Source of the DNA: an uncultured Acidobacteriota bacterium
GTDB lineage: Bacteria > Acidobacteriota > Vicinamibacteria > Vicinamibacterales > UBA2999
Assembly (NCBI GenBank): GCA_963734095.1
Contig: CAVTGK010000010.1
Span: 12,656-76,655 of the forward strand
DNA length: 64,000 nucleotides
Direction: 5' to 3'
The translations under genes and the position numbers were made by a program. Shown here piece after piece: positions 1 to 64,000 of the stretch (positions within the stretch are counted from its first letter, which is position 1; the number at the start of each line of letters is the position of its first letter). A model generated the notes under the pieces. The model was not told where the DNA came from and did not search any database. It was given only the letters and a program-made list of their open reading frames with translations.

Positions 1-191
1 TTCACGCCGATCGCAAAGGCTACCCATCGCAGCCTCGCCGAAGGCGGATCTCAGCGCCTCAAGATCGTACGTCGTTCCCGAGGTTGGTGCCCCGAGGCGA
101 GTGACATCGCGGCCGGCCTTGAGTTCCGCTGAGCGGTCCTTACCCAAAGACTGACCGCTTCTTTACGGTTTGCTCATGATCGCCTGCGAGG

Positions 192-2144
192 TTGGCCGCT
201 ACCTTCGAGAGCATGAAATGTTCTCGAGCGGGCGCCGTATCCACCTGCGCCCTGCTGATGTCTTCCGCAGTTCTTGTCGCCGACCACTCGGCAGGGGGCG
301 AGCGCCTTCCGCGAATTCATATCAATGACAACCGGACAGCCGCCGGCCAGTTGCGCGACGGGGTGCTGACGCTCGCGTTGCGCGCCGGCGTCGGACAGTG
401 GCGACCGGAGGGTCCGGGCGGCCCAGCGCTGACCGTCGAAGCCTTTGGCGAGGTCACTGGAGCCCTTCAGGTTCCTGCGCCGCTCGTCCGCGTCACCGAG
501 GGCAGCAGGATCGTGGCCAGCGTGCGCAACGATCTCACCGAGCCGCTTCGCGTTCACGGATTCTGTGCGCGCGACGGCTCGGCCTGTCCGGCGCTGGATG
601 TGCCGCCTGCGACCGCTCGCGAAATTCACTTCGTGGCCGCCCGCGCCGGCACCTACCACTACTGGGCGACGAGCACCGGAGCACCGCTGCCGTTCCGCGG
701 CGGGCCAGATACGCAGCTGTCGGGCGCCTTCATCGTCGATCCGGTTGGAACCACGATCGCCAACGATCGCGTGATCGTCCTGACCGAGTGGACGAGTCTC
801 ACGCGGTCCCAACTGAAGGACCTCACGAGCGCCACCGATATCGACGCGGCGTTCCGGGCGCTCGACCCGCAGTTTACGCTCCTGGTCAATGGTCTCTCGT
901 GGCCCGCGACCGAGCGGCTCACGTATAACCTTGGCGAGCGCATCCACTGGCGAGTCGTGAACCTCAGCTCACAGTTTCACCCGATGCACCTCCACGGTTT
1001 CTACTTCCAAGTCGAGTCGCTCGGCGATGGCGTCCGCGACACGGCCATCGCCGCCGAACAGCGGCAGCGCGTGGTGACGCAGTTGATGCCGCCCGGCGGG
1101 ACAATGGCGATGACATGGCAGGCCGAGCGTGTCGGCAACTGGCTGTTTCATTGCCACATCGTCGATCACGTGTCGCCGAAGAGGCGACTGGCGGAAGGTT
1201 CGACTGAAGGTGATCACTCGTCGCCACATCGGGCGCACGCCGGACACAACGCGTCCGCCGGCATGGCGGCGATGGTGCTTGGCGTCACGGTCATTGATTC
1301 GAGCAGTACCGATAGCCGCGAGCGCATCGACCCTCCGGCACGCGCCATCACGCTGGCCATGCGCGCCACACCGGGACCTTCAGGTGAGTTGACATACGGC
1401 TTTGCAATGCAGAACGACGATCACGAACGCACTCACGAGCCAGTGTCGGTCCCCGGCCCGACCCTGGTGCTGCGGCGAGGCGAACCGGTCGAGATCGCAC
1501 TTCTCAATCAGTTGCCAGAAGCTACCGCCGTGCATTGGCACGGCATCGAGCTCGACAGCTACTACGATGGCGTGCACGGATGGAGCGGCGTCGGCCCACG
1601 GGTCACCCCGCTCATCCAGCCGGGGGCGTCGTTCGTCGCACGCATGACACCACCGCGCACCGGCACGTTCATCTATCACACCCACCTTCACGATGATCGG
1701 CAACTGACGGCGGGACTCTACGGTGCACTGCTCGTGGTCGAGCCCGACGAGATCTTCGATCCGTCCACCGATCACGTGGTCGTGATCAGCCGTGGCGGCA
1801 ACGGCGTGACCGATCCCGTTCTTCTGAATGGCGAGCAGATGCCGCAAATGGCCTGGAAGGCGGGCATGCGTCACCGAATTCGCTTCGTCAACATCACGCC
1901 CGGCGACATCTTCGTCACCTCGCTATCAACGGCAGAGGCTCCGGTCAGTTGGCGGCCGCTCACCAAGGACGGCGCGCCGGTTCCAACCGACCTCCGAGCG
2001 CCACAGCCGGCAACGTTCACAATCGCCGTCGGCGAGACTTACGACTTCGAGTACGTCGCCCCGGCCGGCCGGCGCGGGCTCTGGATCAACGTCCGCACGC
2101 CGGGCGGCCGATGGGAGGCGCAGGGACGGGTGGTAATCAAGTAG
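192..2144 (+). CDS. multicopper oxidase (laccase/CueO-like)
   Basis: Intact 650-aa ORF. Copper-ligand His motifs HPMHLHG, HCHIVDH, HWHGIE, YHTHLHD. Hydrophobic N-terminus; alternative start at 213 (MKCSRAG...). Confidence 0.9.
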   Translation: MAATFESMKCSRAGAVSTCALLMSSAVLVADHSAGGERLPRIHINDNRTAAGQLRDGVLTLALRAGVGQWRPEGPGGPALTVEAFGEVTGALQVPAPLVRVTEGSRIVASVRNDLTEPLRVHGFCARDGSACPALDVPPATAREIHFVAARAGTYHYWATSTGAPLPFRGGPDTQLSGAFIVDPVGTTIANDRVIVLTEWTSLTRSQLKDLTSATDIDAAFRALDPQFTLLVNGLSWPATERLTYNLGERIHWRVVNLSSQFHPMHLHGFYFQVESLGDGVRDTAIAAEQRQRVVTQLMPPGGTMAMTWQAERVGNWLFHCHIVDHVSPKRRLAEGSTEGDHSSPHRAHAGHNASAGMAAMVLGVTVIDSSSTDSRERIDPPARAITLAMRATPGPSGELTYGFAMQNDDHERTHEPVSVPGPTLVLRRGEPVEIALLNQLPEATAVHWHGIELDSYYDGVHGWSGVGPRVTPLIQPGASFVARMTPPRTGTFIYHTHLHDDRQLTAGLYGALLVVEPDEIFDPSTDHVVVISRGGNGVTDPVLLNGEQMPQMAWKAGMRHRIRFVNITPGDIFVTSLSTAEAPVSWRPLTKDGAPVPTDLRAPQPATFTIAVGETYDFEYVAPAGRRGLWINVRTPGGRWEAQGRVVIK

Positions 2145-2196
2145 GCGCGGCAAAAGTCGTGCGTCGACGGCTGAGAAAGTGTGAGATCGTGTCCCC

Positions 2197-2739
2197 GTGA
2201 GATCGATCATTCGATCCTGGCTGCAGACGCCGGACGATGAGGGCGGCGAGAACCAGCGCGCCCTTCGCGACCTGCTCGATGCGCTCGATCGGCAGGAGCC
2301 GGACCGCGCGAAGTATCTGGCGCGCTTTGCCTACCTCCTGGGACGCATTGCTCACGCAGACCAGCACATCAGCCCGGAAGAGACGCAGGTCATGGAGCAA
2401 TTGCTCGAGCGGGAAGGCGGCCTCCCGCGTGAGCAAGCCATGCTGGTCGTTGGACTGGCCAAGACCAGCAACCTGCTGTTCGGTGGGACCGACAACTTTC
2501 TCGTCGCGCGCGAGTTTGCCGACGCGGCAACGCACGAACAGAAGCTGTCGTTGCTGCGGTGTCTGTTTGCGGTCTCGGCCGTCGAAGGCAACATCTCGAT
2601 TGCGGAGGAGCGAGAAGTGCAGCGCATTGCTCGCGAGCTACGCGTTGAGCATGCCGACGTGGTCAAGCTGCGGCTCGAATATCGTCATCAGTTGCCGGGC
2701 TTGACGAACCGCGCCAACGACGAGTCATCCATGTCGTGA
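2197..2739 (+). CDS. TerB-family (tellurite-resistance-like) protein
   Basis: Intact 180-aa helical ORF with paired segments ADQHISPEETQVMEQLL and EGNISIAEEREVQRIARELRV, typical of TerB-domain proteins. Recognised from memory, not searched. Confidence 0.7.
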   Translation: MRSIIRSWLQTPDDEGGENQRALRDLLDALDRQEPDRAKYLARFAYLLGRIAHADQHISPEETQVMEQLLEREGGLPREQAMLVVGLAKTSNLLFGGTDNFLVAREFADAATHEQKLSLLRCLFAVSAVEGNISIAEEREVQRIARELRVEHADVVKLRLEYRHQLPGLTNRANDESSMS

Positions 2740-2755
2740 CCAATAGCGAGGCAAT

Positions 2756-4783
2756 ATGACAGGCAAGCAACGATCCGGCCTTCTGACCAGTGCGCTTCTC
2801 GTCGCTTCGCTTCCGCTCGCGGCGCAGCAGGCAACTGCGCCCACTCTCAGCCCCTCGCAGCGCGCGTCGCTTCAGGCCGTGGTCGCGGCCGTCGACCGGG
2901 TGAACGCGGCGACCGACACCGCTGGTGTCGATTGGCCCGTGCACGTCCTGCGCGCGTCCGATGGATCGCACTACGTGGCGTTTTCCCTGGCCGGCGTCAC
3001 CGGTCTCACCTCCGGGAAACCCCTGGTGCTGTATGTGCGGCTCGCGACCCGACGGGACGATCGGGTCGCCGGTGGACCCGTCGAACGATCGGCAGTCGCC
3101 GAGTGGCTCGCTGGTCAGCGCAGCGTCCTGCCGCGACCCGAGCGGGGCATCGCCTTCGGAGAGATGCCGACCTACGGCGCCGGCAGCGTGGCCTCGCGAG
3201 GTGTGACGACGCCGGGGCAAAACGTTGCCCTGTTGGAAATGGAGCGCGAGCGCGCCCGCGAGCGGCGGGAGGAACGAGAGCGCGAACGTAAAGCGACCCT
3301 GGAAGGTGAAGGGGTCCGCACGGCGCGCCCCCTCCTACCCTTCGAGGATTTCGACCTCGAGGCCGTCGTCGACACCGACTCCAGCGGTGCCGCCGTCGTC
3401 CGCCGCAGTCTGACGGCTGGGCCCGGCGACTACGTCCTGACCGTCGCGTGGCACGACAGCAGCAACAAGGACACGGACAAAGCCATCCGCGTGTTCCAGA
3501 AGAAGCTCGTTTTGCCGATTGCGTCGACTTCGGAATTCGGCCTGAGCAACGTCATCGTGGCCGACTCGGTGAGCGTCCGGACCCTGGCGCTCACCTCCGA
3601 GCAGCAATCGCGACATCCTTATTCGATCGGCACGACCGAAATCATCCCGGCCCGCGACACGATATTGACCAACCAGGAGCCGCTTGCGCTCGTCGTTCAA
3701 GTCATCAATCCGCGGGCCGCGCCCAACGGCAAGCCCGATGTCGCTGTGGGTTTTCGGATCTCGCGAGCGACAGCGACCGGGCAGGAATACGTTGGCGTCC
3801 TCGCGCCGCAGATCTACAACGAGACGACGCTCCCGGTGGACTTCGACGTGCTGAAGGGCCATCCGATCTTTGCTGCCGTCGAAATCCCCATGAGCACTTT
3901 CAAACGCGGGAACTACCGGGTGCGGATCATGGCTGACGATCGGCTGGGCGGCGTCAGCGCGACGACCGAGGCCACGTTCTCGGTCGTCGGCACACCCGCA
4001 GTGCTCCTGCGCGACGCGCCATCCGTGGCTCTCCCCTTCCGTCGGGACGCCATCCTCGAACCAGCGCTGCTCACGGCAATCGTCAATTCGCTGCGCCCGC
4101 CACAGCCCTCACCGGCGCTCACTGCGGCCCTGAATTCAGCGAGCGAGCGCCGGTTTGTCGACCTGCTACGCGGCGAGCCGGTGCGACCGGAGGAGGAAGC
4201 CACGCGAGCCACGCTGCGCGGACTCGCCCTTTATGCCCTTGGGGACACGTCGACGGCTATCGCGCTGCCGCTGCGGCAGGCCGCGCAGTCCGCGAGTACA
4301 TCGGCGGGGGCCCATGTGCTGCTGGGTGCGACGCACGCGCTCGAGGGCCGTGATCGGGACGCGTTGATCGCCTGGGACGCCGCGGTCGCCGCGGGACTCG
4401 ACGCCGGAGTTTTGAGCCCGTTCGTGATCGACGCGGCATTGCGGCTGGGCGATGTGGAACGCGCCAGCCAGCTGGCAACCGCGGCCCTCACGTCGCGCCC
4501 GTCGGATGGGGTTCTCATCCGGCGTGTTGCCGCATGCCATCTCGCCGGGAGTCGGCCGGCACCGGCGATCACGCTCCTGGACGCACATCTCGAACGGGAG
4601 CCGGGAGACCTCGACGCGCAGTGGCTGCGTCTGCACGCCCAATTCATGGATCTCGTGGCCACGGGAATGTCCAAGGCAGAGGCCAGCACGCGCGAGGCGT
4701 TCAAGCTGCATGCGGCTCGCTATGTCGAAGCAAAAGGGCGACACGCCATGCTGGCGACCGAATGGGCGAGCGTCGTGCCGTAG
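2756..4783 (+). CDS. hypothetical secreted protein with TPR-like C-terminus
   Basis: Intact 675-aa ORF. Signal peptide (LLTSALLVASLPLAAQQA), charged ERERARERREERERERK tract, Ala/Leu-rich helical-repeat C-terminal third. No family recognised. Confidence 0.6.
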   Translation: MTGKQRSGLLTSALLVASLPLAAQQATAPTLSPSQRASLQAVVAAVDRVNAATDTAGVDWPVHVLRASDGSHYVAFSLAGVTGLTSGKPLVLYVRLATRRDDRVAGGPVERSAVAEWLAGQRSVLPRPERGIAFGEMPTYGAGSVASRGVTTPGQNVALLEMERERARERREERERERKATLEGEGVRTARPLLPFEDFDLEAVVDTDSSGAAVVRRSLTAGPGDYVLTVAWHDSSNKDTDKAIRVFQKKLVLPIASTSEFGLSNVIVADSVSVRTLALTSEQQSRHPYSIGTTEIIPARDTILTNQEPLALVVQVINPRAAPNGKPDVAVGFRISRATATGQEYVGVLAPQIYNETTLPVDFDVLKGHPIFAAVEIPMSTFKRGNYRVRIMADDRLGGVSATTEATFSVVGTPAVLLRDAPSVALPFRRDAILEPALLTAIVNSLRPPQPSPALTAALNSASERRFVDLLRGEPVRPEEEATRATLRGLALYALGDTSTAIALPLRQAAQSASTSAGAHVLLGATHALEGRDRDALIAWDAAVAAGLDAGVLSPFVIDAALRLGDVERASQLATAALTSRPSDGVLIRRVAACHLAGSRPAPAITLLDAHLEREPGDLDAQWLRLHAQFMDLVATGMSKAEASTREAFKLHAARYVEAKGRHAMLATEWASVVP

Positions 4784-4858
4784 GTGGGGCCGGGTCGGTC
4801 TGCTCGGGCTGGTCGGACTATTTTGCGTGGTTAGCCAATTCGGTTTCGCGGCTCCGAT

Positions 4859-4941
4859 CTTCCGGCTCAAGCCGGAAGCCACGAGTGTTGAACAGATATC
4901 CGTGGCTAAAGGTATCCGTGGCTTCCGCCTTCAGGCGGAAG
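4859..4941. repeat. foldback element, CGGAAGCCACG / CGTGGCTTCCG units with two flanking mini-hairpins
   Basis: CTTCCGGC-tcaa-GCCGGAAG (4859-4878). CCGGAAGCCACG (4872-4883) is complementary to CGTGGCTTCCG (4917-4928). CTTCCGCC-ttca-GGCGGAAG (4922-4941). Lies between convergent stops 4783 and 4961. Confidence 0.8.
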
Positions 4942-4960
4942 TCCGAAACGCACCGCGGTC

Positions 4961-6240
4961 CTATCGCTTGCGGGGGGGCACAGGCGTTCCAGGCGTCTTC
5001 AGCGAATAAGCGCGGCGTGATGCCACCGTGATCGACGGCCGATTGACCTTGACCTCGATCGCGCGAACGCGTTTCGGTGGATCGGGGTTGGACGAATAGT
5101 AGCCAAGCACGTAGTAGTCGCTGGTTTCCGCATCGATGCGCTTCATCGCGCCTTCGAAGTCGTTTTCGTTGACCACCGCCACTCCGCCCGTTTCCTCTGC
5201 CAGAAACCGTAATGAGCTCTGTGTCTTCTGAATGTAGGTCCGCCACTGACTCTGGTCGAGCTGTTGTCCGGCATCGACGATGCCGGCCACGCCGCGGGGG
5301 TCGATGGTGAAGATCGAGGCGTTGGCGCGATTCGCTGACAGCGTCAGCTCGCGCATGTAGGCGTGCAGGTCGATATCGGCCGTAGCTCCCGGTAAGCGGA
5401 AATACGGGTTTTCCTCGTCGAGAACGAAGCGTGTTGGCTCCGCGAATCGGCCGCCCTGGATTCGATCGCGACCCTTGCGCGAATCAGCGAATGGATCGAA
5501 ATCGTATCCGGTGCTGATGTAGAGAATCGCTTTACGCTTGTTGTGTACCTGCTCGAGCTCGCCGAGGACACCGTACAGCGCGTGAAACGCCATGTGGGCG
5601 CGCTGCCGGACATCACCCGGTCCCTGCGACGTTTCCAGCAACTGAAACATCTCGGCGGCGCGTCATCGCCGACCCGCGAATCTTCGAGACGCTCGCCTCG
5701 ATGAGCTTGTGATCGTAGGTCAATCCAATCTCGATGCTCGACGGCCCGCTGGAAAACATCGCGACCAGATCACCTTCATGAAGCACGGTTTTGACGATCG
5801 TTGTGACGAGACGGCGGACGTGCGGCGAGTACTCCGCCTCGAAATGCAGGTCGTCGACGAAGACGAGCAGGACACGGCCACGTCGAATCCCCGACCAGGC
5901 GCCGCGGCGCTGACGGCAACACGATGCCCTCGGGCGAAGGGGGCGGCGGCGCTTGAATGCTATTGAAGGTGCGGCCACCGTGGATCAGGGCAAACGAGTC
6001 GATGGTTTGCGCCACGCCGTCTTCGAGCACCGTGAAGTCGTTCTTCGTCAGATCCGGGACAAAGCGGCCCTTTTCATCTCGCGGAATGACGTCGGTCGTC
6101 ACGTGGGTCACCGTCGCGCGAAATGTCGGGGCTTGCGGCTGCGCGGGCGGCGGATTCTGCGCCAGCGAACGCGAGTCCTGGGACACGACGAGCACGCCGG
6201 TGACGAGTGCGAGCGCGAAGATCGACCGGAGGCAGAGCAT
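4961..6240 (-). CDS. VWA domain protein, acidobacterial VWFA-related (TIGR03436-like); frame-disrupted in this assembly (>=2 shifts)
   Basis: Three collinear ORF pieces (5776-6453, 5613-5978, 4961-5650) read as one protein. Signal peptide MLCLRSIFALAL (ATG at 6240), FRATVTHVTTDVIPRD, VLLVFVDDLHF, ILYISTGYDF, TIDPRG. Shifts near 5900 and 5650. Confidence 0.8.
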
Positions 6241-6273
6241 CCAGGAATTATAGGCCGCGGGTAAGATGACGGA

Positions 6274-7461
6274 GTGATATTGCGGCCTCATCGGCGCGCG
6301 ATTCTCCGCGGCGGCCTGTCGTGGGGCGCGGTGGTCTTCGTTGGCGGAACCGAGGCGCTCGTCGAGCACTTGTGTGCCCAGCCACTCTGCGACCCGGCGC
6401 CGCTCGGCGAGCTGGTCGCTCTCGTCCCGCTTCACGGCGATCGCGTGCAGCAAACCCCGCTCGGTCAGATGGTCGGCGGTCCTGGACTCGATGCGCGTCT
6501 CTTCACCGACCTGTCGACGCTTCAGCCGGGGAAGCTCCTCACACCCACCGCCGAGATGTTCGTGCGCACGGCCGTCCCCGCGGCGCTTCGTACGATCCCC
6601 AACGCCTGGTCGATCAGCGTCAGCGGGTTTGCGCGGTCAACCCTCGACATCGAACGACTCCGGCGCGATGCGCGGCCGATGGGTGCGCATCTCATCGAGT
6701 GTTCCGGAAATGCTGACCCGAACAACTTCGGATTGATGAGCGTCACGGACTGGACGGGCGTGCCGATCGCTCGGCTCGTTACTGAACTCGGCGTCCAAGC
6801 GGGCGCCAGCGGGCTGCTGATCAGCGGCATCGACGAGCTGCACCAGACCTCGCGCAGCTCGAACCCGGGCGCCAGTTGGATATTGCCCCTCGACCGCCTC
6901 GAACGTCTTGGCGCATTTCTGGCCGTGACGATGAACGGCGAGCCCTTGACAGCCGACCACGGCGCCCCGGTTCGTCTCGTCGTTCCCGGGTGGTACGGCT
7001 GTTCCTGGATCAAGTGGGTCAACGAACTCAGACTGGTTGGCGCCGACGAAAAGCCGACATCGCAGATGATCGAGTTCTCCCTGCGGACACATCAACCGGA
7101 TCGCGAAGCCCTCGCCCGCGATTACGAGCCGCCCGTCATCGACGTGGCCGCCACACCGGTTCGGGTTGAAAAGCGTCGCGTGGAGGGTCGGCTCGAGTAT
7201 CGAGTGGTGGGGATCGTCTGGGGCGGTGAGCGGCCGGTCGAGCAACTCGCCATTCGATTCAACGTCGGCGAAGCCCCGCGCGTGTTCTCGATCTGCCCGA
7301 CGCCGACGACGCATCGTACATGGTCGCTGTGGGACTACCGGTGGCGCCCGACGACTCCAGGCGTCTACAGCATCGCGCTGCGTGCCACCGACCCGTCAAT
7401 CCGCACCCGTCGCCTCGATGTGTCGTACTACGTCAGACGCGTGGTGATCGACGAAGTCTGA
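6274..7461 (+). CDS. molybdopterin-dependent oxidoreductase (sulfite-oxidase/YedY fold), Tat-type leader
   Basis: Intact 395-aa ORF. RRAILRGG twin-Arg leader. HLIECSGN..., MNGEPLTADHGAPVRLVVPGWYGCSWIKWV are typical of the Mo-binding oxidoreductase domain. Confidence 0.8.
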   Translation: MILRPHRRAILRGGLSWGAVVFVGGTEALVEHLCAQPLCDPAPLGELVALVPLHGDRVQQTPLGQMVGGPGLDARLFTDLSTLQPGKLLTPTAEMFVRTAVPAALRTIPNAWSISVSGFARSTLDIERLRRDARPMGAHLIECSGNADPNNFGLMSVTDWTGVPIARLVTELGVQAGASGLLISGIDELHQTSRSSNPGASWILPLDRLERLGAFLAVTMNGEPLTADHGAPVRLVVPGWYGCSWIKWVNELRLVGADEKPTSQMIEFSLRTHQPDREALARDYEPPVIDVAATPVRVEKRRVEGRLEYRVVGIVWGGERPVEQLAIRFNVGEAPRVFSICPTPTTHRTWSLWDYRWRPTTPGVYSIALRATDPSIRTRRLDVSYYVRRVVIDEV

Positions 7462-7463
7462 GG

Positions 7464-7705
7464 GCGGGTGCGACGGGTGCGACAGGTGCTGGGGTGCGAT
7501 GGGTGCGGTGCGGTGCACTGGTGCAGAGAGGTGCACTGGTGCAGAGCCGTGCACTGGTGCAGAGGTGCACTGGTGCAGAGGGCGCGCTGCACCTGCGCAC
7601 CTGCGCACCGCACCTGCGCACCTGCACCCGTCGCACCTGCGCACCTGTCGCACCGCACCGCACCTGTCGCACCCGTCGCACCTGTCGCACCCGACGCACC
7701 TGTTC
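7464..7705. repeat. foldback palindrome, arms of GGGTGCGAC / GGTGCACTGGTGCAGAG units and their complements
   Basis: 7467-7489 (GGTGCGACGGGTGCGACAGGTGC) is the perfect 23-nt reverse complement of 7660-7682. G-rich tandem units on the left, GCACC/GTCGCACC units on the right, centre near 7585. Fills the spacer between convergent stops 7461 and 7704. Confidence 0.9.
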
Positions 7706-8725
7706 ACAGCCCCATCCGATGCGGCTGCCACTGCAGCCCCAACGCCATCAGGCGGTCGAGGAGGTGGGGGTACGACATCTTGGCGAGCTTGACCGACTGC
7801 GCGAAGTCTTCTTCCTCGGCCAGCTGGGGATTGGCATTGGCTTCGATCACATACGCCTTGCCGCTGGCGTCCATGCGGAAGTCGATGCGGGCGTAGCCGG
7901 AGAGGTCGAGCGCCCGGTAGGTGCGCTTGGCCAGATGCTGAATCTTCGGCGCGATCCCATTCGGCAGCTGCGCCTCCGCCGTGTCGATGCCGTGCCGCTT
8001 CTGGTACTTGACGCTCCACTTCACGCGTTCCGTCGCGATCCGCCAGTTGCTGTCGGGCATCTTGGCAAACGACATCTCCCACACCGGGAACACCCGGAGG
8101 CGATGATTGCCCGATCACGCCGACGTACAACTCGCGGCCGTCGATGAACTGCTCGATGATCGCCGGCGTGAGAATCGTGTCGTGGATGTACTTCACGCGC
8201 TTGATCAGTTGCTCCTCGTTGGCGACCACGGAGGCCTGCGAAATCCCGATCGACGACTCGTAGGTGAGCGACTTGACGATCATCGGATACGTGAGCTTCT
8301 TCGGCAGCACCGGCTTGCGGTTGAGCGGCACGACCGTGAAGTCGGGCGACGGGATCCGGTGATAGGCCAGCAGCTTCCGCGCCAGCGCTTTGTCTCGCGA
8401 CAGCGTCAGGCCGCGCGGGTTGCAGCCGGTGTACGGCACGCCGCATCAACTCCAGGTAGCTGACGACGTTCTGGTCGAAGACGCCGATGTCGGCGAACGC
8501 CTCCATCAGGTTGAAGACGATGGTCGGCTTGAACTCGTCGATCGCCTGCCGGATCGGCGTCAGGTCGTCGTGAACGCCGATCACGAGCAGCTCGTGCCCG
8601 CGCTTGCGCAGCGTGGTGACGACGTCCCATTCCATCCGCCACTCGGGATTGACGTCGGCGAGCGGCACGTCTTCCTTGGGCACGAGAGCTTTGTGGACGA
8701 GAACGAGGACGCGATACTTCTTCAC
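7704..8725 (-). CDS. D-alanine--D-alanine ligase-like ATP-grasp enzyme; frame-disrupted (>=2 shifts)
   Basis: Pieces 8021-8725, 7396-8439 and 7704-8093 join into one ATP-grasp protein: MKKYRVLVLVH..., KALARKLLAYHRIPSPDF, YPMIVKSL, IIEQFIDGRELYVGVIG, GYARIDFRMDASGKAYVIEANANP. Confidence 0.8.
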
Positions 8726-8775
8726 AGCCGTTTCTTCATAGGGCCTTTTTCATCGAGACGTCTTCACGGGCCTCA

Positions 8776-9822
8776 TCACAGGGCCACCCGGTGCCGCCCG
8801 CTGTGCAGATAGTTCATCGTCTGCACGGTCAGGAGGACCGTGAATTCGTAGCGTGCTTGTTCCTCCGGCACGGCGAGCCGAAGCTTCAGCTCGCGGCAGC
8901 GCGTGATCATGTCTTCGAGCACCTTGTCGATCGTGTACTGGTAGATGCCCGGTCCAGCTCGCGACGACACGACGAACCGGCTGGCGCATCTTGCCGAGAA
9001 ACTGTGCCGCCGTCATGTTGCCGGCGAACTCCGGCGCATCCGAGAACAACCGTCGCAGCTCGCGATCGTAGAACTTGGGATGGTCGATGCCGTGATGGCG
9101 GCGCTTGCGTCGATAGTGCCGCCGCAGCGTGTGACGCAGCCGCCGCAGCGGATCGACTTCGTCGGTGCTCGTCGACGAGCGGCTTGCGGCCGCGCAGCGA
9201 TCGCATCAACGTCGTCCACGTATTCGAGCTTGTTGAACGCCGGCCACCCCGCGTAGCGCTGCTTCCAGTTCGACTCCGGCGTCAGCCAGACCGCGAAGGT
9301 CTCGGCGAAGTCTTCGTCGGGATGACTCTGGGCGTACCACGGGTCGATGTGCTGAACGAACGCCTTGCTGTACGGCTTCGGGACGTAGAACTCCGGATAC
9401 GGCTCGTTCGAGCTGCCGAAGAGCGCCCGCCGCTGTCGCCGCAGCCGCAGTTTGTAAGACGTTGTCGATGACGTGTCCGGCCTCGTGTCGAAGGATGCGC
9501 ATGCACCATTCGTGCTCGCCGCCCTCGACTTCCAGCATCTGCGATCTTCTCGAGCCGCTCGAGCCGCGGGTGCGTCATGTAGAACGGCACCGCCATGCGT
9601 CGCCGTGCCGTCGGGCGTGAACCATTCGTCGGAGATAGTAAAAATGGAGCGGGAACCTTCAGCTCGCGCGCCTCGAGCTCCGCCGCAGCTGCGCGATGCG
9701 CGGCCCTCGATGACCGTGCCTTCGAGCTTCAGCGGAAGATCGGCGAGCCGGAGATCGAGCAGTTGCTCGTCCGGCAGTTCCGCCCAGTTGGCAGGGACGT
9801 TGGCGCGCGGCATCGCCATCAT
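8776..9822 (-). CDS. putative zinc metallopeptidase (HExxH; family usually paired with the ATP-grasp); frame-disrupted (>=5 shifts)
   Basis: Fragments in three frames: MAMPRANVPANWAELPDEQLLDLRL, AVPFYMTHPRLERLEKI, EWCMRILRHEAGHVIDN (HEAGH zinc motif), PYPEFYVPKPYSKAFVQHIDPWYAQSHPDEDFAETFAVWL, IYQYTIDKVLEDM. Directly downstream of the ATP-grasp gene on the same strand. Confidence 0.65.
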
Positions 9823-9826
9823 ACTG

Positions 9827-9955
9827 AGGTTCCAGGGTTCCAAAGTTCCAAGGGTTCCAGGGTTCCGACCAGGACTCTCGGGTTCGGCGCTCCAATCGAA
9901 CCCGGCACCTGATTCCGAACTCTGGAACCTTGGAACCGTGGAACTTGTGGAACTC
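9827..9955. repeat. foldback palindrome, GGTTCCA(G/A)(G/A) units / TGGAACC units
   Basis: Left arm GAGGTTCCAGGGTTCCAAAGTTCCAAGGGTTCCAGGGTTCC. Right arm TGGAACCTTGGAACCGTGGAACTTGTGGAACTC. The loop holds an inner hairpin CGGGTTCG...CGAACCCG. Confidence 0.9.
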
Positions 9956-11831
9956 TATCCGACGTGAATCCGCGGACGCCGCTCCGGACGCGGCTCCGCC
10001 TGGCGTAAGACTTCACGCGCCACGGGCGCCGTGTCGCCCTCGCCAAACGCGAGGAACCGCAGCAAGATAGGTGATCGGGTTGCCCTCCGTCCACCCGAAA
10101 TACGCGTGAGGCGTCGCGCCGGTGCGATCGCGCAGGTCGAGCAGGATGGCGGCGATCGCGTTGGGTATCGCCGGACTCCTCGTCGACAGAATCTCGTAGG
10201 GCCCGACAATCGCGCGCCCTTGATGCAGCGCACCGGAAAACTCCGACGCGTCGCTCGGGTAAATTTCGAGAAACACGACCCGCGCCTCCGGCGGCAGATG
10301 GTGCGCCTCGCGCGCTTCCTTGAGCTTTGCGGTCGTACTCTCCGCCTCGAGGCCCGTGTCAGGCCGGTTCGCAATGATCCGCAGCGGCGTGCCCACTGCG
10401 CCGGGCCACCACTGCGTGCGGCCGGCTCGTCGTAGGTCACGCCCGTGCGCACGCAGCTCGGTCGACCGCATCACCCGCGATACCAGCGAGGTCGTGACCA
10501 TGGTGACGATGAACCAGATTGCGATCGTCAGCCCTTCCGGCCGTTCGATGATGTTGATCGACCGTCGCGTAGACGAACACCGCGATCACCACGCCAAACG
10601 CAACGCGCCGCCGAGGCGTCGAGATCGCCGCGGCGAACGCGACCGAGGTCATCAGGACCAGGACGCCAGTGGCGTAGGCACCGGCTTGCTCATCGACGTC
10701 CGCGTCGAAGAACCAGGATCGTGACCAGAGAACGCGATGCCGGTGATGATCAGCACCAGCGGGCGGCTGGCACGTGCCCATTCGGGCGCCATGCCGTAGC
10801 GCGGCAGGTAGCGCGGGATCAGGTTGAGGAGCCCGGCCATCGCCGATGCGCCGGCAAACCACAGGATGGTGATGGTCGACAGGTCGTAGACGGTACCGAA
10901 CACGTCGCCAAAGTCACGATGGGCGATGTAGGCCAGCGCGCGACCGTTCGCGGCGCCGCCGGCCTGGAAACTCAGGCGGCGGAATGAGCAGCGTGGTGAC
11001 GATGCTGCTGCCGACGAGCATCACGCTCATGATGAGGGCTGCGGTCAGGAGCAGCTTTTTCGTGTTGCGAATTCGGCTCGCCAAGCCGTTCTTCCGTCTG
11101 TCTCGCCCTCGCCCTTGACGAGCGGCATGACGGCCACACCGGTCTCGAACCCGGAGAGGCCCGAGCGCAAGCCGCGGGAACAGCCAGCAGCGCCGCCACG
11201 ATCGCCATGCAGTAGTTCGGCTCCTGCTGAAGCAGCCCGTCGCGCCAGTAGGCAACGTTTCGGGATGGGTCGACGATGTACAGAAGCCCGTTGCCGACGA
11301 CGACCGCGTTCAGTGATCAGGTAGACGACCACGATCATCACGGCGACCCAAACCGCTTCGCGCATGCCTCTGACGAAGACTGCGCCCAGTGCGGCGATCA
11401 GCGCGAAGGTGACGGCGACTGGGGTGCGGCGACCACGCCCGGGCGAAGGGGTTTTCCACGATGTGAGCGGTCGCGTCCGCGGCGGACAGCGTGATGGTGA
11501 TGACGAACGCCGTGGCGGCAAACCCAGCAGACACAACACCAGCGCCTTGCCGCGCCAGCGCGGCAGCTTCTCTTCGAGAACCGCAATGCTGCCCTTGCCC
11601 GTGCGGGCTGAGTTCGGCGATGCGCGCGTAGGCCGGTAGCGCGCCGAACAGCGTCACGAGCACCAGGATCAGCGTGGCAATCGGAGACAGAAAGCCAGCG
11701 GCCAGGAACGCGATGCCGGGCTGATAGCCCAGGGTGGAAAAGTAATCGACCCCAGTGAGGCACATCACCTGCCACCACGGGGCGGTGTGGTGGCGGCTTG
11801 CCAAGTGGTCCCGCAGGCTCCTCGAGTCCAT
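9955..11831 (-). CDS. polytopic membrane transporter, APC/amino-acid-permease-like, with soluble C-terminal domain; heavily frame-disrupted
   Basis: Hydrophobic fragments in several frames: [58 protein letters not shown]; [26 protein letters not shown]; [19 protein letters not shown]. The 3' end is either 9955 or 10013. Family assignment is tentative. Confidence 0.5.
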
Positions 11832-12022
11832 GGTACAGCCAGGTCAGGACATGCCCGCGAGGGCGGCGCCACGGAAATCACGTGCGCCGATGATAACGCC
11901 TGGGGGCGCCTCGTCGTCAAAGTCGTCGACCGGGAGGCTCAAAGACCGGCAGTGCTCCGACCGCGACATTAAGTGTGGTGTTACACCTTCGCCGGTAGTT
12001 AGCCGAGGCTCGACGACCGCTA

Positions 12023-13659
12023 CTATTTGAGCGCGGCGCGAGCCTCCTTCAGCTCAGGGAGCCCGGGGTCGGCGAGCCGCCAGTTGTTCAGGAACTGCTG
12101 AAAAGCGCGCCGGCTCTTCGCCGTCTCCCCCGCCTTTGCCGCCGCGCGAGCGAGACCGAGCACGGCGCGGCTCCGGTTGGGAGTGCGCGCCAGCGTACGC
12201 TCGAACCAGATCACGGCCTCCTTGGGCGCGTCCCGCCTGCAGCAGCAGCTCGCCGTACAGCTCGTCGGCGCCCTTGACCGGATACGGCCGCCCGATCGGC
12301 TTCGGCATGCGCGCCTGGGGCGCACGTCGCGCGCTCCATCGCCGGCAAACGCCTCCTCCGGCCGCCCGCCCGCCATCGCATGAGCGCGCCGCAGCTCATT
12401 CGACCATCACCGCTGCCTGCTCGCGCAGCCCGGCGTCCGGCCCTGGCCGCGTCCGCCTTCTGCAGCAGCTCGCAGCGCCGCGTCGGCCGGGCGAGGTCGC
12501 CGAGCTTGACCGCGCTCATGCCCAAGCGCGAAGAGCTCGTCGATGTTGTCGAACGACTCTGCCCTTTCATCTCGCTCCAGCGCTCGCTTTCGATCACGTA
12601 GCGCGCGCGCATCGATCCGCGGTCGTTGCGCAGCGCCATCGGGCCGCTGCCCCGCCCGATCTCGCTGTCGCGCGTAGTGGTGGCCGCCCGACTTGCTCCG
12701 CCGCTGTCCACGACCTTCATCGCCTGCATCGACCTGCCTGCAGCGCCTCGCGCGGCTTTGTCGAACCGCCCCTGCTGCGTCCACTCGTAGTGCAGCCACG
12801 ACAGGCTGTGAAAGTCGCGCAGCGCGACCGACAGCCCTCTGCGCGCCGCCCAGGCGATCGACGCGTCCCAGGACGCCTGGTCGGTCGCGGCGGCCTCGTC
12901 CCACAGGCCCAAGCTGCACGAACGCGTGCGCCGGCATGTGGAGCGCGTGGCTCGCGGCGGGCGCGATCTTCGCGTAGGCGCGGGCCGCGGGCAGCGCTCG
13001 TGCGCGCGAGCGTGCGCGTGATCGTAGGCGTGCAGGATGTAGTGCGCGCGCGCCGGGATGCTGCGGATTGCGCTTCGAACACGCCTTCGGCGATCGCGCC
13101 GGCCTTCTCGCGCAGCGGCAGCGCCTCATCGCCCCGCGGCAGACGTCGCCAGCAGCGACAGCGCATGGAACGCCTGCGCCTCGTCGTCTTGCGGGAACTT
13201 CGCCGCCAGCGCGCCATCGCATCGGCAGTACGCCTTGTCGCGCGCAGGCTTGTGCTCCCGCTGCCGTACAGCGCCTCGACCGCCGCCAGGTACATCTGCT
13301 CGCGCGGCGTCACCGCCTTCGCGGCGCGCGCCTGCGGGCGTCGGCCCAAGCTTGGCCAAGCGCCGCGCGCGCCTTGTCGGGCTCTTCGTGAAACCAGAGC
13401 GGCTGATTGAAGCACATCGCCTCGCCCCAATACGCCAGGGCAAAGCCTGGGATCGATCTGTCTGCGCCGCGCGAAACGCGTCGATCGCTTCTTCGTAGCC
13501 GAAGCTGTGCAGCCACGCCACGCCGCGCATGAAGTCCGCCTGCGCCGCCGGCGCGCCGGAGTTGGGAAACGCGATCGGTGCCAAGCGGCGCGCGCGGCTG
13601 CGCCGAGCAAGCTGCGGCGCTCGCCAGCAGCAGGACGAGCGGTCAGCGAGCCGAAACAT
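12023..13659 (-). CDS. TPR-like secreted protein of unknown function; heavily frame-disrupted
   Basis: Fragments: APIAFPNSGAPAAQADFMRGVAWLHSFGYEEAIDAFRAAQ, FALAYWGEAMCFNQPLWF, AKIAPAASHALHMPAHAFVQLG, DFHSLSWLHYEWTQQGRFDKA. C-terminus is EAVIWFERTLARTPNRSRAVLGLARAAAKAGETAKSRRAFQQFLNNW. Confidence 0.5.
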
Positions 13660-13671
13660 CGAACGGCAGCG

Positions 13672-13708
13672 TAGCAACAAACAAAGGGCGCTCCGTGAGG
13701 AGCGCCCT
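13672..13708 (-). terminator. intrinsic terminator downstream of the TonB-dependent receptor gene
   Basis: On the minus strand, AGGGCGCTCC-tcac-GGAGCGCCCT (13685-13708) is followed by TTTGTTTGTT. Lies about 90 nt after stop 13798. Confidence 0.55.
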
Positions 13709-13797
13709 ATTCCGTGCCGGCGAAGCCGGTCCTGCCGAGCGGCTTCGATAGCCGTCCGAGGTCCGTGCCCCGCGCGCCAGTCGCGCCGTGCTCCGGT

Positions 13798-16700
13798 TTA
13801 GAACGTCAACCGGAACATCAACTGCGTCAGCCGCATGAACCCCGACTGCACGCGGATCTGGCCGAACGTGGCGCTGCCAACGTGCGTGATCGGCCCGCGG
13901 ACCTTGACGGTGTTGGTGATGTTCAGCACTTCGAGTCTGATCTGGCCGCGCATGCTGCCGCCAAGTCGCAGGTCCTTGCCCGCCACGAAGTCCCAGTTGT
14001 TGCGGTGCGGCGTGCGGACGTCTCGGATCAGTTCTGCGGCACCGTGCCAAGCGTGAACAGGCCGGGGTTGGCGTAGGCCGTGCTGCGTGATCCAGATGTC
14101 TTGGATGCGCTCATCGCGTGCGGCCGTCCGGTTTCGGGGTCGCCAGTGCCCGGGTTGCACGCGCTGCATCGCGCGCAGAAGGCACTCGACAGTCGTTCGA
14201 ATTCATCGAGAGCGACATCGGGAAGCCGCTCTCGAACGAGATGATCGACGAAATCGTCCAGTCGCCGAGGATCGGCCGCGGCCGACGCCGCTCTGCGCCC
14301 ACCGCTTGCCCTGCGCCGAACGGCAGCTCGAAGATCGGGCGAGAACACGATCTTGTGCGGCACGTCGAGGATGCCGACGCGCGTACTCCGCCTCGAGATC
14401 GTAGGCGTTCTGCGCGTTGCCGTTGTTGCCGGGAGAAGAAGTTGCCCTCGCCGAACTGGTTGTCCTCAGCCGGCTGTAGGTGTAGTTGATGCGCCCGCCC
14501 CAGCCATTGGTCACGCGCTTCTCGAACTTGAAGATCGCCGCGTGATACTGGTTCTTGCCCAGCGTGACCTGCCGCATCAGGATGTTGCCGAACTGCGGGA
14601 ACGGCCGCAGCAACTGCGCGCGCGCGACGGTCGGGCTGGTGACGTTGAAGCCCTGCCCGGCCGGCAGACCGAAGAACGGATTCGGCACCTGATCGTTCAG
14701 CGCCGTTCCGAGCGCCAGGTGCCGCGGATCGACCTGGTTGATGTTGATGGTGCCGTCGTTCGATGCCGCCGAGGCCGAGGTCGCGGCCGGTCGCGCCGGC
14801 ATACTCGAAGCCGACGGCGATGTTGCCCGGCAGCTCGCGGTTGAGGTCGACCGAGTACTGTGCACGTACGGCGCGCTCCTTGTCCTGATCGATGAAGTCG
14901 ATCTGGCCGCCGACGCCGGTCAGCGCGCCGCAGCGCGTTGCCGACCGGCTGCAGCAGGCCGCTCGGGAACGGGTTGCTCAGCGTGACCGTCGGCCGGAAC
15001 TGGCCCTGCTGGATGAGCGTCACCTGGCTGGAGCCGATCTGGCCGTAGTTGGTGGTGTCCGGCGCCTGGTAGTTCCACGGCGCCCAGTAGATCCCGTAGC
15101 CGCCGCGGAGCACGGTCTTCGGGTTGAACGAGTAGACGAGGCCCAGCCGCGGCGACACCTTGAGCGCCGGCGGATCGCCCTGGTACCGTTGGCGCCGTTC
15201 TGCGCCGGCATACACGAGCCCGCCGCGTACAGGCTGGCCGTTCGACGACGACGTTGCCGAGCGCGCCGCCGGAGGCGTCAGCGTGCGATCGAAGGCGACG
15301 GTGATGCCGTCGTCTCTTCTCGCGCAAGCCCGGCCTCGTGCTCGAGGCGGAGGCCGTAGTTGAGCGTGAGCTTCGGGTTCGACGCGGAAGTCGTCCTGCG
15401 CGTAGACGCCGTAGTAGTTCGTGAACAGCTTGAGCGGCGTCGACACGCCGACGCGTGCTCGTCTGCCGGATCGCCCGAGGGATAGCCGAGCAGGAAGCTC
15501 GCGAAGGCGTTGCCCGACGTGGCGCTGTCCCGTTGCGCGTCGGGTTCGACGACGTGAAGCAGCGGTCGAAGCGGAAATCGCCGGCGCCGTCTGCGAACGA
15601 CTGGAAGTCGAGCCCGATCAGGCGGTAGTCGACGCCGAACTTCAGCGTGTGGCGGCCGAGCAGCTTCGACAGCGCGCCGTTGGCGCCCCACGAGTGCCAG
15701 TTGATGTTCACTGGGTCGATCGCGCCGGCCATGCGCGCCGAAGTCCGCGCTGTCGTAGTCGGTGACGCGGACCTGCGGGAACTTGTCGACCTGGATCGGG
15801 CTGAGGAAATCGGCGGGAAGCCGAGCGTCCGCCGGATCGAAATCGGCGACAGCGTGTTGTCGTCGATGAACTGGTGAAGCCGTAGCGCAGCGTCAGACCG
15901 TGTTGTTGCTCGGAAGCCACGTGTTGTTCAGCGCCAGCACGTTGCACGCGGCGCTGCAGGATGTAGTCGCCCGGATCGGCGAACCGGTTGGCGCCGGTCA
16001 GACCCGGCTCCCAGTAGTTGGCGCACGGCTCGTCGGTCTTGTTGTACAGGTAGAGCCCGGTCAGCGAGACCGCGTCGCTGAACCGGTGATCGACCTTGCC
16101 GGTGTACATGTAGCGCGCGGTCGTTGATCTCGCGCGGTGCGGTGAAGTTGGCGCTGCCGTTGCTCACGTCGCTGGTCCGGCGTCGGCAGGTAGCTGGTGA
16201 TCGCCGCGCGCCACCGGATTGATCCGGCTGGCCGGGATGACGTTGCCCGGGAACGGCGTGCGGCCCGTTCCGGTGGCGGATCGCCCGTCAGCGGGTCGTA
16301 GATGACGACGAGATGGCCGGCGCTGTCGAAGCTCTGCGAGAAATCGCCGTCGCCGCTCGCGGCTGGTCGGGAAGCGCAGGTCGCCGTTGCGCGTCGTGTT
16401 CGATCCGTAGCCTTCGAACGCGAACCAGAAGAACGTGCGGTTGTTGAATGATCGGGCCCGCCGAAGCCGCCGCCGCCCAGGTGGAAGTAGGTATCGGGCT
16501 TGGGCTACGCCGGCAGCTCGGAGAAGAAGTTGTTGGCGCGCGCCCCACTTCGGCCGGTTCTGATAGAAGCCGCTGCCGCGCCATCGTTGGTGCCCGACTT
16601 GGTGGCCACGTTGAACGTGCCGCCGCCGGTGCGCCCGGTCTCGGCGTCGTAGGTGTGGACCTGCACGTTGACGTCTTCGAGCGCCTCGATCGATCGGGTT

Positions 16701-17347
16701 CGCCGACGCGCGGTTGCGCATGTCGGTGATCGGCACGCCGTCAACCAGGTAGTTGTTGCCGCGGCGCGTGCCGCCGCCGAGCGACAGCAGCGACGCGTTG
16801 GTCTGATCCTGCTGGCGGTTGAACTGCGCGTCGCCCGAGGCGACGACCGTCGGCACCGTGACGGCGAAGAGGAACGCGGCGCGGCCGGCGCTCGGCAGCG
16901 TCTCGAGCTGCCGTGAGTCGATGACTGCGCCGGTCGACGCGTTGGAGGTATCGATCAGCGGCGACTGCCCGGTGACCGTGATGGTTTCCTGGAGCTGGCC
17001 GACCTCGAGGTGGATGTCGATGGTGATGAACTGCTGGGCGCCGATGCGGACCGCCTTGTTCTCGTAGGTCTTGAAGCCCGTGAGACGTGGCCTTGACCGT
17101 GTAGGTCCCGGGCGGCACGGCGGCGAAGTTGTACTCGCCCTGACTCGTTCGAGACCGCCTCGCGGGTCTGGTTCGTGCCTTCGTTGACTATTTGCACCGT
17201 GACGCCAGGGATGACGCCATTGGCGTCTCTGACGGCGCCGCGAAGACCGCCGGTAAACGACTGTGCCGCTGCGCTTCCGGCAATCGCCATCGCCAGGACC
17301 ATGATGCCCAACGTCCTGACGACTTTCATGGACTTCAGACTCCTCAT
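13798..17347 (-). CDS. TonB-dependent receptor with N-terminal carboxypeptidase-regulatory-like domain; heavily frame-disrupted (>=10 shifts)
   Basis: N-terminus MRSLKSMKVVRTLGIMVLAMAIAGSAAAQSFTGGLRGAVRDANGVIPGVTVQIVNEGTNQTREAVSNESG. Plug motifs NASTGAVIDSRQLETLP, NYLVDGVPITD. C-terminus ...QSGFMRLTQLMFRLTF, with the terminal aromatic residue typical of outer-membrane barrels. Confidence 0.8.
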
Positions 17348-17510
17348 ACTCGCTCCTCCACAAACAGGCCGGCTAAAGCTCGGGCGCCTCGGACTTTTCC
17401 CGCCGGAACCACTCCCGCCGCGTAGCCGCGGCTATCTGAGCGGACACACTTCAAAGCTGAAAAAACGCAAAGGGTTTCGCGGAGTCTACGGCAGAGGCAC
17501 TGTAAACACA

Positions 17511-17674
17511 AGGTGTCTGGGTGCCTAAAGTGCCTGGAGTGCCTGGGTGCTGGTGCTATGGAGCCGGCCTGCGTCAATATGCTGGGACGAAGTGACTCAT
17601 CTGGATCCGGCACTCGCACCAGGCACCAGTCAGGCACCCCAGACGCACCTAGGCACCTCGGCACTCTAGGCACC
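17511..17674. repeat. foldback palindrome, GTGCCTGG / CCAGGCAC units, in a divergent promoter region
   Basis: Left arm GGTGTCTGGGTGCCTAAAGTGCCTGGAGTGCCTGGGTGCTGGTGC. Right arm GCACCAGGCACCAGTCAGGCACCCCAGACGCACCTAGGCACCTCGGCACTCTAGGCACC. Lies between starts 17347(-) and 17718(+). Confidence 0.85.
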
Positions 17675-17717
17675 TTGCGCAGCTAATGCTACTATTCGCG
17701 AAATTCCAGGGGGTTCC

Positions 17718-18341
17718 ATGGACGACCAGGGGATGGTGGAAGGCGGCCATTCGCGGCGCACCTTTATCAAAGGTGTGATCGCGGCGGGCGCCACGGTATC
17801 GACATCGGCTTACCTGTTCCGCACGACGATCCTCGGGCAGAACGAATCGTCGCTCCCAGGATCGGTCGAACGGCTCATCACGCTGGACGTCAACGGCCAG
17901 CAGCGTCGCGTCGATGTGCTCAAGCACGAGACGCTCGCGACGACGCTTCGGTACAAGCTCGGATTGACCGGCACCAAGTTGGGCTGCGATCGATCGGAGT
18001 GCGGCGCGTGCACCGTGCTCATCGACGATGTGCCCCACTATTCGTGCTCGATTCTGACCCACGCCGTGCGCGGTCGAAAGGTCCAGACGGTCGAGGGCCT
18101 GGCGAGTCCGGACGGCAAACTGAGCCCGGTCCAGCAGGCCGTGGTCGACGGCCAGGGTTTCCAGTGCGCGTTCTGCATGACGGGGTTCATCATGGCGACC
18201 ACTGGGTTTCTGAAGACCAATCCCAATCCGACGCGCGCGGAACTGGCACACGGCATTTCCGGCAATCTGTGCCGCTGCGCTGACTACAACAAGATCCTCG
18301 ACTGCATGATGAACGCCGCAGAGCTGGCGAGGAGGGCGTGA
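17718..18341 (+). CDS. (2Fe-2S)-binding small subunit of xanthine-dehydrogenase-family Mo hydroxylase, Tat signal (PaoA-like)
   Basis: Intact 207-aa ORF. RRTFIKGVIAAGA Tat leader. CDRSECGACTV, CAFCMTGFIM and NLCRCADYNKI cluster motifs. Confidence 0.9.
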   Translation: MDDQGMVEGGHSRRTFIKGVIAAGATVSTSAYLFRTTILGQNESSLPGSVERLITLDVNGQQRRVDVLKHETLATTLRYKLGLTGTKLGCDRSECGACTVLIDDVPHYSCSILTHAVRGRKVQTVEGLASPDGKLSPVQQAVVDGQGFQCAFCMTGFIMATTGFLKTNPNPTRAELAHGISGNLCRCADYNKILDCMMNAAELARRA

Positions 18342-21092
18342 TGGCAGACCAGACACCGCAGCGCACCGCACCTGCCGCACCGAGCGCACCCGGCGCACCT
18401 GCCGCACCCGCGACAGGTCAGGCACCCGCGGCACAAGCGGCACCCGGGGCGAAACCTTCGTTTCCACCCGTTGACCCGAGCAAGTTCAAACTGATCGGTC
18501 ACAACTACCAGACGCCCGATCTGGTCGCGAAGGTCACCGGCAAGGCCAAGTACGCCGAAGACTTCCGCGCCGACGGCATGCTGTTCGCCAAGCTGATGCT
18601 CAGTCCGCGGCCGCACGCGCGAGTCGTCAACATCGATGCGAGTCGCGCGCTGGCGATGCCAGGTGTGCACGCGATTCTGACCGCGGACGATCTGCCGCCA
18701 CCACCCGCCCCGCCAGGACAGGGTGCACCAGCGTGCCGCGGCTGCAGGTGGCGCTGCGACGCTCCGGCCGGCGGGAATGCACCGGCTGGTGCTCCGGCCG
18801 CGCCGCCAACGGGCCCCGGTGCAGCCGGCGCCCCGGGAACGCCGCCCACCGCCGCCGCCGTTCCGCCCGCGCAACAGCAGCCGCAGACGCCGCCCATTCC
18901 AGCGGAGTTCTGCCTGGCGAAAGAGGCGCTCTACGAAGGCGAGCCGATTCTCGCGGTCGCCGCGGACAGCGAAGAACTGGCGGCCGCCGCCATCGAAGCG
19001 ATTCGAGTCGACTTCGAACCGCTGCCGTTCGTGATCGATCCGCTCGATGGCCTCAAGCCGGGCAGCCCGAATGGACGAACCGAAGGCAACGTGTTCGTGG
19101 GCGGCGAGGTCAAGACGATCAAGTGGACGCAGGCACACTTCGATCAACTCGCTGCCGGTAAGTGGCCCACTGATGCGGAGGCTGGCGAAACCACGGTGTG
19201 GGGCGATGTCGACGCCGGCTTCAAGGAAGCGGACCTCATCGTCGAAGACGTTTCGTATCAGCAGGACACGGTCCATCAGCCGCTCGAATCGCGCACGGCG
19301 ATGGCGTACTGGCAGAACGGCAAACTGTATCTGCACGGCTCGACGCAGAGCCTGTCGCGAACCGTCGCGACGGTCGCCGGCTGGGTCGGCGTTCCGCAGC
19401 GCGGACGTGGTGATCATCAGCGAATACTGCGGCGGTGGTTTTGGCAGCAAGATTCCGGGCTCGCAGACGATGGCGATTCCGGCGCTGCTGTCGAAGAAGC
19501 TGAATGGCCGCCCGGTGATGATGCGCATCTCGCGCGAAGAAGAAACCTACATCGGACGCAAGCGCCCCGGCTTCCAGGCGTGGGCGAAGATGGGGTTCAA
19601 GAAGGATGGTCGGGTCACGGCCATCGACTCGTTCATCATCGAGAGCAGCGGGCCGTACCGTCGTCAAGGCGACAACGGTCAGGCGGCGAACCTCGCGACC
19701 CTGCTCTACACAGCGCCGAACGCGCGCTTCCGAGGAATCTCGGTGGCGACCAACACGCCGCCCGGCGTCTCGCAGCGCGCACCTGGTGGACTTCAGAGCT
19801 CGATTCTGTTCGAGCCGCTTGTCGCACGCGCGGCCAAGGAGCTCGGAGTGGATCAGGTCGCGATTCGCAAGATCAACGCGCCCGTCAATGGCACGCAGTT
19901 CGGGCTGAACCCGCCGGCACAGGCGAATCGCCCGCGAGGCAAAATCACGAGCTCGTATGTCAAGGAGGCACTCGACCGCGGCGCCGAGCTGTTCAACTGG
20001 GAAGAGCGAAAGAAGCGCAGTGGCCAGCGACGCGGCACGAAGGTGACGGGCGTCGGCGTCAGCACGAGTACCTTCGTCGGGGGCTCAATCGGAGTCGATG
20101 GACTGCTCACGATTCGACCCGACGGCAAGATGTACATCCATCAAGGCGTCGGCAATCTCGGCACCTTCTCGGTGGCCGACACCGCGCGTGTGTGTGCCGA
20201 GGTGCTCGACTTCCCTTGGGAGAACGTCGTGGTGGCCTGGGGTAACACCGGCAACCACGTGGCGTGGAGCTCTATTCAAGCGGGCAGTCAGACGACCCAT
20301 GCACACACCCGGGCGAACTTCGCCTCGGGCTCTGACGCGAAGCGGAAACTCCAGGAACTCGCCGCGCTCGAGCTCGGTGGGAACGCGGATGCTTATCGCG
20401 TCGGCGGCGCAGGAGTCGCCGGGCCGGGCGGTCGATTGACCTGGGCGCAAGCCGCCGAACGCGCGATCAAACGCGGCGGCAAGTTCGACGGACACGAGCT
20501 GCCCGGCGATATCAACGCGATGACGAAGACCTCGGGCGCGGCGCTGGCCGGCCTCGGGTTGATGGGGGTCGCACGCGACAACTATCCGCGCGATGGCTCG
20601 ACCTATTCGTTTGTCGCCGGCTTTGCCGAAGTCGAAGTGGACGTCGAGACCGGCGTCTACACCATCGTGGACTACCTGGCGGTCGCGGATGTGGGCACGG
20701 TGCTGCACCCGCGAAGTCTGGGCGGGCAGATCCTCGGTGGCGCCATCCAAGGCATGTCGCACACGCGCAGCCAGAAGCTGATCTACGACACGCACTACGG
20801 CGTGGCCATCGGCAAGCGCATGTATCACAACAAACCTCCAACCATGCTCGACATTCCGATCAACGCGCGGTGGGAGGCGGTCAACATTCCGGATCCGGGA
20901 AACCCGGTCGTCGGCGCCAAGGGTGTCGGGGAACCCGCCGTCGGGAATGGCGGTGCCTCCGTACTGTGCGCGCTGGCCGATGCGGTCGGATACGACATCA
21001 TCCGCCGCACGCCGGTGCAGCCGGAGCAGGTGATGGCAGTGGTAACCAAGGACCCGCGGTTCCGCGTCGAACCGTTAACGGCGTACATCTAG
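18341..21092 (+). CDS. molybdopterin-binding large subunit of xanthine-dehydrogenase-family hydroxylase (PaoC-like); >=1 frame shift near 19395
   Basis: ATG at 18341 overlaps the upstream TGA (TGATG). The 18338-20245 frame joins the 19047-21092 frame: DLVAKVTGKAKYAEDF, VHQPLESRTAMAYW, YCGGGFGSKI, SQRAPGGLQS, GVGEPAVGNGGASVLCALADAVG. Carries Pro/Ala-rich low-complexity N-terminus and insert. Confidence 0.85.
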
Positions 21093-21106
21093 GAAAGGAA
21101 CACACA

Positions 21107-22116
21107 ATGCCTGTCATTCGCGACGTGATGCCGGCGTTCGAGTTGTTCCAGCCAACCTCGATCGCCGATACGGTCGGCCTCCTGACTCGCCACGACAACG
21201 CGTGGCTGATGGCTGGAGGGCTGGACAGCTTCGACTGGTGGAAGGATCGGATCAGGCGGCCCGCAGTGGTCATCGATCTCGGCACCGTCGCCGAGCTGCG
21301 CGGCATCAAGGAAGTCAACGGCGGGGTCGAGATCGCCGCGAATACCAGCCTGACTGAAATCTCCCGCCATCAGGTGGTGCGCGACAAGTTCGGCCTGCTC
21401 GCGCAGGCGGCGGGGCATCGTCGCCTCGCCGCAGATTCGCAACCAGGGCTCGATTGGCGGCAACGTGAGCCAGGACACGCGGTGTCACTATTACCGCGCC
21501 GGCTGGCCCTGTTACCGCGCCGGGCGGCAACATCTGCTACGCCGACACGCCAACCGCGGTCAATCGCGAGCATGCGATTCTCGAGGCCGATCGCTGTGTG
21601 GCGGTGAGCCCGTCTGACACCGCGCCGGCGCTGATTGCGCTCGATGCCCAGATGGTCGTGCGCAACTCGAGCGGTGAGCGTCTGATCGCGGCGCAGGACT
21701 TTTTCATCGGCCCGTGGCGCGACATCACGCGGATGACCGCGCTCGGCCCACGCGACCTGCTGACCGCTATTCGCGTTCCCAGCACCTTCGCGGGCAAGAC
21801 GTTCTACTTCGAGAAGGTCCGCGACCGCCAGGTGTGGGACTTCCCACTCGTCAACATCGCCTCGGCGATGTCCACCAGCGGCACGACCATCAGCGACTCC
21901 CGACTGGTCGTTGGTGGCGTCTCGGCCAGACCGCTGCGCCTGGTCGATGTCGAGAACGCGATCCGTGGCCGCGCCCGCAACGAAGAGACGGCTCGGATGG
22001 CGGCCGAGATCGCTACTCGTGGATCGGTGACGCTGCGGCACAACGCCTACAAGGTCCCGCTCATGCAGAACCTCGTCAAGCGCGCCATCAGAGGAGAGGG
22101 TGAATGGACTTCGTAA
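21107..22116 (+). CDS. FAD-binding subunit (xanthine dehydrogenase family subunit M / PaoB-like); 2 frame shifts (about 21425, about 21520)
   Basis: RBS-like AGGAAAGGAA precedes ATG 21107. MPVIRDVMPAFELFQPTSIADTV..., QIRNQGSIGGNVSQ, DTAPALIALDAQMVV, FEKVRDRQVWDFPLVNIA. Confidence 0.85.
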
Positions 22117-22934
22117 CCTGGGCACGGAGCCCGTGGGGTGAGGACGTGCTCACCCATATCTCGTGGAGCCTGTTCTGGGCCTCGCTGGTCGGCGGCTTCC
22201 TGTTCCTCATCGCCCACGGCGGCTACATGTTGTTCTCACGACATGTGAAGCGTCCCGCCTCGGAAGTGGACCGCATGGAGGCCGAACGGAAGGGCCTGCC
22301 GGCCCGGATTCCGCGGCACTCGTTCGTGGCGCGCTTCTTTCACTGGGTGATGGCGGCGTCGATGCTCGTCCTGGTGTTCACCGCGTTCCTGCCCGTGATC
22401 GGCGTGCGAATCGACTGGGTCGAGTGGCACTGGATCGCGGGCCTCGTGCTCACCGGATCCATTCTCTTCCACATCGTCCACGCCACGTTCTTCCTCGACT
22501 TCTGGTCGATTTGGGTCGGGCCGAAGGACATCCCGGAGTTCAAGGCCGAGATGATGCGGGATCTTCTCGACAAGGAACCGGGCGGCCCGATGCCGGGTAA
22601 GTACCCGTTGGGCAATCGCCTCTATCACCTGGTCGTGGTGATCGCCGGCCTCGCCGTGATCATCACGGGCATCCTGATGATGTACCGCGTTCGCAATCCG
22701 ATTGTCGCCCGCGATCCATATGTGATGAGCGATCCGGCGTGGGGCCTCACCTACGTGCTTCACGGCCTCGGCGGCGTGGGATTCGTAGGGCTGATCATCG
22801 CCCACATCTACTTCGCGCTGCGGCCCGAAAAGCTGTGGATCACCAAGGCGATGGTCTTCGGCTACATCACGCGCCGGCAGTATCTCGAACACCACGATCC
22901 CGAACGCTGGAGATCCACCTCGCAGGCACAGTGA
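22104..22934 (+). CDS. membrane b-type cytochrome (cytochrome b561 / FdnI-like family)
   Basis: Intact 276-aa ORF overlapping the upstream stop. Several TM helices with conserved His (FVARFFHWVMAASMLVL; WHWIAGLVLTGSILFHIVH; YHLVVVIAG; IIAHIYFAL). Confidence 0.75.
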   Translation: MDFVTWARSPWGEDVLTHISWSLFWASLVGGFLFLIAHGGYMLFSRHVKRPASEVDRMEAERKGLPARIPRHSFVARFFHWVMAASMLVLVFTAFLPVIGVRIDWVEWHWIAGLVLTGSILFHIVHATFFLDFWSIWVGPKDIPEFKAEMMRDLLDKEPGGPMPGKYPLGNRLYHLVVVIAGLAVIITGILMMYRVRNPIVARDPYVMSDPAWGLTYVLHGLGGVGFVGLIIAHIYFALRPEKLWITKAMVFGYITRRQYLEHHDPERWRSTSQAQ

Positions 22935-23329
22935 GCAGCGACCTGCGCGAAGACCTCGCGCGCCGCGTAGATGCCATCGAAGCCGGCTACGAGCTGATGT
23001 TGGCCTACGCGGCGCAGGGACTTCCCTCCGACACCATGGCCGCCAACAGCGGTCAACTTCGCGAGTACCTCCGCCGCTTCGACGAAGCCCTCACCGATCT
23101 CGCCGATCGCTATCGCGAGTTCGTCGTCAGCCAGGACCGGCTCGCGCCGGAGGCCGTCGAAGGGTTTCTCGACGTGCTGACCACCGACGCGCGCTCGGCG
23201 CAGGCCGGCTTGCGTCTGGTCATGGCGCAGCCCAGCATCAGCTCGCAGCTCGTGGACAATCTGAATGCGTCCATCCACGTGCGCGCACTGCTCACCGATA
23301 TCTTTCTGATTGACGAGGCGCTGAAGTAG
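22931..23329 (+). CDS. hypothetical helical protein, translationally coupled to the cytochrome b gene
   Basis: GTG 22931 overlaps TGA 22932-22934 (GTGA). 132 codons, coding-like composition, no recognised motif. Confidence 0.5.
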   Translation: MSSDLREDLARRVDAIEAGYELMLAYAAQGLPSDTMAANSGQLREYLRRFDEALTDLADRYREFVVSQDRLAPEAVEGFLDVLTTDARSAQAGLRLVMAQPSISSQLVDNLNASIHVRALLTDIFLIDEALK

Positions 23330-23332
23330 GCC

Positions 23333-23482
23333 TCGCCGCTTCGCGGCTCGGAGGGCGGCCGCCTGCGGCGCGGAGGGCGGCGCTTCGGCCGGAAGGCTGC
23401 TCGCTAACGCTCGCAGGTAGGCCGGCCATTCGGCCGGAGGGCCGGCGCTCGGCGAGGCGAAGCCGAGCCGCCTACCGGCACG
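23333..23482. repeat. GC-rich tandem-unit block (GGGCGGC.CTTCGG..GGA type), left arm of a split foldback
   Basis: Units CCGCTTCGCGGCTCGGA, GGGCGGCCGCCTGCGGCGCGGA, GGGCGGCGCTTCGGCCGGAA... start directly after stop 23329. Confidence 0.7.
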
Positions 23483-23855
23483 GCTTGACGTCGACGATCA
23501 AGGCCCGCAACTCGGTGGTTCCGATGTTGTCGATGCGATGAGCCATCGGTTCGCGCCAGGCGGTGTCGCCCTGCTTCACGGTCTGCTCCGCGCTTTGCCC
23601 GCCAAGTGGTGTCGAACGAATGCGGCCGTCGCTGAGGAAATGGTACGACGAATGTCTGGTGGCTGTGCAGGGGCTCGGTCTGGCCCGGCTTCAACGCGTA
23701 CTCCAGCACTCGAACACGATCGTTCTCGAGCCTCGTCCGATAGAGATCCGGAGAGACTGTCACAGCGTCCGGCGGAGCTGCGACGCGCGCGTTGCGATTG
23801 TCGATGCCGCGACACCAATCATGATCCCGAAAGCGAGGAGAAGCGTTGGTTTCAT
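23471..23855 (-). CDS. secreted cupin-domain protein; 2 frame shifts (about 23635, about 23790)
   Basis: MKPTLLLAFGIMIGVAASTIATRA / AAPPDAVTVSPDLYRTRLENDRVRVLEYALKPGQTEPLHSHQTFVVPF / LSDGRIRSTPLGGQSAEQTVKQGDTAWREPMAHRIDNIGTTELRALIVDVKPCR, read across three frames. Confidence 0.65.
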
Positions 23856-23877
23856 TTGGAGGCAAGTATAGGCTGGT

Positions 23878-24027
23878 CGTTCTACCAGCCCTTCGGCGAG
23901 CGTAAGCGAGCCGCCCACCGCGAGCGGAGCGAGCGGCCCTTCGGCGAAACGAAGCGAGCCGCCTATCCGTGAGCGAAGCGAACGGCCGTCCGCGAGCGCA
24001 GCGAGCGGCCCGTTAGCAGGACACGCA
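23878..24027. repeat. GC-rich tandem-unit block (GCGAGCGGCCC / AGCGAGCCGCC type), right arm of a split foldback
   Basis: About five units; their reverse complement (GGGCCGCTCGC..CGCGGA) belongs to the same family as 23333-23482 and 33535-33700. Ends before stop 24065(-). Confidence 0.7.
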
Positions 24028-24064
24028 CTTATTGCTGTTCTTTGCGCCCAACTTGACGAGCAGA

Positions 24065-25747
24065 TCACGGGCCTCCGGGAACGGCTCGACGCGCTGCACA
24101 GGGCCGTTGGCCATGTCGGCCGTGCTCTGCCCTTCGCGATTCACTCTTCGCCGGGTCGGCGCCCTTCGAGACCAGGTAGAGAATCATCTCGACGTCACCA
24201 CGGGCCGCCGCCTGGTGGAGCGCGGTACTGCCATCGTGATCGACGGCATTGACGTCAGCCCCGAGCTCTTCGACCAGATACTTCACGGCCGCCAACATAC
24301 CGGATGGCGCGAACCGATGCGCGTTGCCGGCGAAGCCTTCGCCATACCCCGCGCCCGCAGCCGCCTGGAGCGGCGGCACGCCGGGACCGCCAATCGGAAT
24401 CGGCGGTTTGCCCGATCGATCCTCGATGGGGGTGGCCTGCCCCGCGTCTCCTCTCGTCGTGCGACCCGCCGGTTTCGTCGTCGGCAGATGCGGATCGGCA
24501 CCGCTCGCGACCAGGAGCCGCATCGCCTCGATGTCACTCGCATAGGCGGCGCGCCAGAATGGCGTTGCTCCGACTTCATCGACGCGCAGCACATCGAAGT
24601 TGTACGAGCTGAACCAGAGCTTTCGCTTGAGCCGCGCGTTTGGATCCGCGCCCTTGGCAAGCAGCGTCTTCATCAAGTCGAGGTATGACACCCGCTGCTG
24701 GAGATACGCTCTCGGCTGCGGATAGAACGCCTTGGGCGCCCACTGCACGTTGAGCGCCGCGTAGAGCGGGGTCGTTCCTGCCTCACTTGCCAACGTGACC
24801 GATGCGCCCCGCTCGATCATGGTCATCGCGAGATCGAAGTGGCCGTTGATGACCGCGATCAGCAAGGGGCTGGTTCGGTCGCCCGGACTCACCTGATTGA
24901 TGTCGGCGCCGCCGTCGAGCAACGCGAGCACGGTATCCGTCGCTCCCTGCCTCGCGGCGAGCAGCAGGGCCGTCAACCCGCCCTGCCGACCAATCAACTC
25001 GTTGTAGCGGAATGGCCTGGTAACGCCGGCAATGTCCACGCCACGAGGGGCCGGCGCAGCGGGCGTCGCAGATCCGCCCGCGCCGCCAGACCCGCCCTGA
25101 CCAGGCCGACGCTGCGCTTGCTGTAGTGCCTCCTCGCCTGGCGCGGCCGTCAGCGCTTCGAGGTCGATCACCTTGGTCGCGGTCGCGACCGCTGCCCCGC
25201 GCGCGAGCAGCGACCTCACCACATCCGCGCGATCGAGCGCCGCTGCAAACATGAGCGCCGTCTGGCCCTGGGCCGACTCGGTCGCGTTGACGTCGGCGCC
25301 GGCATCGATCAGTCGATTCGTCGCTGGCGCACTGCCGGACGCGGCCGCCAACATCAGCGGGGTGGCGCCGGTCGTCGTGGGTTGATTCACGGGCGCGCCG
25401 CGCGCGAGCAGTTGCTCGATGACGCCGGCGGAACCCGATTGCGCCGCCAGATGCAGCGGGACGTAGCCACCCAGTCGTGACTGCGCCCGAACGTTGCCCC
25501 CGGCCTGGAGCAGCATGGTCGTCATCTCGCTATCGCCGTGCATGGCGGCCCAGTGAAGAGCCGTCATGCCGTCCCCCTGCGCGGCGTTGACGTCGGCACC
25601 GCTCTTCAGCAACGCGCGGACGGCCGAAAGATCACGCGCCTGGGCCGAGGTGGCGACCGGCGCTTCGCCAGGCGACGCGCCGACGATGGCGACCAACCCC
25701 CAACCGATGAACGCCGCGACGAGTCCGCCTCGAATGATGCTCTGCAT
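24065..25747 (-). CDS. secreted ankyrin-repeat protein
   Basis: Intact ORF. Start MQSIIRGGLVAAFIGWGLVAIVGA (25747). More than 10 ANK-like repeats (G.TALHWAAMHGD, PLHLAAQSG, TPLMLAAASG, TALMFAAAL...). Confidence 0.85.
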   Translation of the reverse strand: MQSIIRGGLVAAFIGWGLVAIVGASPGEAPVATSAQARDLSAVRALLKSGADVNAAQGDGMTALHWAAMHGDSEMTTMLLQAGGNVRAQSRLGGYVPLHLAAQSGSAGVIEQLLARGAPVNQPTTTGATPLMLAAASGSAPATNRLIDAGADVNATESAQGQTALMFAAALDRADVVRSLLARGAAVATATKVIDLEALTAAPGEEALQQAQRRPGQGGSGGAGGSATPAAPAPRGVDIAGVTRPFRYNELIGRQGGLTALLLAARQGATDTVLALLDGGADINQVSPGDRTSPLLIAVINGHFDLAMTMIERGASVTLASEAGTTPLYAALNVQWAPKAFYPQPRAYLQQRVSYLDLMKTLLAKGADPNARLKRKLWFSSYNFDVLRVDEVGATPFWRAAYASDIEAMRLLVASGADPHLPTTKPAGRTTRGDAGQATPIEDRSGKPPIPIGGPGVPPLQAAAGAGYGEGFAGNAHRFAPSGMLAAVKYLVEELGADVNAVDHDGSTALHQAAARGDVEMILYLVSKGADPAKSESRRAEHGRHGQRPCAARRAVPGGP

Positions 25748-25757
25748 TCCGAGATCC

Positions 25758-27161
25758 TCAGGCGGTCGCGCGAGCCTCGACCGCATTCAAGTCGAGCGCA
25801 CGCGTGCTATCGCCGAATTGATCGATTTCAAGGCCGGTCATCTTGAGCACCGACAGCATGGCATTGGCCATTGGCGTGCCATCTGCGGTCTTGATGTGCA
25901 TGTGGCCCTTGAGCTTTCCGCCCGCGTGGCCCGCAAACAGCAGCGGGCAGCGCTTGTGGTTGTGCACATTCGAATTGCCCATCGGCGATCCGTAAATCAC
26001 CACCGAGTTTTCGAGCAGATTGCGCTCGCCATCAGCGGTCGCTTTCAGGCGATCGAGGAGGTACGGCAGCAGCCCGACGTGGTAGCGATTGATCTTCGCG
26101 AATTCCAGAATGCGCTCGTCGCGGTCCTGGTGGTGCGAAGCGATGTGGAAGCCGGTCGTGACGCCCGCCTCGCGATACACACGGTTCGAGACATCACGGC
26201 TCATCTTGAACGCGAACACGCGCGTGATGTCCGACGCAAAGGCAAGCGCCTGGAGATCGAACATCAGCTTGACGTGCTCTTCGTAGGAGTCGGGAACGCC
26301 GGCCGGCGCGCCCGGCAGTTCACGCTCTTCACCGCTGCGATTGAACGCCTCGACTTTCTGAATGCGACGTTCCACCTCTCGAACGTCCTCGAGATAGTCG
26401 GATAACCGAGCGCGATCGGCGGCGCCCAACGTGTTGTTGAGCCGACCCACCGAATCGGCCACCCAGTCGAGGATGCTTTGGTCTTTGCGACGACGCGCCG
26501 CGCGCTGCTCGGGCGTCGCGCCGACTCCGAACAACTGATCGAAGACCAGGCGCGGGTCGCGGATCATCGGCAGCGGCTCGCTTGGGGACGCCCAACTGAT
26601 CGAATCGGTGTAGGCGCAGGAATAACCGTAGAAGCATCCGCCCGCCTGATCCACGTTCTCGATGCAGAGTTGCATCGACGGGATGGGCGTCTCCGCTCCG
26701 AAGGCTTGGGCCACGAGCTGATCGAGCGACGTGCCCGCATGGAGGTCGGAGCCCTGCGTCTGACGTGGATGCGACTGCGTCAGGAACACGGCGGCGGATC
26801 GGAAGTGGTCCCCGCCGATTTCGGGCGGCGTGAAGGCTTCCGCGTTCCTCACGTCGGTGTTGCTGACAATCGTGATGTGACGTCGATACGCCTCCAGTGG
26901 ACTCAACACGCTGGAAGACACATCGAACTCCGACCCGACTTCCGCCGGCGACCACAGATTCTTCTGCTGGCCGAACGCCGTCGCGCCCGCCGAGCCGTGG
27001 ACCATCTCGATCGCAATCAGTCGTGGTCGCGCGGCGGGCGGTTGCGCCGCCAGACCACGCGTTGGCAGCATGGCTTCGAGCAGCGGAATCGAAACCGTGA
27101 CGCCCATGCCCTTCAGCACCGTCCGGCGCGAAATCGGTTGTCGTCGAATCAGCATGGTCAC
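25758..27161 (-). CDS. DUF1552 domain-containing protein (Tat leader)
   Basis: Intact 467-aa ORF. ISRRTVLKGMGVTVSIPLLEAMLP leader and the typical DUF1552 body. ATGA overlap with the upstream DUF1592 gene. Confidence 0.9.
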   Translation of the reverse strand: MTMLIRRQPISRRTVLKGMGVTVSIPLLEAMLPTRGLAAQPPAARPRLIAIEMVHGSAGATAFGQQKNLWSPAEVGSEFDVSSSVLSPLEAYRRHITIVSNTDVRNAEAFTPPEIGGDHFRSAAVFLTQSHPRQTQGSDLHAGTSLDQLVAQAFGAETPIPSMQLCIENVDQAGGCFYGYSCAYTDSISWASPSEPLPMIRDPRLVFDQLFGVGATPEQRAARRRKDQSILDWVADSVGRLNNTLGAADRARLSDYLEDVREVERRIQKVEAFNRSGEERELPGAPAGVPDSYEEHVKLMFDLQALAFASDITRVFAFKMSRDVSNRVYREAGVTTGFHIASHHQDRDERILEFAKINRYHVGLLPYLLDRLKATADGERNLLENSVVIYGSPMGNSNVHNHKRCPLLFAGHAGGKLKGHMHIKTADGTPMANAMLSVLKMTGLEIDQFGDSTRALDLNAVEARATA

Positions 27162-29632
27162 TCCGTGGTCGGCGCGCCACTGGTGGACTGAAAAGCGGCG
27201 CTGGCGACGATACCCAGCACGAACGACGAGAGCCGGTTTCCATTCTGGCCCGCTCGTTTCACGATCGCCCGCACAGTGGGCATATCAGATGCTTCCAATC
27301 GGCGGCCGAGCGCGTAGGTCATCAGCCGTTCGGTGAAACTGAGGAGCACCGCGTCCTCGTGTTTGAGGAGCGCCTCGCGCAAGCCGGCGGGCCCGTTCAT
27401 CTTGGTCCCGTCGTACAAGTCGCCGCTGGCATCAATCGGCACCTCATTGTCTTTGATCCGCCACTTCCCGGTGACGTCGAAATTGTCGAGGGCAAGGCCC
27501 AACGGATCGATCACTCGATGACACGACGTGCAGGCCGGATTCTTTCGATGCTCCTCCATCCGCTCACGCACGGACAGGAGCCTGCCCGGCGACCGCCGCT
27601 TTGGTGGCCTCGAATGCCGGCACATCGGCTGGCGGTGGCGGTGGCGGCGACCCGAGCAGCACTTCCATCACCCACTTGCCGCGCATCACCGGTGACGTGC
27701 GATCGGCGACCGAGGTCAACGTCAGGATGCTGCCGTGACCAAGAATGCCGCGGCGATAGTCGGGAACCGTGACCCGCTGAAAGGCTGGACCACTGACGTT
27801 CGGGATGCCGTAATGACGAGCGATGCGCTCGTTGACAAACGTGTAGTCGGCGGTGATCAGGTCGAGGACGCTGCGATCCTCACGCACGAGGCTGTCGAAG
27901 AAAAGCTCGGTTTCGCGTTTGAACGCCTGCCCCAACGAGTGATCGAAATACGGATACAACAGGGCGTCCGGCAACATCTGATCGACGTCGTTGAGCCGCA
28001 GCCACTGCGAGGCAAAACGAGTGGCGAGCGCCTCGGACCTCGGATCCGCCAGCATGCGCCGCACTTGCCTCTCGACCGCTCCTGGCGCGGTCAGCCGGCC
28101 GTCAGCCGCCAGTTGGAGCAACTCGGCATCGGGAGCGGCGCCCCAGAGGAAAAACGAGAGGCGCGATGCCAGCTCACGGTCGCGCAGCCGATAGGCCCGT
28201 CCGGCGGCCGCCACGGCCGGCACCGGCTCGACGCGGAAGAGGAACTGCGGGCTCGCGAGCATCGCTTCGATCGCCGACCCGACACCGGACTCGAACCCCC
28301 GCTCGCGGCGACCGTCCTCGTAGAACTGCAACAAGGCGGCGAAGTCGCTTTCGCGACACGGGACCGCGAAACGCCTGCGTCGCCAAACGCTGGATGATGC
28401 TGCGCGCGCACGGCATTTCCTCGTCGGGACTCGTCGGGCGACAAGTGAAGACCTTGCGACGACTTGCCGTCTCCGAGACACCAGTGGGCCGATAAGGACC
28501 CACGATGCTCAAGTCCTTCAGGTGCGGCAAGGTCGTGATTCCGAAGGCCACGCCGATCTGCGTATCGGCGAGCGTGTGCTCGATCGGCGCCAGCAGGTCG
28601 ATCACAGGTCCCTCGAATTGCTGCAGGAACGCCGCCGAGACGCGCTTGGCTCCGGCCGTAATGTGAATCGGCGCCGTCTTGAGCGTGACGCCCGTCGTGG
28701 CCTCTGTCATTCGCGGATCGATATCGAGGAGCGCCGACCGTGCACCGTCGATGGACAGCTCCAGCTTTTCTCCGGTCGTGGTTCCGCCAAACAAAACACC
28801 GCACGCGTTGCCATGCAGATCCATGCGGAAGACGTAATCGCCGTCGGCTGGAAACGTGTGCAGGACCGAGAGTCCCCCGCGCGTCCCGAGTGGGGCGCCC
28901 TCGGCACGACGCAGTTGCGAGGCGGTCTTGGCGACCTTGTAGTTAGCCTCGCTCGCCGAGGCCTCCGCGTCGCCGAGCGCCAGCATCGTGACCTTGCCGG
29001 CGGCGCGCAGATAACTCGACAGCAACGTCGGCGAGAACGTCTGGGCGTCGGCAATGTTGTCGAAACCGTCGCTGATCGTGTCGGCCGGCAAAAGTGCGGC
29101 GACGTCGATGTCGACATCGAGCAGGTCCTTGACCGCGCGCGCATACTCGGCGCGATTGAGCCGCTGGAAAGGCCGCCACCCCGGCGTGGGCCTGGCGGCT
29201 GCGGCCGCGTCGAGACGCCCCTCGAGCGCCGCCACCAGCGCAGTCAATGCTTCGGGTGCCGGGCGCTTGGCGCCCGGTGGCGGCATCATCCCAAGCCGTA
29301 GCTTTCGCACCATCTTCTCCGCGACGTCAGCGTGCTGCGCGGCCGTCGTCACGTCGAAAGAGGCCAGCGACACCCCCCCGGCGCGACCGCGCTCGCTGTG
29401 ACAAACGGCGCAGGACCTGTTTGACCGTGGCGGTTTGTGCCTCGGCCGCCGTTCGAGGCGATGGCGCGCTGGCCGCGGCAGCCAACGGGCGAACGTCTGA
29501 CTGTCGATGTGAGACGGCGGGGGTCGGCTTTTGTGTGCCCGGGGCAGCCGGCGGTTGCGCGCGACCGCTGGTACCGGTCAACCCGAGCGCAATGAGTGCG
29601 GTGACGAGAATTCCAGCGCTGGCTCGTCTCAT
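27158..29632 (-). CDS. DUF1592/DUF1588/DUF1585-family protein with N-terminal CxxCH haem motif; frame-disrupted (>=3 shifts)
   Basis: Pieces 29327-29722, 28174-29373, 27564-28481 and 27158-27625. A shifted reading near 29400 gives SCAVCHSERGRAGGVSLASFDV. FQRLNRAEYARAVKDLL; C-terminal CTSCHRVIDPLGLALDNFD (DUF1585). Confidence 0.85.
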
Positions 29633-29796
29633 GGGCAAAGGCGGGCGCTTCGAACGCCACCCGTAAACCCGCCAAAAAACGGGCTCTAGAAGTATAGTCG
29701 GTGGCGCCGTCCGAGTCGTCACGCGATATCTCCGCGTCGGGGATGCCGACCTGTTTCCGGCGCGTAATGGCTCGGCTGGGAAGGAGCCGCCACGTC

Positions 29797-33531
<3,735 letters not shown>

Positions 33532-33534
33532 AAG

Positions 33535-33700
33535 GCCGCTGGTCGCGGAGGCCGCTTCGCGGGAAGGCCGCTTCGCGGAGGGGCAGCTTCGCTGGAGGGC
33601 CGCTTCGCGGAAGGGCTGCTTCGCAGAAGGGCCGGCCTCGCTTCGCTCGGCTGGAAGGCCGCGCCTCCGGCGCGGAAGGGTCTCGAGCGCCCTCCCTGGC
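33535..33700. repeat. tandem GGCCGCTTCGCGGA(A/G)G-type units; left arm of a split foldback
   Basis: At least 5 units directly after the argG stop. 33630-33658 matches the reverse complement of 37904-37933 at 26/29 positions. Confidence 0.8.
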
Positions 33701-33934
33701 TCGTAGGTCGGGTCAGGCGTTCAGGGACGTTCCCACTCTTAGAGCGTGTAACAAAACCTCCGAAACATGCTCCTGGCGGCTACCGGTTAGCACGTCGTAG
33801 AGCCGAATTTTCATCTTTGTTGCCCGAGTTGCCGCGGACCTCACGTCCTGCAAACGCAAATCATCACGGCCGCGCCGGCAAACGGCGTCGCTGGTTCACC
33901 TGCGAGCATAGTCGAGGGAAAGGTCTACAACCGA

Positions 33935-36632
33935 TCATTGGTTCTCGGGCGTCACCACGTCCATGATCCAGATGTCGCCGAGATCGACGCTCCAGGTGAG
34001 GTACAGATCGCGTTCGCCAACGGCCAAGTCTAGGCTGCCCAAATTACCTTGCCTGCCTGAAAAACGTGTCACCCGCCGCTCCTTGCCGTCGGCGAGCGTG
34101 AATTCCCAAATGTCATTACACCCTCGCAGTCGGAACGTGCCGGGTGGAAAGCATGGGGGTTCGAAATAAACGCGCTTGCCATCTGGTGACCACCGGAAGA
34201 AATACGCAGGACCCTGAGTCACCCGTCGTGGAGGTCCCCCTGAGGGAGGCACCCACCATAGACGGTAGATGCCATCGTCAAGATTCGTAGAGAAAGCCAA
34301 CTGTTTCCCATCCGGGGACCATTGTGGAAAGAAACTCCATGGCGATCCCGTTACCACCTGGCTGACCTCGCCGCCCGTGGCGGGCATCACAAAGATGCCT
34401 CCTCCAGCCCTGGTGGAGGAGAACGCGATGTTCTGGTTGTCAGGAGACCATGAGGGGATACTGGTCCTCCCCTTCACCCGTGGTCAGCTGAACTGCCGGC
34501 CCTCCGTCTGCTGGGACCACCCAGATCTTGCGATCCCCACTTCTATAGGAAAAGAACGCGATCTGCTTTCCATCTGGCGATAGGCGTGGACCGAAATCCG
34601 GAGCTCGGTCGCTGGTTATCTGTCTCGGATCGTTCCCGTGAATCGGCAGGCTCCAGATGTTTTGAATCCCGCCTCGATCGGAGTCGACAAGCAGGTGTCC
34701 TGCGTCCGGCAGGAGATCGAGCTGGGTGATCCTCGCGTAGTCGAACGTGAGTTGCTCGGCGTCAGCCCAGACCGCCTCGCGATCTTCGCGAATGGGCACG
34801 CGCCACACGTTGGCCACGATGCGACCTTTCGAATAGGCCAACTTCCGCCCATCGGGAGTGAAGGCCGCCCGCCGCATGTCAATCCCCACGGTGATCGGCA
34901 CCGCCTCGCCTTCGGGCCGTCCGTCCGTCGAGATGTGTTGTTGCCACAGGTCCATGCTCCCTTTGCGGTTGGAGACGAAGAAGAGCGTGCGTCCGTCCCT
35001 GGACCACTTCGGGCTCCAATCGCTCGATATTCCTCCGGTGATGGAGAATGCTTGTGCGTCCGAGGCGCGCAGCAGCCAGATGCGCGAGGCCACCGATGCA
35101 TCGTTGGGGGCGCGCACGTAGGCGAAGAGGCTTCTGTCGGGGGACCAGCTCAGATCAAAGCGATTGCCTCCCCCGCCTGGAATCCGCATGCGACGCGACG
35201 CGCGGGTTCTCAGCGTCACGATTTCGATGAACGTCGCCTCCGGGATACACCGCGACGTACGCAAGCTCTGCCCCGTCCGTCGACCACGCTGGACTGGCAA
35301 ATGCCTGCACATCTGCAGATGCACGTGGCGACATCCGGGTCGCCTGCCCTCCGATCGCAGGGATCACATAGATGCCCCCGCCGTCTCGGTCCGACACAAA
35401 CGCGATCTGATTTCCGTCGGGCGACCAGGCCGGCTCTATGTCGAGTTCTTTGTGATCGGCGGTGAGGTTGACTGCAGGTCCTCCGGTCGGCTGTGCCACC
35501 CAGATATCCGCGTTGCCGCTCTGGTCCGAGTCGTACGCGATGCGTCCACCATCCGGCGACCACGTCGGATGATTCTCGAGACCGGCAGCGGACGTGACTT
35601 GGACCGGGTTCTCGACGCGAGGCACGATGACCTGCGGACGGTTTCGTTGACCTCAAGAGGCCGACGCCAACGAGGAGTAGTAGTCCAGCAGCAGCCACGA
35701 TCAGCAAGCCCACGTTCGTTGATGTCAGGCGAGTTTTTCGAATGGGTTGCGATGAGCCGAGAAGCTCTCCGGATTCGAGCTCTCGTCTGAGCTCGCTCAG
35801 CTCGTTCCGGATGTCGAGCGCGCTCTGGACGCGCTTCGAGACGTCTTTCGAAAGGCAGCGTCGCACTAACCTCGATAGCTCGCGAGGAATCCCCGAACGA
35901 ACCTCGGAAATTGACGGCGGGACATCCTTGATGATCGAGGAGATACGTCGGAAGGCGTGGGTCCCTCGAATGGCGGACGTCCCGTCAACATCTCATAGAA
36001 GACGATCCCCAGCGAGAAGATGTCGGAGCGCGCATCGATAGTGTCTCCACGCGCCTGCTCCGGAGACATGTACTTGCACGTGCCAACGATGACTCCCTGC
36101 TCGGTCTGTGCCGCCGTGAGGAGATTGCTGGCCGCGCCGGCCCCGGCGAGTCGGTCGCTGGCCTGTGCAAGGCCGAAGTCGAGCACTTTCACGCGCCCAT
36201 CGAGATCGACCATCACGTTTCCGGGCTTCAGATCGCGATGCACGATGCCCTGGGCGTGAGCGGCGGCGACGGCATCGGCAAGGGCGACCGCGATATCGAA
36301 AAACCTCTCCAGCGCGAACCCCTGCCTGGGCAAGAGCGCGGCGAGGGTGGCTCCCTTTACCAGTTCCATCGTGATGAAATGGACGCCGTCGACCGCTTCT
36401 ACCGAGTGAACCGTGACGATGTTGGGGTGATTGAGCGCAGCGATGGCCCGCGCTTCTCGTTCAAAACGCGCGCGACCCAATTCGCTGTCGGCCAGCTCCG
36501 GAGGCAGAATCTTGAGGGCAATTTCGCGATTCAGCTTCGTATCGCGCGCCCGATACACTTCGCCCATCCCGCCGGCCCCAGGACAGAGAGGATTTCGTAC
36601 GGTCCAAGGCGCGTGCCAGCGGACAGGGACAT
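33935..36632 (-). CDS. Ser/Thr protein kinase fused to TolB-like PD40/WD40 beta-propeller repeats; frame-disrupted (>=5 shifts)
   Basis: MSLSAGTRLGPYEILSVLG (shift in a C4 run at 36576-36579), then GGMGEVYRARD, HRDLKPGNVMV, DFGLA, YMSPEQ. A TM segment, then repeated WSPDG...IAF/LAF propeller blades down to the stop at 33935. Confidence 0.85.
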
Positions 36633-36711
36633 GAGAGTCGAGGGCGATTGTAGCGACGTTGCCCCCTTGCTGCAAAGAGAAAGGACACCCCCTCAGGCTC
36701 GCTGCCCAGCG

Positions 36712-37507
36712 CTTTCGCAGCGACTGCCAGCAAATCAGCGCGCACCCGAGCGAGAGGAACGCCTCGTGGATGTCGGCCCGCTTGTCATACCGCACGCGCA
36801 GGCGGCGAAACTGGTTGAGCCAGGCAAACGTCCGCTCCACGACCCACCGCCACCGGCCCAGGCCACTCCCGTGCGCGGTGCGACGCATGGCCAGCAAGGG
36901 CACGATGTGACGAGTCCGGAGACCGCGCCGAATGCGCGGCCGCGTCGTAGCCGCGATCCCCGAGCACACAGTCCGGCCGCTGCCGCGGTCGCCCCCGTTC
37001 GCCGTGCAGCGGGGGAATCGCATCCACCAACGCCAGGGCTTCTTGCGAGTCGTTCCGGTTCGCGCCGGTCAGGCGAACCGCGAGCGGCACGCCCCGCCCG
37101 TCGCAGATCAGATGGCGCTTGCTCCCGCGCTTGGCCCGATCGGTGGGATTCGGACCGGTCTGGTCACCGCCGTACACCGCGCGGATGGAACAACTGTCCA
37201 CGACCGCCCGCGACCAATCAATCTGGTCGTCGCGCGCGAGCCAATCCAGCAGCGCAAAGTGGATCAGATCCCACACGCCCGCCTGTTGCCAATCGCGCAG
37301 GCGACGCCAGCACGTCATCCCCGACCCGCACCCGAGTTCCTGCGGGAGCATCTGCCAGGGAATACCGCTGCGAAGGACGAAGACAATGCCGGTGAGGCAC
37401 GCGCGATCCGAGACGCGCGGCCGCCCGCCTCTTGGCCGACGTGGTGGAATCGGCAAGAACGGTTCGACAAGATCCCACAACGGATCTGGAAGCAGCGCGG
37501 CGGCCAT
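36712..37507 (-). CDS. IS5-family DDE transposase; 1 frame shift near 36935, 3' end unclear
   Basis: MAAALLPDPLWDLVEPFLP..., GIPWQMLP, DSCSIRA, VLGDRGYDAAA then (shift) IRRGLRTRHIVPLLA..GSGLGRWRWVVERTFAWLNQFRRLRVRYDKRADIHEAFLSLGCALICWQSL. No stop is seen before the frame runs into the kinase gene. Confidence 0.85.
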
Positions 37508-37844
37508 ACCTGTTCACGCTACTTCGCCGACGAGGATCAGGTTTCGGAGGTTTTGTTACACGCTCTTAGGGCCTAACACTGGGTGTCACGCGCGATATTG
37601 CAGGCGAACGCCGCTGGAACCCTCGTCAAAATTTCTTCGCTGCTCGTCGTAAGCGGTCGGTACTCTTGAACGGCACTGGCGTACAGCAGGCCCGACAACC
37701 CCCAGCCGCTTGAAATAGTGCGAGCACGGCACTCGAAATACGTCGCCCGGCCCAAACAAGAGAAGTGCTGATGCAGACCCCACGAGACTTCCCCACAGTG
37801 TTGCTACCCAGACTTTAGGATTACGGGACCGGGGATAAAGCGCA

Positions 37845-38003
37845 AGCTGCTTCGCGAAAGGCCGGCCTCACTGTGTTCGGCCTGACAGGCCAAAGCCTAG
37901 AGACCCCTCCAGCCGAGCGACGCGAGGCTGGCCTTCCGCGGAGCGGCCTTCCGCGAGCGGCAGCGAGCGGCCCTCCGTGAAACGGCCCTCTGCGCCGAAG
38001 GCG
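37845..38003. repeat. inverted copy of the GGCCGCTTCGCGGA-type block; right arm of a split foldback
   Basis: GGCCTTCCGCGGAGCGGCCTTCCGCGAGCGGCAGCGAGCGGCCCTCCG... It also has its own short left arm: GCTTCGCGAAAGGCCGGCCTC pairs with GAGGCTGGCCTTCCGCGGAGC. Ends just before stop 38008(-). Confidence 0.8.
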
Positions 38004-38007
38004 CGGC

Positions 38008-38424
38008 CTACTGTGGTTTCCACTTCGCCGTGACCCGACCGACTTCTCCACCCGGCGCCCAAATCACGAGCACCTTCGCGCCCTTCGGGCCGGCTTTATG
38101 GCGAACTTGATCGGTCGATCGAATGCTGGCCACGGTCCCTGGCGTCAGCTTCACCGGGTTGCCGTTGATCACTTGCTCCATATCTCCCTCGAGGAGATAG
38201 AACGTCTCGGTCACGGCATGACGGTGTTCGCCCGAGTCGCTGTTCGGGGCCAGGGTCAACTCCGCCACCTCGACCTCGGTCCCACCAAGCGACGCAGCGT
38301 CAACGAGCACCTTCAATTGCGCGCCGCCGGGACTGACAAAAGCCTTTGCCGACGCCGACTGCTCGCGTGCCACCAGCGTTTGCACGATGACATTGCACCC
38401 ACGAGCACGACTCCAACGACACAT
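38008..38424 (-). CDS. cupin-domain protein (secreted?)
   Basis: Intact 138-aa ORF with the cupin core SGEHRHAVTETFYLLEGDMEQVINGNPVKLTPG. Confidence 0.7.
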   Translation of the reverse strand: MCRWSRARGCNVIVQTLVAREQSASAKAFVSPGGAQLKVLVDAASLGGTEVEVAELTLAPNSDSGEHRHAVTETFYLLEGDMEQVINGNPVKLTPGTVASIRSTDQVRHKAGPKGAKVLVIWAPGGEVGRVTAKWKPQ

Positions 38425-38449
38425 CTTCGCGCCATTTCTTAACTCCTCA

Positions 38450-38570
38450 TTCAGTTACAAGTTCCAAGTCCAAATTCTGCGGCGCCTTTCGGCGCCGCAG
38501 CGCTCCATCAACTACGAAACTTCTAACTCAACTCTGAACTTGTAATTGTAACCTGTAACTATCGCGATCG
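38450..38570. repeat. foldback palindrome, GTTACAAG / CTTGTAAC units, with embedded GC hairpin
   Basis: Left CAGTTACAAGTTCCAAGTCC. Right GAACTTGTAATTGTAACCTGTAACT. The same unit recurs at 58927-59003. Confidence 0.8.
38477..38500 (-). terminator. perfect 10-bp GC hairpin downstream of ilvD (candidate terminator)
   Basis: CTGCGGCGCC-tttc-GGCGCCGCAG. On the minus strand it is followed by AATTTGG, a weak U tract. Confidence 0.45.
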
Positions 38571-38575
38571 CACCT

Positions 38576-40262
38576 TTAATCAGTCACTGCCCCCAGGCTG
38601 GCACTCGTCACGAGACGAGCGTACTTGGCCAGCACGCCGCGCGTGTAGCGCGGCTTCGGCACCTTCCACTTCCTTTGACGAGCCTTGATCTCGCTGGCCG
38701 GCACGTCCAGCGTCAGCGTCCTCGCTCGAGCGTCGATCGCGATCGCGTCGCCGTTCTTGACGATGGCAAGCGGGCCGCCCGCAACGGCTTCGGGCGTGAT
38801 GTGGCCGACGACGAAGCCGTGCGTGCCGCCGCTGAAGCGGCCGTCCGTGATCAGCGCCACGTCCTTGCCCAGCCCCCGCCCATGACCGCGCTGGTCGGCG
38901 AGAGCATCTCGCGCATGCCCGGTCCGCCGCGCGGTCCTTCGTAGCGGATGACGACCACGTGTCCTTTCTTCACGCGGCCACGAGAATCGCCTCGAGCGCG
39001 TCCTCCTCGCGATCGAAGACGACCGCCTTGCCCGTGAATCGCTCGCCTTCCTTGCCGCTGATTTTCGCCACCGCGCCTTCCGGCGCGAGGTTGCCGTAGA
39101 GAATGACGAGATGACTGTCCGCTTTGATCGGGCGATCGAAAGCGGCCGGACGATGTCCTGACCGTTTGGGATACTGCACGCGTCGTCTCGAAGGTTTTCC
39201 GCAAGCGTTCGCCCGGTCACGGTCAGCGCATCGCCATGCAGCAGCCCCTCCTCCAGCAGCATCTTCATCAGCGGCGTCAGGCCGCCGATGCTGCACGAGT
39301 TCGGCCATCTCGATACCGGCCGCTCGGCTTCAGATCGGCCAGCACCGGCACGCGCCTGCCGATCCGCGTGAAGTCGTCGATGGTCAGCTTCACGCCCGCC
39401 GCATGGGCAATCGCGAGCAGATGCAGCACCGCGTTGGTCGAACCGCCGAGGGCGATGACGGCCGTAATGGCGTTCTCGAAGGCCTTCTTCGTCAGGATGT
39501 CGCGCGGGCGGATGCCCGCGTCTCGAGCAGACTGCATCACCGCCGCGCCGGCGCGCGCGCAGTCATCGCGCTTGTCCTTCGAGATTGCGGCCTGCGCCGA
39601 GCTGTTGGGCAGACTCATGCCGAGCGCCTCGATGGCGGAGGCCATCGTGTTCGCCGTGTACATTCCGCCGCAGGACCCGGCCCGGGAAACGCGCGCGACT
39701 CGAGATCCGCGAGATCCGCGTCGCTCAGAGCGCCCGCCGCGTGCTGCCCCACCGCTTCGAACACCGAGACGATGTCGACCGGCTTTTCTCGCCACGTGCC
39801 CGGCAAGAATCGTGCCGCCATAGACGAAGACTGCCGGGCGATTGAGGCGCGCCATCGCCATCACGCAGCCGGGCATGTTCTTGTCGCAGCCGCCAATCGC
39901 CACCAGGCCATCGAAGCCCTCGCCGCCCACGACCGTCTCGATCGAGTCGGCGATCACCTCGCGCGACACCAGCGAATACTTCATCCCCTCGGTGCCCATC
40001 GAGATGCCGTCGGACACCGTGATGGTGTTGAAAATCACGGCCTTGCCGCCGGCCGCGTCGACGCCGCCGGCCGCGTGCCGCGCCAGCTCGTCGATATGCA
40101 TGTTGCAGGGCGTCACCTCGCTCCAGGTCGAGCAGATCCCGACCTGCGGTTTGGCGAAATCCTCGCGACGTAAAGCCGACCGCGTGCAGCATCGCGCGGC
40201 CGGCGGCGCGCGCGCAGGACCGTCGAGGACCGTGGATGAGTGCGACCGCTTCTGTTGACCAT
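38576..40262 (-). CDS. ilvD: dihydroxy-acid dehydratase; heavily frame-disrupted (>=7 shifts)
   Basis: [136 protein letters not shown]. Spread over three frames. Confidence 0.9.
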
Positions 40263-40291
40263 AGCCTGACGCGGGAAGTCTACACTTCTTC

Positions 40292-40677
40292 CATGGCGCG
40301 ACAGTCGTCCGGCTCGACGTGTGGCTCGACGTCGCGTGTCTGTTCAAAACCCGGTCGGAGGCGCAGAAGGAGTGCAAGGTCGGCCGCGTCAGCGTGAACG
40401 GCGTGGTCGCCAAGCCTCATCGTGACCTGCGCATCGGCGACAACTAATCATCTCGCGACCCGCGGGCCGTCGACAGATCATCGTGGTACGCGCCCTCGCC
40501 GACAGACACGTTGCAAAGGCTGAGGCGCGCGCGCTGTACGAGGATCGCACGCCGCCAGCAACGGCCGAGGAAGTCGAGATGCGGCGGTTGGAGCGGGTGT
40601 TCAAGGCGACCACCCATGGCACCCGACTGGATCGACGCGATCAACGTGAAGTCGCCCGCCGGAAGTGGACGACCTAG
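40292..40677 (+). CDS. S4-domain RNA-binding protein (Hsp15-like); 2 frame shifts
   Basis: [45 protein letters not shown], then [33 protein letters not shown]... up to the stop at 40677. Confidence 0.55.
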
Positions 40678-40714
40678 CGCCGACACAGATGTGGCTTGCG
40701 TCTAAGATACGACC

Positions 40715-43435
40715 GTGGCCCGCCGAACCATCGTCTTAGTCGTCTTCGCTCTCCTCTTCTTCGTCCTTCCATCCACGACGACGTTTCTCGTGGATTGGCT
40801 GTGGTTCGGCGAAGTGGGGTATCGGCCGGTATTCGTGACCGCGCTGACGGCGCGCGCGGCCATCGGCGCGGCGTGTGTTTGTCGCTCGCTTCCTGTGGTG
40901 GCGCGCACCTTCGCCACGCGCTCAACGCGTCCAGCGGCGCGCCCGCGTCGTTCACCACGCGGGAAGGCTTCACGATTGTGCTGCCGACGCGCGATCAGTT
41001 GCGCCCGCTGGCGCTCCTGGCCGCCGCGGCCGCGCCGCTGCTGCTCGCGCTGTTTGCTGCGTCGGAGTGGCTGACGCTCCTCCAGTGGTGGCACCAGACG
41101 CCATTTCCGGCTGCGGATCCCATCCTCGGCTACAACGCCGCGTTCTACATCTTCACGCTGCCGCTGCTCGAGATCGTGCGCGGCATGGGGCTAGCGCTCG
41201 TCGTGCTCGCCGCCATCGGTTCGGCGGCGGTCTACGTCTTTGCGGGCGAGCTGGCGCTGACGCCGTTCGGTCTGCGCATGGCGCCCAGCGTGCGACGGCA
41301 TGGCGCGGTGCTCGCGGCCGCTTTGTTCGTGGTGCTCGCCTCGGCGCGTGGCTCGATCAACCGCGCGCATGGTCACGGCGTCGGGCATCATTCAGGGCGC
41401 GAGCTACACCGACGTGCACGCGCGCATGCCGGCGGCGCTGGCACTGGCCGCCGCGGCAGCGATCGGCGTGGTGCTGTCGTTGCTGCTACGCGACTGGATC
41501 GCGCGCCGTGGGCGCTCGTCGCCGCCGCCGGCGCTCTACGCGGTCGTGCTGCTCGGTGGCGGACTCTACGCGCACGTTCATGCAGCGGTTCGTCGTCGTC
41601 GCCCAACGAACAGGCGCGCGAGACGCCGTATATCGCGCACAACATCGCCGCCACGCGCCAGGGCGTTCGCGCTCGACCGCATCGAGGAACGCGAGCTGAC
41701 CGGTGATGCCGAGCTCACGCGCGCGGACGTCGAGCGCAACCGCGAGACGCTCGAGAACGTGCGGCTCTGGGATCATCAGCCGCTGCTCGAGACGTTCGGA
41801 CAGATTCAGGAGATCCGCACGTACTACGACTTCATCTCGGTCGACAACGACCGCTACGAACTCGACGGCCGAACGCGCCAGGTGATGCTGTCGGTGCGCG
41901 AGCTGAATCCAGCGGCGCTGCCGAACCGCACGTGGATCAACGAACGGCTCGTGTTCACGCACGGTCACGGCTTGACCCTCGGACCGGTCAATCAGGTGGA
42001 CCGGAAGGCCTGCCGGTGCTGTTCATCCGCGACCTGCCACCGGTGTCGACCGTCAATCTCGCAGGTGACGCAGCCGAGCATCTATTTCGGCGAGCTGTCG
42101 AACGAATACGTCATCGCCCGCACTCGGGCGCGCGAGTTCCACTACCCGAAAGGCGAGGACAACGTCTATGCCGACTACGACGGCCGCGGCGGCATTCCAG
42201 CGTCGTCGCTTCTCCGCAGAAGCTGCTGTTCGCCGTACACTTCCGCGCGTATCAGATCCTGCTGAGCGACGACATCACGACTGAGAGCCGACTGATGTTC
42301 GATCGGCAGATTCGCAGCGCGTCGCGAAGATCGCGCCGTTCCTCAGCTACGACAACGATCCGTATCCGGTGGTCGACGAGGGCCGCATCTTCTGGATCCA
42401 GGACGCGTACACGACCTCGATCGCGCTATCCCGTACTCGACGGCCGCCGGCCGACAACATCAACTACATCCGCAATCGGTCAAGGTCGTCATCGATGCGT
42501 ACCACGGCACGGTGACGTTTTATCTGGCCGAACCGAGCGATCCGATCATCCAGACGCTCGCGAGGATGTTCCCGACGCTGCTCCGGCCGCTGACGGAAAT
42601 GCCGGCCGGGCTGCGGCGGCACATGCGCTATCCCGAAGGCATCTTCAACCTGCAGGCGCCGTGTACTCGACGTATCACATGACGAACCCGGCGGTCTTCT
42701 ACAACAAGGAAGATCAGTGGGAGGTCCCGGCGATCGATCGCGGCACCGACGAGACGTGCGGATGGAGCCGTACTACACCATCATGAGGCTGCCGGGCGAG
42801 TCAGCCGCGCCGAGTTCATCCAGATGCTGCCGTTCACGCCGCGGCGCCGCGACAACCTGGCATCGTGGATGGTGGCGCGCAGCGACGGCGAGCATTACGG
42901 TCAGTTGCTGGTCTTCCAGTTTCCGAAGCAGAAGCTGGTGTTCGGTCCGCGACAGGTGGTGGCGCGCATCAATCAGGACCAGGTGATCTCGCCGCAGATC
43001 ACGCTGTGGAACCAGCAGGGGTCGGAGGTGATTCAGGGCACGCTGATGGTGATTCCGATCGAAGAATCGCTGATCTACGTCCGGCCGCTGTACCTGCGTG
43101 CGCAGGCGGGCCGCATTCCCGAACTCACGCGAGTCATCGTCGCCTATCAGAACCAGATCGTGATGGAGCGCACGCTCGACGCCGGGCTGGCGCGCTTGTT
43201 TGGCGCCGTGCCGCAGCCTGGCCGCCTGGCGCACCGACCGCGCCGGCGCACCGGCGCACCGAGGCACCGGCGGAACCTGCGCGACCGCGCCGCACCGGCG
43301 GCACGCCGGAGGCAACGGAACTCGCCGCCGAAGCGCGCGCCGTCGTACGACCGCGCAATCGCCGCGCAAAAAGCCGGCGATTGGGCGAAATACGGCGAGG
43401 AGATCCGGCGCCTCGGCGAAATCCTCGGCGCATGA
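40715..43435 (+). CDS. UPF0182 family membrane protein; heavily frame-disrupted (>=10 shifts)
   Basis: [164 protein letters not shown]. Confidence 0.85.
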
Positions 43436-44693
43436 AGACAGCCTTGACCGTCGAGTGCTCAGAGCTCGACGGTCAGTCGGCGCCGGTGTCTTCGGCACCT
43501 GGTGCGCCTGGCGGTTTCTCGCGGAGCGCGGCCATCGCGTCACGCTGATCGACGCGTACGGCCCGGCGAACCCGCGCGCGAGCTCCGCCGATCACTCGCG
43601 CGTCATCCGCTGCGGCTACGGCGCCGATGCGATCTATTCGCGATGGGCGCAGCGCATTCCGACGACTGGCAGTGGCTGTCGCGCGAACGCGGACGCGAGC
43701 TCGTTGACCACATCCGGCGCGCTGTTCATGGGCGAGCCGGGCAACGCCTACATCGCTCACACCAGCGAGACGCTGGCAGGCGCTGGGATCGGCGCGGAGC
43801 TGCTCGAGCCGGCGGAGTCTGGCGCATCGCTTCCCGCAGATCGCCATCGACGGCCTCGGCGCTGTCGCTGTTCGAACCAGAGGCGGGAGTGATCCGCGCG
43901 CGCGCGGCGGTGCAGGCGCTCGCGACGCTCGCGCAGACGCGAGCCGAACGTCGACTATCGCAGGCACGGCCGTCGCAGCCGCTGGACGAGTCGCGCGAGT
44001 CGCCACGCGTTCGTCGAATCGGCCGGCGAGCGTCATCGAAGCCGACCTGTATGTGCTGGCCTGCGGTCCCTGGCTGCCCGGCGTTCTTCCGCTCGCCGTC
44101 GGCAGTCGATTGCGGCCGACGCGGCAAGAGGTGCTGTACTTCGGCGTTCCGCCCGGCGATCGGCGCTTCTCGATCCCGCGACTTGCCGGTCTGGATCGAC
44201 TTCGCCGCGGGCTTCTATGGCGTGCCCGACCTCGACGCGCGAGGGTTCAAGGTCGGCATCGATCGCCATGGGCCGCCGATCGATCCGGATCGAGCCGACC
44301 GCGTCGTGGACCCGCAGGTCGTCGGAAGACACGCGCGACTGGATGGCGCGGCGCTTCCCGGCGTTAGCCGACGCCCCACTCGTCGACGCGCGCGTCTGTC
44401 AGTACGAAAACACGCACGACCGGCGACTTCATCATCGACCGTCATCCGGCCTGGTCGAACGTGTGGATCGTCGGCGGCGGCTCGGGCCACGGCTTCAAGC
44501 ACGGCCCGCGGTCGGCCGTTATGTCGCGGCGTTGATTGCCGGCGATGCAACGCCCCAGCCGCGATTCGCGCTCGCGTCGAAGACCACGAAGCGCGCGATC
44601 GGTGTATTGAAGAGGGCACAGGGCACAGGGCGTCAGGGCTCAGGGCCCGCGCTTAGCCTGACCTGCCCTGTGCCCTACGCCCTGTGCCCTTAG
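43432..44693 (+). CDS. FAD-dependent oxidoreductase (DAO/sarcosine-oxidase-like); heavily frame-disrupted, 3' end uncertain
   Basis: ATGA overlap with the UPF0182 stop. [29 protein letters not shown] (dinucleotide fold), [36 protein letters not shown], the ...HGFKHGP-type C-terminal region. The last codons run into the 44603 repeat. Confidence 0.7.
44603..44689. repeat. foldback palindrome, GGGCACAG / CTGTGCCC units
   Basis: GGGCACAGGGCACAGGGCGTCAGGGCTCAGGGC ... GCCTGACCTGCCCTGTGCCCTACGCCCTGTGCCC. Lies between convergent genes. Confidence 0.9.
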
Positions 44694-47276
44694 AAAGAGA
44701 ATCGCCAGCCCAGCTCGATCCGTCGTGCGGCTTGCGCCGACGTCGGCGGCCGAAAAATGGCGAGGTGAGCACGCCGACATACGAGCTGTAGTTCACGCGG
44801 TTGAAAGCGTTCTGGACCGAACAGATACATCTCGAACCGCGCGGCTCTGACCGCGATCGCCGGGGCCACCGCGGGCCGCCTGGGCCTCCCGGGCCGCGCT
44901 GCGCGACCACCGACCGCCGTGCCGCGTGCGCGCTGAACGGCACTGAGGCATCGATACGACGGCCGTGAATATCCACGACACGCGCGTGTCGGTCGCGAGT
45001 CAACCCGCGCAACTGTTGCGCCCGACGCCGACCGGGCGATCGTTGAAGATCGCGTCGCCGATTGTCATCCGGCCGGTCGTGATGTTGTAGGGCGAGCCCG
45101 ACTGCAGGCGGCCGTTCATCGAGCCGTCACGCCCCAGACGATGGGAGCCGCCAATGTTCCAGTTGAAGACGATGACGCAAATCGCCGCGAGCGGCGCCCA
45201 CTCGGTCTCGAACGTGCCGGTGGCGGGCGGCGTCAGCGCATCGTCGGCATCATTGAACGTTCTCGAGTAGCCGTAGCGGACGATTGCTGAACATGCCGGC
45301 CGCGGCGAGAACGACAGGTCGACGTTGAGCCCGGTGCGCGTCGATCGTCCGATCGACTGGACGAGCAGCATGCGGCCGGAGAGCGGGTCGGGGCGCACGC
45401 CGTCGACCGGCGCGTTCAGGTCGAGCGATCGGAAGTCGTTCGAGGTGTGCTCGTAGAAGCTGTCGAGATTGAAGCGCAGGCCCTGCCGAATCTGGTGATC
45501 GAAGCCAACCGACGTCCGCTGCCAGCGTGGCAGCTCCGCGCGACTCTGCGAGCTCGAGCCGCGTCGGCGGATCTCGTCGCGACGTCGCGTCCCCTGACCA
45601 TACGGATCGGGATAGCCGGGATCGCGAATGATGACTTCTTGCTCGCGTCGATCCTGAGCGCAGGCGCCGCGTCTTCTTCTTCGATGCGGGCCGGCATCCA
45701 GCCGTAGAACCAGCCGTAGCCGGCGCGCAGGCTCGTCTGGCCATTGCGCCGGAACGCCGCGTGACGCCAATGCGCGGCGCGATGGCGCCGCGATCGTCGA
45801 TGCCGATCTGCCATTCGTAGCGCGCGCCCAGCCCGAAGTTCCACGCGACGCCGCGTGAATTCGGCCTGGATGAAAGTCGCGCCTTGCCTGACCGAGAACG
45901 CCAGCGGCTGCGCGCCCACGCGCTGCGTGAACGTGGCCGGACGGCCCGCCTCGAAGGCCGCGATGTCGGTGAACGTGAACGTGCCGAGCGTGTTCCGCAA
46001 CTGCCCCTGATCGTTCCGGTCCCAGGTGACAAGCGATCCGACGCGAAGCGTGTACGGCCGCGCCTTCAGAGTGAACATCGTGTCGGCGACCACGCTGCGA
46101 TTGCGGTCTGGCCGTTGATGGACGCGCCGCCCGCACGAAACGCGTTCTGGACGACGATTGGGGCGCCACCGTGTCGGGGATCGACCGCGCCAGTGGCGTG
46201 ATCGAACTGAAGGCGGACGTGATACGGGCGTCGCTGCCCGCCCTCGAGCGAGAAGCGCAGCTCGTGATCGGCGTCCTTGCGCCGATAGCCGCGCTCCGGG
46301 AGATCGAGCTCCGAGATGCCCTGATTGTCGCGCTCCGAGCTGCTGACGCGTCAAACGACGCGCGGAAGAGCGTCGTCTTGGTCAGCAGTCCTTCGGTGCG
46401 CGCCGAGATTTCCCTGTTGTCGTACGGCTGCGCGAGCGCCGCCACGAAGGGGCCCTGTGGAGTGACAGCGGCGAATGCCGCGCGTATCTTCGGACGAGGA
46501 GCTCTCGATATTCCGCTGGGAAACGAGATGCGGTTCTTGACCAGCGGTCCGGCCGCGAAACGCGTTCACCCGCATCAACGTGCCCGCCTTGGCCGTGCGG
46601 GCCACCGCGTTGTGCGCGGACAAGCCGCTCGGCCGCACGTCAGCCCCGCATTGCCTCGCCAACGATCGACGCCGGGTCGGGTCGCAATCTCGACACGGCC
46701 CTGCCCCACTTGATGAAACTCGGCCGAAAACGCGTCGCGACGAACGACAATGCGCGCGATCTGATCGCGTGTGGGCAATCGCCCGCCGGTAAAGCCGTCG
46801 ACCCGAATGGCGGCTCCCGGCCCCGCAATCTCTTCGAGCATGCGCTGCAGCTCCTCAGGATCGTCGGGGAGTTGATCGATCTCGGCCTGTGAAGTGTTTC
46901 GGTGAGGCCGCCCGCGGCTGCTTCCTGGGTCGCCGACACGCTGACGTCGGTCTCAATGCGGCCAGCGCCAGCGACACCGTCACTGGATGATTGGTCACCC
47001 GTGGCGGGATGGTGACTTCGACCTCGGTGGTGCAAAGCCGGGCGCGGACACCACCAGCTTCACTGCTTGGGCCTGGCGAACGTTGATGGTCGCCAAGCCC
47101 CTCGCCATCGGCGCTCTGTTCGGCAATCACATCCGGCCCGGCCAGCACGATGATTTGCGCGTTCGGAATGGTCGCGCCGGAGGGTCTTCCACCCGAACCG
47201 AAATCCGTCGATCCTGAGCGGCCGCATCGACAACCCCGAGCAAAAAGACAACGACCACGACCCACACGACGCGCAT
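44690..47276 (-). CDS. TonB-dependent receptor-like outer-membrane protein with CarboxypepD_reg N-domain; heavily frame-disrupted
   Basis: N-terminus MRVVWVVVVVFLLGVVDAAAQDRRISVRVEDPSGATIPNAQIIVLAGPD. C-terminus [38 protein letters not shown], followed by the stop. Confidence 0.7.
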
Positions 47277-47349
47277 TGCTGGAGTTACGACGGCAGGCCG
47301 GCCGATTTACCTGACGCCAGGGAAAAGCCAGCCCGGTACAATTGAAGAC

Positions 47350-48493
47350 GTGTCGAGCCTGAGCGAGCTGCTGAGCCAGCGCACTCGTGAGGGCGATGTG
47401 TACGATCGGCTCGACCGCGAGTGGGTCCGTTGCCACGCCTGCGGGCACGACTGCGCAATCCCGCCCGGAGCCCTCGGCGTCTGCAAGGTTCGTTACAACG
47501 AGGGCGGCACGCTTACGCGTCCCGTGGGGATACGTCGCCGGCTGCAGTGCGATCCCATCGAGAAGAAGCCGTTTTTCCACGCCTGGCCGGGCGGGCTCGC
47601 CTACAGCTTCGGCATGCTCGGCTGCGATCTGCATTGCGCCTATTGTCAGAACTGGGTGACCTCCCAGGCGCTGCGCGATCCCGCGGCGACGGCGCCGCCG
47701 CGCGACGTCGATCCCGAAGAGCTGGCTGCGGACGCCGTGCGGCAAGGCGCGCGCGTCGTGGTCTCGACCTACAACGAGCCGCTCATCACGGTCGAATGGG
47801 CGCGTGGCCGTGTTTCAAGGCGGCGCGCGCGCGCGGGCTTGGCAACTGGCTTCGTGTCGAATGGCAATGGGACCCCGCAAGTGCTCGATTACCTCGACGC
47901 CTTGGATCGACGTCTACAAGGTCGATCTCAAGAGCTTCAACGACCGTCAGTATCGCAAGCTCGGTGGTCGGCTCCAGCCAATCCTCGACACCATCCGAGC
48001 GCTGCACGCCGCGGGGTCTGGGTGGAGATCGTCACGTTGCTCGTGCCAGGATTCAACGACTCGGACGAAGAGCTGACGGCGCTCACCGATTTCTGGCGTC
48101 GGTCTCGCCGCGACATTCCCTGGCACGTCACGGCTTTTCACCAGGACTACCGCATGCAAGACACGGCGGCGACCACGGCGGCCCAGTTGCGTCGAGCCGC
48201 GGCGCTGGGACAACGCGCGGGCCTGCATCACGTGTATGCGGGAAACCTGCCCGGCCAGGTCGGTGACCTCGAAGACACGCGCTGCGCAACGTGTTCGCAA
48301 CGTACTCGTCGAGCGCTTCGGCTATCACATCCAGGGATATCACGTGAAATCGGATGGCACGTGCCCGTCCTGCCAGACGCCAGTTCCGGGCCGGTGGGAT
48401 GCTGCGATTCGGCGGTCAAATCACCGACCATCCGTTTCTGCCCCACGACCGCACACGCCGGCAGTCGCCCTTTCGTGTTCTTTCCTGACATAA
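47350..48493 (+). CDS. AmmeMemoRadiSam-system-type radical SAM enzyme; about 4 frame shifts
   Basis: VRCHACGHDCAIPPGALGVCKVRYN, CDPIEKKPFFHAWPG, GCDLHCAYCQNW, YNEPLI, VSNGNGTPQVLDYL, VDLKSF, VTLLVPGFNDSDEEL, C-terminal CPSC. Confidence 0.75.
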
Positions 48494-48506
48494 TCGAAAC
48501 CTGTTG

Positions 48507-49523
48507 ATGCTGAGCGACACCCAAACAGGCCGCTGGCCAACCTGCGCCTGTCGGTCACCGACCGGTGCAACTTGCGCTGCCAGTACTGCATGCCCGAGCA
48601 GGACTACATCTGGCTGCCGCGCGAGGACATTCTTCAGTTCGAAGAGATTGATCAGCTCGTCGACGTCTTCCTCTCGTTGGGCGTCCGCAAGGTGCGACTC
48701 ACCGGCGGCGAGCCGCTCCTCCGCAAGGATCTTCCCGTTCTGATCGAACGCCTCGCAGCGAAGGCCGGGCTCGACGACCTGGCGATGACAACCAATGGCG
48801 TCCTGCTCGGCGTCGATGGCGAAACCCCTTCGACATGCGGGCCTTCATCGATTGACCATCAGCCTCGATACGCTGCGTCGCGACCGATTCGTGCAGCTCG
48901 CACGGTACGACGAACTCGATCGGGTGTTGCGAGGGCATCGACGCTGCGACGCCGCTTTTCCCGGGCTTCAAGATCGATACCGTCGTCATTCGCAGCGTCA
49001 ACGACGACGAGCTGATTGAGATGGTCGAGTTCGCAAAGGCTCGCGGCGCCGAGATTCGCTTCATCGAATACATGGACGTCGGGGGCGCCACCCGTTGGAG
49101 CGTCGAGCAGGTCGTCTCGCGCGACGAGATGCTGGCCAGGCTCGGCGAGCACTACGGCACCGTGGTGCCAATCCTGGAAGAGTCGTCTGCGCCCGCTGCG
49201 CGCTATCGTCTCGGCGACGGCACAACGATCGGAATCATCGCGTCAACCACCGCGCCGTTTTGCCAGATTGCGACCGGAGTCGCCTGACGGCGGATGGCAT
49301 GTGGTTCCTTTGCCTGTACGCGACACGCGGTCGCGATTTGCGTCGAGCGCTGAGAGCCGGCGCAACGAACGAAGAGCTTGCAGCGCTCATTGCTGAGGAT
49401 TGGCGCGGACGTAGCGATCGAGGCGCCGAACAGCGCCTGGCCGTCCGTGATCGCTCACCGATGATTCCGCTCAGTTCTCTGAAACGTGATCCGCACCTCG
49501 AAATGCACACTCGCGGCGGCTGA
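48507..49523 (+). CDS. moaA: GTP 3',8-cyclase (molybdenum cofactor biosynthesis protein A); about 4 frame shifts
   Basis: [93 protein letters not shown]. Confidence 0.9.
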
Positions 49524-49524
49524 C

Positions 49525-49593
49525 AGCTCCAGGGTTCCAGGGTTCCAGGGTTCCAAGGTTCCAAGGTTCTAGGTTCTGGGTTCCAGGGTTCAG
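49525..49593. repeat. tandem GGTTCCA(G/A)G units; left arm of the cassette enclosing the four-helix-bundle gene
   Basis: About 9 units starting 2 nt after the moaA stop. Confidence 0.9.
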
Positions 49594-49734
49594 TGTCTGT
49601 TGGCGATCGCAGAAAGTGAGACTGCACGCAGGCCTGAATCGATCACAAATTTCCAACGAGAACGTGACGAAGCTTCGATATCGCTGATCCTGCACGAGAT
49701 TCATCGTGGCCGCCTGCTTGCACGCGAGTGTCTC

Positions 49735-50118
49735 ATGGCTGGCCTTCGCGACTTTCGGGACTTCGCCGCCTGGCAGCGTGCCGAGGAACTTCGCATGCTG
49801 GTTGAGGAGTTCTTGGCTCGGCCTGGCCTGAGGGTTCGCTTTCGCCGTGCACAACAACTAAGCGACGCTGCGGCGTCCGCGCCGAGGAACATCGCTGAAG
49901 GTTTTGGTCGATTCAAGCCGAAACAGTTCGCACAGTTCGTCAGAATTGCGAAGGGTTCGGAGACCGAAGTTCTCAACATCCTCATCGAGGCGCAAAAGGC
50001 CGGATTGCTTTCTAATCCGGACTTCACACGCTACGAAATCTGTACCCGACGCGCTATTGGAACCGCGGTTGGCCTAATTCGCTACCTCGAAGGCGCCGAT
50101 GAACCCGGCCAGGAATAA
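49735..50118 (+). CDS. four-helix-bundle protein (23S rRNA intervening-sequence protein / Avd family)
   Basis: FRDFAAWQRAEELRMLV, QLSDAAASAPRNIAEGFGR, FAQFVRIAKGSETEVLN match the family consensus. An upstream in-frame extension to 49600 is unlikely to be translated. Confidence 0.75.
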   Translation: MAGLRDFRDFAAWQRAEELRMLVEEFLARPGLRVRFRRAQQLSDAAASAPRNIAEGFGRFKPKQFAQFVRIAKGSETEVLNILIEAQKAGLLSNPDFTRYEICTRRAIGTAVGLIRYLEGADEPGQE

Positions 50119-50140
50119 CACGAACAGCGGACGGAGCCGC

Positions 50141-50240
50141 GGAACCTTGGAACCTGGAACTTTGGAACTCTGGAACTTTGGAACCGTGGAACTTTGGAAC
50201 CGTGGAACTTTGGAACCGTGGAACCGTGGAACCTTGGAAC
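50141..50240. repeat. tandem (T)GGAACC units; right arm of the cassette
   Basis: About 13 units (GGAACCTTGGAACCTGGAACTTTGGAACTCTGGAACTTTGGAACCGTGGAAC...), complementary to 49525-49593. Ends 11 nt before stop 50252(-). Confidence 0.9.
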
Positions 50241-50251
50241 TTTTCCGGAGG

Positions 50252-50695
50252 CTAAGCGCAGTGCTCTGCAAAGGCGGCTTTGAGCTGGGCCGCAATGGCC
50301 TCGGCGTCGCTCATCTCGATGTCTCCCCGTTCCATCATGTAGACCAGCTTGCCGTCCTTGAGGATCGCAATTGACGGCGACGACGGCGGATAGGGCGCCA
50401 TCAGCTCGCGCGCGCGACTGGTGGCCTCCACGTCACCCCCCGCAAAGACCGTCGTCAAATGGTCGGGCCGCAGATCGCCGCGAAGGGCCATGGCAATCGC
50501 GGGCCGGGCCTTGCCCGCCGCGCATCCACAAATCGAATTGACGACGATCATCGTCGTGCCTGGACGTTGGACCGCTTCGTCCACGGCGTCCACGGTATTC
50601 AGCTGGGTAAAACCAATGCGGTCGAGTTCCTCCCGCATCGGCGCCAGGAAGTGTTCCGGATAACGATGAGCGATCATCCGTCGATCATAGCGCAT
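50252..50695 (-). CDS. BrxA/BrxB-family bacilliredoxin (DUF1094)
   Basis: Intact 147-aa ORF. VVNSICGCAAGKARP (CGC active site), TVFAGGDVEAT, PSSPSIAILKDGKLV. Confidence 0.8.
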   Translation of the reverse strand: MRYDRRMIAHRYPEHFLAPMREELDRIGFTQLNTVDAVDEAVQRPGTTMIVVNSICGCAAGKARPAIAMALRGDLRPDHLTTVFAGGDVEATSRARELMAPYPPSSPSIAILKDGKLVYMMERGDIEMSDAEAIAAQLKAAFAEHCA

Positions 50696-50736
50696 GCGAT
50701 CCCGCCCGCCGTGAGCTTCGTGCTAGCCTGTGCGGC

Positions 50737-52042
50737 ATGTCGAAGCCCCTGCCTGCCTGGACCCGAACCTCCACAAGCGCTGTCCTTGCTTTTGCCGTGC
50801 TGGTCGCGCCAGGTGTCGTGTCGGGTCAGACGACAGCCCTTGTTGGCGCGCGTGTCATCGATGGCAAAGGCGGGATGATCGACCGTGCGACCATCATCGT
50901 CCGGGACGGCAAAATTGCCGCGATCGGCCCGGCAACATCGGTGCCAGTGCCCGAAGGGGCGCAGCGCGTAGATGTTGCTGGCGCCACCATCGTTCCTGGA
51001 CTCGTCAACGCTCATGGTCATCTGACGGCAGCCAATGGAATGCGGAATGACCCGGCTGGTTACAGCCGTGACGGTCTGCTGCGGCAACTCAAGACCTACG
51101 CGCAGTACGGTGTGACAACGGTCTTCAGTCTTGGTGACGATCAGGAAGCAGCCTTTCAACTGCGGGACGAACAGTCGAGTGGTGCGCTCGATCGCGCGCG
51201 TGTTTTCCTGGCTGGCCCAGTGATCAACAGTGCCACCGCTGTCGATGCGCGATCGATGACCGACAAGGTCGTCGCGATGAAACCGGACCTGTTGAAGCTC
51301 CGGATCGACGACAACCTTGGAAGCTCGAAGAAAATGCCCGAGGAGGCATGGCGCGCGACCATCACGCGGGCCGAAGAGTTGAGGCTGCCCGTGGCCACTC
51401 ACATTTTCTATCTTGCGGACGCCAAGGCAGCGCTCGTGGCTGGAGCGAGACGTGATCGCCCACAGCGTGCGCGACGTGCCGGTGGACGCGGACTTCACTC
51501 GAGAGTTGAAGGCGCGAAACGGGTGCTATACACCGACGCTGATGCGCGAAGTCTCGACCTTCGTCTACGGATCGACGCCCCCGTGGGTGCGAGATCCTTT
51601 CTTCCTGAAAGGCGCTGGCTCCGCGATCGCGGACGAACTATCGGACCCGTCCCGTCAGGCGCAGGTTCAGGCAAGCGGCGCCTACAAGCAAGGCCTCCGG
51701 TACAAGGACGCCCTCGAGGTTGCCAAGCGGAACTTGAAAACGTTATCCGACGCCGGCGTGCGCATCGCGATGGGTACGGACACGGGGCCGGCCGGACGCT
51801 GGCAGGGGTTCTTCGAGCATCTCGAGCTCGAGATGATGGTGGAAGCCGGCATGACGCCAATGCAGGTGCTGGTCGCATCGACAGGCGAGGCGGCTCGTTG
51901 TCATGGTCGCGCCGGTCAGTTCGGGTCGATTGAGGTGGGCGCGTCGGCGGATCTGCTCGTCTTGGACGCGAATCCTCTGGAGGATATTCGCAACACGCGC
52001 AGGATCCGGAGCGTGTGGATCACGGGTCGGCCGTTGCAGTAA
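50737..52042 (+). CDS. amidohydrolase-family protein (secreted); 1 frame shift near 51445
   Basis: Signal peptide. GARVIDGKG, TIVPGLVNAHGHL, VATHIF, IAHSV, GTDTGP, ADLLVLDANPLEDI. Confidence 0.8.
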
Positions 52043-52064
52043 TTGCGCCGTCTACCCATTTCAA

Positions 52065-53329
52065 ATGCCACTGACATTCGTGGCGCCGGGTGGGCGCACG
52101 GCTCGGAATCTGTTTCGCGATGAAGACTTCGCGGAGCAACGCGCGTTTTTTGCGGCGCGGCCCGAACCTGCAGCCGACACCCCTCCATTTGTTCCCCGCT
52201 CAGGCGAAGCGCCTGGGCCTCGCCCAGCTCTCGATTAAGGATGAAACTCGTCGCTTCGGCCTGAACGCCTTCAAGGCGGTCGGCGCAACGTTTGCGATTG
52301 CGCACGCTCAAGGCCCGTGGCTTGATTCGTCCTGGTGCCACTCTCGCCTGCGCGAGCGAGGGGAACCATGGACGCGCCGTCGCACGATCGGCACGACTGG
52401 AAGGATGTTCAGCGGTCGTTTACGTGGCCGATTCCGTCGCTCGAGCGCGCGTCGCGGCGATCGAACTCGAGGGTGCCACTGTCCAGCGCGTCGCCGGCAC
52501 GTATGACGATGCGGTGCGATCGGATGTTGAGTGACGCCGCTCGCGAGCGGTGGACGATCATCTCGGACACCTCATGGGCGGGCTACGACGAGATCCCGCG
52601 ACTGATCATGTTGGGGTACACCCGACTGCTCGACGAAGTCGAGTCGCAATCATCTTCACCGACGGACGTGATCTTCGTGCAGGCCGGTGTCGGTGGACTG
52701 CTGGCGGCCGCGGCATGCTGGGCCAACTGGCGATACGGGAATCAACGACCATCGATCGTCGCTGTCGAACCACTTTCTGCGGCGTGTGTTCAGGCCTCTG
52801 TCAGGGCAAACGCCCCAACACGTCGTCGGCGGCCCGTTTGAGACCATCATGGGTGGCCTGCGCTGCGGCGAGATGTCCCCGATCGCGTTCGAAGCCATTC
52901 GGTCGACTGGTCGACGGCTACATCGCGATCGAGGACCAGTGGGCGCGCGAGGCCATGCGACGGCTGGCCCTGCCGGCCGGCGGCGATCCTCAAATCGAAG
53001 CGGGCGCTTCGGGCGCAGCTTCGCTGGCCGGACTGCTTGCGACCCTCGGCGACCCGGCAGCTGACGAGTTGCGTGATGGGCTCAAGCTCAGCGGCGAGTC
53101 ACGAGTCCTCGTGATCGTGACCGAAGGCGTGACGGATCCCGGTAGCTTCGCAGCGGTTCTACGCGGTAGGTTCTTAACGGGGTTCTTCACGGGGTTCGGG
53201 AACCTCCGGAGAACCCTCGTCAGAACCTGTCCAGAACCCTTCGTCGAGAACCGCCGTCCGGAACGTATCGTCAGCTCGTCCCACAAACGGACACCCTGGC
53301 GAAATCCCCAGGGAACCTTCGCCGTATAA
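52065..53329 (+). CDS. PLP-dependent diaminopropionate ammonia-lyase-like enzyme; >=4 frame shifts, 3' end uncertain
   Basis: LSIKDETRRFGLNAFKAVGATFAI (PLP Lys), ACASEGNHGRAVA, DTSWAGYDEIPRLIMLGY, FVQAGVGGLLAA, IVAVEP. The last ~50 codons run through the 53155 repeat. Confidence 0.6.
53155..53272. repeat. foldback palindrome, GGTTCT / AGAACC units
   Basis: GGTTCTACGCGGTAGGTTCTTAACGGGGTTCTTCACGGGGTTCGGG / AACCTCCGGAGAACCCTCGTCAGAACCTGTCCAGAACCCTTCGTCGAGAACC. Confidence 0.8.
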
Positions 53330-53551
53330 CTCTCGTTTCCTCAACATGTTGACCATTGACGGGCGGCTGGCACATCCTTTGACATTGAGTTTTCCACACG
53401 GCTGTCATCTTTCTGGCCGTCAACTAACGTCTAACCCCATGCTCGGCAAACGACTTCTGGGTATGCCGCTCCCAACACTCGCAGGACACCTTCGATGCGA
53501 GGGCTCTTCGGGGCCGGCACCTCGAAGCACCGGGGCCGTGGAAGCTTTGAG

Positions 53552-54815
53552 ATGGATATTCAACGACCAGCGTCCGTAGCGCGCCAGAAGAAACTGCGCC
53601 GGATTTCCTTCGCCGTTGCCGGCGTCATTGTCGTCGGCCTCGTGTCGGTCGTCCTGGCGCGACTCAAGCCCGCCGCCCCGACGGTCGAGCGCGCAACCGT
53701 GTGGGTTGATACGGTCAAACGCGGCTCGATGCTGGTCAACGTGCGCGGCCTCGGCACGCTCGTGCCGGTGGACGAGGCGCGGCGAATCATCCCGGCCGTC
53801 ACGCAGGGACGCGTCGAGCGCATCGTCCTGCGCCCCGGCGCCATCGTGGAGCCCGACACCATCGTGCTTGAAATGACGGAGCCGACGCTTCAGCAGTCGC
53901 TGAGCGAGGCCGAACAGCAGCTCCGCGCCGCTGAGGCAGACTACAACAGTCTCGAGACGCGGCTCGCGACCGAACGTCTGAACCAGCGCGCTGCTGCAGC
54001 AACCGTCGAAGCTGACTACAAGAATGCGGAATTGCAGAAGGCTGTGGACAGCAACCTGCACAAGGAAGGGCTGTTGGCGCAGATCCAGATGGATCAGTCC
54101 ACGGTGCGTGCCGCGTCGCTCGGCCAGCGAAACAAGATCGAGCAGGAGCGCGTGCAGGTCACTGAGAGCCAACGTCAAGGCCCAGCTCCTGGCGCAACAA
54201 GCGCGGATCGATCAACTGCGATCGATCCGCAACCTGCGACAACAGCAAGTGGACCAGCTCAAGGTGCGCGCGGGCATGAACGGCGTTCTGGAGCAGGTCA
54301 CCGTCAACGTCGGGCAGCAGGTCACGCCAGGCCTCAATCTCGCGCGCGTGGCCGATCCAACGCGGCTCAAAGCGGAGCTGCGTATTGCAGAAACCCAGGC
54401 CCGCGACCTGGCCATCGGCCAGAAGGCCAAGGTCGATACGCGCAACGGATTCATCGAAGGCAAGGTCATTCGAATCGATCCCGCGGCCCAGCAGGGCACG
54501 GTCTCGGTCGACGTCGAGTTGATTGGCGAGTTGCCACGCGGCGCGCGGCCTGACTTGAGCGTCGATGGCGAGATCGAGATCATTCGGCTCGACAACGTTC
54601 TGCACGTGGGCCGGCCGGCGTTCGGGCAGGAGCAAAGTACGGTGGGACTCTTCAAGGTCGATACGACCACGGGCGAAGCCTCGCGTGCGCAGGTGCAACT
54701 GGGCCGCAGCTCGGTCAACACGATCGAGATCCTCAACGGGCTCGCCGAAGGCGATCAGGTCGTGCTCTCGGATATGTCGGCGTGGGATCAGTTCCCACGA
54801 ATTCGGTTGCGGTAA
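53552..54815 (+). CDS. efflux periplasmic adaptor (HlyD/MacA family); 1 frame shift near 54170
   Basis: N-terminal TM segment, long coiled-coil (LQQSLSEAEQQLRAAEADYNSLE...), barrel-sandwich motifs VRAGMNGVLEQVTVNVGQQV, GKVIRIDPAAQQGTVSVDVEL. Confidence 0.85.
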
Positions 54816-54868
54816 GGGACAGGGGTCTCGAACGTTCCCCTGGAACGTTCGCAGTAAAAGGAGTCAGC

Positions 54869-55569
<701 letters not shown>

Positions 55570-55572
55570 CGC

Positions 55573-55741
55573 GTGTGGTCGACGGTCCACGGCCAACGGT
55601 CCACGGTCTACGGCCCACGGGCCGTTGGGAGTCAACAGTTGATCAGTCCTTTGAACTGACAACTGGCAACTGGACACTGATTCCTCGCTGTGAACTGTGG
55701 ACCGTAGGCCGTAGGCCGTGGGCCGTGGACCGTAGGCCGTG
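55573..55741. repeat. foldback palindrome, G(T/C)C(C/T)ACG heptamers / their complements, inside the efflux operon
   Basis: Left GGTCGACGGTCCACGGCCAACGGTCCACGGTCTACGGCCCACGGGCC. Right CTGTGGACCGTAGGCCGTAGGCCGTGGGCCGTGGACCGTAGGCCGTG. The right arm ends on the GTG start of the permease. Confidence 0.9.
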
Positions 55742-58163
55742 ATTCTTCAAGATATCCGCTACGCCCTCCGGTCGCTGCGACGCACGCCGGGCTTCACACT
55801 CATCGCCCTCATCACGCTCGCGCTCGGCATCGGGGGCACGACCGCGATCTTCTCGGTCGTCGACGGCATCCTGCTGCGATCACTCCCCTTTTCCGATGCT
55901 GCAGCAGTGGTCAGCGTCTTACGCTCGACACCGAATGCACAGGATGGTGCGTTTTCTGCCGCGGATTTTCTCGACTACAAGAAGGGGAACCAGAGCCTCG
56001 CAGCCCTGGCCGGGTATCGCGAGGAAATCGTCGATCTGCTCGGTGCTGGCGAACCAATCCGACTGACGTCGCTCGAGACAACCGCCGGCGTTTTTCGACG
56101 TGTTCGGCGTGCCGGCACAACGGGGTCGTGTTTACACCGAAGCGACGGACTCGCCGCGAGGACCTCGCGTAGCAGTCGCGTCAGCCAAGCTGTGGCGGCA
56201 GCATCTGGGCGGCGATCCCAACGTCGTCGGGCGCACCGTGCGACTCAATGGCGTGCCGATGACTCTCATCGGCGTGATGCCAGATGGTTTCGTGCATCCC
56301 GCCGATGTGGACTTTTGGGTGCTCGCCCCGAACGACGTCCCGACGTCGCCGATTCCGATTGAGGGCGATATCGTCGCAAACCGCGAGGTCCAGTACTTCC
56401 AGGCGGTCGCGCGACTTCGTCCAGACGTGGGCGTGGAGCGCGCCAATCAGGATCTGCGAGCGATCGCGGAGCGGACGGCGCGTGAGTTTCCCGACACGAA
56501 TCAGGGCGAAGCTGCGTCCGTCGTCCCATTTCAGGAGCGCCTCGTCGGCGACGTGCGTAGCGCGCTGCTCGTCCTGTTTGGTGCCGTGGGCTTCGTGCTC
56601 CTGATCGCGTGCGCCAACGTGGCCAGCCTGCTCCTGGCGCGCGGTGCCGGCCGGCGGCGGGAGCTCGCCGTCCGAACCGCCCTTGGCGCTGGACGCGCCC
56701 GCTTGATCCGACAGCTACTGACCGAGAGCCTCGTTCTCGCCGGCGCTGGCGGCCTCCTCGGCCTGCTGGTGGCGTACTGGGGTGTTCAGGCGCTCGTTGC
56801 GATCGCCCCGCAGTCGATCCCGAGACTCGCGGACATTCAACTGGATCCGCGGGTTGCCGGCTTTGCAGTGGCTATTTCGGCGGCCGTCGGCGTGTTGTTT
56901 GGCATCTTCCCGGCGTTGCAGGGCACGCGGATGGATCCGGGCCATGCGCTGAAGGACGGTGGTCGCACTGGAACCGCGCGCACTCGCACCCAGAAGCTGC
57001 TCGTTGTCGGTGAAGTTGCGCTGGCGCTGATGCTGCTGATCGGGGCTGGATTGATGCTCACGAGTTTTGCGCGACTGCGCGCCGTCGATCCAGGCTTCAC
57101 GGTGACGAGCGTCGTCTCCGTCTTCGTGCCACTGCCTCAGGCGCGTTACGACAATCCGGCACAGGCGCGTTTCTACACGCAGCTATTCGAACGGCTGCAA
57201 TCGAATCCGATGACCGCACGCTCTGGCCTTGGCTTTCCACTCCCCTTTGGAGGCGGCAACGCGGCCGGTGGCTATACGGTGGAGGGCGCATCTCCCCAAA
57301 CGCGACCCGAGCGCCCGATTGCGCAACTGACTTCCGTCACGCCTGGCTTTTTTCAAACCATGGGCATTGCACTGCTGCGCGGACGAGACGTCCAGCTCAC
57401 GGACACGCGAGACCGCCTGGGCGTCGCGATCGTCAACAAGACGCTGGCCGACAAGGAGTGGCCCGGGCAGGACCCTCTTGGCAAGCGTCTCGCGATCGGC
57501 GGTGATCCCGACAATCCGCAGTCATGGATAACGGTGGTGGGCGTCGTCAGCGACTCCAAGCGCGGAGACCTGCAATCTGCGACCCAGCCGGCGATCTACC
57601 TGCCGCACAACAACTTCACGCTCCCCTTCATGAGCGTTCTCGTGCGAAGTGACGCGGGAGAGGCGGCGGTCGCAAGCGCCGTTCGCGCCACGGTCCAGTC
57701 AATGGATCCCGAACTGCCGATCGGAGATGTCGAAGCGCTCGAACGCATCGTCGAACGCGTCACGGGCCAACCGAGATTTCGAGCGCTCCTCATCGGCTCG
57801 TTCGCGTTGGCGGCGCTCTCGTTGGCCGCAATCGGCCTGTACGGCTTGATCAGCTACACCGTTGCGCAGCGGTCACCGGAGATCGGGGTACGCCTCGCGC
57901 TCGGCGCCACGCCGTTGCAGGTCGGCCGTCTCATCCTCGGTCAGGGGCTGACGCTGGCAGCCGCCGGCATTGCGCTGGGCCTGGCGGGCGCCGTTGCTGC
58001 GACGCGCCTGCTCGAAGGCTTGTTGTTCTCGATCAGTACGACCGACCCCACGGTTTACGCGGCGCTCGCCGGCTTGCTGCTCGCGATTGCCGCTCTGGCG
58101 TGTTACGTCCCGGCGCGGCGCGCGATGCGCGTCGACCCCGTGGTGGCCTTACGTTCCGAGTGA
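55739..58163 (+). CDS. ADOP-family duplicated FtsX/MacB-type permease; 1 frame shift near 56100
   Basis: [28 protein letters not shown] signature N-terminus and two FtsX-like 4-TM modules. Pieces 55739-56362 and 56100-58163. Confidence 0.9.
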
Positions 58164-58251
58164 CAAGGTCCACGGTACAAGGCAGAATGCAGGAGCACCG
58201 AATCCATCAGAGACGCTTCGTCCCGCCGCGCGGGGCTTCTGCCTCCCGATC

Positions 58252-58917
58252 ATGATCAAACTTCGAAGCATCGATAAGAGTTACCGACACGGCTTGTCTC
58301 AGACGTTCGTCCTCAGACGAATCACTGCCGACATCCAGCAAGGTGAGTTCGTGTCGATCATGGGACCGTCCGGCGCCGGCAAGAGCACGCTCCTCCACAT
58401 CATGGGCATGCACGACAGCGCATGGACCGGCGAGTACTGGCTGTTCGACGAGCCGGTGCACCAGTTGAATGCGAAGGATCGCATGCGACTGCAGAAGCAG
58501 CACGTCGGTTTCGTGTTTCAGAGCTACCATCTCCTCGATAACCTCACGGTTTACGAAAACATCGACCTTCCGCTCTCCTATCGCGACGTCAAGAAGTCCG
58601 AACGGCAGGGCATGGTCGCGGACATCCTGGACAGGTTCAACATCGTGGGTAAGAAGGACCTGTATCCCAATCAATTGTCGGGCGGCCAGCAACAGTTGGT
58701 CGCGATCGCTCGCGCCGTCGTCGCGAAACCTAATTTGATCCTGGCCGACGAGCCAACCGGCAACCTCCATTCCGACCAGGGTCGCGAAATCATGGAGCTG
58801 TTCAAGCGCTTGAACGATGCCGGCACCACGGTGATACAGGTGACCCACTCCGAGCTGAACGCCTCGTATGGACGACGAATCATCAAGCTGAAGGACGGGT
58901 GGGTGGTTGAGGAATAG
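58252..58917 (+). CDS. second ABC transporter ATP-binding protein
   Basis: Intact. GPSGAGKST, LSGGQQQLVAIARA, ILADEPTGNLH, VTHS. Confidence 0.9.
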   Translation: MIKLRSIDKSYRHGLSQTFVLRRITADIQQGEFVSIMGPSGAGKSTLLHIMGMHDSAWTGEYWLFDEPVHQLNAKDRMRLQKQHVGFVFQSYHLLDNLTVYENIDLPLSYRDVKKSERQGMVADILDRFNIVGKKDLYPNQLSGGQQQLVAIARAVVAKPNLILADEPTGNLHSDQGREIMELFKRLNDAGTTVIQVTHSELNASYGRRIIKLKDGWVVEE

Positions 58918-58926
58918 GGCAGAGCA

Positions 58927-59003
58927 AGAGTTACAAGTTACAAGTTAAGAGTTACAAGTCTGAGGGCGCCTCGTTTTGAACATGTAACTTGTAACTTGTA
59001 CTC
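58927..59003. repeat. foldback palindrome, GTTACAA heptamers
   Basis: AGAGTTACAAGTTACAAGTTAAGAGTTACAAGTC ... CATGTAACTTGTAACTTGTACTC. Confidence 0.9.
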
Positions 59004-59017
59004 GCTGTAGAGAGACC

Positions 59018-60415
59018 ATGTTGACCGAGGCACCACAGACCAGACAGGGATCGTCGCGAGCCGAGCCCGCGCCGCGAATACTCATCGGCGACGACCAGCC
59101 CGATGTCCTCGAGGCGCTGCGACTGCTCCTCAAACCCGAAGGCTATCTCATCGACACGGCTTCGTCTCCCCAACAAATGCTGCGGACGATGGAGCTCAAG
59201 GACTACGACGTCGTCCTGATGGATCTCAACTACACCCGGGACACGACGTCGGGCGATGAGGGGCTCGACCTGCTCCATCGAATTCATACCGCGGACGAGT
59301 CGCTTCCAATCGTGGTGATGACCGCATGGGGCACGGTGAACGTCGCGGTGGAAGCCATGCGCCGCGGCGCACGCGACTTCATCCAGAAGCCATGGGACAA
59401 CGAGCGCCTCCTGTCGATTGTCCGCACGCAGACGGAGCTGGGCCGGGCGATTCGACGTGGACGACAGCTGGAGGCCGCCAACCAGGCCTTGATGGCCGAC
59501 GGTCACTCGCCGCTGCTCGCCGAATCGGCCGCGATGCGGCCGGTGCTCGACATCATCGCGCGCGTCGGGCCGTCGGACGCCAACGTCCTGATCACGGGTG
59601 AAAACGGCACCGGGAAGAGTCTCGTGGCGCAAGCGCTGCACGCGGTGTCGCCGCGTGCGAATCGGGCCATGGTCACCGTCAACGCCGGCGGCATGGCGGA
59701 GGGCGTCTTCGAGTCCGAGTTGTTCGGCCACATGAAAGGGGCGTTCACGGACGCCAAGGTGGACCGGGTAGGTCGTTTCGAGTTGGCGGACGGCAGCACG
59801 CTTTTTCTCGATGAGATTGCCAACGTTCCCATGAGTCAGCAGGCAAAGCTGCTGCGCGTCATTGAAACCGGCGAGTTCGAGCGCCTGGGCTCGTCGAAGA
59901 CGCGCAAAGTCAACGTCCGCCTGGTCTCGGCCACCAACGCGGACGTCAATGCCCAGGTCGCCGCCGGCGCGTTTCGACAAGATCTTCTGTTCCGGTTGAA
60001 TACGATCGAGGTCAATCTTCCCCCGCTGCGCGATCGACGCGAAGACATCCCGTTGCTCGCCAGGCACTTCCTGCGGCTTCACGCGCAGCGCTACCGCAAG
60101 AACGTGTCGGGCTTTGATCCCGCGGCGATGCAAATCCTGCTCGATCATCGCTGGCCGGGGAACGTGCGAGAGATCGATCACGCGGTCGAGCGGGCCGTGT
60201 TGATGTCTCAAGCCAATGTCATCCGAGCCAGCGACCTTGGCCTGCGCAGCGAAGGCACGAGCACGGCGCGCCTCGAGGACATGAGCCTGGAGGACGTCGA
60301 GGCGTTTCTGATCAAGAAGGCGATGGCGCGTTACGGGAACGTGAGTCAGGCCGCGCGGGCGCTGGGCCTGAGCCGGAGCGCCCTGTATCGTCGACTCGAG
60401 CGCTACAAACTGTAA
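59018..60415 (+). CDS. sigma-54-dependent response regulator (NtrC family)
   Basis: Intact 465 aa. Receiver (DVVLMDLNY), AAA+ with [21 protein letters not shown] and the RNAP-sigma54 contact region. C-terminal HTH ([19 protein letters not shown]). Confidence 0.9.
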
Positions 60416-60429
60416 GCGCTCCCCAACGT

Positions 60430-61746
60430 ATGCGCCGGCTGACTCACGACCAGCAGGTCCTGCTGCTCACATTGGCCGCGGCCCTGCCCGCCGTGTTGAC
60501 CTCCCTCATCATCCTGTGGACCGGCGGCTACACCCCCAAGGTCCAGTGGACGTTGACGGTCGTGATCCTTGGTGTGCTGCTGGGCGTTTCGCTGTCCGTC
60601 CGCCAGCGCGTCGTTCAGCCCCTTCAGACGGTGGCCAACCTTCTGGCGGCCATGCGCGAGGACGACTTTTCGATTCGAGGTCGCACGCCCGACCCCGAAG
60701 ATCCGCTGGGCGCGGTGCTCGTCGAGATCAACGAGCTCGCCGAAACGCTGCACGAGCAACGCCTTGGTGCGGTTGAAGCCACGGCACTCCTGCGCACGGT
60801 CATGGAGCAGGTCGATGTCGCGGTCTTCGCCTTTGACCCCGCCGAACGGCTGCGAATCGTCAATCGCACGGGCGAGCGGCTGATGGGTCGCAACATGGAG
60901 CAGATGCTCGGTCGCACCGCCGAGGAGCTGAGTGTCACCGCGTGGTTTGGCGACGCGCCTCGCGTGGTCGATCTCTCGCTGCCGGGCGGAAGTGTTGGAC
61001 GCTGGGAGGTCCGACGCACGACGTTTCGGCTCGGGGGTCTGCCGCATGACCTTCTGGTGCTGTCGGACGTCAGCCGCCCGCTCCGTGAACAGGAGCGCCA
61101 CGCGTGGCAGCGGCTGATTCGCGTCATCGGCCACGAGCTTGGCAATTCGCTGGGCCCGATCAAGTCGATCGCGGGCAGCCTCGAAACCCTGCTGCAGCGG
61201 AATCCGCCACCTGAAGACTGGCGCGATGACATGACGCGCGGCCTGCAGGTCATCGCCTCGAGAACCGATTCGCTCAGCCGTTTTACCGCAGCCTATTCGC
61301 GGCTGGCGCGCCTGCCCTTGCCCAGACTGGCACCAGTGGTGCTCAAGCCGCTGCTGGTCAAGATTGCGGGCCTCGAAACCCGCGTCACCGTACACGTCAA
61401 GCCTGGTCCCGATGCGACGATCGTGGTTGACGGCGATCAGATCGAACAGTTGTTCATCAATCTCATTCGCAACGCCGCCGACGCGTGCCTGGAAGTTGGG
61501 ACCGGCAGCGTGACCGTGGGCTGGCGTCGCACCCGACAGCGTATCGACATCTGGGTCGAAGACGAAGGTCCTGGTCTTTCAAACACGTCCAACCTGTTCG
61601 TTCCATTTTTCACGACCAAGCCCGGCGGCTCTGGCATCGGCCTGGTGCTCTGCCGCCAGATTGCTGAAGCCCACGACGGCTCGCTGAAGCTGGAAAACAA
61701 GGCCGAAGGCAACGGCGCTCGTGCAACACTAACGCTGCCGACATGA
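60430..61746 (+). CDS. sensor histidine kinase (2 TM, HAMP, PAS-like, HisKA, HATPase_c)
   Basis: Intact 438 aa. H-box IGHELGNSLGPI, N-box LIRNAADA, G-boxes EDEGPGL and GGSGIGL. Confidence 0.85.
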   Translation: MRRLTHDQQVLLLTLAAALPAVLTSLIILWTGGYTPKVQWTLTVVILGVLLGVSLSVRQRVVQPLQTVANLLAAMREDDFSIRGRTPDPEDPLGAVLVEINELAETLHEQRLGAVEATALLRTVMEQVDVAVFAFDPAERLRIVNRTGERLMGRNMEQMLGRTAEELSVTAWFGDAPRVVDLSLPGGSVGRWEVRRTTFRLGGLPHDLLVLSDVSRPLREQERHAWQRLIRVIGHELGNSLGPIKSIAGSLETLLQRNPPPEDWRDDMTRGLQVIASRTDSLSRFTAAYSRLARLPLPRLAPVVLKPLLVKIAGLETRVTVHVKPGPDATIVVDGDQIEQLFINLIRNAADACLEVGTGSVTVGWRRTRQRIDIWVEDEGPGLSNTSNLFVPFFTTKPGGSGIGLVLCRQIAEAHDGSLKLENKAEGNGARATLTLPT

Positions 61747-62603
61747 CCCAAGTAGATTCCTTCGATGGATCGGTTCCCAACTTTTACGACCAGGGGCTGG
61801 GCCCGATGTTCTTCGAACCTTACGCACGAAATCTGGTCGGCCGTGCGCGGATGGGGAGGGGCGCCTCGGTGCTCGAGGTGTCAGCGGGTACGGGCATCGC
61901 GACGCGCGAGCTGCTGCGAGCGTTGCCGTCGGATGCGCGACTGACCGTCACCGACCTCAACGAGGCGATGCTGGCGGTTGCAAAGCCCCGGCTGGCTGAC
62001 GACTCCAGGGTCGACTGCCGACCGGCGGACGCCACCGCCCTGCCGTTCGGAGAGGCTGAATTCGATCTCGTGCTCAACCAGTTTGGCCTGATGTTCCCTG
62101 CCGACAAGGTCGCCGTCCTGCGCGAGGCGCGCCGGGTACTGAAGCCTGCGGGCACTTTCCTCTTCAACGTGTGGGGATCGCTTGCGGACAACCCGATTGG
62201 CAGGCTTGCCAACGAGGTCATCGACAGCTTCTTCCCTCAGGATCCGCCGCGCTTCTACGAGACACCTTTCGGGTTGCACGACCGTGGCCTCGTTGAACGC
62301 ATGGCTCGACAGGCCGGCTTCGAGAACGTCACGTGCGACGTCGTTGACCTGGTCGGCGAGAGCGAGTCGGCCGAATCGGCAGCCCGCGGGCTTGTATTCG
62401 GGACTCCCGTCTTCAACCAGATCCAGGAACGCCACGGTGACCCAGATGCGATCATGCGGGCCTTGACGGAGCGATTAGCGCAGGAGGGCGGTGCCCGTCC
62501 GATGCGGCTGCCGATGCGCGCGCTGGTCTTCGAAGCGACGCGGCTAGCGGTCCATCGACTCACTCGACGGCCCCTCGTTCGCGCAAGAACGCCACGGTTC
62601 TGA
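61743..62603 (+). CDS. class I SAM-dependent methyltransferase
   Basis: Intact. ATGA overlap with the kinase stop. VLEVSAGTGIAT motif I, FDLVLNQFGLMF, LKPAGTFLFNVW. Confidence 0.85.
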   Translation: MTQVDSFDGSVPNFYDQGLGPMFFEPYARNLVGRARMGRGASVLEVSAGTGIATRELLRALPSDARLTVTDLNEAMLAVAKPRLADDSRVDCRPADATALPFGEAEFDLVLNQFGLMFPADKVAVLREARRVLKPAGTFLFNVWGSLADNPIGRLANEVIDSFFPQDPPRFYETPFGLHDRGLVERMARQAGFENVTCDVVDLVGESESAESAARGLVFGTPVFNQIQERHGDPDAIMRALTERLAQEGGARPMRLPMRALVFEATRLAVHRLTRRPLVRARTPRF

Positions 62604-63786
62604 CCCTTCCAGAACGAAACGGTTCATCTCGAATCCGTAATGCATACCCCAACGGTGTACACTCAACGACTTCATCGAGCTGGTCATAGTGCCCAGGGAG
62701 CGTCACACGAACGGAGAGGTCGGCGCCGTGCTCAACCAACAACTGCACCATGGGTAACCCGTCATCACCGAACTGTGTCACCGCATGGAAAATGGCCGTT
62801 TGCCCGCCGACCCCCGCATCGTTCACTGTCGCGCGCGCATTGACGCCTGCCCCGCGATCGAGCAGCAGCCTTGCTGCTTCAAGACTGCCGAACTCTGCGG
62901 CCACGTGCAGCAAGGTTGCTCCTTCAAGCAGAAGGCGCCGGCCGCCCGTGCTGCCGCAGTCCAATTCAGGAAATCGCCGGTGCGCCAGCTCTGGATCTGC
63001 CTCGAGTTGATCAGCCAAGCGATGGAACTGTCCACGAAGCACTTCCAATACACCTGGGACGCCGAACTTCGTCGTGCCCCCGGCATCGAGCAGGATCTCG
63101 ATGCAGGCGCTCAATCGCTCTGGTGAACGCGCGTAGGTTCCGATCAGGTAATCGAGCGCCGTGTGTCGCCCGTAGGCGTTGCCGCAGTTCGGGTTCGCTC
63201 CGTGATCCAAAAGCCATTTCAGCGCCTTCGGATGCATGCCCTCGCACGGCGAAAAAATGATCGGGACATCTCCATTCCACTGGGCATTCACATCCGCGCC
63301 GTAGGACACGAGAAGCTCCATCATCGCGATGCGGCTGTCGTTGAGTGCCGCTCTCCCGAGCGGCCCATCCCCGCCCTGGTGAACGTCCGAGCCGTTTTCG
63401 ATCATCCACTTCGCGATCGCCAATCTCGTTGCACTGGGCGGCTCCCACGGGACCCGGCATTCGGCGACCCACGTCAGCGGTCCAGCCTTGGCATAGCCAA
63501 GCGGGGCGCGGTGCAGCTCGGGGTTTCGGCTCATCAGGGTCTTGACGCGCTCGAGATCGTTCGTGTCGATGGCCTGCTTGAGCTGCCCGATCTCCTCGAG
63601 TGAGTCGACATGGGCCTTGAGTTTCGGCCAACTCGGGAACCCATACAGACGGGCGATCTGGAACTGGGCTTGCGTGATTGAATTCGCGTCGCCGGCCTTC
63701 AGAAGATCCTTGGCCTGGTCCTTGAGATGCCGGAGATTCGGACGGTCAGGAAGGGGGCGTGGCGTCCCGTTGGGATCAGTCGACAT
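62560..63786 (-). CDS. ankyrin-repeat protein (cytoplasmic type)
   Basis: Intact 408 aa. N-terminal LRHLKDQAKDLLKAGD...IARLYGFPSWPKLKAHV module, then ANK repeats (TLLHVAAEFG, TAIFHAV...). Confidence 0.8.
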   Translation of the reverse strand: MSTDPNGTPRPLPDRPNLRHLKDQAKDLLKAGDANSITQAQFQIARLYGFPSWPKLKAHVDSLEEIGQLKQAIDTNDLERVKTLMSRNPELHRAPLGYAKAGPLTWVAECRVPWEPPSATRLAIAKWMIENGSDVHQGGDGPLGRAALNDSRIAMMELLVSYGADVNAQWNGDVPIIFSPCEGMHPKALKWLLDHGANPNCGNAYGRHTALDYLIGTYARSPERLSACIEILLDAGGTTKFGVPGVLEVLRGQFHRLADQLEADPELAHRRFPELDCGSTGGRRLLLEGATLLHVAAEFGSLEAARLLLDRGAGVNARATVNDAGVGGQTAIFHAVTQFGDDGLPMVQLLVEHGADLSVRVTLPGHYDQLDEVVECTPLGYALRIRDEPFRSGRVRTVAFLRERGAVE

Positions 63787-63957
63787 GGCGACCTCCTTTC
63801 ATCGAAGCGCCCGCTGTCCGCACATCGGGCTGAAAGAAGGTTCGCAAGACTTGGTTGCAGACAGGTGGGCTTCTACCCTTTCCGCGGACCGGATGCGTCC
63901 TTGTACGCGACGCCAGCGTAGTCGGATCTGTCCGGCAAGTCAAAGCACGAAGGCCAG

Positions 63958-63988
63958 CCCAACGCCCTGTGCCCTGTGCCCTGCGCCC
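63958..63988. repeat. CCCTGTGCC heptamer/octamer array (same unit as 44603-44689), truncated by the window end
   Basis: CCCAACGCCCTGTGCCCTGTGCCCTGCGCCC. No complementary arm lies upstream, so the partner is presumably beyond 64000. Confidence 0.7.
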
Positions 63989-64000
63989 TAGAGATAAACC

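Follow-up and report, generated by a model that had tools for sequence, protein, structure and literature searches.

We identified intergenic foldback elements whose arms are tandem arrays of short units facing their own complement, at an exemplar and at least eight further loci of the window (the whole 64-kb stretch of DNA analysed here). Such elements are a lineage-wide trait of Vicinamibacterales (Acidobacteriota) intergenic DNA. Our preferred reading, held at about even confidence, takes each element for an inverted microsatellite pair with 7-9-nt units that grew by slippage from a palindrome just past a stop codon and would provide an RNA stem at transcript 3′ ends. Their origin from a seed palindrome with slippage-driven turnover is largely shown by comparison with relatives. 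A role at the RNA level is what we infer, and the predicted roles in termination and RNase III processing are consistent with where the elements lie.

The proposed sequence of events would begin with a short palindrome immediately past a stop codon. Replication slippage would add or remove whole units in both arms, which would stay mirror images of each other through hairpin-templated repair and template switching or through selection on pairing. Arms may be lost, exchanged for another unit or reduced to a one-unit palindrome. Transcription from either side would then yield a very long, stable stem right past the stop codon, which would end read-through from one gene into its neighbour, often a convergent one, or insulate the two, keep exonucleases off the 3′ end and present RNase III with a double-stranded substrate, in a genome without enrichment of U-tract terminators. 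In a gene-bearing subset the loop holds a small gene (TIGR02436 or GxxExxY), which is the layout of 23S rRNA intervening sequences (IVS), and because the arms are inverted repeats this loop can invert.

Should the stems prove to be transcript ends, the repetitive and quickly changing intergenic spacers of a very abundant, nearly uncultured group of soil bacteria would be explained, and arrays that vary by whole units (VNTRs) would be ready markers for tracking strains in metagenomes. The arrays are probably also hot spots for errors in MAG assembly, polishing and gene calling; mechanically listed open reading frames run straight through the arrays in the window. TIGR02436 (S23p/Avd-like) and GxxExxY are very common small genes whose function is, to our knowledge, not known, and their link to foldbacks offers a testable route to the nature and movement of the 23S rRNA IVS ORFs.

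Foldbacks in the window

As a preliminary description of this DNA had read the spacer at 7461-7704, the exemplar (7462-7703) is one foldback of 242 nt, in which tandem G-rich units make up the left side and the right side is complementary to them. The exemplar folds far better than dinucleotide-shuffled sequence, both as RNA (MFE -192.8 kcal/mol, z -13.3) and with DNA parameters (-112.4 kcal/mol, z -13.3). The 5′ arm (7465-7580; TRF, inverted repeats I4-I8, folding) comprises the TRF units CGGGTGCGA, GGTGC and the 18-mer GGTGCACTGGTGCAGAGA and is layered, with GGGTGCGAC-type units outside (7465-7516) and the 18-mer inside (7512-7580). Complementary C-rich tandem units (GCACCTGC, CGCACCTGT and GTCGCACC) make up the 3′ arm (7582-7703; TRF, I7). 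The 23-nt inverted repeat I7, already described as perfect, is exact (7467-7489 against 7660-7682).

The exemplar occupies its entire spacer. Upstream, a plus-strand molybdopterin oxidoreductase gene (6274-7461; Pfam PF00174) ends in a TGA (7459-7461) that lies 3 nt 5′ of the element. Downstream, the 3′ arm adjoins the convergent stop (7704-7706) of a minus-strand fragment resembling the C-terminus of D-Ala-D-Ala ligase (7704-8093; Pfam PF07478 in two frames), the frame of which is broken near 8093.

The other window loci with this build have fold z-scores of -2.4 to -8.4, and 15 other putative spacers behave like shuffled sequence (z -2.0 to +1.9); the array-plus-complement architecture recurs as initially proposed, and at nine loci the folds are far better than those of shuffles. 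A GGTTCCA foldback at 9828-9953 (arms 9828-9866 and 9923-9953; TRF, fold z -8.4, orthologues) has a unique core hairpin (9877-9905) and adjoins the stop of a minus-strand ORF (9955-9957). GTTACAA-type arms at 38452-38476 and 38536-38559 (element 38452-38559; fold z -6.4) lie between two minus-strand genes and enclose the GC-rich hairpin CTGCGGCGCC-TTTC-GGCGCCGCAG at 38477-38500. The GGGCACA foldback at 44613-44690 (arms 44613-44646 and 44664-44690; TRF, inverted repeats, fold z -6.6) adjoins with its 3′ arm a TTA at 44690-44692, where a minus-strand reading would end in ELGWRFSF and a stop (by-eye translation). At 55577-55741, a GGTCCAC foldback (arms 55577-55620 and 55697-55741; TRF, inverted repeats I1-I3, fold z -7.4) begins 8 nt past the stop of an ABC-ATPase gene (55567-55569) and contains a nested foldback of a different unit, AACTGGC (55654-55673). 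Another GTTACAA foldback (58929-59000; arms 58929-58959 and 58979-59000; TRF, inverted repeats, fold z -5.8) takes up the 100-nt spacer between an ABC ATPase gene and a sigma-54 response-regulator gene, and its core is the mini-hairpin GAGG-GCG-CCTC followed by TTTT (58962-58978). The GGTTCT foldback at 53155-53254 (arms 53155-53200 and 53209-53254; TRF) is weak, with z -2.4 and -4.0. A plain, small GC hairpin forms the core of several elements and in one of them has a T-run.

The loci initially listed at 9827, 17511, 38450, 44603, 53155, 55573 and 58927 thus stand, the 53155 locus weakly. By contrast, 4859-4941 has a different build, in which two 20-nt hairpins (4859-4878 and 4922-4941; fold, relatives) surround a VNTR, ATCCGTGGCYAAAGGT, with a unit length of 13-16 nt, and the locus listed at 63958 is a lone GCCCTGT array (63964-63989; TRF) at the window edge, with its partner, if any, beyond the window. 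Of the three proposed split elements, 49525/50141 held up as a gene-bearing foldback. The pair at 23333/23878 consists of inverted arrays of 12-23-nt units (23335-23383 and 23888-24011; TRF) that each hold a GCCGC-TTCG-GCGGC-type mini-hairpin, with no recognisable gene between them. The same unit type recurs at 33530-33634 and 37930-37971; we rejected these two (33535/37845 in the initial list) as one split element, since 4.3 kb separates them and this interval contains a transposase fragment as well as several genes.

Elements had been said to fill almost every spacer longer than about 80 bp, which overstates their density: spacers without a foldback include 10502-10651, 11905-12022, 58164-58251 and 13611-13797, the last with an ordinary hairpin and a T-rich tail. 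At least seven different units occur in the window, many without G3 runs. The unit changes from locus to locus, as noted earlier, and does so even at one orthologous spacer of close relatives. At the gathering threshold, Rfam detected no family and no rRNA in the window.

Several simpler hairpin searches were rejected: minus-strand self-blastn missed most elements, inverted 7-mer seeds drowned in noise from GC-rich sequence, a raw 110-nt MFE scan followed GC content rather than structure, and a relaxed unit-complement search gave many 6-mer false positives in coding DNA. Many reading frames in the window are broken, and three home-made gene callers (a GC3 filter, codon log-odds and a 3-periodic Markov model), like a GC-phase profile, therefore left large gaps. 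Flanking genes were defined by Pfam hits on individual ORFs.

Arms begin 0-15 nt from stop codons. The window elements lie at three convergent, four co-directional and one divergent junction, and relatives with both neighbours called have them mostly at convergent junctions. All three junction types claimed at the outset are thus represented, the divergent one rarely. The divergent case is a GGTGCCT foldback at 17512-17675 (arms 17512-17550 and 17645-17675; TRF, fold z -4.4), 43 nt upstream of a 2Fe-2S subunit gene at 17718; this one clear case in a divergent promoter region speaks against the proposed 3′-end role.

Of 32 informative cases, 30 have a 5′ arm rich in GGT/GGG (30 versus 2, p = 2.5e-7), counted on pairs of TRF arrays with at least three shared 7-mers. 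Selection on pairing alone does not predict this near-universal polarity, another observation that weighs against the proposed role. Because of the polarity we also considered a telomere-fusion-like origin, in which both 3′ ends of a break gain repeats; no evidence bears on it. No T-run or U-tract follows the foldback stems, and canonical terminator matches are not enriched (11 against 12.0 +/- 3.9 expected; 1-20 kb). The arms run from G/T-rich (5′) to A/C-rich (3′), the reverse of the A-tract/U-tract order of bidirectional intrinsic terminators; this polarity and the missing U-tract likewise count against the role. Folding energies of the two strands, compared as a probe of selection at the RNA level, gave a mixed picture: the sense stem is the more stable by >10 kcal/mol in four cases and the antisense stem by 3-6 kcal/mol in four or five. 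Hairpins directly past a stop codon are a general feature of bacteria (PMC13155455).

Gene-bearing foldbacks and their relatives

The foldback at 49528-50243 carries a gene in its loop. Its 5′ arm (49528-49591; eight GGTTCCA-type units; TRF, fold) begins 5 nt past the stop of a MoaA-like gene (49521-49523), and its 3′ arm (50133-50243; twelve TGGAACC-type units; TRF, fold) runs from 15 nt past the loop-gene stop to 9 nt short of a convergent disulphide-isomerase stop (50252). As a 731-nt RNA (49520-50250), the region folds with a closing stem of ~65 bp (z -5.9). The loop gene (49735-50118, plus strand) encodes a TIGR02436 four-helix-bundle protein (PF05635, ‘23S rRNA intervening sequence protein’, S23p/Avd-like; Pfam E 3.7e-17, NCBIfam TIGR02436 E 4e-16, PDB 2GSC). 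A sigma-54-type -24/-12 motif, TGGCCGCCTGCTTGCA, lies at 49707-49722 on the plus strand, 12 nt 5′ of the loop-gene ATG; it is the sole perfect match to TGGC-N7-TTGCA in the 64 kb, and motif and spacing were seen again, by eye, in the flanking sequences of ~10 related loci.

The layout of a stem around a TIGR02436 ORF was found in more than 10 related loci. The gene lies between inverted arrays in the window and in L013, in about 8 of the 10 evaluable metagenome relatives, and in L056, the L057 group, L067 and L070. Loop genes that are 75-84% identical occur in three different gene neighbourhoods. One junction, between LacI and adh_short genes, was observed in four states: empty, with the cassette one way, with the cassette reversed, and with a GxxExxY gene and other repeats. 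In the empty state (L072), the 36-nt spacer contains a near-palindrome, CCAGGTTC-A-GAACCTTGG, that amounts to one unit copy per side; the same unit forms the 6-10-copy arms of L067 and L070. These states directly support the earlier idea of an insertion or recombination hot spot.

These observations suggest a possible, though unlikely, alternative: a selfish mobile element, IVS-like or of foldback type, whose termini are the foldbacks. Its ends would be the polar arrays, full forms would carry a TIGR02436 or GxxExxY nuclease gene, short forms would be ORF-less derivatives or empty docking sites, and the element would target hairpins or gene ends and could invert. The recurrence of the TIGR02436 gene between arrays, the four junction states and the similar genes in three neighbourhoods favour this alternative, the 30-to-2 polarity would be natural for oriented ends, and the 23S rRNA IVS of Coxiella and Leptospira, a stem around an S23p ORF, is a precedent deemed selfish (PMC4990558). 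However, the loops contain no recognisable transposase or integrase, and no target-site duplications were seen by eye at 7464, 9828 or 58929. Units also vary between copies in one genome, neither the leader nor the trailer of the gene-bearing element shows homology, by eye, to the loops of short elements, and tblastn of the loop genes against the short loops found no gene remnants. The differing contexts may be mere paralogues, and inversion could arise by ordinary recombination between inverted repeats. We know of no mobility function for TIGR02436.

With similarly low confidence, we consider that the elements may be an undescribed prokaryotic foldback system, in which polar microsatellite-armed hairpins at gene ends act as docks in which small selfish cassettes are kept, inverted and exchanged (GxxExxY nuclease genes, and TIGR02436 S23p genes whose sigma-54-type promoter lies 12 nt before the ATG). 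Gene-bearing forms would then be the chromosomal counterpart and likely source of the 23S rRNA IVS, ORF-less forms would be empty or decayed docks, and the polarity, which Xanthomonas shares, would come from how the ends are built or recognised; in Xanthomonas, too, a GGGAATC array lies over the start annotated for XCC0516, an S23p homologue. Literature searches on Vicinamibacteria or Luteitalea repeats and on the flanks of GxxExxY or TIGR02436 genes found nothing relevant.

Turnover of the arrays

Orthologous junctions of relatives show a complete element, a single arm, a different unit or nothing. At the convergent oxidoreductase/Ddl-like junction, the window has its 242-nt foldback, L001-L003 (96-98% protein identity to the window) have 80-93 nt with the 3′ arm only, L004 and L008 have 4-7 nt and no element, L005 has another unit and L006 has the unit of the window. 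Among orthologues of the 9828 element, L002 retains it, L004 has the 5′ arm alone and L001 has a different unit. The foldback is absent from L004 at all three orthologous junctions examined, with a solo arm at one; this dispensability, and the persistence of one-armed remnants, are points against the proposed role. Such a comparison of orthologous spacers had been recommended in the preliminary description.

Turnover by whole units is apparent at several sites. The 17512 element is kept in L003 with more units in both arms, and the VNTR at 4896 has two copies in the window, one in L001 and about five in L002 and L003. One locus was found in 10 metagenomes, two of which differ there by precisely one 9-nt unit. 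The window has many indels compared with relatives of ~95% nucleotide identity (98% in flanking protein), so its exact numbers of units may be off. In ~0.75 Mb of relatives, arrays most often have a period of 7 (61 arrays), 8 (49) or 9 nt (35), against 6 (21) and 10-12 nt (11), and this 7-9-nt peak arises without codon drive.

The elements could also be a neutral mutational by-product, in which a lineage-specific replication or repair bias (7-9-nt slippage and template switching at palindromes) inflates intergenic palindromes that have no function and are tolerated outside genes. We regard this as doubtful. The extreme turnover and dispensability, the one-armed or array-only spacers of L001-L004 and L007 and the presence of an element in the divergent spacer at 17512 are all compatible with it, and a heptamer SSR excess in several bacterial groups has been put down to polymerase slippage (PMC4692102, citing Mrazek 2007). 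Against it, a hairpin is kept at the same junction in relatives with a flanking protein of only 50-70% identity, although the unit has been wholly replaced. Placement relative to stop codons is tight, divergent junctions are depleted, and the arms of short-loop elements are balanced. The polarity would also need an additional mechanistic asymmetry.

It is very unlikely that the arrays are instead DNA-level or protein-binding elements (G-quadruplexes, cruciforms or iterated protein sites) that act on replication, recombination or nucleoid structure. GGG units (GGGTGCGAC, GGGCACA, GGGCTTG) do give the 5′ arm G4 potential, as in the biophysics of Xanthomonas GGGAATC, the exemplar folds strongly with DNA parameters (-112 kcal/mol, z -13), and a GGTnCC-like core is common to many units. 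However, many units, GGTTCCA, GTTACAA and GGTCCAC among them, lack G3 runs, the units are too diverse for one binding protein, and no candidate protein is tied to the elements.

We dismiss as highly improbable an artefact of assembling long-read metagenomes, be it foldback chimeras or wrongly polished repeats: the window does have many frame breaks and, aligned to a relative of ~95% nucleotide identity, 70 gap positions in 5.3 kb, likely indel errors that may put unit counts off, but elements occupy orthologous sites in independent MAGs, occur in both long-read and MEGAHIT-style short-read contigs (k141_ names; L005, L072), and in 10 independently assembled JGI samples have arms identical bar one unit.

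Comparison with known systems

REP, BIME and REPIN elements are intergenic hairpins, often at 3′ ends, that stabilise upstream mRNA. They have a conserved genome-wide palindromic consensus of 20-40 nt and are mobilised by RAYT transposases of the IS200/IS605-like type, whereas the foldbacks share no consensus and have internally repetitive arms; a Pfam scan of ~50 selected window ORFs found no Y1 transposase. MITE or Correia identity was rejected, as no flanking direct repeats were seen by eye at 7464, 9828 or 58929 and copies are not near-identical. So was CRISPR identity: the units are 5-18 nt and abutting, with the second array inverted, and CRISPR repeats are direct, 23-50 nt long and set between unique spacers of comparable size. 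The preliminary description was right to set all three classes aside.

Like intrinsic terminators, including the U-tract-less type proposed for high-GC bacteria, the elements place a GC-rich hairpin right past a stop codon, often between convergent genes. Their stems, however, are 20-110 bp rather than 5-14 bp, lack a U-tract and have the opposite polarity. Eukaryotic foldback (FB) transposons have long inverted termini of tandem sub-repeats around a centre that is absent or gene-bearing, and their arms promote rearrangement. The likeness drawn earlier to these termini holds at the level of architecture and is strengthened by the gene-carrying loops, although the present elements lie in a bacterial host and no target-site duplication or transposase was found. 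On the side of transposition, one junction occurs empty, filled and inverted, and related cassettes lie in three contexts.

The 23S rRNA IVS of Coxiella and Leptospira, which are regarded as selfish, have a terminal-inverted-repeat stem around an S23p ORF (PMC4990558), and IVS stems are RNase III substrates. Among the window elements, only that at 49528-50243 likewise encloses a PF05635/TIGR02436 ORF. Unlike the IVS, the foldbacks lie between protein-coding genes rather than in helix 9, 25 or 45 of 23S rRNA, their stems are tandem arrays (45-110 nt), where the IVS have a unique stem of ~28 bp, and the loop gene has its own putative sigma-54-type promoter motif. The cyanobacterial STRR of Calothrix and Nostoc and the Beggiatoa TAACTGA repeats (PMC4679880) are intergenic tandem heptamers with several unit types per genome and variable copy number. 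The present arrays resemble them in tandem heptamers, several unit types and variable copies; those systems are mostly single direct arrays, with few inverted pairs in Nostoc and one in the Beggiatoa genome.

The closest counterpart is in Xanthomonas campestris and X. axonopodis, which have 70-75 inverted pairs of intergenic heptamer (GGGAATC) arrays per genome (Rehm et al., 2015; PMC4692102), and the suggestion that the foldbacks form an undescribed class of prokaryotic repeat cannot stand as regards architecture. The Xanthomonas arrays are 89-93% intergenic, lie no more than tens of nt from stop codons, are scarce at divergent junctions and vary in length and sequence between close species; the pairs are convergently oriented, G-rich strand first, and may form stem-loops or cruciforms (PMC4692102). 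One GGGAATC array is placed over the annotated start of XCC0516, a crystallised S23p homologue (PMC4692102, supplementary table). The foldbacks share the ~7-nt tandem unit, the intergenic position near stops, the inverted pairing and the polarity. They differ in phylum, in having genes in loops, none of which are reported in Xanthomonas, and in their units: Xanthomonas has essentially one, analysed as a G-quadruplex, and the window and its relatives have at least 10, many unable to form G4. The inverted-pair architecture is therefore already known from Xanthomonas, and the variable units, strict polarity and gene cassettes are new. Because this ‘inverted heptamer’ extends to a distant phylum and to many units, a general class of hairpins built by slippage is favoured over an oddity confined to G-quadruplexes.

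Foldback elements in the window

We identified a 242-nt foldback, a hairpin-forming palindrome whose arms are inverted tandem arrays, that fills the spacer 7462-7703 from the TGA that ends a molybdopterin oxidoreductase gene (6274-7461, + strand) to the stop codon of a convergent D-Ala-D-Ala-ligase-like gene (7704-8093, - strand). According to TRF, the left half (7465-7580) of this exemplar consists of tandem G-rich repeats of CGGGTGCGA, GGTGC and an 18-mer, GGTGCACTGGTGCAGAGA, and the right half (7582-7703) of complementary C-rich units (GCACCTGC and CGCACCTGT). The perfect 23-nt inverted repeat previously noted between 7467-7489 and 7660-7682 is an exact match, and several further registers of the arms pair at 84-92%. 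The RNA is predicted to form a single stem of -192.8 kcal/mol, compared with -128.7 +/- 4.8 kcal/mol in dinucleotide shuffles (z -13.3). The opposite strand gives z -11.8, and DNA parameters give -112.4 kcal/mol (z -13.3).

The preliminary description proposed that this build recurs, and we found it at eight window loci besides the exemplar, with z scores of -2.4 to -8.4. Contiguous foldbacks are present at 9828-9953 (unit GGTTCCA, z -8.4), 17512-17675 (GGTGCCT, z -4.4), 38452-38559 (GTTACAA type, z -6.4), 44613-44690 (GGGCACA, z -6.6), 55577-55741 (GGTCCAC, z -7.4), 58929-59000 (GTTACAA, z -5.8) and, more weakly, 53155-53254 (GGTTCT, z -2.4 / -4.0). A split foldback of GGTTCCA-type units occupies 49528-49591 and 50133-50243 (z -5.9 for the 731-nt RNA). 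Fifteen other putative window spacers show no excess of folding over shuffled sequence (z -2.0 to +1.9), and an Rfam search of the whole window returned zero family matches. Three loci originally listed with the foldbacks are of other kinds: 4859-4941 is a VNTR surrounded by small hairpins that are separate from one another, and lacks the tandem-armed build, 63964-63989 (listed as 63958-63988) is a solitary array at the window edge, and the arrays at 33530 and 37930 (listed as a split element, 33535/37845) are separated by 4.3 kb containing several genes and a transposase fragment. Occupation of almost every spacer longer than 80 nt was also too strong a claim, because several such spacers lack a foldback.

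Other repeats were detected alongside the foldbacks. Tandem 12-23-nt units, each with a GCCGC-TTCG-GCGGC-like mini-hairpin, form arrays in both orientations (23335-23383, 23888-24011, 33530-33634 and 37930-37971; also 3671-4145 in the related locus L009). Tandem repeats also lie within ORFs at 18354-18411 and 43228-43300; the former, as read from the sequence, has a 9-nt period and encodes an N-terminal stretch rich in Ala and Pro in an ORF starting at 18338, and its units look like the intergenic GCACC units. A single ORF at 35866-37023 (- strand) joins a Ser/Thr protein kinase domain to a DDE transposase fragment (PF01609), and is probably an in-frame fused IS remnant or a mis-joined frame.

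Across the window and 43 related loci, arrays of at least three copies have periods of 7 (61 arrays), 8 (49), 9 (35), 6 (21) or 10-12 nt (11), a distribution that is not codon-driven. Several elements are centred on a non-repetitive ordinary hairpin (9877-9905; 38477-38500, CTGCGGCGCC-TTTC-GGCGCCGCAG; 58962-58978, GAGG-GCG-CCTC followed by TTTT), while 55577-55741 is nested, with a second unit forming an inner foldback. Since each element is its own reverse complement, its 5' arm reads alike on both strands. The G-rich-left, complement-right layout had been noted for the exemplar only, and proves to be general: among 37 non-redundant foldbacks from the window and from L001-L076 (related loci from other genomes and metagenomes), GGT/GGG outnumber ACC/CCC in the 5' arm of 30, with the reverse in 2 and ties in 5 (binomial p 2.5e-7). 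Skews of the 5' arm are likewise positive for G-C (27/34) and T-A (25/34). The loops of the two reversed foldbacks measure 827 and 1005 nt, and their pairing may be accidental. No polarity is demanded by pairing as such, and the one observed runs counter to the A-tract/U-tract arrangement of bidirectional intrinsic terminators.

Arms start within 0-15 nt of a stop codon. As first described, elements of the window occur at convergent (three: 4859, 7464 and the split element), co-directional (four, beside the upstream stop: 9828, 38452, 55577 and 58929) and divergent (one: 17512) junctions. Related loci with both neighbours named are mostly convergent, in a crude count that relies on a weak gene caller and includes several instances of the query junction. 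U-tract consensus terminators are not enriched in 1-20 kb (11 observed vs 12.0 +/- 3.9 expected). The hairpin with a T-rich tail at 13685-13708 (- strand) is a good example and probably a canonical terminator. Orthologous spacers in L001-L004 have a comparable hairpin followed by tandem TTTCCGTG-type units that replace the plain T-tract.

Turnover at orthologous junctions

Relatives of the flanking oxidoreductase come from Acidobacteriota / Vicinamibacterales metagenome-assembled genomes, with identities of 98% (L001, L003), 96% (L002), 78% (L004) and ~68% (L005-L007). The first ~20 kb are syntenic with these relatives, and alignment breaks coincide with elements. Reading frames are broken at many places in the window, and 5.3 kb aligned to a relative of ~95% nucleotide identity contain 70 gap positions, so exact unit counts need caution. 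Fragmentary or frame-split genes include the Ddl-like gene (7704-8439), a large OMP beta-barrel gene (14000-17363), an ILV_EDD gene with the C-terminus only (38576-39268), a MoaA gene with the C-terminus only (49095-49523) and a partial ABC ATPase gene (54565-55569). These breaks represent either long-read indel errors or widespread pseudogenes.

At the exemplar junction, L001-L003 retain only the C-rich arm (80-93 nt) and a single residual G-rich unit, and L004 and L008 have spacers of 4-7 nt. L005 carries a foldback of a different unit (GGTAGGC / GGTGGGC), L006 a 158-nt foldback built of the exemplar's unit (z -9.3), and L009 473 nt of mini-hairpin arrays (z -9.8). The element at 9828 is kept in L002, reduced to four 5'-arm units in L004 and replaced by an unrelated AGGGCGC array in L001; at 17512 the unit is kept in L001 and L003, with longer arrays on both sides in L003. 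In many more distant loci, tandem-repeat foldbacks of still other units lie immediately downstream of the oxidoreductase gene. One locus is identical in ten JGI samples, but its 3' arm is short of exactly one 9-nt unit in two of them. These comparisons show whole-unit slippage, arm loss and unit replacement, with a hairpin persisting at the site despite sequence turnover, and bear out the earlier proposal that units change while the architecture stays.

Foldbacks that surround genes

The split foldback encloses an ORF (49735-50118) that encodes a four-helix-bundle protein of family TIGR02436 (PF05635, '23S rRNA intervening sequence protein'; Pfam E 3.7e-17, NCBIfam E 4e-16), whose nearest structure is 2GSC, Xanthomonas XCC0516. 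A predicted ~65-bp closing stem of the 731-nt region surrounds the gene. Within the first 43 loci the family has only one more member, in L013, with inverted GGGCTTG / CAAGCCC arrays on its two sides. Among 12 metagenome relatives, two end at a contig edge beside the gene and ~8 of the other 10 have clear inverted 7-9-nt arrays on both sides (GGTTCCA, GGTGCCT, GGTTCAA, ACGTTCT or GTGATGA). The less clear ones are L046, with direct-orientation arrays and a small upstream foldback, and L055, with an upstream array only. Three additional loci retrieved by exact protein likewise place the gene between inverted arrays; the association is general in our sample. GGTTCCA / GGTGCCT foldbacks and a four-helix-bundle cassette also occur in the contigs L039, L040 and L056, binned as 'cyanobacterium' or 'Acidimicrobiia', which reflects either a distribution wider than Vicinamibacterales or mis-binned contigs.

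Cassette genes of 75-84% identity occupy three distinct neighbourhoods, which suggests movement or paralogy. Flanks read by eye contain a sigma-54-type -24/-12 motif (GGC-N7-TTGCA) 12 nt ahead of the start codon in the window (49707-49722) and in L044, L045, L046, L048, L052, L056, L057, L067 and L070; such spacing implies that the mRNA would be nearly leaderless. Apart from the window copy, no perfect match to TGGC-N7-TTGCA occurs in the 64 kb.

A convergent junction between LacI and short-chain dehydrogenase (adh_short) genes is found in four states. It is empty in L072/L073, where a 36-nt spacer holds a near-palindrome (CCAGGTTC-A-GAACCTTGG) with one GGTTC/GAACC unit on each side. L067/L068 carry the four-helix-bundle gene within GGTTCCA arms of 8-10 units. 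L070 has the same arms, but its leader and gene are inverted relative to the flanks (the cassette aligns on the plus strand, the flanks on the minus strand) and its loop is ~400 nt longer. L071 has a TIGR04256 GxxExxY (PD-(D/E)XK) gene and other repeats. Loop genes extend beyond these two IVS-type families, since an Hsp15-like S4-domain ORF lies between inverted TCCGGTA arrays ~650 nt apart in L031 (19178-19903). Loops of short foldbacks yielded no detectable remnants of the cassette genes.

Possible roles and relation to known systems

The elements are inverted microsatellite pairs that change by whole units, lose arms, and can shrink to, or arise from, a one-unit palindrome. They adjoin stop codons and can surround genes, and the surrounded segment can occur inverted. 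Transcription from either side would produce a very stable stem immediately past the stop codon, which could stop or insulate read-through, protect the 3' end and serve as a natural RNase III substrate. We give this combined slippage-hairpin and 3'-stem model about an even chance. A selfish IVS-like or foldback-type element with polar arrays as its ends would account for the polar arms, for their association with cassettes and for the four states of the LacI junction. Against it, no transposase was recognised, no target duplications were seen by eye at 7464, 9828 or 58929, and the copies have no sequence in common, and we consider it unlikely. Ranked next, and also doubtful, is the idea that the elements are merely tolerated products of replication or repair prone to slippage, an idea that agrees with their dispensability but not with where they are placed, how they persist at a position, or their polarity. 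It seems very improbable that the elements act through DNA structure or protein binding. Foldbacks of the same kind in many related genomes, MEGAHIT-style short-read contigs and independently assembled JGI samples effectively rule out an assembly artefact.

These foldbacks are a real, statistically strong and lineage-wide feature, with a function that we infer, and are not categorically new. The preliminary description correctly set them apart from REP/BIME, MITE and CRISPR, whose definitions do not fit, and its likeness to foldback-transposon termini holds in architecture only. It did not recognise in them a described prokaryotic repeat class, but the architecture is already shared by the closest described system, the intergenic GGGAATC heptamer arrays of Xanthomonas, which form 70-75 inverted pairs per genome near stop codons, are rarer than expected at divergent junctions, are transcribed and vary between species (PMC4692102). 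The window elements have the architectural features and polarity of these pairs, but not their single-unit / G-quadruplex feature. In a supplementary table of that study (Rehm 2015), XCC0516, which encodes the crystallised S23p homologue (PDB 2GSC), has a GGGAATC array across its annotated start, a single case that is suggestive of a gene-repeat association across phyla. 23S rRNA IVSs share the stem and S23p-ORF layout of the gene-bearing version (PMC4990558), but are sited in rRNA, whereas the elements described here are not. Relative to known systems, what is new is the many unit sequences, the strict polarity, the occurrence in another phylum and a link, not reported before, to small gene cassettes of IVS type, which at one site can be inverted and exchanged.

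Follow-up and report, generated by a model that had tools for sequence, protein, structure and literature searches.

In the 64,000-nt stretch of DNA analysed here (the window), two convergent genes, each followed directly by a block of short hairpin repeats, are separated by DNA that includes an insertion sequence (IS) and a protein kinase gene. How did this DNA come to lie between the two blocks? The preliminary description regarded the blocks as arms of a single foldback with an island in its loop, and suggested either that such loops are insertion targets or that the arms move with their cargo.

Hairpin arrays between argG and a cupin gene

The argininosuccinate synthase gene argG (32164-33531, + strand, stop codon at 33529-33531; Pfam Arginosuc_synth PF00764 and Arginosuc_syn_C PF20979) converges with a Cupin_2 gene (38008-38424, - strand; PF07883). 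As described previously, blocks of a shared tandem unit follow both genes in opposite orientations. The unit is a small GC-rich hairpin of 16 nt, and the blocks lie at 33535-33679 (+) 3' of the argG stop and at 37905-38007 (-) 3' of the cupin stop. In the genome under study (G000) the blocks are about 4.2 kb apart, with some 380 orphan bases and an IS5-type IS carrying the kinase gene between them. The unassigned DNA flanking the IS/kinase unit amounts to about 41-45 nt on the left (33701-33741) and about 280 nt on the right (37566-37845), in agreement with the earlier estimates of about 45 and 275 nt.

G000 is a low-quality MAG (completeness 60.6%, 5.56 Mb). In conserved neighbouring genes it differed from its closest relative, G005, by nine single-base indels in 7.3 kb and by 108 gap openings in 5.4 kb, and the ilvD and S9 peptidase genes are split in G000 and intact in G005. 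As the assembly is error-prone, single-base details of the repeats are unreliable.

On the argG side, TRF detected a tandem array of period 16 with 6.6 copies (33530-33634, consensus GAAGGGCCGCTTCGCG) that begins at the argG stop. It was annotated as about 6.5 head-to-tail 16-nt units of the GGCCGCTTCGCGGAAG type (33532-33640, +; repeat family D1), each of which is a small hairpin in argG-sense orientation, and it is colinear with a 4-unit array of G005. Three further features were assigned on this side: (i) the unit copy GCTGCTTCGCAGAAGGGCCGGCCTC (33615-33640, +; families D4 and D5, G005 alignment), which forms the left boundary of a G000-specific segment; (ii) a long-type unit X, GGCCGGCCTCGCTTCGCTCGGCTGGAAGG (33630-33658, +; inverted pair I4); (iii) the final unit, a hairpin GCCGCGCC-TCCG-GCGCGG read from the sequence (33657-33679, +), which has a UNCG-type loop in argG-sense RNA and family-level matches at G005:C3 and G000:C11. 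Folded by itself, the left array was no more stable than shuffled sequences (z -0.3).

The right boundary of the G000-specific segment is formed by a second direct-repeat copy, GCTGCTTCGCGAAAGGCCGGCCTC (37846-37870, +; families D4 and D5, G005 alignment), which in G005 occupies the innermost position of the left arm. It belongs to a residual inner foldback (37846-37950; RNA fold, colinear with the G005 apex) composed of this + unit and a degenerate copy of X (37846-37891), a loop at about 37885-37904 that matches the G005 loop intact, and X' followed by inverted units. RNA folding of 37840-38010 yielded -98.1 kcal/mol (z -2.6). The right array proper (37905-38007, -; repeat search, G005 alignment) consists of X' and about five units in cupin-gene sense, the last of which, GCGCC-GAAG-GCGC, touches the cupin stop codon. 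It is near-identical to that of G005, with one additional 15-nt unit in G000.

The junction in related genomes

Orthologues of the cupin gene adjoin argG in G005, G007, G008 and metagenome contigs. G005 shares 99.4-99.5% identity with G000 in argG (99.5% at the nucleotide level, zero indels) and in the first 333 nt of the cupin gene, and was the single match in an exact-protein look-up for population variants. In G005 both blocks are contiguous in a 195-nt spacer that folds as a single long hairpin (MFE -127.9 kcal/mol, z -5.8; 0 of 200 shuffles as good); hence, the arms exist without the island. The spacer is 20 nt long with one hairpin in G007, and 27-65 nt long in G008 and the metagenome contigs. 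The island was absent from every relative with argG-cupin synteny (G005, G007, G008 and three metagenome contigs). With flanking genes this similar, the locus represents a dated before/after pair for a repeat-hairpin spacer of an acidobacterial lineage. Such spacers change fast (20 nt, 195 nt and 4.5 kb among near relatives, with varying unit number), and a gain or loss of 4.2 kb took place at a repeat unit between near relatives.

The earlier interpretation of the two blocks as one foldback is borne out by their contiguity in G005, while the idea that they match each other specially failed. The inverted pair 33630-33658/37905-37933 was recovered as described (29 nt, 26/29 positions, 90% complementarity), and additional inverted pairs were found at 33562-33592/37922-37952 (87%) and 33594-33624/37922-37952 (84%). 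Local alignment of 33535-33700 with the reverse complement of 37845-38003 scored 85, and 45 when the arms were aligned in direct orientation; 300 dinucleotide shuffles scored 21.9 +/- 3.5 with a maximum of 36. Scores against unrelated copies of the family were 96 (C62), 77 and 70 (C43) and 74 (C26) for the left arm, and 81 (C26) for the right arm. By these scores, a comparison that the preliminary description had itself named as a refuting test, the two arms resemble each other no more closely than they resemble unrelated members of the family.

The window is colinear with G005 up to 33640 and again from 37871 onward, leaving a G000-specific segment of 4,230 nt, which exceeds the IS in size. 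It starts with two family units (the remainder of X and the hairpin, 33641-33679) and ends with one (37846-37870). Its edges are marked by the direct repeat of the hairpin unit, about 25 nt long, with no target duplication there. The break relative to G005 lies 15-40 nt before the apex, whose sequence is intact. From the last left-arm unit onward, the right block (37846-38007) follows G005 colinearly, and it still self-folds; the extra DNA therefore interrupts the left arm. According to this alignment the segment is in the left arm and outside the loop, so the part of the earlier interpretation that placed the island in the loop was not upheld.

The direct repeat at both ends suggests that recombination between repeat units, rather than transposition, added the segment to G000 or removed it from G005. 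An attempt to polarise the event from the 25-nt hybrid repeat was abandoned: gain and loss predict the same hybrid repeat, and single-base differences within it fall within assembly error, so that the two are not separable.

Besides the IS, the segment comprises about 378 nt of orphan non-coding DNA, with a left spacer of 59 nt (33680-33738), which had no match in relatives beyond family units and none in Rfam, and a right spacer of 277 nt with a GC content of 58% (37569-37845; database and relative searches). Neither the orphan DNA nor the segment ends matched sequences in 25 relatives, in 400 genomes of the order or elsewhere in G000. A decayed gene or RNA was rejected as a source (no Rfam match at E <= 1, no Pfam match), as was a relic of the four-helix-bundle or cupin genes previously viewed as cargo at other junctions, to which the orphan DNA has no similarity. 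Coding periodicity was not seen in the right spacer (GC by phase 0.54/0.66/0.54).

A transporter IS with a protein kinase gene

The IS (33742-37565, -; 3,824 bp; inverted pair I1, exact inverted-repeat search, NCBIfam NF033580) is bounded by terminal inverted repeats GAGCGTGTAACAAAACCTCCGAAAC at 33742-33766 and 37541-37565 that match perfectly (25/25) and can be extended to 37 nt at 92%. The target-site duplication TTA, read from the sequence, lies outside both ends (33739-33741 and 37566-37568). The transposase gene (36694-37507, -; Pfam DUF4096 and DDE_Tnp_1, NCBIfam) codes for an IS5-family DDE enzyme which scored 168.9 bits with NF033580 (transpos_IS5_3; cut-off 110 bits), as compared to 244.6 bits for the intact copy in G008:C8, with which it shares 93% amino acid identity over residues 1-191. 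Intact transposase relatives are encoded by one ORF of 272 aa. A promoter-like site by consensus match, TTTGCA-18-TACAAT (36647-36676, -), is situated between the transposase gene and the start of the kinase gene. At the distal end a bare inverted repeat is followed by 168 nt and then by the kinase stop.

The passenger gene (33935-36633, -) encodes a Ser/Thr protein kinase with a transmembrane segment and a PD40 (TolB-like) beta-propeller (Pfam Pkinase, 1.4e-42, and PD40). In G000 it is spread over three frames: tblastn comparison with intact homologues (about 860-890 aa) gave colinear HSPs in frames -1, -2 and -3. Because the assembly is rich in indel errors these frameshifts are uninformative, and an initial classification of kinase and transposase genes as decayed pseudogenes (at least five frame changes) was withdrawn. 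The nearest homologue of the passenger (83% nucleotide identity) is located in MAG MFD06229.bin.2.32, with no IS ends within 6 kb; homologues in relatives reach about 51% amino acid identity at most.

Four more copies of the IS (two in G008, one in G005 and one in G001) are bounded by both inverted repeats and flanked by T[TA]A duplications, and differ in passengers and flanks; a sixth copy, in G010, has the transposase-side repeat only. The target duplication is TTA in the window and in G005:C5, and TAA in G008:C10, G008:C8 and G001:C5, with all flanks different. Passengers are Pkinase and PD40 in the window and in G008:C10, a kinase in G005:C5, and PEMT together with DUF6197 in G008:C8. The passenger kinase domains of the other copies are only about 50% identical to that of the window, and the transposases 71-93%.

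With an IS5-family DDE transposase, terminal inverted repeats, a target duplication and a passenger inside the repeats, the element corresponds to a transporter IS (tIS), defined in PMC9330008, which cites the ISfinder authors, as an IS derivative with passenger genes. Its five copies of 1.7-4.5 kb resemble tISs in that one transposase gene and unrelated passengers share a single inverted-repeat pair with the target duplication outside. They differ from known tISs in their passengers, which are Ser/Thr kinase-PD40 propeller genes or, in one copy, the PEMT and DUF6197 genes. We know of no IS5-family tIS with a kinase passenger. A composite transposon was rejected, there being a single transposase gene and no second IS copy flanking the cargo.

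Members of the IS1031 group of the IS5 family are 0.85-1.05 kb long, have ends starting with GAG and a 3-bp TNA duplication, and contain one ORF. The element shares with them the GAG ends, the 3-bp T[TA]A duplication, the single ORF when intact, and the match to the IS5-family HMM. In contrast to that group its copies are 1.7-4.5 kb long, owing to the passengers.

Origin of the interruption

The locus is probably best explained by arrays that belong to gene ends, by a 4,230-nt segment that arose through unit recombination, and by T[TA]A-directed insertion of the IS into orphan DNA. One array begins at the argG stop and the other at that of the cupin gene, each oriented in the sense of the gene it follows; since the two genes converge, the arrays are mutually complementary, and when contiguous, as in G005, they can fold into a single long hairpin. 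The IS would have entered the orphan DNA by cut-and-paste or copy-and-paste DDE transposition, duplicating TTA. T[TA]A occurs six times in the 378 nt of orphan DNA (five times in the right part), is absent from both arms and from the G005 spacer, and has a density of 2.6 per kb across the window. Its target choice explains where the IS landed, since the orphan DNA is the sole stretch between the two genes that offers this target; the preliminary description had proposed testing the target preference of the IS5 family as an explanation. The order of events was probably segment first and IS second, and the insertion may have been tolerated because both genes retain a working proximal array. We regard the event itself as fairly ordinary and the spacer in which it took place as unusual and fast-changing. 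Two processes that the sequence-only reading had treated as one can be told apart here: recombination at repeat units, and simple T[TA]A-directed transposition of an IS5-family element that carries a kinase gene.

It is unlikely that a foldback loop was the preferred landing site, that the whole island entered it, and that such loops are general insertion targets. The IS does sit between two inverted arrays, and the copy in G008:C8 lies at a TAA exactly within the loop of a CAGTTTC/GAACTGG heptamer foldback (arms 27/33 complementary); a heptamer foldback lies about 40 nt from the copy in G008:C10. However, at the present locus the break is in the left arm with the apex intact, the target duplication of the IS is in orphan DNA wholly missing from G005, and no T[TA]A site exists in a junction of the G005 type. 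In addition, the copies in G005:C5 and G010:C20 have no foldback at their flanks. With six IS copies only, statistics on a foldback preference are impossible.

We consider it very unlikely that the arms travelled with the cargo, as a unit-bounded cassette integrating by unit-to-unit recombination in the manner of a foldback-type element or an IVS-like cassette. A segment edged by family units and a direct repeat is what Campbell-type integration would leave, and a four-helix-bundle gene at G000:C10:100990-101760 is likewise enclosed by units of this family. Against this, the orphan DNA and segment ends were found nowhere else in the genomes searched, the only recombinase present is the transposase of the IS, an element with ends of its own, and a deletion in G005 between the two repeats accounts for the same facts. 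In relatives the IS moreover has other surroundings, and the arms occur without it. These arms were not seen with this cargo at a second locus or in a second genome, and no target duplication lies outside them. An island mis-joined via repeated units is highly improbable despite the quality of the G000 assembly: the match between the repeat copies, just about 25 nt long and with three differences, is too slight to deceive an assembler, the target duplication of the IS is clean and inside unique DNA, and both flanks are unique and continuous.

Hairpin arrays at other gene ends

A BLAST-based census of the unit family in G000 yielded 37 oriented arrays, and all nine inverted pairs had the order + then -. 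It was used in place of an exact-unit census (up to 3 mismatches), in which the excess was modest (295 matches vs about 170 expected from shuffles). By a crude criterion, a stop-adjacent ORF of at least 100 aa, a sense ORF ends just upstream of 20 of the 37 arrays, and an ORF on the antisense side alone at two. This test replaced a codon-usage gene caller that called 75% of the DNA coding and made wrong calls near 23000. Solitary arrays also occur at gene 3' ends. The arrays may act as 3'-end or terminator hairpins in RNA; a canonical intrinsic terminator (GC-rich hairpin and T-run) was found in neither arm, and within 33400-38100 the sole such site falls in the kinase gene.

Palindromes of the REP type are known to be targeted by ISs (ISPpu9/ISPpu10, ISPsy8, ISRm22 and others; Tobes & Pareja 2006, PMC1525189). 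The present locus resembles REP/BIME loci in that an IS lies within an intergenic cluster of palindromic repeats between convergent genes and a second family member lies in a foldback loop. The units are likewise short imperfect palindromes in extragenic DNA, hairpins of 11-30 nt in arrays that begin at stop codons. However, REP-specific ISs recognise the REP itself (PMC1525189), whereas here a DDE element of the IS5 family with a plain T[TA]A target sits in orphan DNA between arrays, outside any unit. The family also differs from a typical REP family in its low copy number (about 37 array loci in 5.56 Mb, short of the high-copy conserved sequence of REP/BIME), its variable stems (CCGC/GCGG, CCAC/GTGG, GCGCC/GGCGC and others) and its head-to-tail arrays; no RAYT was found in this genome, which is 60.6% complete. 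A REP/RAYT system appears unlikely: the sole PF01797 (Y1_Tnp) match in this incomplete genome (G000:C43:14037-14291) is a fragment truncated at its N-terminus, and the family units are absent beside it.

Eukaryotic foldback (FB) transposons have long inverted arms of short tandem repeats, at times with DNA in between. Inverted arms of this kind with DNA between them are present here too, but they abut stop codons, stand alone at gene ends, occur in G005 without the cargo, lack an outer target duplication and show no sign of transposing.

It is quite unlikely that the gene-end arrays are recombination or attachment sites that capture segments and exchange them between junctions, and that they are also preferred landing pads for IS5-type tISs. 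If they were, the 25-nt direct repeat around the G000-specific segment would be an integration scar. Candidates for captured segments are the orphan 378 nt, the IVS-type four-helix-bundle genes at G000:C10:100990-101760 and at 49525-50240, and the cupin gene at 23471-23855.

Three convergent-junction palindromes carrying cargo had been grouped together in the preliminary description, and this grouping dissolved on inspection since the loci are unlike each other. As arrays follow single gene ends in sense, whatever small gene or insertion lies between two of these ends appears enclosed, and a gene between opposed arrays need not be cargo in a loop. At 49525-50240 the supposed cargo is a four-helix-bundle gene. 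At 23333-24027 it is a small, ordinary cupin gene that has a hairpin unit of its own at the 3' end; the array on the right is that of a co-directional gene lying upstream of this cupin gene.

Opposed repeat arrays at the argG-cupin junction

The genes argG (32164-33531, + strand) and Cupin_2 (38008-38424, - strand) are convergent, and arrays of a 16-nt GC-rich hairpin unit lie directly behind both stop codons. The left array begins directly behind the argG stop with 6.6 head-to-tail copies (consensus GAAGGGCCGCTTCGCG); next come X (33630-33658), which is a longer unit, and the hairpin GCCGCGCC-TCCG-GCGCGG (33657-33679). The right array (37905-38007), whose units are inverted relative to those on the left, abuts the cupin stop. 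The opposed blocks noted in the preliminary description are thus real, with an array at each stop, and the 26/29 inverted match quoted there was reproduced (33630-33658 with 37905-37933). Two further inverted pairs between the arms, 31 nt each, are 84-87% complementary. When 33535-33700 was formally aligned (local alignment) to the reverse complement of 37845-38003, the score was 85, compared with 21.9 +/- 3.5 for dinucleotide shuffles and 45 in direct orientation.

While the observation was confirmed as a whole, its interpretation (one foldback split by an island in its loop, the loops being insertion targets or the arms moving with their cargo) held in part: a T[TA]A target explains the insertion site of the IS, but the loop position and a specific kinship of the arms were not supported.

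The junction in related genomes

In G005, the closest relative (argG 99.5% identical to that of the window, cupin gene 99.4% over the first 333 nt), the unsplit argG-cupin spacer measures only 195 nt. It consists, in this order, of four + units, GGCCGGCCTCACTGTG...CAGGCCAAAGCCTGAGAC, X' (the inverted counterpart of X) and inverted units, and forms one long hairpin (fold -127.9 kcal/mol, z -5.8; 0/200 shuffles as good). The same junction carries one 20-nt hairpin in the relative G007 and two inverted units in the relative G008 and in one metagenome contig; in two more metagenome contigs the spacers are 27-35 nt long. The number of units shifts very fast between relatives. The arms thus occur without the island, which speaks against arms that move with the cargo; an island without arms was not found among the relatives compared.

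The left block of the window is colinear with G005 through 33640 and the right block from 37846 on, beginning at the last left-arm unit of G005. The intervening DNA specific to the source genome (G000) therefore comprises 4,230 nt, exceeding the length of the IS, and is bounded by the direct-repeat copies GCTGCTTCGCAGAAGGGCCGGCCTC (33615-33640) and GCTGCTTCGCGAAAGGCCGGCCTC (37846-37870). Because the apex of the G005 hairpin is preserved at about 37885-37904 and the right block can form a small foldback by itself (-98.1 kcal/mol, z -2.6), the break lies in the left arm, 15-40 nt ahead of the apex, and the loop, where the island had been placed, is not interrupted.

The boundary of the segment falls inside a repeat unit, which indicates that it was made by recombination between units. 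This could be an integration in the G000 line or a deletion in the G005 line, since both scenarios leave an identical hybrid repeat. One event at the locus is this gain or loss at a repeat unit, in an array of gene-end hairpins that is REP-like and evolves fast; the other is that a transporter IS of the IS5 family inserted in the ordinary way. The locus combines known kinds of event, involves no new mechanism and is useful as a before/after example.

One foldback or two gene-end arrays

Alignment of the left arm with other arrays of the source genome yielded scores of 96 (contig C62), 77 and 70 (C43) and 74 (C26), and the right arm scored 81 against the C26 array. With 85 for arm versus arm, compared with 96, 81 and 77 against unrelated copies of the family, the two arms are not specifically related to each other. 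A BLAST census of the source genome returned 37 oriented arrays. At 20 of these, a sense-oriented ORF of 100 aa or more ended just upstream, and at two such an ORF ended on the antisense side only; all inverted array pairs (9/9) were of the type + then -, and several arrays were solitary, at gene 3' ends. The locus at 23333-24027 had been regarded as another palindrome with cargo. Its right-hand array goes with a gene that runs in the same direction as the small cupin gene enclosed there, and this cupin gene has its own unit behind its stop. A better description assigns every array to the gene at whose 3' end it lies, the foldback being a by-product of convergent genes.

As read from the sequence, loops of the UUCG, UCCG or UGCG type are present in many of the hairpins in the sense RNA, from which we infer a role of the arrays at the RNA level, in termination or 3'-end protection. 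T-run terminators are absent from both arms.

On the same contig, about 24 kb past the window end, units of the GC-rich family (G000:C10:100990-101760; a + array followed by a - array directly next to a stop on the minus strand) enclose a gene for a protein of about 130 aa of the four-helix-bundle/23S-rRNA-IVS type. This is the second four-helix-bundle gene between arrays on the contig; the locus at 49525-50240 has a different repeat unit. A Y1_Tnp (IS200/RAYT-type) fragment, N-terminally truncated, lies directly downstream of a CBS-domain-like gene at G000:C43:14037-14291, with no flanking hairpin units.

The IS5-family element and its relatives

The island is an element bounded by perfect inverted repeats of 25 bp (GAGCGTGTAACAAAACCTCCGAAAC; 33742-33766 and 37541-37565), with TTA on the outer side of each. 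Between them lie an IS5-family DDE transposase (NF033580; DUF4096 and DDE_Tnp_1) and, as passenger, a gene coding for a Ser/Thr kinase with PD40 beta-propeller. Within the IS5 family, the IS1031 group is a candidate subgroup for the element, as the GAG ends and the 3-bp T[TA]A duplication agree with it. The unit is present once in the G000 assembly. Four complete copies in relatives repeat the layout of inverted repeat, transposase, passenger and second inverted repeat: (i) G008:C10 (3,948 bp, target duplication TAA, kinase-PD40); (ii) G005:C5 (4,472 bp, TTA, kinase); (iii) G001:C5 (1,672 bp, TAA, no passenger identified); (iv) G008:C8 (2,556 bp, TAA, PEMT and DUF6197). In a sixth copy, G010:C20, the transposase-side repeat and an adjoining kinase were present and the far inverted repeat was not found. 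Given this shared architecture, the window element is a transporter IS (tIS) as defined in PMC9330008.

The transposases of the other copies (G008, G005, G010, G001) are 71-93% identical to that of the window, the passenger kinase domains only ~50%; in G005 and G010, nucleotide similarity extends from the transposase through the first ~130 nt of the kinase. These values, together with the different passengers per copy, suggest passenger exchange, or repeated capture beside a conserved kinase 5' end, in an IS5-family element. The kinase may have its own promoter, as a sigma-70-like match (TTTGCA-18-TACAAT, 36647-36676, - strand) is located between transposase end and kinase start.

Target choice of the IS

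Besides the IS, the G000-specific segment is made up of three family units, two at the left end and one at the right, and of 59 plus 277 nt of orphan DNA. The latter had no Rfam or Pfam match, no coding periodicity, no similarity to the genes enclosed at other loci, and no match in 25 relatives or 400 genomes of the order. The G005 spacer and both arms lack T[TA]A; in the orphan DNA there are six such sites in 378 nt (window rate, 2.6 per kb). The IS thus inserted into the sole target-bearing DNA between the argG and cupin genes, which answers the question of IS5 target preference raised in the preliminary description, and the orphan DNA, whose T[TA]A it needed, is older than the insertion.

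That foldback loops as such are targets received limited support from the six IS copies, which are too few for a test. G008:C8 has two heptamer-arm foldbacks in tandem (arms CAGTTTC/CAGTTAT; G008:C8:176000-186000, local 1005-3800), and its IS copy is inserted at a TAA within the loop of the second, with flanking arms that are 27/33 complementary. The G008:C10 copy lies ~40 nt from another foldback. Against this, the flanks of the G005:C5 copy have no foldback, and the G010:C20 copy adjoins a plain hairpin. There are documented ISs with REP-type palindromes as targets (PMC1525189), but it is the palindrome itself that they recognise, whereas the window IS has a T[TA]A target. A simple account suffices: T[TA]A is scarce in this genome of 65% GC and concentrated in spacer loops.

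Assembly quality

Compared with G005, the source assembly has nine single-base indels in 7.3 kb of conserved upstream genes (26200-33531); on the downstream side, 5.4 kb (38579-43928) contain 108 gap openings. The S9 peptidase gene (split/truncated by indels at 30150 and 30292) and ilvD (split at about 39270) are both intact in G005. Such indels probably account for the completeness of 60.6% of this 5.56-Mb genome. The kinase shows at least five frame changes and the transposase one or two; these were dropped as a sign of decay, since neighbouring conserved genes also have many indels. Frameshifts anywhere in the window are possible errors, and single-base differences between repeat copies are weak evidence at this assembly quality; the kilobase-scale structure, inverted repeats and target duplication are untouched by assembly errors.

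Over 26200-38340, a stretch that takes in argG and the 3' portion of the cupin gene, window and G005 are 98-99.5% identical; from ilvD onward the identity is ~89%. The drop, located within 38340-38579, may mark the edge of a recombination tract close to the 5' end of the cupin gene, or the assembly may differ in quality on the two sides. A metagenome contig from a close relative (Ga0247830_10174360) stops exactly at the cupin stop codon, the expected start of the hairpin array, which is consistent with short-read assemblies breaking in hairpin arrays.
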